DNA of 64,000 nucleotides. Source: Paragordius varius. Taxonomy: Eukaryota > Animalia > Nematomorpha. Made by a program: the position numbers and the translations under genes. This document shows positions 1 to 64,000 of the stretch, piece after piece (the stretch's first letter is position 1; each line of letters begins with the position of its first letter). The stretch lies in contig OZ176057.1 of the NCBI GenBank assembly GCA_964247055.1, positions 1,302,001-1,366,000 on the forward strand, in the 5' to 3' direction. The notes beneath the pieces were generated by a model, which saw only the letters and a program-made list of their open reading frames with translations, made no database searches and was not told where the DNA came from.

Positions 1-416
1 AAGGCGACAATTTGAAAGATAATTATCATATTTTTGAAACATATATATATATATGTTTCAAAATTAACACTTATAATTTTGGATTACAATATAATAGAGA
101 GTTGTGATGTAAATTGGTTTTATATATATAATTAAATATTATTTACATTTTAATTATTAAAATTTTTTTCAAAAGACAATCATACTTTCTTTTTAAACCT
201 TACACATCTCTTATATATTTGAATCCAAAACTTATGGTTGGTTGGTTGTCTTTTGAAAAAAAAACATATTTGGCTTTTTGTCTGTCTATCATAATATTTT
301 TTTTACAGTAAGGATAAAAAAAATTATTTTTTTACCTTTTAATTTAAATATTGACTCTCTAATTTTGTTTAATTTAGTTAAAAATATTTTTTATAGTTCT
401 ATATCCTACATCCTAG

Positions 417-554
417 GTGTCATTTAATGAATTAGAAACTTTGCCATACTTGTTGGAGCCACTGGGGTATTTATTTGCCCCTGAAATTGCTGATATGAAA
501 TTAAGAACTAGTCGCCTTATAACACGAAAAAATAATTGTGATTCAGAAATTTAA
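417..554 (+). CDS. ELAC2: Terminal coding exon of upstream ELAC2 (RNase Z long form) copy A; rest of gene lies left of the window
   Basis: cctag acceptor then VSFNELETLPYLLEPLGYLFAPEIADMKLRTSRLITRKNNCDSEI*. Nearly identical to 45802-45930, which follows the AFDNMR exon of ELAC2; ends 3 codons later than copy B. Confidence 0.85.
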   Translation: MSFNELETLPYLLEPLGYLFAPEIADMKLRTSRLITRKNNCDSEI

Positions 555-2121
555 CGAAAAAAAGAAAGAAAAAGCACTTTTTAAAACTTATATCGTCTCT
601 GGACTCAAAAGTTAAAAATGCTCAAGTTTTGAATATCTTCTGAATTATATCTGTTTGTATTTGATTTTATTGATGAAAATAATTGAATTATATAATTAGA
701 ATGCAATCAAAATGTGTATAATTTACTTTTTATAAATATTTATACATATATATATATTGTTTTTTAATTTTACAATTAATTTTATCTGCGCTAAATTTTT
801 TCATTAGGACCGACCATCAGCTCATTTTGGGTTTTTTAGAATATGATTAATTCATCGTAATCTGCTTTGTTAATTGTTGCCATTGTAATATCCCTGAATT
901 ATACAAAATATAAATGTTAACTAAAATCAACTGTATTTTTTGGGGTTTATATGCGCTTCGTTAAAAGTACATAACTAGAGAGAATACATTAGGATACGAT
1001 TGTGCGTTAAATTTTGTTAAGTTTTGATTGGAAAAGAAATATTTTACGATTTTTTAAAGTAAAATTCCGAACCCAAAACAGGATGGATTATTTTAAAAAT
1101 ATTGGTGGAAAATACGAATGAAGATATTTAAAATATGGCATTAAATTTAGACATCATGTAGGTCATTTATTAAAGTAAAAAGCTTTGTGCGAAAACTTGA
1201 CATTTTTATACATATATATTTATTTCAATTTTACCTTATTCAGGATTTATGTATCAAACTTATATATACCATTTAGAGTTTAAATTTAACCTCCAACATT
1301 TCGAATTCACACTTAAAATAAGTTGTGTTTTTTAAAAATAATAATACCTATATTTATTTATATTTTTAAAAAAAATAAAATTTCGTTTAAAATTATATAA
1401 TACCTAAAAAATAATAAACTAAACCACAAAAATATATTTCATACTAATGATGAGGTTTATTAGCCCGAAAACACATAATTTATTTTCAGGGTGAATTGGA
1501 ATTGTTAAAAGTTCGAGGGTGAATTTGAATTGTTCAAGGGTAATTTGAATTGTAAATGCTATATAATAAACTTTCGTCGTTACCCACATTCAATTTTTGA
1601 TATGTCTTAAGACATTTCATATTTTTTTCAAGAATATTTGGCTCTAAATTAATATTAAGGCCGAAATTCATTTTAAATTTATCAAACTAATTATTTTAAA
1701 GGGTATAACTAAAATTTTAGATGGTATAGGTTATACAAACAAAGTAATGTATAAATTGTATACACTCATTATGTTAATTCTTTAAAATATAGGAAAGAGC
1801 AAATTCCAAAAAAATTGTTAATTTTTCTTTCATATAAAATTTTAAGGACAAAACTTGATTTTAAACGATAATAATTGAAAGTAAGATATATTTTGTCTTG
1901 ATTATACATAAAACCAAAATCATAATTGACTTACTTAGTTACCAATTTACATCTTTGTTCTTTATAACTTTTTATAAGCTTTGTTTGTCAATATAGTCTG
2001 GTACAGTGGTTTTCAAAAGGGGGGCGTAAAAAAATTTAGGAGTGCTAAAAATTTGGTGAAACTTAAAAATTCATGTTAATAAATATAATCTTTACTTAAT
2101 AATGGTTTATATAATATTTAA

Positions 2122-3548
2122 CACTTTGATTCTAATTGGGGTATTTTAAGACCCTGGACTATATTTGAGTTGTTATTTTTGAAAAACTACTCAAAGAAAA
2201 GTCCAATTTAATTTTATTTCTAACCTAATAAAAATAATAAAATTATCTATTTAAATTTATTCTAAAAAAATTTCATTTTAAAAATTTCTTATTTTACAAC
2301 ATTTTTGCAAAATATCTTGTTTATTTGATTTTAACGTTCTTTGACAATTTTGAGTTGCTCTTTAAAAAATTTGAAAAAATTTTTTTTTGCAAAAAGTTTA
2401 ATTTTTGGTGACGATGTAAAATTTTTAAATTTTTTTTTAAAAGAGATAATTATAAATTGATTTTGAATAAAATTTTTTATAATATTTTTTATTATTTTCC
2501 ATCACATTCATTTAATAACCTCTACGATGTGAAATTTTTCTATTACTTGCTGCTGGTTTTATTGGCAAAGTGAAAGAGCCATATTTCTGAAAACCACAGT
2601 CCCTTTTTAATATAGCAATACCCATATTATTGGAGTTATAAATTACGTTTTCGAATATATTTACAATTGGTAAACTTTTTTGATTATTATTTAGTATTCG
2701 AAATATCTTGAGGAGTTATAGTCAATTTTGAGATTTTATTTTTTGCAAACTTAATTTCTTAATTTATATTGGATACATTAATGCAGTAAATTAAAATTTA
2801 TTTATAGTCAGATATATACTACATGCAAAAAACTAAAAAAGTTATAAGAAAATATTATCCGGATTGGTAATTAATTTCTCGGTAGCCCATACATATCCTT
2901 CTAATATAGTCATAGATATATTTAAAAATTTGCTAAACACAGTCAAAGTAGGGTAAGTTTAAGTTGTCTTCTGTGAAAAAATTTATCAATTTCTCGAATA
3001 GAACTTATTGTAATATATGCTACATTTGCGCTTTCATCAATGGCATATATATTTAAAAAATTAACCTTAATTTGTCCATTTACGCATATTAGTACAATTT
3101 AACAGAAAAATTAGCAATATCATAATATTTTTACTAGTAAATTTATTATTCATATGAAAATTAACACATCTATATTAATAAATTTATTTGATTATGTTTT
3201 GAAATATAAACAATTTCGGATTTTTAAGTTCGAAATTGTGGCTCTCAAGGCATTTGTGTTGGATACCCCTGATATAAACAAAAAAAGGCTTATGTTGCAT
3301 TTTATATTAAACTAAAGCAGATATGTTGACTAAATATTTACCTTAAGATTTATCCATAAAATAAGTAATATCAAGTTTATTTTTAATCTTTTTCATATTT
3401 CGGTACATCAATGTTGTATGAGTGGAAACTTTTGCAATGGTTTTAATATGTTCCATATTTTTAGAAATATTTGATTTAAACAGGCCTGTGGTTTCCAAAG
3501 ACCCCAATTTAAATCGGTGGACTAAAATTAATGTGTTGTATCCAAGTG
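2122..3548. mobile_element. TTAA-flanked non-autonomous element (piggyBac-like), family 3
   Basis: TTAA|CACTTTGATTC...GTATCCAAGTG|TTAA. Other copies at about 8539-9053, 29192-29653, 46503-47073, 50575-52439. Confidence 0.7.
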
Positions 3549-4208
3549 TTAATTTAACTTATAAAATTACTATAGGGAGGTAATCATTGTTACATTGTAA
3601 ATTCATACATATTTTATCTAATTATTTATTATTTATTGGTTCTTAGTATATATATTATAATATAAAAAATGAAATAGCGTTAAAAAGTTAACAATAAAAA
3701 TGTTAAGCATTCATCCGATACGGAATTTAACAGTTTCAGTTACTACAAGGATCTCATTGGTTTTCTTTTTTTTTATCTTTTTCATTTTTAAAAGGGTGCA
3801 AGGGGGAGGGGGATCGCAGGACCATACTACTCTTGCGTTTTACCATATTTTATCTCATCGCACTGTATACCCAGCGTATACCTATAGGTTAATAATACCA
3901 TTGTGAGTTTGTTTCGTTGCGATGAGTTTTCGTGAGGTTCCACGCATTAGCGTGGCTAAAGGGGGAGAAAGATGGGCTGAGGCACAGGCGCCATAGTCGA
4001 AGGGACGCCGGATTTTAAAATTTTCAATTTATTTCAATATAGTGTTATTTAAAAGTTTTCATTTTACATAATACATAAAAAATCACCCATTTATGAGTGT
4101 GGTCAAGATCACGGTTTGAATTTGATTATTTTATTAAAATGCAGAGGTTGCATGGATAGGAACGCCGGGTGCCAGAAATGTAGGCTACGCCTCTGGTTGC
4201 CAGGGTCA

Positions 4209-5507
4209 TCAGCATCTAATTTGATTTTTGGGGTAAAATGATGACTTTTTAAAGGTCTTTTGTAGATTTGGATCACATAAAACATAGATAATTGTATAAA
4301 ATAAGGACAAAACTTTAATGATTTGTGTTATCGGTTTTGCGTAAAGGAGTTTTATGGGCGGTTCCATTTGCAATACATAATATCGGCTAAAACATATATA
4401 AACAATATATGAAGGAGCTATCATAAGGAAATGGCCCAAAATGAGTAGGTACAGAAAAAGGAATTTTTGAATTGATTTTCGGAAAACAGGAGGTAATCTG
4501 TTTCGTTGAATTTTTCTATTTGCACAGACTTTGGTCCAATGACGAAATCGATTAATGCCATAGACGTTATTTAATATAGGTGTCGAAGATTTATTTGACT
4601 TAGCATTGCTCAGCGGTGAAAAACTAGTATTTCCGACAGTAGCCAAGATGATAGGTTCAATTACGTGTGGACTTTTATCGGTAAATACCGTAGCTCGCCG
4701 TTTTTTATATTTCATGAGGTAATGAACAACTACATAAATCATTACGGTCAGGGTAATAGCCAATGTTATCATTATTACTGCATAACTTATTATGATTCGG
4801 CGAACATATTGAACATTATACCTTGATTTTCCATGGTAAATTAGACAAAGGGGTATTTTAGGGGGAATTTTGATTGGTAGGCTATGATTTTTCATAAATG
4901 TTACAACACTTGTAATGTTTAATACTGTACCATATGCAGATTCACTTTTGCAATCTAAAACATTATAAACTATATCGGAATTTAATGTTTGTACCATATA
5001 GACATCACTCAATCGGTAATCAACTATGTGAGGAATGGAAATGATAAAAAACAAGATATACGGTGATAGTATATAAAATTTTTGACTTCTAAGCCACCGT
5101 AATCGAGTAAAATATATCAGTCCATAGAGCCGATCCGCAAATAACATTAAGATGAGGTAACAATTAAGCATAGCCAATATAAGTTTTATGGAGACGACCA
5201 ACTTGGTCAAAAAATTGATAAGCGTACAGGTAGGAGCTAAGTTTCCACCAGCTATATAGTAAAGACTAACTGTGACTAGGGTATTTATGCTACTTAATAT
5301 ATTTACAACCGTTATACATTGTAAAAAATAGTATGGGCGATATGGCGCTTTAATTTTGATTAATAAAACGTACAGGACATAACTGTTAACTAAAAAAGCA
5401 AAAAAGGATAAAAATAGCACTGACCGAATATAGAATACACAAAATCTTTCGGCCGGATTTTGTTTTAACAAAGGTTTAAAACTTGATATCTCTATGATGA
5501 CATTCAT
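4209..5507 (-). CDS. Intronless rhodopsin-like (class A) orphan GPCR, copy A, 432 aa
   Basis: Seven hydrophobic segments; DRY-like ADRLY after TM3, proline in TM4 (SIPH) and TM6 (IAPS), TM7 IIY followed by helix-8-like DPNLQKTFKK; long basic ICL3; ORF preserved in the duplicate. Confidence 0.8.
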   Translation of the reverse strand: MNVIIEISSFKPLLKQNPAERFCVFYIRSVLFLSFFAFLVNSYVLYVLLIKIKAPYRPYYFLQCITVVNILSSINTLVTVSLYYIAGGNLAPTCTLINFLTKLVVSIKLILAMLNCYLILMLFADRLYGLIYFTRLRWLRSQKFYILSPYILFFIISIPHIVDYRLSDVYMVQTLNSDIVYNVLDCKSESAYGTVLNITSVVTFMKNHSLPIKIPPKIPLCLIYHGKSRYNVQYVRRIIISYAVIMITLAITLTVMIYVVVHYLMKYKKRRATVFTDKSPHVIEPIILATVGNTSFSPLSNAKSNKSSTPILNNVYGINRFRHWTKVCANRKIQRNRLPPVFRKSIQKFLFLYLLILGHFLMIAPSYIVYICFSRYYVLQMEPPIKLLYAKPITQIIKVLSLFYTIIYVLCDPNLQKTFKKSSFYPKNQIRC

Positions 5508-5952
5508 GTTCGATATACCTTAAGAAATTGTTAAATTTGAAGTAATTATTCATAATTTTAAAAATTAATCCTGCCAATTGGCTTATTAGGGCGTTAATGA
5601 TAATTTTTTGGCTTACGTTCGATGCAATTGCTTTTAATTATTGTTTATGGATTATGGTGATTAATTTTATGCCGTTTCGAAAAATAATCTCTTAATTGAA
5701 TAAAAATCTTGGTTAAAATCTTAAATTTAGCCGTTTTCGGATATATATATATATTATATATATATACATATATGTAATCAAAATTTATGAAGTAAGAAAA
5801 ATGCTAAATAAAAGAAACTTCAATTTTATAACTCTAATATTAAACTCCGAAATTATATTTCTTATTCAAGTAACAATTTTAAATATTATATATATATATA
5901 TATATATACATCTCTACCCAAATTTATTTTAAAAGATATTAATAGTAATAAA

Positions 5953-6190
5953 CAGAGGCGTAGCTAGATGGGGGAAAGGGGGGCTGATACATCGGGCGCC
6001 ATAGTTGAAGGTTTTAAAAAAATTTTAAATTTATTACAAAAAGATATTTAAAAGTTATAAATTTAAATAATTATACGTACAAAATCACCCATTTATGAGT
6101 GTGGTCATGTGTCCAACGTTTGAAAATGATTATTTTTTTAAAATGCATGGGAATGTGCATCGGACCCCAGAAATGCAAGTTACCCCTCTG
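5953..6190. mobile_element. GC-rich MITE family 4 (CAGAGGCGTAGCTAG...CTACGCCTCTG ends, hAT-like)
   Basis: Terminal inverted repeats and shared core ggcgccatagt..aaatcacccatttatgagtg; copies at about 3950-4195, 52655-52924, 54667-54904 and, inverted, 58185-58405; TSDs not recognisable. Confidence 0.65.
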
Positions 6191-6564
6191 GGTTCACGAT
6201 TCAAAACTAAAATGCATTCTGCATGCAGCTATTTCTAATCGCTTTTTTGATGGTGTTGCTTATTTTAAAGAATGGATTTATAATTTAATTGTTGTTGCTT
6301 TTTTGCCATTGTACTTCTTCTGTTAAAATGTCTAAAGTAAAAGTGCCATTTAATAAAATATTTGCTCCGAGCAGGACTACTATTTTGCTTCCCTCAGTTG
6401 TATTGATTTTTCTTGCATTTGATTTGTAGAGTTCATTTCATGATGGATTTTAATATATTAATGCACTTAAGTTTCCTGGATTTCCCTCAAGAAAACTGAT
6501 TGGAACAAAATAAACGCATTAGAATAATGGACCTATCAGTATGAACCGGTAAGTATTACTTAAG

Positions 6565-6630
6565 TCCTTATGCTTAAATCCTTATGCTTGCATCCTTATG
6601 CTTAAATCCTTATGCTTCAGTCCTTATGCT
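6565..6630. repeat. Short tandem repeat, 14-bp unit tccttatgcttnnn
   Basis: Five units in copy A, two in copy B (about 55284-55308). Confidence 0.7.
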
Positions 6631-8079
6631 CATTTTTGAACAAAAATCATACATTCATCATAAGTCTACTCCTATAGACTTATTAAAATTTCAAAGTGGC
6701 ATAACTTAAAATATTGCGAATTTTTGAATTCTGTAAATTGGAGGATAGAAAGTAAAATATATTTAACAAATAATATATAGGTTTGAGTAATGTTGCTTCA
6801 TCTTTTGGCATTAAAAGGGGTTTACACAACCCCTGTTAAAAAAATATAAATCCTTAAACATGCATCCAAAATCAAAAGTTTTTTAGAAGAAATAGGTACG
6901 CATTTTATCCAGCTATATTTTTTAGATTTTTTTGAGTTATCAAAATTGAAATATTTGCTTACTTCGTGAAATAAAAAAATTTACCCAATTTTTGAATTTT
7001 TTAAATTGGAGGACATAAAATCTGTATGTATAAAAAATAATTTATAGGTTTTAGAAATTGCATTAGTTAACTAAACCGCTTCAAAAAATATATCTGGAAC
7101 TTACATGTAAAATCTAAAGTTTTTTAGAACATGTGCAAATGATCAAACTATATTTTTATTGACAATACAATGGAAACATTATACAAAAAATGATAAAATA
7201 CTAGTACTAGAGTATATTAACCCCATAAAGCCTACTTCAAAAAACACATTAGATTCTTTGGCCATGTGTGATGAGAGCCGACCGATAACATAGAAAAAGC
7301 CACCATTATAAGCCCAGTATTATGGGATAGAAAACATGGTAGGCCAAAATGCGAAATTTATATAGATATTAAAAGGTCTCAACTGCTCCATACATTAGAT
7401 CCCAAAACCAAGGTTAAGAGAGTATATGGTTCGTTAGATTTAATGAAACGCTTTACTTTTTTTGTTAATTGTTTAATTATTAATGCAATAAGGGACATAA
7501 GCATATTTATTAATATGGATCAATTTTATATGTATTTAAATTATATCAATATTGACATGTACAGAATAATTTTTGTAAACGGTATAAAAATATTGTTGGA
7601 TATAATTAAATATAATATATGTGTGAATTATGCCTTTTCCATAAATGAAACAGAGATGTATAATTATAAAATAAATGCAGCGCGTGTATCACAAATATTA
7701 ATACAAATGTTTTACTTTTGATTTTATGTATCAATTCTGATACCATTGTGAAAAAATTGAAATTAATTATATTTATATAATAATTTATCTCTTCGATTTT
7801 AGAAATGTACATAGACTGGAATTGAATAGCATATCCTAAAAAAAGACAATGGTAGCGATTAAAATTCATTATTTTAATTAATTACAGATGTTGGTTTTAT
7901 TATACCATTTGCTACAGTACAGCTTGGTAGGACTTTAATTTTTTATATCAGTTGACTAAAAAATTAGGTATTATATTTCCAATATTCCATTGATTTTGAC
8001 AAATATGAACTATATTTGCCTTCCTATCATTATTCCATAGATGTAAATTTTGATATATAATTTGGACAAAATAGCACAA

Positions 8080-21152
<13,073 letters not shown>

Positions 21153-21661
21153 CTAATGATAAAATATTATATATATATATACATCTAAATAACAGGATAG
21201 AGATGTATTTACAGATTTAAACGATAATATTTTAACATATGGATGTAACTTCTAATAATCAAACAACCAGTCTTGCCCTTTGCAAAAAAATAAGGCGCTG
21301 AATAAAGTTCACCTACCCATTTGTTATACGATTTTTGGTAAAGATCATCTCTATATATATTCAACACATTGGATATTATTAATGAAAAAGTGCCATAATT
21401 TGCGATTTTCTTTTACATAGGCAAAATTTTACACATGTTATTGAATTTTCCTATGCTAATTTATGGTGATGGTTTGGTTTTTGTATTATTGTAAAAAATC
21501 CGTAAAATATAAATTTATATGTAAGAATCTTTGTTTTTGCTTGTTTTAGCACCATCAGTAAGACACGACTGTTTGACATGTTAGTTCATATATCAATTTA
21601 AATTAAAAATATAATTAAACTAAAATAAACCAAAGCAAAGACAAAAATTAAACGACTATAT

Positions 21662-24048
21662 CACAGTGTGCAATTTACTCAAGATATCATACCTAGCTTA
21701 ATATAACCCTTGTGACATATACATCTCAAAAATATAATGATAAAAAAAATTGTCAATGTAGAAAAATTTTTTTTTCACTTTTTCCATATATGGATATATT
21801 TGGAAAAAATCAATTTATTTGCATAATACTTGATCAAAAATTATAAAACTTATATATAATATAAATAATATTAAATAAATATTATTTGTAAATTTTGGCT
21901 CAATATGAATGGATAGATTTAAAATAAACGTCAATTTATTAAATCCAACTAAATTTAGCCCTTTATATTAGTAACATAAAAAATACTTGATGAAAATCAA
22001 TGCGCCAAAATTTAAGTTTAACTTTATATGATAATATAAATATTAATTATATATAATAAAAATTAGATTTTAACTAAAAATTTTTGAAATTTTTTATTTT
22101 ACTAAAATAAAATTAAATTTTTTTAATATCAACAATATAATTATGTCTGGTGATTATAAATATAGCCATATGAATTTTTTTACCTGGATTTTTGAATTGT
22201 AGATGATATTGACTGTTGCTTTACCCTGATATTATGGTATATTTTATAATAATTATAGATAAATATTGTGGAATTTAGATATAACATTGAAAAACCAATG
22301 TAATCCATTGTGAAAATCATATTTTAAAGACAAACTTGCTAATCACAAGCAAACATCCACCAGAAAATTATATTTTGATACATTATGTTTATTGTGTAAT
22401 AAATCTAATACATATAATATATTTAATTTTTTTAATCTAAAATTGTTTACTTGTTTTTGAACAAATGTGGGCAAGGTCGCCAAAAATAAAACTTCTCCAA
22501 AGATTTTTATTTTTAGTTTTAATGTTGAGTTCTGCCAAAGAATTGGTTTCTCTTAGATTACCCATTCTAATTTAAATAAAACTTCTCCATAGATTGCTAT
22601 TTTTTGTTATGTTGAGTTATGCCAGTATTCAGGCACATAATTATTTTAGGTTCATTCTTCAAATTAGAAATGTAAATTTAAAAAATCTTCTGAATACGGC
22701 CAGTTTTTTCTTGAATGATTTTTTAAAAAACGGTTTATGGCAAAAGAAAGTGTTAACGAAGTATACATCAGTTTTACCAAAACTTGGGCTCTAAAAGCTT
22801 ATTTATGGCCCTGAATTATCAATTAAATTTTATGTCATACTTATTTTTAATATAAATGTCTGCAAGTTTTTATAGTTATAGTATGTTGCACGGTTCATGA
22901 GACAAGATTTTGCAGCCCTTTTAATTTTTTTGTTGAATACCATTTCTTCAAATTCTTATATTTAAATCTTTTAAAAGGTGTTGATAATTATTTTATAAAC
23001 TATTTTAATCGGGTATTTCATGTTATTAATATTTTGGCAAAAAAGACTTTCTCAATATCAAGAACTTTTTCAACGAGTTGAATTTCATATACCCGAAGTA
23101 GGATAGGTTGTTTGCGATGGCTTAAGAAGCGCATGATCTAAGAGAAATCAATTCTTTGGCAGAACTCAACATTAAAACTAAAAATGGAAATCTTTGGAGG
23201 AGTTTTATTTTTGGCGACCTTGCCCACATTTGTTCAAAAACAAGTAAACAATTTTATATTAAAAAAATTAAATATATTATATGTATTAGATTTATTAAAC
23301 AATGAACATAATGTATCAAAATATAATTTTCTGGTGGATGTTTGCTTGTGATTAGCAAGTTTGTCATTAAATGATTTTCACAATGGATTACATTGGTTTT
23401 TCAATGTTATATCTAAATTCCAAATATATTTATCTATAATTATTATAAAATATACCATCATATCAGGGTAAAGCAACAGTCAATATCATCTACAATTCAA
23501 AAATCCAGGTAAAAAAATCCATATGGTTATATTTACAATCACCAGACATGATTATATTACAGTTGATATTAAAAAAATTTAATTTTATTTTAGTAAAATA
23601 AAAAATTTCAAAAATTTTTAACTTAGTTAAAACCTAATTTTTATTATATATAAGTAATATTTATATTAACATATAAAGTTAAACTTAAATTTTGGCGCAT
23701 ATTATATTGATTTTCATCAAGTATTTTTTATGTTACTAATATAAAGGGCTAAATTTAGTTGGATTTAATAAATTGACGTTTATTTTAAATCTATCCATTC
23801 ATATTGAGCCAAAATTTGCAAATTATATTTATTTAATATTATTTATATTATATATAAGTTTTATAATTTTTGATCAAGTATTATGCAAATAAATTGATTT
23901 TTTCCGAATATATCCATATATGGAAAAAGTGAAAAAAAAAATTTCTACATTGACAATTTTTTTTATCCTTATATTTTTGAGATGTATATGTCACAAGGGT
24001 TATATTAAGCTAGGTATGATATCTTGAGTAAATTTGTTGCACACTGTG
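21662..24048. mobile_element. 2.4-kb foldback element with CACAGTG...CACTGTG termini (CMC/Transib-like ends)
   Basis: Arms about 21662-22560 and 23135-24048 are reverse complements; ~575-bp spacer; no clean TSD; absent at 63082 in copy B. Confidence 0.8.
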
Positions 24049-24561
24049 TTATGCAAAATACAGATATAACCCTTTATAATACTGTCCTTTCATACTTTTA
24101 GTACAAATTTTTTTAGCGAAACTATAACTAGCAAATAAAAATAAATAACAATTGAAAAATATAAATATCTTAGGTTTATTCTGTGATATATACATATTCG
24201 AAAATTATTGATTCCAAACAAGCTGTTTTGTTTTAGTAAATTTTAGGCTATATAGTCTACAAAACAAATAAATTATAAACCTTAATAATCAAGTTAAAAT
24301 ATTATTAGAAATAATTTTATTTTAAATTTTAGGGCTTGGTATTTTATTATATAGATATATCGGTTCAATCAGGTATATTTTAAAATATAATAAATATTTT
24401 ATTTTAATAGTTTTTGGCTTATTTAAAAATTTGTTGAAAAGGTTTACTTTACAATCCAAAATTAAAATTTAATTAAAAATGTTAAGTATTGGCTTATTTT
24501 ATAAGTTAATTAAAGGTTTTATTAAAATTTAGACAAGTTGAGTTATTATTATTTAGTTTTA

Positions 24562-24847
24562 CAGTAAAAATTGTAATTATACGGACAAAACGTGAAAATA
24601 TAAAGACAAATAAATACTTTTTATAAACAATTACACTTTTTTAATCTTAATTTTTTACAATAAAACTCATTGTTTTTAACTACAAAGTATAAAGTAATGT
24701 AAATTGGTAACACAATCAAATATGTATACTATTGTAATTAAATATTTTTATAGGATAACGAAGGTTTAAAAAAGTATGGCTGTCTTTTGAAAAAAAAAAT
24801 TGTCTTTATATTGTTATATTTTGTCCGTATAATTTCATTTTGTACTG
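24562..24847. mobile_element. MITE family 2 (Tc1/mariner-type, TA|CAGTAAAAATTG...TTTACTG|TA)
   Basis: ~100-bp TIRs containing ttatacggacaaaacg and aagacaaccatac. Other copies at about 9167-9425, 10574-10838, 15713-16005 (plus half copies to 16302), 17708-17770, 36125-36424, 45465-45690. Confidence 0.8.
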
Positions 24848-24922
24848 TATTTTATCAGGGTTTCAAACCAGGCTAAAGAATGAAATACCGATATGGTTTC
24901 TAAACGGGTGTAACTATATATA

Positions 24923-25242
24923 TACCATTTACAATTCAATTTCACCCTTAAACAATTCAAATTCACCCTTGAACAATTCCAATTCACCCTCAAATAAAAT
25001 ATATGTTTTTTAAGATTAAAATTTACTGATATTTTATATATTTTTTTAAAAAATTATGTTTTAAATTAAAATAATACAAAAAAGAATAAACTATAACATA
25101 AACACATATTTCATATTAATAATGAGTTATATTAGTTCGAAAATACATAATTTATTTTTAGGGTGAATTTGAATTGTTCAAGGGTGAATTTGAGTTGCGA
25201 GGGTGAATATTGTTCAGGGGTGAATTTGAACTGTAAATGGTA
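24923..25242. mobile_element. MITE family 1 copy
   Basis: Complete TIRs, 21-bp subterminal repeats, same internal core as other copies. Confidence 0.85.
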
Positions 25243-25730
25243 TATCTTGTTAAATTAAAATAAAGTAAAATAAACGTAACCTAAATTTTAAATCTATAAC
25301 GAGTGCTGTTTTTTGACCATGTAGAACAAAAAATGGGTCGATTATTTGATTCTGGGGCCGGTTCTAGAAACCCCTGATTAATTGGCTTTGAAATTTTCAC
25401 ATACCAACTATTTTCGATAAATTTTAAAACATTTTATACATTTATTGTACGAGGAATCAAATATTGAACGATCTAAATACCGTAAAACTTTATTTTAATA
25501 ATTATTATATTTTATATCTTTATTGAGTTTTATTAACAAATAATTGAAATATATGACGTGTCAAACTGAAATCGAACAAAATAAAATTAAAAGAGCATTG
25601 TTCACACCCCTATAACTATGAAACTTGAAAATTAGTTCCGGTCCCACGGATTTAATAAAATTATATTTCAATAAATTTTTATATGAAAAAGTTTAAAATG
25701 CATTTAAAAATTTTTTTTCTCTCTCTCCAG

Positions 25731-26485
25731 GGACTACCGCTTTGCCAGAAAAACGATTTAAGGCGCATTCGATCGTATTGTTCAGTAAATCCAAATTTTT
25801 GCGTGAAAATGTTTTCGAACAAAATTTACAAACAACTTCAGCCATCAACTTACATGCTCCCGCTCTCAATAACATTAATAAAAACTTTGAGAGCCTAAGT
25901 TTAGAATGCGATGAATGTGCTCAAAGGACAAATTCCACTAATATTATTCTTGAATCATCCAAAAAAGGGAATTCAAGCCTACGTAAGGCTGAAAATCTCG
26001 AAATCACAAATGTTGAAGGCAACAATAATATCCACGATTTGGTAAAATATGAGCCCATTACTCTTCCGATAGTGGTAACTCCTAAAGCGTTCCAAGTAAG
26101 TGGTTTCAGATATAATACTTTAAACAATAAAACTTGGGACTTGTTAAAAGCCCTTACTTACTAATTTAGATATTATGGAAAGGTATTACTTTCTTAAACA
26201 CATTCCTATCTTAAAACATAGGACTTCAGTGAATTATGAGACTAGTATAATTATTTTTTTTATTAAAAAAAATCTTGTTTATAGGAGTTTAATTGCAAAG
26301 TTTAGTATAATCACGTATCGTATTTAAAATTTTTGTACATTCGTCCCTAGATTATTTTAGAGTACCTGTACACAGGTGTAAGTCGAGTCTCTAAAGAAAA
26401 TTTTGCCGAAGTCCAAGTTGCTTGTGATGCATTAGTGATTGAAAGCGATTCCCTTACCGATATTTGCAAAAGTTATCAGGAATAA
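25731..26485 (+). CDS. BTB/POZ-domain protein, 3' exons (5' part uncertain, possibly truncated or pseudogenic)
   Basis: Exon 25731-26095 (KRFKAHSIVLFSKSKFL...PITLPIVVTPKAFQ|gtaagt) splices in phase to 26351-26485 (IILEYLYTG...VQVACDAL...*), giving canonical BTB motifs. Candidate upstream exon GLFCDIYIF at 24174. Confidence 0.7.
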
Positions 26486-29400
26486 TGCTCATTTATATAT
26501 AATGAAATTATCATTTCAAACTAATTATAGAATTTATGAAATGTTTGTGAAAAGATATTCCAGTATTTAAATTATATATTTTTTTGCATAACATCTTTAA
26601 TTAAATAAGTAGCAATATCATGATAAAGTTATTTTTTTTTAAAAGACATCGAATGTTTTTTTCACTTAAACGCAAAAACATGAGAATACTAATTCTAAAT
26701 TTTAATGAATTGTGTTACAGGCACAAAACAAATTTTTGTTAATTGACAAATTTAATTTGGCTAAGAAACATGGGTAAACTAAGAGTTAAATTAAATTTTT
26801 TGGACCAATCACAGTCTAAAGGACTTATTACAATTCTATAGATTATAATAATAATAATAGATGATGGTAAATGACGGATTGATTATGTTTAATTACAGTT
26901 GTAAAATCCGTAATATAAGAGTAGTTATTAAATTAATTTCTATGAAATTCCTAAGTAGCTATACTCTAAATCTAGGGTAACCTAGTATTGATTTTCAGTT
27001 TATTTTCGTGTTTTCAGTTTAGTTTTTATAAATATAAATTAAATTTAATTTAAATTCTAACCAACTGCATTTATACCAAAATTGCAAAGTTGGATGTATA
27101 TATGAAATCGATATGTGAAAACCCCAAGTAGTCAAACAGTTGTGTCTTACTGATGAGTGCCAACAAGCACGAAACTAGTGTACGATTACTATTGCCGAAA
27201 GGGTTTCACATATCGTTTATGATTTCTGTTAATAATTATCTTTCTATTAATTTTATATTTAATTTTCGATTATCATTATATTACACATTTTACAACTGTT
27301 ATAATAATAATAATAATAGTTTATATCGATTGTGATTGCAGTCTTATACAGCTATAATCATTAAATAAATAATAGGAGCTATAAAATGGGATAATATTTT
27401 GATAAAAAATTATAGATATTTAAAATCCATGCGTTTGATGAAAAAAATAATAAAATTGGAACGAAGGATGTGTACGTGAATACGGCATTAGATTTATGCA
27501 CTATAAGCGACTTGAGATTTATAATCCCGATTAAGCTACATTTTAGTTAGGATTGAGAATTTGACCCCTGTAAAATATACCATTTATAATTCAAATTCAC
27601 CCTTGAAACAATTCAAATTCACCATCGAACAATTTAAAATCACCCTTGAACAATTCAATTCACCCTTGAACATTTCAAATTCACCCTAAAAAAACAATTA
27701 TGCGTTTTCGCACTAATAAAACTCATTAATTTGAAATATATCTTTATGGCATAGTTTATTATTTTTTCAGTTTTATTTGAATTTAACACAAAATTTTATT
27801 TTTTAAAAATATATTAAAATATAGGTAATTTTTGATTTTAAAAAATACATAATTGAGGGTGAATTTGAATTGTTCAAAGCGAATTTGCATTGTTCAAGTA
27901 TGATTTTAAATTGTAAATGGCATATAATAAGTTATCATTACACACATTTATGGTTGAAGCAGGTATCATATCTGCAAAATGTATAAAGTTTTTAAAACAA
28001 ACATAAAGTTTACCGTGATCGTGTAGAATAAATAAATTTAATATACCAAGTATATAAATGATAATAACGTGATAAATATATGCTTGTAGATTTTGATCAC
28101 TAAATTAATTGATGGGTAGTCTAAAGAATTTTACTGGCACCTAAACTAGGTCAAAAATTATATACAGAGACTAAAATGTCTATATATTTGCTCATGAAAC
28201 AATATAATTTTTCAAAACAATAAATAAAAATACATAGTTTTGCCATTTATTATTTATTATATATCGTAGTGTGATTAATATAACTTTTTTGACTGCTATT
28301 TAAACGCTTTCCACTGTTATCAAATTTTATAATCAGAATCTACCTACTCATATATTTGTGCAGAGCTTGCATATTTTTCTAAAATAATCTGATTTAGGGT
28401 CACAAGGATGATTCACTAAAAAAATGGTTATCTATAGATAAAACCGTTACCACTTCATTACGTTTGGGGTATTTTTTTAATATAGAGCGATTAAGAGAGT
28501 TTCTACTGGGTCAAATCATAAAATCTTAAATATGCAGTCATTTATTTTTTTGTACAATTGTAAAAAATTTACATCTCAGACAATTTTTCGTTATTTGGGT
28601 GGGTTTTATTTATATTTTAGGACTTTAGAGGTAGTTTTTCACACTAGAGCGATTTGAAATTCAAATTAAAAATATTTAAGGTATTAAGTCAAAAAATACT
28701 TTTCGTCTTTTAGACAGATAATACAATTTTTTTCCAAAAAAGAAAATATCTTTTTCTCAAACTTTTTTGCCGCTATTTTCTTTACACTTTCTTAATCGCT
28801 AATGCAACATTTAAATAGATGTATATTATATGAATATATTTTGATTTTAATATCAGCTGTTCGTTTTGAGAGTGTTTTTGGAGCTCTCCCGATTTTAGGT
28901 TATAGAAGTCACAAAACTATAAAAAATGAAACCCTTTTATAACATGAGAACAATATAATATAAATAAAATAACTTTCAAAACTGTGGTTAGTATACACAA
29001 TTGAGCTCTGGGATATAAAACTACTCAATATGTAAATTAGGAAAAAAAGTGAAATGAAGTGTTAAAAGTATAAAATCGCATGCCAAACTTCTATATATAT
29101 CCTTTTGTAACGTAACTAAAAATGGTGAAAAATTAGTTATATTGAGTGCCTAGTTTTTTATCAGTTTTGTTTGAAATCTAACAAATATTAACACTTCGAA
29201 TCAGATTGGGGCAGATAAATACCCCAGACATTATTTAAATTGAAATTTTTAAAAACTACTGAAAGGAACGGACCCAATTTATGCTTTTTTTCTAATAAAA
29301 AATATATAAATAAGTTTAAATATAGAAATAACATTTAGTTATTAAAAAAGGGTCCATAGCAAACTACCTACTTATTTTATAACATTAATATATGCGGCTT

Positions 29401-30509
29401 ATTTATTTTTTAAGCTAAAATTAAAGCTAATTATTATTTAAATCACCTAACATTGATAGAAACAAAGAATGGCTTTTTTCTTAAATTAAGTTAATAACAA
29501 TCATGTCGACTGAATTATTTCCTTTGATTTTACCTTAAAAGTAATGTATTTTAAATAAATATTACATAATTAGTTCAAACTTTTTCCATATTCCCACCTA
29601 CCATATTTTCCCAATGTGTATCGAAGGACTAAAATAAATGTGTTTTATCCAAGATTTTATAAATCCCCATATATATTTGTGGCCCTATTTTTTTTGCATC
29701 AAAAATGTAAGCTGCGAGCGACTTCATTGGTATTGTATCTCACTAAAGGCTAGTTTATAATTTTTTTGCATGTTAAATTCGATTATAATAATGTCATTAT
29801 ATTCCATCTAAACAAACTGGACAAAAAAGATGCCCCATCAAATTAAAGTATTTAAAAAAGCTATGTTTGATTAATTAAAATTTGCTTGGTCTGATGCATT
29901 CTTTTATGCCCTTTTTAACAAACTGTTGATAGTCATTACTTTTATTCAAGTGGATATATAATTTTTATACATAATGTTCATTTGATTTTCATATTTCTGT
30001 CCGCGATGACGTCTTTGATTAAAATTTAATTATTAAACATTGTCCTGTTTTAGATGAAAATTTTATATTATTTATTTGTAATTTTTAGAGTTTAGAAATT
30101 GAACAGCTCCAAAACCAAATAATAATCGGATATTAATTTCAAAAAACAGTTTGAAATAAAGTTTTAATTTAAAATTCTTACCATATCTATTGTATTTGCC
30201 TGCTGTATCAGCAAAGTAACTTACAAAGTCTAATGGTGATATAGTTGTTTACGCTTTAAATACATGCGCCTTAAAAAAGTTCAGATAACATAAATTTTCC
30301 CCAACAGATTAAATACTTTATAGGATATTTAAAATCGGTGTTGAATATAAATTTTCCCAAAAGATGAAGTGTAAATGTTATTTTATTTTTAACAAAGCAT
30401 TCTTACGAATTAAATTTATATTTAAAAATATCTCAAATTGTGTTGATTAAGAATTTTTTATAAATATATCAGCAGGTACACTATAAAACACTTTTCCAAT
30501 ATGTAATAC

Positions 30510-33215
30510 ATGTTTTTTCACCCCAAGCCTTTGCTGAAAACAATAAAATTTTCCAATTCAAATTTTAAAAAATTTATGTCACATTTATTGGCTGATATGA
30601 AGTCATCAGGAATACGGAAAAAACAAAAATTTTCTGACAATACTTTTGGAAATGTTCCGACAACTGCCTACTTAGAGGTTATTGGATGTGGAGCAAGGGG
30701 TTCTCCTAAAAGCGTGCATCTCTTTACAAATACTTTAAGGTTAGATATTATTAAAAATTTTATTAAGTTAAGTTTAAACTATTTTTGAAAATTTTTTTTG
30801 GAAGGGCATTTTAAATTGGCGCATCGAATATTTATCAAATGCCGATGGTGTGACGAATTAAATATTAATGCTATTATAAATATTTAAAAAGTAAGTAAAA
30901 AATATAAAAACTAATTATTTACTTTTATTGTCAAATTTTTAATTTACTCTGGCATATTAAATATTGTTAATTTTAATTTAAAAGTGATCATTCAAAGCCT
31001 ACGTTAACCTTAGTCTTTACTGTAAATAATATTTTTATATAAAATTTATCAAAACATTATATATAATCTGATTTTAGCAACAAAACTTTTTACAATTATA
31101 GTTTGTAAGAATTTCTAATCTTAAATTTAAATAGCTTAAGTTTAAAATCTGAAATGTTTTAAGATATCACTTAAATGATTTTAGATATATGTTTAATGTC
31201 GGTGAAGGTATTCAACGGTTAGTCACTGAACATAAATGCAAACTTTCTCGGCTCTCAGGTATATAGATATTTTATCGCAATTACACTATATTTCAATTTA
31301 TCTACTCTCTATAATGGATTCATAAATAAATTTTTGGGTAGTAACACAATCATTATATGTAATTTAATTACTTTTTTCCCAATACTTATATGATATTTGC
31401 AGTTTGAGTTTATTTTTGGAATTAATTGTTTAACATACTATACGGAGCAAATGGTACTAACTAATAAAATAAATATTCTTCGATTATTATCTTGTAAATA
31501 GTTGATTGTAATTTTGTTTGAAATTAAACATCAATAGAAACCATTTTTAAATTATATGTATTATTTTGCCATCGAAAAAATTTTGTCAATATTTTATACC
31601 CTATTTTATCCAAAAATTTAAGGTATATTTATTACACATTCATCATGGGACAACCTTGGTGGCTTACCTGGCATCCTTTTATGTTTACGAGATATAAACA
31701 TTAAAAAGGTTACTTTACATGGTCCACCCAGGGCTGAGAATCTTTTCATAATGACCAAGGGGTTTATGGAAACGCAAGACATAGAAATTGGTAATTAAAG
31801 TGAGTAGCGTAAGAAATTATAGTAGGAGAAATCGACACGAAATAAGTTAATTGGTTCGGCAATGATTATATAATTATTGGTGCACCAAATAACTATGCAA
31901 TGTCCTTTTCTCTGAAAGTTTTCTCGTTAATCAAACATTTAAACGGTAGAAATATTGTAAAAATTAAACCTTATTTAATTATAATTTTTTGAACGCTTTA
32001 AAACATTTCTTATATATTTCGCATGGAATTAAATATTAATATATCAGATTTCTCATTCTTTTTATTTGATTTTATATAATTTATAAAATTTGCAAAGTTA
32101 ATATTTTCTGGTAACACACATTAAATTGCGTATTTTTTTTTCGCTTTGCTTAGAAAAATATGATTACCACAAACAGATATATAATGATGGTTGTATTCAA
32201 GTTGAGTATGTACCTATATATCCCACGGATTTTAATCTGGAAAACGCTGTATCATATGGTGATATGAATGGCCAAAATCCGTGTCCTATCCCTCACGATT
32301 TAAGCGCCACCACTGATTATTCTGATCATACGTCATCCTCTTCCACATCTGACTCCTCTAATATAAATGAAAATAACCAAAAATGTAAACTTAAAAAACT
32401 TGAAAATACGAGAGAAGCTTTAGGGGATATTGAAAGGAACAAATCCAAAAAGCCTGGAGACAGAGATACAGTTTTAGCTTTTATAGTTAAGGTTTGATAT
32501 ACATTTCTATATTATATTTGATTGATTAATTAGAATCTTAGACTCTTCAAACACTTAGCTGATTATTAAGTTAAATGGTTAAGATGTAAAATGTTAGGAT
32601 TATAAAGTTTTGATTGAAAAGTGTTCAATTTGGTTAAAAGTGTTGTTTAAATAAATTTTATAAATAAAAAAAAACTGGATTTATTGTGGTTTAATAATGT
32701 GGGATTCAAAAAATTTTGCGTTTGATCGAAAATTCGTTTAAAAGAAATGGTATAATAGTTAAAACGGGTTGGTTGGAGGATGACAAATTTTTAGTAATGA
32801 TAATATTTTTTTAGCTGTATTTAAATTCACCCTAAAAATAAATTATGTGTTTTCGAACTAATATAACTCATTATTAATATGAAATATATCTTTATGGCAT
32901 AGCTAATTATTTTATCAGTATTATTTAAATTTAGAATTTTTTTTTATTTTTTTAAATATATATATATATATATAAATATAGGTAATTTTAGTCCTTAAAA
33001 ACATACAAGGGTGAATTTGAATTGTTCAAGGGTGAATTTAAATTGTTCAAGGGTGAATTTGAATTGTTTTAGGGTGACTTTAAATTGTACAAGGGGGAAT
33101 TTGAATTGTTCAAGGGTGAATTCGAATTGTTCAAGGGTAAATTTGAATTGTTCAAGGGTGAATTTGAATTGTTCGAGGGTGAATTTGTATTGTTTAAGGG
33201 TCAATTTGTGTAAAT

Positions 33216-33250
<35 letters not shown>

Positions 33251-35223
33251 CCTTTTCTTACACACAGATGGCAGATAAACCTGGTCAATTAAATTTCCAA
33301 AAATGTTTGGAATTCAAAGTTCCCCCAAACAGTCCAAAATTGTCGCAACTTAAAAATGGGCAAGATATAATTTTGGATGATGGCACAATGGTAGATTATT
33401 AAATTTAATCTAATTTGATATTTGCAAAATTTGCATTGGAAAATTAAAAATATTTTTTTTTGCTCTAATTTACTGATTTTAAAAATTTTCATTTTTATCA
33501 TAATAAAACATTTGAAACATTTACCCGTCAATAATACATTTTTGACACATTTATAAATACCATTTTTTTTCAATTAAAAAAAATTACGTTCAAAATATTT
33601 ATATATCGGTTAAAAGAATACATAAACACATGGCATATTTTTGCATTTAATATAAATTTAAATTTTTTTTATTTATAATTATTATTTTTATTGCATTTTC
33701 AAGGTGAAATCTAGCGATGTGTTAGGTAGCACGGAAAAAGGTCAATCTTTTGCAGTTATTGAATGTCCAAATGTAAAATATCTCAACAATTTAATTCAAA
33801 ATACTTCATTTGATCCTTATTTCACGCAAAATTACAATCGTGATCATGGCAAAAGTATTTATTCTTCTTATGGTAATATGTATTTATATCATTTGCACTT
33901 TAAGAATGTCCTTGAACATTTCAAGTTGGGCCTTGAACATTTCAAGTTGGTCCTTGACCATTTTAAGTTGGTCCTTGAACACTTTAAGTTAGTCCTTGAA
34001 CATTTCAAGTTGGTTTTTGAACATTTCAAATTGGTCCTTGAAAAGTTCAAGTGGTTCTTGAACAGTTCAAGTTGGTTCTTGAACAGTCCAAATGGCTCCT
34101 TGAACATTTCAAGTTGGTCCTTGAACACTTTAAGTTCCTCTTTAAACACTTTATGGTCCTTGAACATTTTAAGTTGGTCCTTGAACATTTCAAGTTGGTT
34201 CTTGAACATTTCAAATTGGTTCTTGATTTCAAGTTGGTCCTTGAACATTTTAAGTTGGTCCTTGAACAGTTCAAGTTGGTCTTTGAACACTTCAAGAGTG
34301 TCCTTGAATATTTCAAGTTGGTCCTTGAACACTTTAAGTAGATTCTTGAACACTTCAAGAGTGTCCTTAACACTTCAAGTTAGTCCTTGAACATTTCAAG
34401 TTGGTCCTTAAACAGTTGGTCCTTGAACAGTTCAAATTGGTCCTTGAACACTTCAAATTGGTCCTTGAACACTTCAAGTTGGTTCTTGAACACTTCAAAT
34501 TGGTCTTTGAACACTTCAAATTGGTCCTTGAACACTTCAAATTGGTCCTTGAACAGTTCAATTTGGTCCTTGAACATTTCAAGTTGGTCCTTGAACACTT
34601 CAAATTGGTCCTTTGACTTTTTTGTTTTGTGTTTAACTTTTATCAATCAAATCGTATATAATTCATCTATTTTATCGGTCTTAAACTATTTTTCATTATT
34701 TTAAATTAATTTTAAATCAATAGCAACTTGAGAAACCGTATATATCTTTATTAATTTCTTAAAATTATTTTGGATATTTATAAGATTTTAACACGTAATT
34801 AAAAATATATAAGATTTCTGGGTATTATTTACAATTTTTCATTAAATATTTAAAAGTTAATAATTTTGTTATATTGGAAAAAAATAATTTAAAAAAGATT
34901 TTAAAATAAAAAAATAAATGCAAATTTAATGTTTAGAACTGTTTAAGGACATTCTTGAAATGCAAATGTTATATATAAATCAAAAAAATTTTATTATGGA
35001 ATTTTTACCTGTATAATTTTAATTTATACTATATATATATATATATATCCTTATAGCTTTTGCGGTCAAAAATATTTTTCCCCCCTAACAAACAAGATTT
35101 TTTTGCTAATAAATCATTATTAATATTTTTTGTTTAAAAATAATTCTAAAATTAATAAAAAAATTTAAATATATATATATTTTAGAAGATAAAATATATA
35201 ATTTTCAATTTTAAGATTTTTTG

Positions 35224-35271
<48 letters not shown>

Positions 35272-38200
35272 TAAATTTATAATCAATATTAATTTTTTTA
35301 AATATCAAATAAAAAAAATAGAAAATGAAAAAACCCTAGCTGCCATAGTACATTTCAGTCCAGAAAGTATTGTTAAACTTCCCCTATATCAAGATTGGAT
35401 TGCAAAGTATGAATATTATTTAAATATTTTTTTTAAAAATTTTTTTTTGAAAAAACTAATTTTTAGGAATAATTTAGTATTTTATTAAATATTTGTAAGT
35501 AAAAAATAAAAATTTAGTTATGATTTATCCAGGTATGAAAGCGAAATTTATGAATTTAAAATACATGCGGCGATATATAAAATATTTTCAAATTTAAATA
35601 TATTAAATAATTTTAAATAAATATTCGACATTTTTCTCGGTTAAGATAAAATTATTTTAATGTTTTGGGATTTTAAATATACTTATTACCGATATAATTA
35701 TAATTTTAAGTTTTCAAAGTATGCGTGACGTGGTTATATTATTAAAGGAAATATTATAAATTTAAATTGTAAATTTAAATAAATTTATATAAATTTATCT
35801 GCGAAGATTCTAAAGTTATGATTAAGTTTTTTCAAACTTTTTTTCTTTTTTAAATACAGGTGCATAAAGATTGCCTCTAGTCAGCACATTTATAGATTAA
35901 ATATTCCTTATAATTTTAAACTTATTTTTTAAATAATTATATGAAAATTTTTATTTTTATAACCTATATCTCAATTTTTTGGGGTTTTAAATGTTGATAA
36001 TTATCAATAATTTTCTACAAAATTGCTTTTATAATATACAATTTATACATTTAAACTATTCATTACATATTTTTCGTACAATTCTGCGCTTTATAAAGAA
36101 TTTAATTGTAAATGTGTAAATATAGAAATATATATAAACTGAAATTATACGGACAAAACGTAAAAATATAACGACAAATATTTTTTTCTAAAAAAACAAC
36201 CATATTTTTTAAATCTTGATTTATTTTAATATAAGTCACTAAATGGCAAAGTGTGAAATAAAAATATAAATTACTAACACAACAATCAATTCTATATTTT
36301 ACAATTGTAACTAAATAGCTTATATGGTAAAAATAAAGGTTTATAAAAGTATGGTTTGTCTTTTAGATAAAAATATTTGTCTTTATTTTATTATGTTTTG
36401 TCCGTAAAAATTTAATTTTTACTGTATATATTTATAAAACAAGGTGTTTATTACGAGTAAATTTTGTCAACCTTTTAAATATATAAAATGAATTATATAT
36501 GGAATCCTTAAATTGACCCTTAAACATATCAATGTTACGCTAAAACAAATAGTTTTTTTTGAATATTAAAAAATACTTATAATATTACTTTACATACTAT
36601 TTACAGTTGAAATTTACCCTTAAACAATTCAAAATAATCTCACCCTAAAATAAATTAGGTGTTTTTAAGTTAAAAATTACCTGTATATTTTAATAGATAT
36701 TTTCAAAAATTGAAATTTCGTAACTATGCCATAAGGATATATTTTATAATAATGATGGAGTTATATTAGCCCCCGAAAACACATAATTAATTCATTTTTA
36801 GGGTGCATTTGAATAAATGGTATATTTTTTTAATATTTTACTGTACTCATGAAATTTCATAAAAAGTTATATACTACGGGAAAAATTATAAACTATATAT
36901 CATATAAATTATGTCATTTAATGAATTATAAGTTTATTAAAAATTGTTCAAGGGGGAATTTATAACGTAAAGGGTATATTTACTTATATATACCATTTAC
37001 AGTTCAAATTCACCTTTGAACAATTCAAATTCACCCTCGAACAATTCAAATTCACCCTTAAACAATTCAAATTCACCCTAAAATTAATTATGTGTTTTCG
37101 AACTAATGAAACTCATTATTAATATTTATTTTTTCAGTATTATTTTAATATAAAACAAAATTTTTATTTGTTTAAAATATATAAAAATAAACATATATAT
37201 TTTATTTGAGGGTGATTTGAATTGTTCAAGGCTGAATTTGAATTGTTCAAGGGTGAATTCAAATTGTTCGTGAGTGAATTTAAATTGTTCAAGGATGAAT
37301 TTGAATTGTTTAAGGGTGAATTTAAATTGTAAATGGTAAATTTGAATTATTTGAGGGTGAAGAATTGTTCAAGGTGAATTTGAATTGTTTGAGGGTAAAT
37401 TTGAATTGTTCAAGGGTGAATTTGAACTATAAATGGTATATATTTTTACATAAATTTTTGATATAATTTTGCACTAAAAAAATCTTTTTATGATTTTTTT
37501 TCAGATTTGGACCACACACTACCCACATTTACATAAATGATGGAAATAATAATTGTTTATCACTGTTAAGTCCCCTAGAACTTCAAACTAAATTAAATTG
37601 CTTGGATTCTAGAATATTCCCTGCACCACCTATCATTAAATTTGACCCGACAAGTTGCTTAGAAAATGATAAAATCTCACAAAGTTTGCTTGAAAGCAAG
37701 CTAGTAGATGGAATAATGACAGAAAAAAATAGTTTTATTCACAATAATATACCATTTACAATTCAATTTCACCCTTAAACAATTCAAATTCACCCTTGAA
37801 CAATTCAAATTCACCCTCAAATAAAATATAAGTTTTTTAAGATTAAATATTACCTATATTTTATATATTTTTAAAAAATAAAAATTATGTTTTAAATTAA
37901 AATAATACTGAAAAAATAATAAACTATACCATAAACATATATTACATATTAATAATTAGTTATATTAGTTCGAAAAAACATAATTTATTTTTAGGGTGAA
38001 TTTGAATTGTTCAAAGGTGAATTTGAATTGTTCAAGGGTGAATTTGAATTGTTCGAAGGTGAATTTGAATTGTTCAAGGGTGAATTTGAACTGTAAATGG
38101 TATATTATTATAGGTGGAAAAAATGGGAATAATCCAGCTTATAATAATATATATGGTAAACCACTTGATAAATTTTATTTGAGACCATATAAAAATAATA

Positions 38201-41200
38201 CTGTTAATGTCAACATTAATGAAAACAATGTAATGAACGTTAATGAAAATTATGTGCCCTATGCCAATCAGCTGATATTGGATAGCAATAACAATATGAA
38301 TAATACCACTGATAAAGGTTGTTTGAAATATTAAAAAAAAATTTTTTATGTTAAAAATTGTAATGTTAATATTTTTAATAAATTTAATCATTAAATAGGA
38401 TAATTTTTTATTGATTAAATCGTATTTTTATTAATATTGCTTGCTTTTCAAATGTTTTTTTGCAGTAACAATATTTAGTATCTTTGTAATATTTTAATTC
38501 ATTTTTTTTACATATAAATTTATATATAAAATCAATTTTTTTGGTATTTTGAATATTATTTTTCTGCAAATATTTAGAGGTGTCAGAATTATTGACTTAC
38601 GATAAGGAAGCGTTTATGATGAGTTTGACTAAAGCGAAACGGCTTGGTAAGTAATTTATTAATTAATATACCATTTACAGTTTAATTTCACCCTTGAACA
38701 ATTCAAATTCACCCTCGAACAATTCAAATTCACCCTTGAACAATTCAAATTCACCCTCAAATATATGTTTTTTGAGATTAAAAATTACCTATATTTTATA
38801 TATTTTCCAAAAAAAAAGTTTTGTTTTAAATTAAAATAATACTGAAAAAATAATAAACTATACCATAAACATATATTTCATATTAATAATGAATTATACT
38901 ATTTGGAAAATACATAATTATTTTTAGAATGAATTTGAATTGTTCGAAGGTGAATTTGAATTGTTCAAGGGTGAATTTGAATTGTATGAGGGACTTAAAC
39001 TGTAAATGGTATATATTATAATTTTTTAGGAATTCAAAATTATTGTATCATTAAAATTATTTTTTTTTACATTTAAAACATACATATAATAAGATCAATA
39101 TTATAAAGCGATCAATAATCAAAATGTGCAAAATGAAATAGCTCAAACTGTCACGTGGCCATCTTCTCAACCAATAAAAATAGGCACCTCACATGACCAA
39201 CCACCAACCTATCAACCAATCAAATCAGACAGCACTGATCTTGAAGATCATTCTCATTCTCCAATCAAAACACAAGCGCATGACTCAAAAGTCACGTGTC
39301 CTCCATCTCTGGCATCTCAACCAATCGAAAAAGGAACCGATCCACAGAATTTATTAAGCTCTTGTTCTTACCCAGAATTCATATTTTTGGGGACGGGTAG
39401 TGCCGTACCCAACAAAACTCGTAACGTGAGTGCCATATGGTGTAATTTACGCGCGAAAAATGACATAAATTATGTAATTGAAAATGAAACTAATAATAAG
39501 ATTAATACAACAAATAATAAAATTAATGTAACCAATAATGAAATTAATGTGAACAAGAATGAAATTAATCAAAACATAATTAATGATGTTAATGAGACCA
39601 AGAATGAAATTAATGTTACCAAGAATGAAATTTATGTAACCAATAATGAAATTAATGTTACTAATAATGAAATTAATGTTACTAATAATGATGTTAATCA
39701 AAACATTAATGATGTTAATGAAACTAGTAATTGTAAGATTAATACAACAAATAATGAAATTAATCAAAACAATAATGATATTAATGAGATTTCATTGCTT
39801 TTGGATTGTGGAGAAGGTACTTTTGGACAAATGGTGCGATTTTTTGGATTCTTAAATCAAAAGTCTGAAAAGAATGGTATTTTTTATTAATTTATTAGTA
39901 TTTATACGATTTTAATGATTTTATTTTTGCTTTTATTTTAATAAACTATGTGTTGATCATTATATTTTATCTTTTTGATAATTTAAAGTACTATAAAATG
40001 TTTGATGAAAAAAATTAATCTTAATATGTTAACAAATTTTTTTATTAATTTTATTTTTACTAATATATTTTAATACATATGGAGAAAATATATGTTGATT
40101 TTTATTTAGTTAGCTATGATATTAAATAAATAGTAAAATTTATTCCTTTTTTATATAAAAAAAATAATTTCAAACTTTTTATTTATATTTTGAAAATAGA
40201 AAAAAATTATCAACTCTTCCCTAGTTATTGTCAAACACATTTGGATAATGCCCAAATTAATAGAATGTTAAATCAGCTGATCTGCATATATATCAGCCAT
40301 CTTCATGCCGACCACCATCTGGGCCTTTTACAATTCATTATGTATGAAATTATTATTATTGATTTTTTTATTTAAAATAATTAATTTTTACATAGTTTAA
40401 ATTTTTTGGTTTTTCATAATTTGTGTTTAATTTTACAACAATTTTTTTTATATTTCTATAGCTTTATAAGCTGAATTTATCATAAAAATAAATTATTTTT
40501 TTAATAGTTTTTTCATAAAAAGTTTTATAGTTTGTTATATATACCATTTACAGTCAAATTCACCCTTGAACAATTCAAATTCACCCTAAAAATAAATTAG
40601 GTATTTTCGAACTAATAAAACTCATTATTAATACTAAATATATGTTTATGTTATAGTTTATTATTTTAATTTAAAACAAAATTTTTGTTTTTTAAAAATA
40701 TATAAAAATATTGGTTATTTTTAATATTAAAAACATATATTTTATATGAGGGTCAATTTTAATTGTTTAAGGGTGAAATTGAATTGTTTGAGGGTGAAAT
40801 GAAGTGTAAATAGTATATTAGATGTTATCTATTTTTTATAATAGTTAATTTATAGTATACCTAATTTTGCAACAATGTATGTTATATATCATAAAACATT
40901 AATAAATTATCCAAAAGGGGTCTTTTGTCATATTTAAAATAATTTATATATATATATATATATATTTCAAATTCACCCTTGAACAATTCAAATTCGTTCT
41001 AAAATTAATTAGTTGTTTTCGAACTAGTATATCAATAATATGAAATATATCTTTATGGCACATATTATTTAATATTTTTTCATTATTATATTATTAATTA
41101 TTTTAAACAAAATTTTTTTTAATATAAAAATATAGGTAATTTTTTATTTTTATAAATAAATTATTTTAGGGTGAATTTGAATTGTTTAAGGGTGAATTCG

Positions 41201-44065
41201 AATTGTTCGAGGGTGAATTTGAATTGTTTAAGGGTGAGTTTAAATTGTTTAAGGTTGAATTTGAATCGTTCGAGGGTGATTTTAAATTGTTTAAGGGTGA
41301 ATTTTTAATTATTTAAGGGTGAATTTGAATTGTTCTAGGGTGAATTTATTTTGTCCAAGCGTTGATTTGAATTTTAGGGTGAATTTGAATTATTCGAGGG
41401 TGAATTTTAATTGTTTAAGGGTATTATTGTTCGAGGGTGAATTTAAATTTTCAAGGGTGAATTCGAAGTATAAATGGTATATATTAATTTTTGCTTTGCC
41501 CTATATATTTAGTGAACGGAAAAAAATATTCAAAAACAATAATATTAATAATTATAATGATAAAAATAAAAAAATACTAATAATTGGTCCAAAATCCTTA
41601 CTTAATTTTTATCGACCCTACAGTGAGAAACATGAAGAAATTATGTCAGAAATTGAGTATATTTTTTATTAACTTATTTTTAATTTTTTTTAATTTATTT
41701 TAAAATTTATTTTAAATTTTTTTTTTTCATTTTTATTACTTAAATATCAATAATATTTAGAATGTATATGGTTAAGTTATTTTTTAAAACCTGGAATTAA
41801 TATATTTATTTTTACAACAGTTATTTTATTTTTATGTAAAATATATAAAAATATTATAAATTAAATTATTTTTTAAAATATATATTATATATTAGATTTA
41901 TTCCCATACACTATTTGGTTCATAATTCAAAACATTATGAAACAACGGCTGATTACATTTGTCGGAAATTAAACTTAAAATATGTAATTTTTAAATTAAA
42001 TAAATATATATTTTTGTCAATGTTTTTAATTTTTTTAATTCTATAAATATTTATATACTATTCATTTTTTAATATTTTAAAAAATATATTGCTTTTAATT
42101 GAAACATTGATAAATTCTGTTTTTATTTTATTTTAATTGACTTAAATTTTATATTATTATTTTTATTTGTTTTTGATAACTTTAATTTTTGTTTAATTTA
42201 TTTGATTATTTTTTTTAATTTCTTTTGTAAAATTAATTTAATTATGTTTTTTATTTTTTTTTGTAAAATTAATATTTTTCTATTGTTAAATAATAATAAT
42301 TAATATTATTTAGAGGGAAATATTTATAAATAAATAGTATAATATAATCCGGAAATTTTATATATTTTAAATATATATATATATATAAATATATTTAAAA
42401 TATATATATTAATTTCCCTAAAATATATACTTATTGGTTTTTTAATTTAAATTAATTATTTTTTGAAGATTGAAACAGTTTCAGTTTATCATTACAAGCA
42501 ACCATATGGCCTTATTTTTGTCACGGAAAATGGTATATTTTTATTTTTTTTATTTTTTTTTTAATTTTTTTTACTTATTTTATATTTTTGTTTTTTTTTA
42601 ATTTTTTTACATTTTTATTTTTTTTTAATTTTTTATAATTTTATTTATAAATATATAGATATTAATGAAAAAAGGATACTAATTAATAATTTAATATAAT
42701 TTATTAAAATTTTTCTAACTTTTAATTTTTTTTGTGATTTTTCCAGCTGTTTTATAAGAACGATCATCTCAATTTTAAATAAAATTAATTCTTTCCATTA
42801 TATTAAATTAAAAAATAATAATAATAATTTAATATAATTCATTAAAAAATTTTCTAACTTTTAGTTTTTTTTCGTGATTAATTCGATAAAATTAAATGTG
42901 TTACCTATGAAAAAATTTATTTAAAAATTGCTGATGTGGATTTGCATCAAAATATTTTATTTTATCATTTAAAATCAGAATTAATTAAAATTTATTTGAA
43001 ATATATCATTTATTATTTTATAAAAACTATAAATTAAATTTTATTTATTGTAAATTAAAAAAAATGAAATTTTTAAAAAAAAATAGATCGTAAAATAGTG
43101 TATTCGGGAGATACCCTACCCTGTGAAACTCTAATAAACCGAGCCCAAAAAAGTTATCGCCGATCACCTGTTTCACTTTTAATTCACGAGGCAACCATGG
43201 AAAATGATTTGATCCAAGAAGCCTTTAAAAAACGTCACAGGTTTTTTTATACTTCGAATTTTATAATTTTATGGAAAAAATTTTAACTATATATATATAT
43301 ATATATATATATTTATAGACCATTTACAGTTCAAATTCACCCTTGAACAATTCAAATTCACCCTAAAAATAAATTATGTGTTTTCGAACTAATATAACTC
43401 ATTATTAATATAAAATATATCTTTATGGCATAATTTATTATTTTTTCAATATTATTTTAATTTACAACAAAATTTTATTTTTTAAAAATATATTAAAATA
43501 TAAGTATTTTTTAATCTTAAAAAACATGTTATTTATTTGAGGGTGAATTTGAATTGTTCGAGGGTGAATTTGAATTGTTCAAGGGTGAATTTGAATTGTT
43601 TAAGGATGAATTTAAATTGTTTAGGGTGAATTTGAACTGTAAATGGTATATATATAATAAAAATTAAAAAAAAACGGAAATATTAAAATACAAATATTTT
43701 TTATATATTATAAAATCTATATTTTTTGAACAACTAATCTTGATCACATTTTTTAATTTAACAGTATATGCATTTCGATGGTTGCTATTTCACACTATAG
43801 AATATTGGGTAATTTTAAACACAACAGTAGTATATGGAAAAAAACAACTACACAACGTTAAATAAACAATTTTTGCTTTCCTTTCCTTTACATTACATTC
43901 TGTGTGTTTTATTTTGAATATTTTGTTGTTTTTTCCATATGTTACTGTTGTATCGCAAATTAATATATAGTATGAAATAAACAACCATTATAAAATTTAT
44001 ATTGTAAACTATTGTTTTGCGTTTATATGCAATAGACAATATTAACTTATAATTTTAAATTATTA

Positions 44066-44109
<44 letters not shown>

Positions 44110-45930
44110 TTTACAGTTTAAACAATTCAAAATTACTCTTAAACAATTTAAAATTCACCCTTGAACAATTCAAGTTCACCCTCTTAAATAAAATATATGT
44201 TTTTTAAGATCAAAAAGAGTAGTATTTTTATATATTTTTTAACAAAATAAAAATTTGGTTTTATATTTAAATAATACTGAAAAAATAATGAACTTTACCA
44301 AAAACATATATTTAATTTAATGATGAGTTATATTTGACCGAAGTTTTATAATTTATTTTTAGGGTGAATTTGAATTGTTCAAGGATGAATTTGAATTGTT
44401 CAAGAAGGGTGAATTTGAATTGTTCAAGGGTGAATTTGAATAGTTCGAGGGTAAATTTGAATTGTTCAAGAAGGGAATTTGAACTGTAAATGATATATAA
44501 TTTGAATGGTTTTTGAAAAGTTTGTGGTTAAAGTGAAAAAAAATTTGTCTTTATCTATTTTCTATGTATAGTTTTAATAATCAAATTTTTAAAGAAATTT
44601 ATACGCTTTTTTATTGGAATTGATTTTTATGGCAATTTAGCACTGTAGATCAAGCTATTCAAGTCGGTCAAAATATGGGGTCAAAATTTACCCTATTAAC
44701 GCATTTCAGTCAACGATATAGTAAAATCCCTATGTTACCTTTAACACAAAGTAATGTAAATACAAATATTATTCTTGAACATTTGAAAAATAACCCGAAT
44801 TTCGATAAAAATATGAATAACCCAAACAATAATGACGAAATTTCAATAAAATCTAGTCAAATACCGCTTTGTATAACTGATAACAATTGTAAAAATGTTG
44901 GTATTGCCTTTGATAATATGAGGGTATGTATATATATATATATATATATATACGATTTTAATACTCATTTATACAGTAAAAATTTTATCATATAAAGACA
45001 AATATGTAAAAGGCGACAATTTCAAAGATAATCATATATTTTAAACTGATACATACCATTAACAATTTAAATTAACCCTTAAACAATTTAAATTCACCCT
45101 TAAACAATTTAAATTCACCCTTAAACAATTCAAATTCACCCCTTCGGATAAATTATATCTTTTTAGGATTAAAAATCTATATTTTTACATATTTTTTAAA
45201 AAAATAAAATTTTGTGTTTAATTAAGTATAGTAAATGAGTTATGTTAGTTCGAAAACACATAATTTATTATTAGGGTGAATTTTATTTGTTCTAGGGTGA
45301 ATTTTAATTGTTCAAGGGTGAATTTGAACTGTAAATGGTATATACGTGTTTAAAGAATAACGCACACCTATAATTTTGGATTACAATAATATAATAGAGT
45401 TGTGATGTAAATTGGTGACATATTTCATTAAATATTATTTTTGATTTCGGTTACATAGAATATAACAGTAAAAATTGAAAATTATAAAAAAGAATTGGTT
45501 TCAAAAGACAACTATACTTTTTAAACCTTACATATCTCTTACAAAATATACTTTATTCAAGTCAAGTCAAATTAGAATCTAAAAGGTATGGTTGGTTGGT
45601 TTGTTGGCTTTTGAAAAAAAAATAATTGGCTTATGTTTTTACATATTGTTTGTTTGTAATAATGATATTTAAATTTTTTACAGTAAGGATTAAAAAATTT
45701 ATTTATTCTTACAAAAATACCTTTTCTATAGATATAACTTAAATCGACTCTTTAAGTTAGTTTAAAATATTTTTAATTTTTCTATATTATATATCTCCTA
45801 GGTGTCATTTAATGAATTAGAAACTTTGCCATACTTGTTGGAACCACTGGGGTATTTATTTGCCCCTGAAATTGCTGATATGAAATTAAGAACTAGTCGC
45901 CTTATAACACGAAAAAATAATTGTGATTGA
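30510..45930 (+). CDS. ELAC2: tRNase Z long form / zinc phosphodiesterase ELAC2, copy B, 18 exons, about 1157 aa
   Basis: Exons 30510-30739, 31185-31258, 31623-31790, 32154-32491, 33268-33390, 33704-33872, 35322-35406, 37505-37731 (donor uncertain), 38114-38317, 38578-38646, 39094-39876, 40200-40341, 41513-41656, 41896-41983, 42469-42532, 43087-43240, 44641-44923, 45802-45930; sum 3474 nt, phases consistent. Motifs YMFNVGEGIQR, FLGTGSAVP, LLDCGEGT, HLHADHH, YSGDT, HEAT, THFSQRY, AFDNM. Confidence 0.93.
33887..34971. repeat. 21-bp minisatellite (cttgaacatttcaagttggtc, about 34 units, 33908-34615) inside a MITE-like element
   Basis: Array flanked by tatcatttgcactttaagaatgtcctt and its reverse complement at 34940-34971, TA on both sides. 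Confidence 0.88.
36991..37438. mobile_element. MITE family 1 copy with expanded right-hand repeats
   Basis: Complete TIRs; about 10 repeat units at the right end. Confidence 0.85.
37750..38102. mobile_element. MITE family 1 (TACCATTTAC..GTAAATGGTA TIR, 21-bp subterminal repeats), copy in ELAC2 intron 8
   Basis: TIRs with arrays of gggtgaatttgaattgttcaa; TA on both sides. Other copies at about 1267-1562, 10043-10309, 11036-11283, 24923-25242, 27578-27922, 32815-33219, 36596-36822, 36991-37438, 38669-39011, 40542-40815, 40960-41479, 43317-43648, 44105-44494, 45054-45340, 49809-50114. Confidence 0.9.
38669..39011. mobile_element. MITE family 1 copy making up most of ELAC2 intron 10
   Basis: Starts 22 nt after the donor; occupies about 345 of 447 intron nt. 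Confidence 0.85.
39480..39790 (+). repeat. Coding 21-nt repeat (TNNEINV-like heptads) inside ELAC2 exon 11
   Basis: Repeated aataatgaaattaatgt units, in frame and without stops. Confidence 0.8.
40960..41479. mobile_element. MITE family 1 copy with degenerate left end and expanded right repeats
   Basis: Core sequence plus about 15 degenerate 21-mers ending in aaatggta. Confidence 0.75.
43317..43648. mobile_element. MITE family 1 copy
   Basis: Complete TIRs next to an (AT)n tract. Confidence 0.85.
45054..45340. mobile_element. MITE family 1 copy, specific to duplication copy B
   Basis: Complete TIRs; matching site in copy A (about 40-55) is an (AT)n tract without the element. Confidence 0.85.
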
Positions 45931-46502
45931 TCATAACAAATTTAACAAAAAAGAAAGCAAAGCTTTTATATATTAAAACTTATATCGTCTCTGGACTCAA
46001 AAGTTAAAAATGCTCAAGTTTTGAATATCTTCTGAATTATATCTGTTTGTATTTGATTTTATTGATGAAAATAATTGAATTATATAATTAGAATGCAATC
46101 AAAATGTGTAATTTACTTATCATAAATATATATATATACATATATATTGTTTTTTAATTTTAAAATTAATTTTATCTATGCTAATATTTCATTAGGACTA
46201 TCAGCTCCTCAATTTGGGTTTTTTAGAATTTGATAAATTGTGCATCGTAATCGTTAATCGGACTTGTCATTGTAATCATCCTTGAAATACAAAATATTCA
46301 ACAGTATTTTTTTGGGTTTTATATGTGGTTCTATAAAAATACATAACTAGAGAAAATACATTAAGTATACGATGCGCGTTAAATTATGTTAAGTTTTGAT
46401 TGGAAAAGAAAAATTTGGGTTTGTCATCATAAATTGCGTTTTTGAAAAAATTAAGAATATTTAATTACCTTTTAAGTAAAATCTCAAATTTTTGGACATT
46501 AA

Positions 46503-47073
46503 CACTTCGATTCGAATTGGGGTATCTAAATACCCCAGACAATATTTAAATTGATATTTTTAAAAAACTACTGAAAGAATTGGTTCCAAACATAATTTTT
46601 GCTTTTATCCTAATATAAATTTTAATTTGCCAAATTTTTAAATAAAACTTTGTTTTAAAAAAAAGTTCCATGTCAAACTACTTCGACGCCATTTTTATTT
46701 TACGAAAATTTTGCAAAATATCGTCTTCATTTAATTTTAAGGGTAAAATTAAAGCTATTTTTTTATTAAATTACATCTAACATTGATAGAAATAGAAAAA
46801 TGGTTTATTTTGTATTTTTAATTTTACCATTGCACGCATGACACGTTGACGAAATTTTTACCTTTCGGTTTTAGCTTAAAACAAAAAATATCAAGTATTT
46901 TTGCATAAAATTTTTTATATATTTCGGCTTATTAATGTAATATAAGTGCATAATTTTGCCATGGTTTCGATTCCTTCCATATTTTTTAAAGAATTTAATT
47001 TTAAACACGCCTGGGGTATTTAACTACCTCAATTTGAATCGAAGGACTAAAATAAATGTGTTGTATCTAAGGG
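46503..47073. mobile_element. Family 3 piggyBac-like element, specific to copy B
   Basis: TTAA on both sides; not present in the matching region (about 1040-1110) of copy A. Confidence 0.8.
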
Positions 47074-47156
47074 TTAATGGCAAAATATTTGTGAAAAATA
47101 CGAATGAATGACTGTATTTAGAATATGGCATTAAATTTAGATATTATCATGTAGGC

Positions 47157-49576
47157 CAGTGGTACTCACCAAAAAAATTTGACGGGCCAAATAAAACATT
47201 TTTTTTTCAAGGGCCATGAACCTTATAATGGCAAATATTCCATAGCTATTTGACAACGCACATATTTATACTTTAAATCAGCACAATAAATTTTTTGCGG
47301 GTCGCATGTAAATCCAGCTAAAAATTCGTTTTGTACCATTTAGTTTTAAAAATTAAAATATATTGATAACAAATATTAACCAATAATTTTTGACAAATTT
47401 GGTTTCGCCTCATGGCAGGCCATTCTCAATACGTCGTCCATATGATCATTAGTTAAGCGATTTCTGTAAGTATTCTTAATATACTTCATTTTTGAATATG
47501 CCGTCTCACATGTGTAAGTTGATGGAAAAATAGTTAAGACAACTTGAGCACATTTTTTTATATTTTCATATTTATTTGGCACAACTTGCCAAAACTCTAC
47601 ATATCTTTCTTCTCTACGGTTTTCCTTAAATATAGCTTCCAAATTGGAATCATTTTTAAAATCAACGAATTCTTCAATGATAACCGCCTGATCAAAACCG
47701 AAAAGCTCAAGTTGCTTAATATTGGATATATCCATATGCCATGGATTTTCCACTAGCTTTAAGCAATTTTTTATATTTTTTAATTCTTGAAATCTGAATT
47801 TCATCTCATTAGATAAAAATGTTAAATGATTGTCTATTATTAACTTAATATCCGCGGTAAATTCCATATTTTCTTTATGAATCGTTTTGAGTGTTGGAAA
47901 ATGTAGGAGTGTTTTATCTATAAAATCTTGTTTATATATTATTAATTTTTCTTCAAAAGCAAATATATGATTAGCAAATTGGGTTATTATTTTGCTCCCT
48001 TGAAGACTTGTATTAAAAGTACTAAGTTTATAAGTAATGTCGCAAAGGTAGGCTAATAAAACCCACCATTTGTCACTATTAATTTCCTCGTCAAACTTTC
48101 TGTTATCTTTTATAAATAATAGAATTTCATGTCTTAAATCAAAAAATCTATTCAATACTTTGCTAAGGCTTAGCCATCTCACAGCGGTGTACAAAAGAAT
48201 ATCATCAAACTCACTGTGGATATCTTTCAGAAGGTTTTTGAATTTACGGTGATTGAATTCTCTGCCACGGATGTAGTTAACTATATCCACAACCGTTTTA
48301 ATTACTAAATTTAGTGATTCATCTTTTACACGCGAAACCAAGTTTTGCTGATGAATAAAGCAGTGAAAGGATAATAGATTTTGCAAATTATATTTGTTTT
48401 TTAAAAGAGAAATAAATTCCAATCATAGAGGGACAGCCATCTGTGCAGATCGAAACCAATTTTTTCATAGATATACCATTATTATCGAAAAAGGTGCTAA
48501 TTACTTCAAGAAAATCACTGCCTTTTGTGGTATTATTCATTGGTAAAAATTTCAAATATTCCTCGCTGATTATGTTGTCGTTGCAAAATCTCACGAAGAG
48601 CGCACATTGAGGTGTTGAACTTATATCAGTGCTGGAATCGATTGCAATACTGAAGTATTTGCAATTTTTCAGAGCCAATAATGTATTGTTAAAAATATAT
48701 TTAGATATATCTTCAATGCGTCGAGCACATGTTGAATCAGAAAGTTGAAGTTTTTTAATTTGCCTCATGATTTGATCTTTATTATGGAATTTATCAAATA
48801 AAAAAGTGCAACCATTTATTAAACATTCTTTTATAAGTTGGGAATCAGTAAACGGTTTTATATTTTCTAAAATATAGCATATTTCATACGAAGCTAATGT
48901 TACAGCTTTTTCCTGGGAAAAAGCTATGGCCATAATAGATTTTTCTTTCTCGTATAATTCCTTAAAATTTTTATATTTTTCATTTCTTTCCTCAAGATTT
49001 TCTGGTAATTTATGAGAATGATGGATTTTAAAATGTCTTTCAATATTGAATTTTTTGATAATTATATTGTCCTTGCATATAAGGCAGGTAGCAACATTGT
49101 TATTTAAAACTACAAAAAAACTAGTTTCCCATTCTTTTTTAAAGGAGCGATTTTCATCGGATAATTTACGTTTTTTGGCATTAGATGTCATCCTTTGAAT
49201 TTATATTTAAATATTATGTAAAAAAGATAGGAATATAAATTGAATTATGCTATAAAAAACAAGTCGAAATTTAATGATATTGAGTTGAAAATATTTTATG
49301 AGAATGAGTTTTAAAAATGATGCAGGATAATAAAATGTATGTGCAATGGGTGAAAACAAAAAAGAAATGCAATAAAAATTTCAAAAAGAAAAGAAGAAGA
49401 AACAACGTGTGCCCATAAATCATAAATTTTAAAATCATTTTAATGTAGAAAATTTTTCTACATTTCAAATTGGGTAAAAAATAAATATTATTTAAAAAAA
49501 AATATCAGTCATAGTGCATTTTTAAAGCGCACTTAGGGCCGCATGCGGCCCGCGGGCCGCGGTTTGAGTATCACTG
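47157..49576 (-). mobile_element. hAT DNA transposon (Buster/Charlie/SPIN clade), 2420 bp
   Basis: TIRs CAGTGGTACTCA / TGAGTATCACTG; perfect 8-bp TSD ATGTAGGC (47149-47156, 49577-49584) with central TA; GC-rich subterminal GGCCGCATGCGGCCCGCGGGCC; empty site catgtaggtc at about 1155 in copy A. Confidence 0.95.
47376..49191 (-). pseudogene. hAT transposase (GTF2IRD2/EPM2AIP1-like), split by one frameshift at about 48388-48422
   Basis: ORF 49191-48388 (NLS AKKRK, CxxC..H zinc finger, SIAID, TDGCPSMIG) overlaps ORF 48422-47376 (HCFIHQQ, VRWLS, CETAYS) in a different frame; DDE residues present. Confidence 0.88.
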
Positions 49577-50601
49577 ATGTAGGCCATTTCTTAGGGTTTA
49601 AATTTCCATCTTTTACTTTATGGACATCATACATGAACAACAATAAATGTAAATAAAGTAGAGAAAATAAAAAATTTATTAAAATCTCAAATTTTTGCAC
49701 ATTAAATAAATGATTAAGTAAGAAGCCTTTGTGCCAAAATTTAACATTTTAATATATATATTTATTTAAAATTTTACCTTATTCACGACGTGTGTACCAA
49801 ACTTTTATATACCATTTACAGTAGTACAAATTCACCCTTGAACAATTTTCACATTACAATTCATATTCACCGTCGAACAATTTAAATTCACCCTAAAATA
49901 AAATATGTGTTTTTTAAAATTAAAACTTACCTATATTTATTTATATTTTTTAAAAAAATGAAATTGTGTTCAGAATTATATAATACTGAAAATAATAATA
50001 AACTAATCCATAAAAATATATTTTATACTAATGATGAGATATATTAGCCCGAAAACACAATAAATTTTTAGATTGGAATTGTTCAATTGAGGGTGAATGT
50101 GAATTGTAAATGATATATAAAAACCTTCGTCGTTACCAATATTCAATTTTTAATATGTCTTAAGATATTTCATATTTATCTTTAATAACATTCGGCTCTA
50201 AATTAATACTAAGACCAAAAACTAATTAATTTTAAAGAGTAAAAACTAAAATTTTAGATGGTATAAATTATAAAAACAAAGTAATGTATAAACTCGTATA
50301 TATAAAATTTTAAGGACAGAACGTGATTTTAAACGATAATTTTTTAAAGTAGCTAATATTTTGATTGTATATAAAACCAAAATCATAATTGAGTTAGTTA
50401 CCACGTTTTTTATAACTTTATATCGTAGGGCGAAATAAACTTTTTTGTCAATATACTCTGGTACAGTGGTGTTCAAGAGGGAGCGTAAAAAAATTGGGGG
50501 TGTCAAAAATTTGGTGAAACTTATAAAATTAAATATAATCTTTACTTAATAATGGTTTATATAATATTATTTAACACTTTGATTCAAATTGGGGTTTTTA
50601 A

Positions 50602-51325
50602 CACTTCGATTTAAATTAGGGTGTCTAAATACCCCAGACTATATTTAAATATATATTTTTAAAAAACTGAAAGAAATGGTCCCAATTTTAATTTATGCTT
50701 CTATCCTAATCAAAATTATATAAATAAGCCGAAATATCCAAAAAAATTTGGTTTTGGAAAATTACACATCTTACTTCGACGCCATTTTTATTTTACAACA
50801 TTTTTGCAAAATATCGTGTTTAGTTGATTTTAAACTAAAAAACTGTAAGAAATGGTCCCAATTTAAATTTATGCTTCTATCCTAATCAAAATTATATAAA
50901 TAAGCCGAAATATCCAAAAAAATTTGGTTTTGGAAAAAAGGTTACATATCAAATTACTTCGATGCCATTTTTATTTTACAACATTTTTGCAAAACATCGT
51001 GTTTAGTTGATTTTAAATTAAAATGAAAGCTAATTTTTCATTTAATCACATCTAACATTAAAAGAAAAAATGGTTTATTTTTTATTATTATATAATTTAG
51101 TTAATGCCATGTCATGTTGACTATATTTTTAAAAATAAGTAATATCAAGTATTTTTGAATTAAAATTTTTATATATTTCGGTTCATTAATGTTATAAATG
51201 TGCAAATTTTTGCCAAGGTATCAATGCATTCCATATTTATTGAATTATTTAATTTTTAACAGACCTGGTTTATTCAACAACCGATTTGAATCGAAGGACT
51301 AAAATGGATTTGTTGTATTTAAGTG
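50602..51325. mobile_element. Family 3 element nested at a TTAA inside another family 3 copy
   Basis: Copy A has ggggtattTTAAgaccctgg (about 2138-2158); copy B has TTAA[element]TTAAgaccctgg; internal ~175-bp tandem duplication. Confidence 0.85.
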
Positions 51326-52937
51326 TTAAGACCCTGGACTATATTTGAGTTGTCATATTTTTAAAAATACGCTAAAAGAAACGGTTTCAATTTAATTTTA
51401 CCTCTATCCTAATAAAAATTATATAAATTATTTAATTAATTCTAAAAGTTTCTAATTAATTTTTTATTTTACAACAATTTTGCAGAATATCTTGTTTATT
51501 TGATTTTAACGTTTTTTGATATCCCATTTTTCATAAATACCCATATTATTGGAGTTATAAATTAAATTTTCGAATATATTTACAATTGGTATTTTTCGAT
51601 AATTAATTAGTTTTCTAAATATCTTGGGGATTATAGTCATATTTAAAATATTTTTGGCAAACTTTTCTTAATTTATATCGATACATTAGTGCAGTAAATT
51701 ATTATCATTCATAAATCTGAAAAAGTTATAAGAAAATATTGTCCGGATTGGTAATTAAAATTCCTCGGTAACCCATACATATTCTAATATATTCTTATAT
51801 ATGTATTTAAAAATTGCATGCTAAACACAGTCAGAAATTTAAGTAGGGTTAGTTTAAGCTGTCTTCATTGGAAAAATTCATCAATTTCTGGAATAGAATT
51901 CATTGTGATATATTTTATATTTGCGCTCTCTTCATGGCATATATATTAAAAAAATTATATCAAATTTGTCCATGTATTTCATCAAATTTTTTGTTTTAAC
52001 GAATATTATACAATTTAACAGCAAAATTAGCAATATTATAATATTTTTACTAGCTATTTTGTTATTCATATGAAAATTAAAACACATTCATATTAATAAA
52101 TTAATTTGGTTATGTCTTGAAATAAAATTAATTCAAATGTGGCTCTTCAAGCCATTTTAATATAAATAAAAAGGGTTTATATTGCTTATTTTTAAATTAA
52201 ACTAACGCAGACATGTCATGTTGACTAAATATTTACCATAAGTTCTATCCATAAAATAAGTAATATCAACTTTATTTTAAATCTTTTTCATATTTTGCAT
52301 CAATGTCATATGAGTGCAAACTTTTGCAGTGGGTTTCATATGTTCCATATTTTTGGAAATATTTGATTAAACATGCCAGGAGTTCCCAAAGACCCCAATT
52401 TAAATCGAAGGACTGAAATAAATGTGTTGTATCCAAGTGTTAATTTAACTCATAAAAGTTACTATAGGGAGGTAATCATTGTTACATTGTTTAATTCATA
52501 CATATTTTATCTAATTATTCATTCTTTATTGGTTCTTAGTATATATATTATAATATAAAACAATAAAATAGCGTTACAAATCTTAAAATAATAATGTTAA
52601 GAGTTATTGTGCGTTTGTTTCGTTGCCATGAGTTTTCGTGAGGTTCCACGCATTAACTTAGCTCGAGGGGGAGAAATATGGGCTGATACATAGGCGCCAT
52701 AGTCGAAAGGGGCGTCGGATTTAAATTTTTTTTATTTATTTCAAAAAAATTGTGTTATTTAAAAGTTTTCATTTTACATAATACATAAAAAATCACCCAT
52801 TTATGAGTGTAGCCATGATCACGGTTTGAATTTGATTATTTTTTTAAAATGCCGGGGTTGCATGGATAGGAACGTCATCACGGAATCGTGCATAAGGGTG
52901 CCAGAAATGTAAACTAGGCCTCTGGTTGCCAGAGTCA

Positions 52938-54233
52938 TCAGCATCTAATTTGATTTTTGGGGTAAAATGATGACTTTTTAAAAACCTTTCGTAGATTTGG
53001 ATCACATAAAACATAGATAATTGTATAAAATAAGGATAAAATTTTAATGATTTTTGTTATGGGTTTTGCGTAAAGGAGTTTAATGGGCGGTTCCATTTGC
53101 AATACATAATATCGGCTAAAACATATATAAACAATATATGAAGGAGCTATCATAAGGAAATGGCCCAAAATGAGTAGGTACAGAAAAAGGAATTTTTGAA
53201 TTGATTTTCGGAAAACAGGAGGTAATCTGTTTCGTTGTATTTTTCTATTTGCACAAACTTTGGTCCACTGACGAAATCGATTAATGCCATAGACGTTATT
53301 TAATATAGGTGTCGAAGATTTATTTGACTTAGCATTGCTCAGCGGTGAAAAACTAGTATTTCCGACAGTAGCCAAGATGATAGGTTTAATTACGTGTGGA
53401 CTTTTATCGGTAAATACCGTGGCTCGCCGTTTATTATATTTCATGAGGTAATGAACAACTACATAAATCATTACGGTCAGGGTAATAGCTAATGTTATCA
53501 TTATTACTGCATAACTTATTACGATTCGGCGAACATATTGAACATTATACCTTGATTTTCCATGGTAGATTAGACAAAGGGGTATTTTAGGGGGAATCTT
53601 GATTGGTAGGGTATGATTTTTCATAGATGTTGCACTTGTAATGTTTAATACTGTACCATATGCAGATTCACTTTTGCAATCTAAAACATTATAAACTATA
53701 TCGGAATTTAATGTTTGTACCATATAAACATCACTCAATCGGTAATCAACTATGTGAGGAATGGAAATGATAAAAAACAAGATATACGGTGATAGTATAT
53801 AAAATTTTTGACTTCTAAGCCACCGTAATCGAGTAAAATATATCAGTCCATAGAGCCGATCCGCAAATAACATTAAGATGAGGTAACAATTAAGCATAGC
53901 CAATATAAGTTTTATGGAGACGACCAACTTGGTCAAAAAATTGATAAGCGTACAGGTAGGAGCTAAATTTCCACCAGCTATATAGTAAAGACTAACTGTG
54001 ACTAGGGTATTTATGCTACTTAATATATTTACTACCGTTATACATTGTAAAAAATAGTATGGGCGATATGGCGCTTTAATTTTGATTAATAAAACGTACA
54101 GGACATAACTGTTAACTAAAAAAGCAAAAAAGGATAAAAATAGCACTGACCGAATATAGAATACACAAAATCTTTCTGCCGGATTTTGTTTTAACAAAGG
54201 TTTAAAACTTGATATCTCTATGATGACATTCAT
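52938..54233 (-). CDS. Intronless rhodopsin-like orphan GPCR, copy B, 431 aa
   Basis: Same motifs as 4209-5507; first ~200 aa identical, about 11 substitutions and a one-codon indel after that. Confidence 0.8.
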   Translation of the reverse strand: MNVIIEISSFKPLLKQNPAERFCVFYIRSVLFLSFFAFLVNSYVLYVLLIKIKAPYRPYYFLQCITVVNILSSINTLVTVSLYYIAGGNLAPTCTLINFLTKLVVSIKLILAMLNCYLILMLFADRLYGLIYFTRLRWLRSQKFYILSPYILFFIISIPHIVDYRLSDVYMVQTLNSDIVYNVLDCKSESAYGTVLNITSATSMKNHTLPIKIPPKIPLCLIYHGKSRYNVQYVRRIVISYAVIMITLAITLTVMIYVVVHYLMKYNKRRATVFTDKSPHVIKPIILATVGNTSFSPLSNAKSNKSSTPILNNVYGINRFRQWTKVCANRKIQRNRLPPVFRKSIQKFLFLYLLILGHFLMIAPSYIVYICFSRYYVLQMEPPIKLLYAKPITKIIKILSLFYTIIYVLCDPNLRKVFKKSSFYPKNQIRC

Positions 54234-54585
54234 GTTCGATATAACTTAAGAAATTGTTAAATTTGAATAATTATTCATAATTTTAAAAATTAATCCTGCC
54301 AATTGGCTTATTAGGGCGTTAATGATAATTTTTTGGCTTACGTTCGATGCAATTGCTTTTAATTATTGTTTATGGATTATGGTGATTAATTTTATGCCGT
54401 TTCGAAAAATAATCTCTTAATTGAAATAAATCTTGGCTTAAATCTTAAATATCGCCGTTTACATATATATGTAATCAAAATTTATGAAGTAAGAAAAATG
54501 CTAAATAAAAGAAACTTCAATTTTATAACTCTAATATTAAACTCCGAAATTATATTTCTTATTTAAGTAACAATTTTAAATAATA

Positions 54586-54629
<44 letters not shown>

Positions 54630-56876
54630 ACCCAAATATATTCTAAAAGATATTGATAGTAATAAACAGAGGCGTAGCTAGATGGGGGAAAGGGGGGCTG
54701 ATACATCGGGCGCCATAGTTGAAGGTTTTAAAAAAAATTTAAATTTATTTCAAAAAGATATTTAAAAGTTATAAATTTAAATAATTATACGTACAAAATC
54801 ACCCATTTATGAGTGTGGTCATGTGTCCAACGTTTGAAAATGATTATTTTTTTAAAATGCATGGGAATGTGCATCGGACCCCAGAAATGCAAGTTACCCC
54901 TCTGGGTTCACGATTCAAAACTAAAATGCATTCTGCATGCAGCTATTTCTAATCGCTTTTTTGATGGTGTTGCTTATTTTAAAGAATGGATTTATAATTT
55001 AATTGTTGTTGCTTTTTTGCCATTGTACTTCTTCTGTTAAAATGTCTAAAGTAAAAGTGCCATTTAATAAAATATTTGCTCCGAACAGGACTACTATTTT
55101 GCTTCCCTCAGTTGTATTGATTTTTCTTGCATTTGATTTGTAGAGTTCATTTCATGATGGATTTTAATATATTCATGCACTTAAGTTGTGAGTCCTGGAT
55201 TTCCCTCAAGAAAACTGACTGGAACAAAATAAACGCATTAGAATAATGGACCTATCAGTATGACCCGGTAAGTATTACTTACGTCCTTATGCTTCAGTCC
55301 TTATGCTTATTTTTGAATAAAAATCATACATTCATCATAAGTCTGCTCCTATAGACTTATTAAAATTTCAAAGTGGCATAACTTAAAATATTGCGAATTT
55401 TTGAATTCTGTAAATTGAAGGATAGAAAGTAAAGTATATTTAACAAATAATAAATGGTTTGAGTAATGTTGCTTCATCTTTTGGCATTAAAAGGGGTTTA
55501 CACAACCTCTGTTAAAAATAGATGAATCCTAAAACATGCATCAAAATCAAAAGTTTTTTAGAAGTACGTATTTTATCCAGCTATATTTTTTAGATTTTTT
55601 TGAATTATCAATTGAAATATTTGCTTACTTCGTGAAATAAAAAAATCTACCCAATTTTTGAATTTTTTAAATTGGAGGACAGAAAATCTGTATATATAAC
55701 AAATAATTTATAGGTTTTAGAAATTGCATCGATCTCTTACACATCTTAGTTAACTAAACCGCTTCAAAAAATATATCTGGAACACACATGTAAAATCTAA
55801 AGTTTTTTAGAACATGCGCAAATGATTAAACTATATTTTTTAGATTTTGATGTCATGGCGATTGAAATATCTGCGCACTTTATTTTGAGGATGAAGCATT
55901 GAAGAATATACCCATTTTATTGGATATTATAAAATATTTACTATTAGATGTATAAAAATAATATATATTGACAATACAGTGGAAACATAATACAAAAAAT
56001 AATTAGATACAAGTACTAGACTATATTAACCCTCAAATAAAGCTTACTTAAAATACACATTAGATTTGTCCATGTGAATGAGAGCCGACCGATAACATAG
56101 AAAAAGCCACCATTATAAGCCAAGTATTATGGGCTAGAAAACATGGTAGGCCTAAAATGCGATATTTACAGATATTAAAAGGTCTCAACTGCTCCACACG
56201 ATAGATCCGAAAACCAAGGTTAAGAGAGTATATGGATGGTTATTTTTAATTTAACGCTTTTCTTTTTTAGTTTTTTTGTTTATAATTGATGCAATAAGGG
56301 ACATAAGCATATTTATTAATATGGATCAATTTTAAATGTATTTAAATTATATCAATATTGACATGTACAGAATAATTTTTTTAAACGGTATAAAAATATT
56401 GTTGGATATAATTATATATAATATATGTATGAATTATGCTTTTTCCATAAATGAAACAGAGATGTATAATTATAAAATAAATGCAGCGCGTGTATCACAA
56501 ATATAAATACAAATGTTTAACTTTTGATTTTAGGGAATCAACTCTGGTACCATTGTGAAAACAATTTAAATTATACACATATAATAGCTTCGATTTTAGA
56601 AATGTACATAGAGTGGAATTAAATAGCATATGCTAAAAAAAGACAATGGTTACGATTAAAATTAATTATTTTAATTAATTATGGAAAGGTTTTATTATAA
56701 CATTTGCTACAGTACAGGTAGGTAGGACTTTAATTTTTTATATACCAAATTGGTTTATTAAATTCAATATTCCATTGATTTTCGAAGAAAATGTACTATA
56801 TTTGATAAAAATTTGCCTTCCTATCATTATTCCATAGATGTAAATTTTGATATATAACTTGGACAACATAGCACAA

Positions 56877-64000
<7,124 letters not shown>

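Follow-up and report, generated by a model that had tools for sequence, protein, structure and literature searches.

The window, i.e., the whole 64-kb stretch of DNA under study, is situated on a 6.35-Mb contig of an assembly that comprises 110.6 Mb in 44 contigs with a G+C content of approximately 25%. It was extended by 30 kb to the left and by 20 kb to the right, which yielded a search region of 114 kb, and positions left of the window start are given as negative coordinates. A segment containing a BTB gene, ELAC2, an intronless 7TM-like ORF and a netrin gene occurs twice in this region, and a foldback element occupies the junction between the two units (Table 1). The two genes that face away from this element, netrin-A in copy 1 and BTB-2 in copy 2, are devoid of their 5' exons. 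In the genome, the netrin and BTB exons are present in just two copies. The netrin, BTB and ELAC2-like exons mark the DNA as that of an invertebrate animal and not as human. Exons were searched singly, and the assignment of BTB is based on weak single-exon profile matches (E ~0.1) in combination with splice-site and reading-frame logic.

Table 1. Features of the duplicated locus and of the element at its junction.
Feature	Position	Strand	Remarks
Duplication copy 1	-22857 to 21661		~44.5 kb; the right-hand 21.7 kb correspond to window 1-21661
Netrin-A exon, Laminin_N profile positions 83-156 and first laminin EGF	19909-21135	-	most 5' exon remaining in copy A; open; 96% identical to B
TAT, half-TSD of the putative left parental insertion, netrin-A intron 1	21659-21661		empty site in copy B: GACTA-TAT-TTACCC, one TAT
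Foldback element, probably chimeric a/a copy, non-coding	21662-24048		2,387 bp; paired arms, a-type at both outer ends, TSD absent
Left arm of the junction element	21662-22558	+	outer ~65 nt are an a-type end with a private 4-nt deletion
Non-palindromic middle of the junction element	22559-23135		either orientation relative to the a/b ends across the family
Right arm of the junction element	23136-24048	-	canonical a-type end, 5 private substitutions
Duplication copy 2	24049-63082		39.0 kb
TTA, half-TSD of the putative right parental insertion, BTB-2 intron 2	24049-24051		empty site in copy 1: ATTATT-TTA-TGCAAAAT, one TTA
BTB-2 exon	25709-26107	+	weak match, BTB profile positions 18-51 (E ~0.1); splice acceptor before the exon
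Netrin-B counterpart of the Laminin_N exon	61312-62685	-	homologue of 19909-21135
Paralogous empty site, netrin-B intron 1	63080-63085		A/B homology ends here
Netrin-B 5' exon, 3' end	63890-64000	-	open frame to 66712, beyond the window; single-copy in the assembly

Breakpoints of the Duplication

The original prediction had described a tandem duplication with a foldback element exactly at its junction, and this anatomy was confirmed. Homology between stretch A (368-21607) and stretch B (45751-63070) occurs in patches with 75-94% identity. For the DNA right of the element, an alignment to sequence left of the window had been proposed; positions 25316-44949 match the 21.7 kb that adjoin the window on that side (-21666 to -56), with an identity of 80-88%. 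At the left breakpoint, the homology of A and B ends on the common sequence GACTATAT, which is followed by the element in A and by TTACCCGAG in B. Of the two positions originally given for this end, 63082 is right, and 21660 on the A side is one base off (21661). At the right breakpoint, the homology of copy 2 to copy 1 begins at 24049, the first base past the element. The sequence TTATGCAAAATACAGA directly follows the element, and the same 16 bases (16/16) are present at -22857 in copy 1, where they are preceded by ATTATT. Both breakpoints coincide to the base with the ends of the element, and the DNA touching it is only 72-85% identical to its paralogue.

The DNA right of 63082 in B showed no homology to 24049-32000, which leaves a simple insertion of the element into one unit unsupported. 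Likewise, copy 2 exhibits no match to the DNA left of -22858, and the outer ends of the duplication carry neither a flanking element nor a footprint. Whereas the copies of this transposon family normally possess 3-bp TSDs, the element at the junction is flanked by TAT on one side and TTA on the other, in agreement with the earlier statement that it has no matching TSD. Each of the two trinucleotides is a typical target of the family and is found once at the respective paralogous empty site. Such non-matching TSD halves, each single at its empty site, are the pattern expected of a product of ectopic recombination between two transposon copies.

Netrin-A and BTB-2 Lack Their 5' Exons

Both genes had been described as lacking their beginnings, and the extended search region as well as the complete assembly agree with this description. 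A second copy of the netrin-B 5' exon (63890-66712) was detected neither within the 114 kb nor assembly-wide, and netrin-A is missing this exon. For BTB, the upstream exons were located only left of the copy-1 breakpoint at -22857, with an ATG exon near -24220 and a second exon at -23532 to -23362 whose acceptor, donor and phase are all compatible. These exons have no counterpart in copy 2 or elsewhere in the genome. Neither of the two gene heads is present a second time anywhere in the assembly.

The remaining exons of both headless genes are free of stop codons and show pN/pS values of 0.04-0.25. For the four netrin exons outside a converted tract (see below), a pooled comparison of A and B yielded a pS of 0.31 and a pN of 0.047, which corresponds to a ratio of 0.15, and the BTB exons of copies 1 and 2 gave pN/pS values of 0.14 and 0.18. 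The 408-codon netrin Laminin_N exon contains two indels, both of them in frame, and all frames are open. Drift of one copy ever since the duplication would be expected to result in a pairwise pN/pS of about 0.5 or more. Therefore, the ratio of about 0.15 together with the open frames indicates that netrin-A and BTB-2 were constrained for nearly the whole time since the duplication. Such long purifying selection on both headless genes contradicts a decapitation at the birth of the duplication.

The Transposon Family of the Junction Element

The arms of the junction element (21658-22558 and 23136-24052) are about 900 bp long each, 95% identical and separated by a middle of 577 bp. Both termini read CACAGTGTGCAA, and the element contains only short ORFs and codes for nothing. 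Long inverted arms, the lack of coding capacity and dispersed copies with TSDs identify it as a foldback-type non-autonomous DNA transposon, whose family comprises at least 20 paired-arm copies with 89-95% identity. The family copies show some apparent clustering in the genome.

Two types of ends can be distinguished in this family. The a end consists of CACAGTGTGCAA followed by CAAATTTACTCAAG, and the b end consists of CACAGTGTGCAA followed by AATTGGGGGTATTTATTTTCTCAGG, with approximately 11 extra nt after the first 12. The differences between a and b ends are confined to the outer ~65 nt. Over positions ~66-885, no fixed differences were found between a-arms and b-arms or between arms defined relative to the middle (P/Q), so that a crossover point is unmappable in this way. 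All 18 family copies with a TSD or near-TSD are of the a/b type; the 3-bp TSD is perfect in 15 of these and shows one mismatch in the other three. Among the perfect TSDs, TAA (six copies) and TTA (five) prevail over TAT (two), TCT and CAA (one each). The same arrangement was observed in three diverged subfamilies, represented by three elements, each of which combines a short-spacer and a long-spacer end and is flanked by a perfect TSD. Within the family, the a/a combination occurs solely in the copy in the window. The sole b/b copy, L052, has flanks that are perfect mirror images, indicating a palindromic duplication of a different kind. Relative to the a and b ends, the middle is oriented one way in ten copies and the other way in six, and its presence in both orientations implies that arm-arm recombination occurs in this family.

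The heptamer CACAGTG is found at both ends of nearly all copies, with CAAAGTG at the a end of L003 as an example of a deviation. Regarding the superfamily, the 5-bp GC-rich TSD that is the hallmark of Transib does not occur here, as the TSD has 3 bp and is TTA or TAA in 11 of the 15 perfect cases; the same 11 cases conform to the 3-bp TWA TSD of PIF/Harbinger. The genome contains 89 matches to DDE_Tnp_4, and the CACAGTGTGCAA terminus was present at none of the six loci examined. For CACTA/CMC, the CAC termini and the TSD length fit, and PF02992 (tnp2) gave no match in a search in which the control genomes were likewise silent. PF12940 (RAG1) also had no match in the genome, again with silent control genomes. 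Two longer relatives, L050 and L055, possess an a-like terminus and a decayed ORF with a Zn motif and 66 genome matches. This ORF matched nothing in Pfam and PDB, and its language-model (Atlas) resemblance to clusters containing RAG1 Zn modules is weak. The long copies L044 and L045 were considered as autonomous partners and rejected, as they contain a nested non-LTR retrotransposon and other inserts and no transposase.

CACAGTG corresponds exactly to the heptamer of the RSS consensus, and the spacers behind it differ by 7-11 nt between a and b ends. A 12/23-like end-pairing rule, i.e., RAG/Transib-like cut-and-paste transposition with 3-bp TSDs, might therefore be considered for this family, although we regard it as doubtful. 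If such a rule applied, the a/a chimera in the window would be a frozen element that is no longer mobile.

Probable Chimeric Structure of the Junction Copy

In Galileo, chimeras are recognized by an arm-to-arm divergence that exceeds the one found in normal copies (PMC2775673). By this measure, the junction copy stands out, with 21 arm-to-arm differences compared to 4-14 in normal young copies. Its private changes are unevenly distributed. Thirteen of the 21 private substitutions of the copy are located in the left arm and 5 in the right arm (binomial P=0.016), and a division along the sequence assigns 15 to the left 918 sites and 6 to the other 1,262 (change-point permutation P=0.08, which is only suggestive). 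In windows of 300 bp, the right arm reaches up to 100% identity to other family copies. The two a tips are not identical either, since the 4-nt deletion at the left tip is private. The denser private changes on the left may indicate that the putative left parent was older than the right one.

Relative Ages of Element and Duplication

At 2,180 comparable sites, the junction element carries 21 private substitutions (~1%), which is within the range of 4-45 found for ordinary copies. In the ML tree, it falls within the younger part of the family, where it forms the sister of the youngest clade with a terminal branch of 0.017, and over 300-bp windows it differs by 0-2% from its nearest copies. The duplicated units, in comparison, have diverged to K2P values of 0.09-0.15 in the alignable non-coding blocks, and their synonymous pS in BTB, ELAC2 and netrin EGF exons amounts to 0.15-0.39. 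Per lineage, this corresponds to at least 0.045-0.075 in non-coding DNA and to higher values at synonymous sites. Two tracts, 3900-6589 and the netrin Laminin_N exon, are far more similar (pS 0.05-0.07) and look like the result of gene conversion between the units. The dating is rough, as the non-coding divergence is taken from alignable blocks and two tracts are converted. By each of these measures, the duplication is older than the element by a factor of several to more than ten, whereas a transposon-induced duplication would call for a junction element of at least the same age.

Origin of the Junction

Taken together, the anatomy of the locus, the position of the breakpoints, the rules of the family, the relative ages and the signature of selection lead us to favor, with a probability of roughly 60%, a recent deletion by recombination between two foldback insertions across the old duplication junction. 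The history would have begun with an old tandem duplication of a 40-45 kb segment in which the netrin and BTB genes were still complete, and purifying selection would then have acted on both copies of each gene. At a much later time, two members of the non-autonomous family with CACAGTG termini, unlike a and b ends and 3-bp, mostly TTA or TAA, TSDs would have inserted in opposite a/b orientation, an a-to-b element at TAT in intron 1 of netrin-A and a b-to-a element at TTA in intron 2 of BTB-2. Since the arms of a foldback element are mutually inverted, two such elements always share homology in direct orientation, whichever way they point. Ectopic homologous recombination between the two elements could then have removed the whole interval. 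The lost DNA, at least 5 kb, would have contained the 5' exon of netrin-A with its promoter, the original junction, and the first two exons of BTB-2 with their promoter. At least 3.6 kb of this loss would fall on the netrin side and at least 1.5 kb on the BTB side, to which the original junction of undefined length has to be added. The residue would be a single chimera that has an a end on either side, lacks a TSD and combines arms of unequal age, with its left-hand TSD half derived from one parent and its right-hand half from the other. Two a ends can be joined by homologous exchange and cannot be joined by a transposase reaction.

What we infer from this residue is the recombination and the pair of insertions that preceded it; the parental elements and the pre-deletion allele are hypothetical and absent from the one assembly. 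In addition, for a family with approximately 25-30 copies in a genome of 110 Mb, two insertions within about 10 kb are unlikely a priori unless the element tends to hop locally. According to this history, the headless genes look intact because their decapitation is recent. It had also been suggested that the palindromic element acts as a symmetric promoter, and it might now drive divergent transcription of both beheaded genes. This idea is unnecessary for explaining the intact frames.

A deletion could also have been caused by one element only. In this scenario, aberrant transposition of a single a/b insertion at one breakpoint would have deleted flanking DNA when one of the two ends re-inserted into a nearby site of the sister chromatid, and the b tip would later have been overwritten by the other arm to yield the a/a structure. 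Flanking deletions beside cut-and-paste elements are well known, and TTA at the new flank is a typical target of the family. However, an extra conversion step is required, the private deletion at the left tip distinguishes the two a tips, and the skew of private substitutions between the arms fits two parents better. We therefore view this sequence of events as unlikely.

The original prediction assumed that the element, or a pair of its copies, had built the duplication, either by recombination between two copies or by a transposition-induced rearrangement. Such a model would involve unequal recombination of flanking copies or sister-chromatid or hybrid-element transposition, and the genes would have been headless since. 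Both of these types of transposition are known to place a single element where tandem duplicates meet, as exemplified by Ac in maize and P in Drosophila, and the exact position of the element at the junction as well as its lack of a TSD are in agreement with such an origin. The ages are not: a copy with ~1% private substitutions and a branch of 0.017 stands against units with K2P values of 0.09-0.15 and pS values of 0.15-0.39, so that the duplication is about 5-10 times older than the junction copy, which is not basal in the family tree. Furthermore, genes that had been headless from the start should not exhibit open frames without stops and a pN/pS of about 0.15 (0.04-0.25 over all exons) over a pS of about 0.3, the outer borders of the duplication should not be devoid of an element or footprint, and an a/a copy is not a product of transposase reactions. 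This part of the prediction is not supported by the data, and we give it little credence.

A further scenario concerns the assembly itself. If the gene heads were enclosed by two foldback copies at the real locus, a collapse of both copies by the assembler would produce a sequence that resembles the chimera exactly. In that case, the netrin 5' exon and BTB exon 2 should reappear as second copies or on an orphan contig, which they do not, the assembly has 44 contigs for 110.6 Mb, and a repeat of 2.4 kb is well inside the span of long reads. A collapse appears very improbable. Slightly less probable still is that an old junction element was excised and the gap repaired from a younger ectopic copy, which would place young sequence at an old site. 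Template-directed replacement is known for P elements, and the annealing of two strands that were each copied from an a end could yield the a/a type. Nevertheless, such overwriting does not account for purifying selection on genes that, in this scenario, had lost their heads with the duplication, it involves more steps, and no other family copy shows a replacement of this kind. Finally, a false join of two haplotigs, which had been named as an alternative and for which the presence of a repeat at the join is the sole argument, is refuted by the divergence of the copies (9-15% in non-coding DNA, many indels and private transposon insertions) and by their continuation within one 6.35-Mb contig, where unique DNA is reached on both sides, by copy 1 after 22.9 kb on the left and by copy 2 on the right.

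A late deletion between two foldback insertions would reverse the order of events, as the transposon would have recently removed the middle of a duplication rather than created the duplication. For the annotation of the genome, netrin-A and BTB-2 would have to be regarded as very recent pseudogenes or truncated genes rather than as ancient fragments. The locus would then provide a clean and datable natural case in which foldback elements permit a deletion between oppositely oriented insertions, with the a/b end type working as the marker that exposes the chimera.

Comparison With Known Systems

Alternative transposition, as described for sister-chromatid and reversed-ends events of Ac/fAc in maize and for hybrid element insertion of P, generates tandem duplications and flanking deletions. 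The junction studied here resembles its products in that an element devoid of a TSD is positioned exactly at the junction, between an old and a new flank. It differs from them in its a/a ends, as alternative transposition involves a normal end pair, and in that the element is younger than the duplication. Recombination-mediated deletion (RMD) between Alu or L1 copies in primates results in the loss of an interval, one hybrid copy and unmatched TSDs. Both there and in the history proposed here, non-allelic homologous recombination of two copies removes the interval between them. However, Alu and L1 are retrotransposons that recombine in direct orientation, whereas in the present case the homology would be provided by inverted-repeat arms of elements with opposite polarity, with an a/a end pair as the outcome.

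Transib and RAG-like transposons generate a 5-bp GC-rich TSD (Kapitonov and Jurka, 2005; PMC1131882). The family of the junction element shares with them the terminal heptamer CACAGTG of the RSS consensus and a 7-11 nt difference in the spacer before a conserved subterminal motif. It differs by its 3-bp, AT-rich TSD and by the lack of a RAG1-like transposase among Pfam matches, for which the control genomes were silent too, and its longer relatives are only weakly RAG1-like according to the language-model comparison of a decayed ORF. Galileo, a foldback-like transposon of the P superfamily, is present as chimeric copies at inversion breakpoints of Drosophila buzzatii (Delprat et al., 2009; PMC2775673). 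Both systems involve a long-armed foldback type and two insertions in opposite orientation, which are putative in the present case, whose ectopic recombination gives rise to chimeric copies. In both, the TSD halves are unmatched and each is single at its empty site, and the arms of the chimera are more divergent than normal. In contrast to Galileo, where an inversion is flanked by two chimeras and the TSD has 7 bp, a deletion with one chimera and a TSD of 3 bp would be represented here, with hypothetical parents and weaker statistics for chimerism. The type of event is already known from Galileo-like chimeric copies, and the locus would exemplify an ordinary transposon-mediated rearrangement.

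Similarity Between the Duplication Units and Associated Repeats

Two tracts of the duplication are much more similar to each other (K2P 0.03-0.06) than the remainder, and window positions 5546-6437 are nearly identical to their duplicate. This excess similarity suggests that gene conversion took place between the units, across an intronless 7TM-like ORF and the netrin Laminin_N exon.

The units also differ by insertions. A palindrome within a netrin-A intron, with an arm identity of 96-97% and internal tandem repeats of approximately 117 bp, has no counterpart in copy B and is another foldback-type insertion. A repeat insertion lies immediately to the right of the breakpoint-equivalent site of copy 1 and is absent from copy 2; a related piece is found at -25982..-25792. 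In addition, the window carries at least 10 copies of a MITE-like repeat of ~270-330 bp, in both orientations and with identities of 77-91%.

Coordinates of repeats, ORFs and foldback-family copies (negative values, left of the window)
Feature	Location	Strand
High-similarity tract 1	window 3900-6589 vs 52606-55308	
High-similarity tract 2	window 19927-21180 vs 61393-62670	
7TM-like ORF, 432 codons	window 4209-5507	-
Palindrome, 4.3 kb	window 11298-15589	
MITE-like repeat	window 24913-25234; 27608-27934; 32819-33067; 37741-38073; 38698-39014; 40554-40818; 43326-43599; 44122-44440	
Repeat insertion, ~620 bp	-22730..-22157 (L031)	
Non-LTR endonuclease/reverse-transcriptase ORF, 876 codons	L044:1390-4020	-
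Longer relatives	L050:101-3033; L055:4923-9892	
Mirrored DDE_Tnp_4 pairs, examples	C6:3944129-3945208; C3:7376638-7377429	
b/b copy	L052:226-2560 (G000:C2:12918525-12920859)	
Termini compared	L005; L053:8040-9879; L055:4923-9892; L056:8857-9873	

Relatives of the Foldback Family and Mirrored Transposase Fragments

Two longer relatives, L050 and L055, combine an a-like terminus with a decayed ORF containing the motifs CPWC... and PPLHIKLG.... A genome-wide comparison gave 66 matches to this ORF, many of them as mirrored pairs; Pfam and PDB yielded no match to it, and in the Atlas it bears only a weak resemblance to clusters that contain RAG1 ZnH2/ZnC2. Separately, 89 Harbinger DDE_Tnp_4 matches were identified in the P. 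varius assembly and, as many of these are likewise arranged in mirrored pairs, palindromised transposase fragments seem to be common in this genome. A 5.1-kb family copy, L044, hosts a nested non-LTR retrotransposon ORF.

Middle Segment and Ends of the Foldback Family

Relative to the a and b ends, the 577-bp middle lies one way in 10 family copies and the other way in 6 (loci L003-L043), which looks like flip-flop inversion via arm-arm recombination. The sole b/b copy is an old element, with a terminal branch of 0.066, yet its flanks are 100% mirror images over at least 100 nt. This copy is either a fold-back artefact of the assembly or the product of a recent palindromic duplication.

Among the elements of four diverged subfamilies, each one flanked by a target-site duplication pairs one short-spacer a end with one long-spacer b end. 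Both end types share the terminus CACAGTGTGCAA, behind which the spacers sit, differing in length by 7-11 nt. The asymmetry is conserved across the four subfamilies, and such unequal spacers are reminiscent of the 12/23 rule or of P-element spacing.
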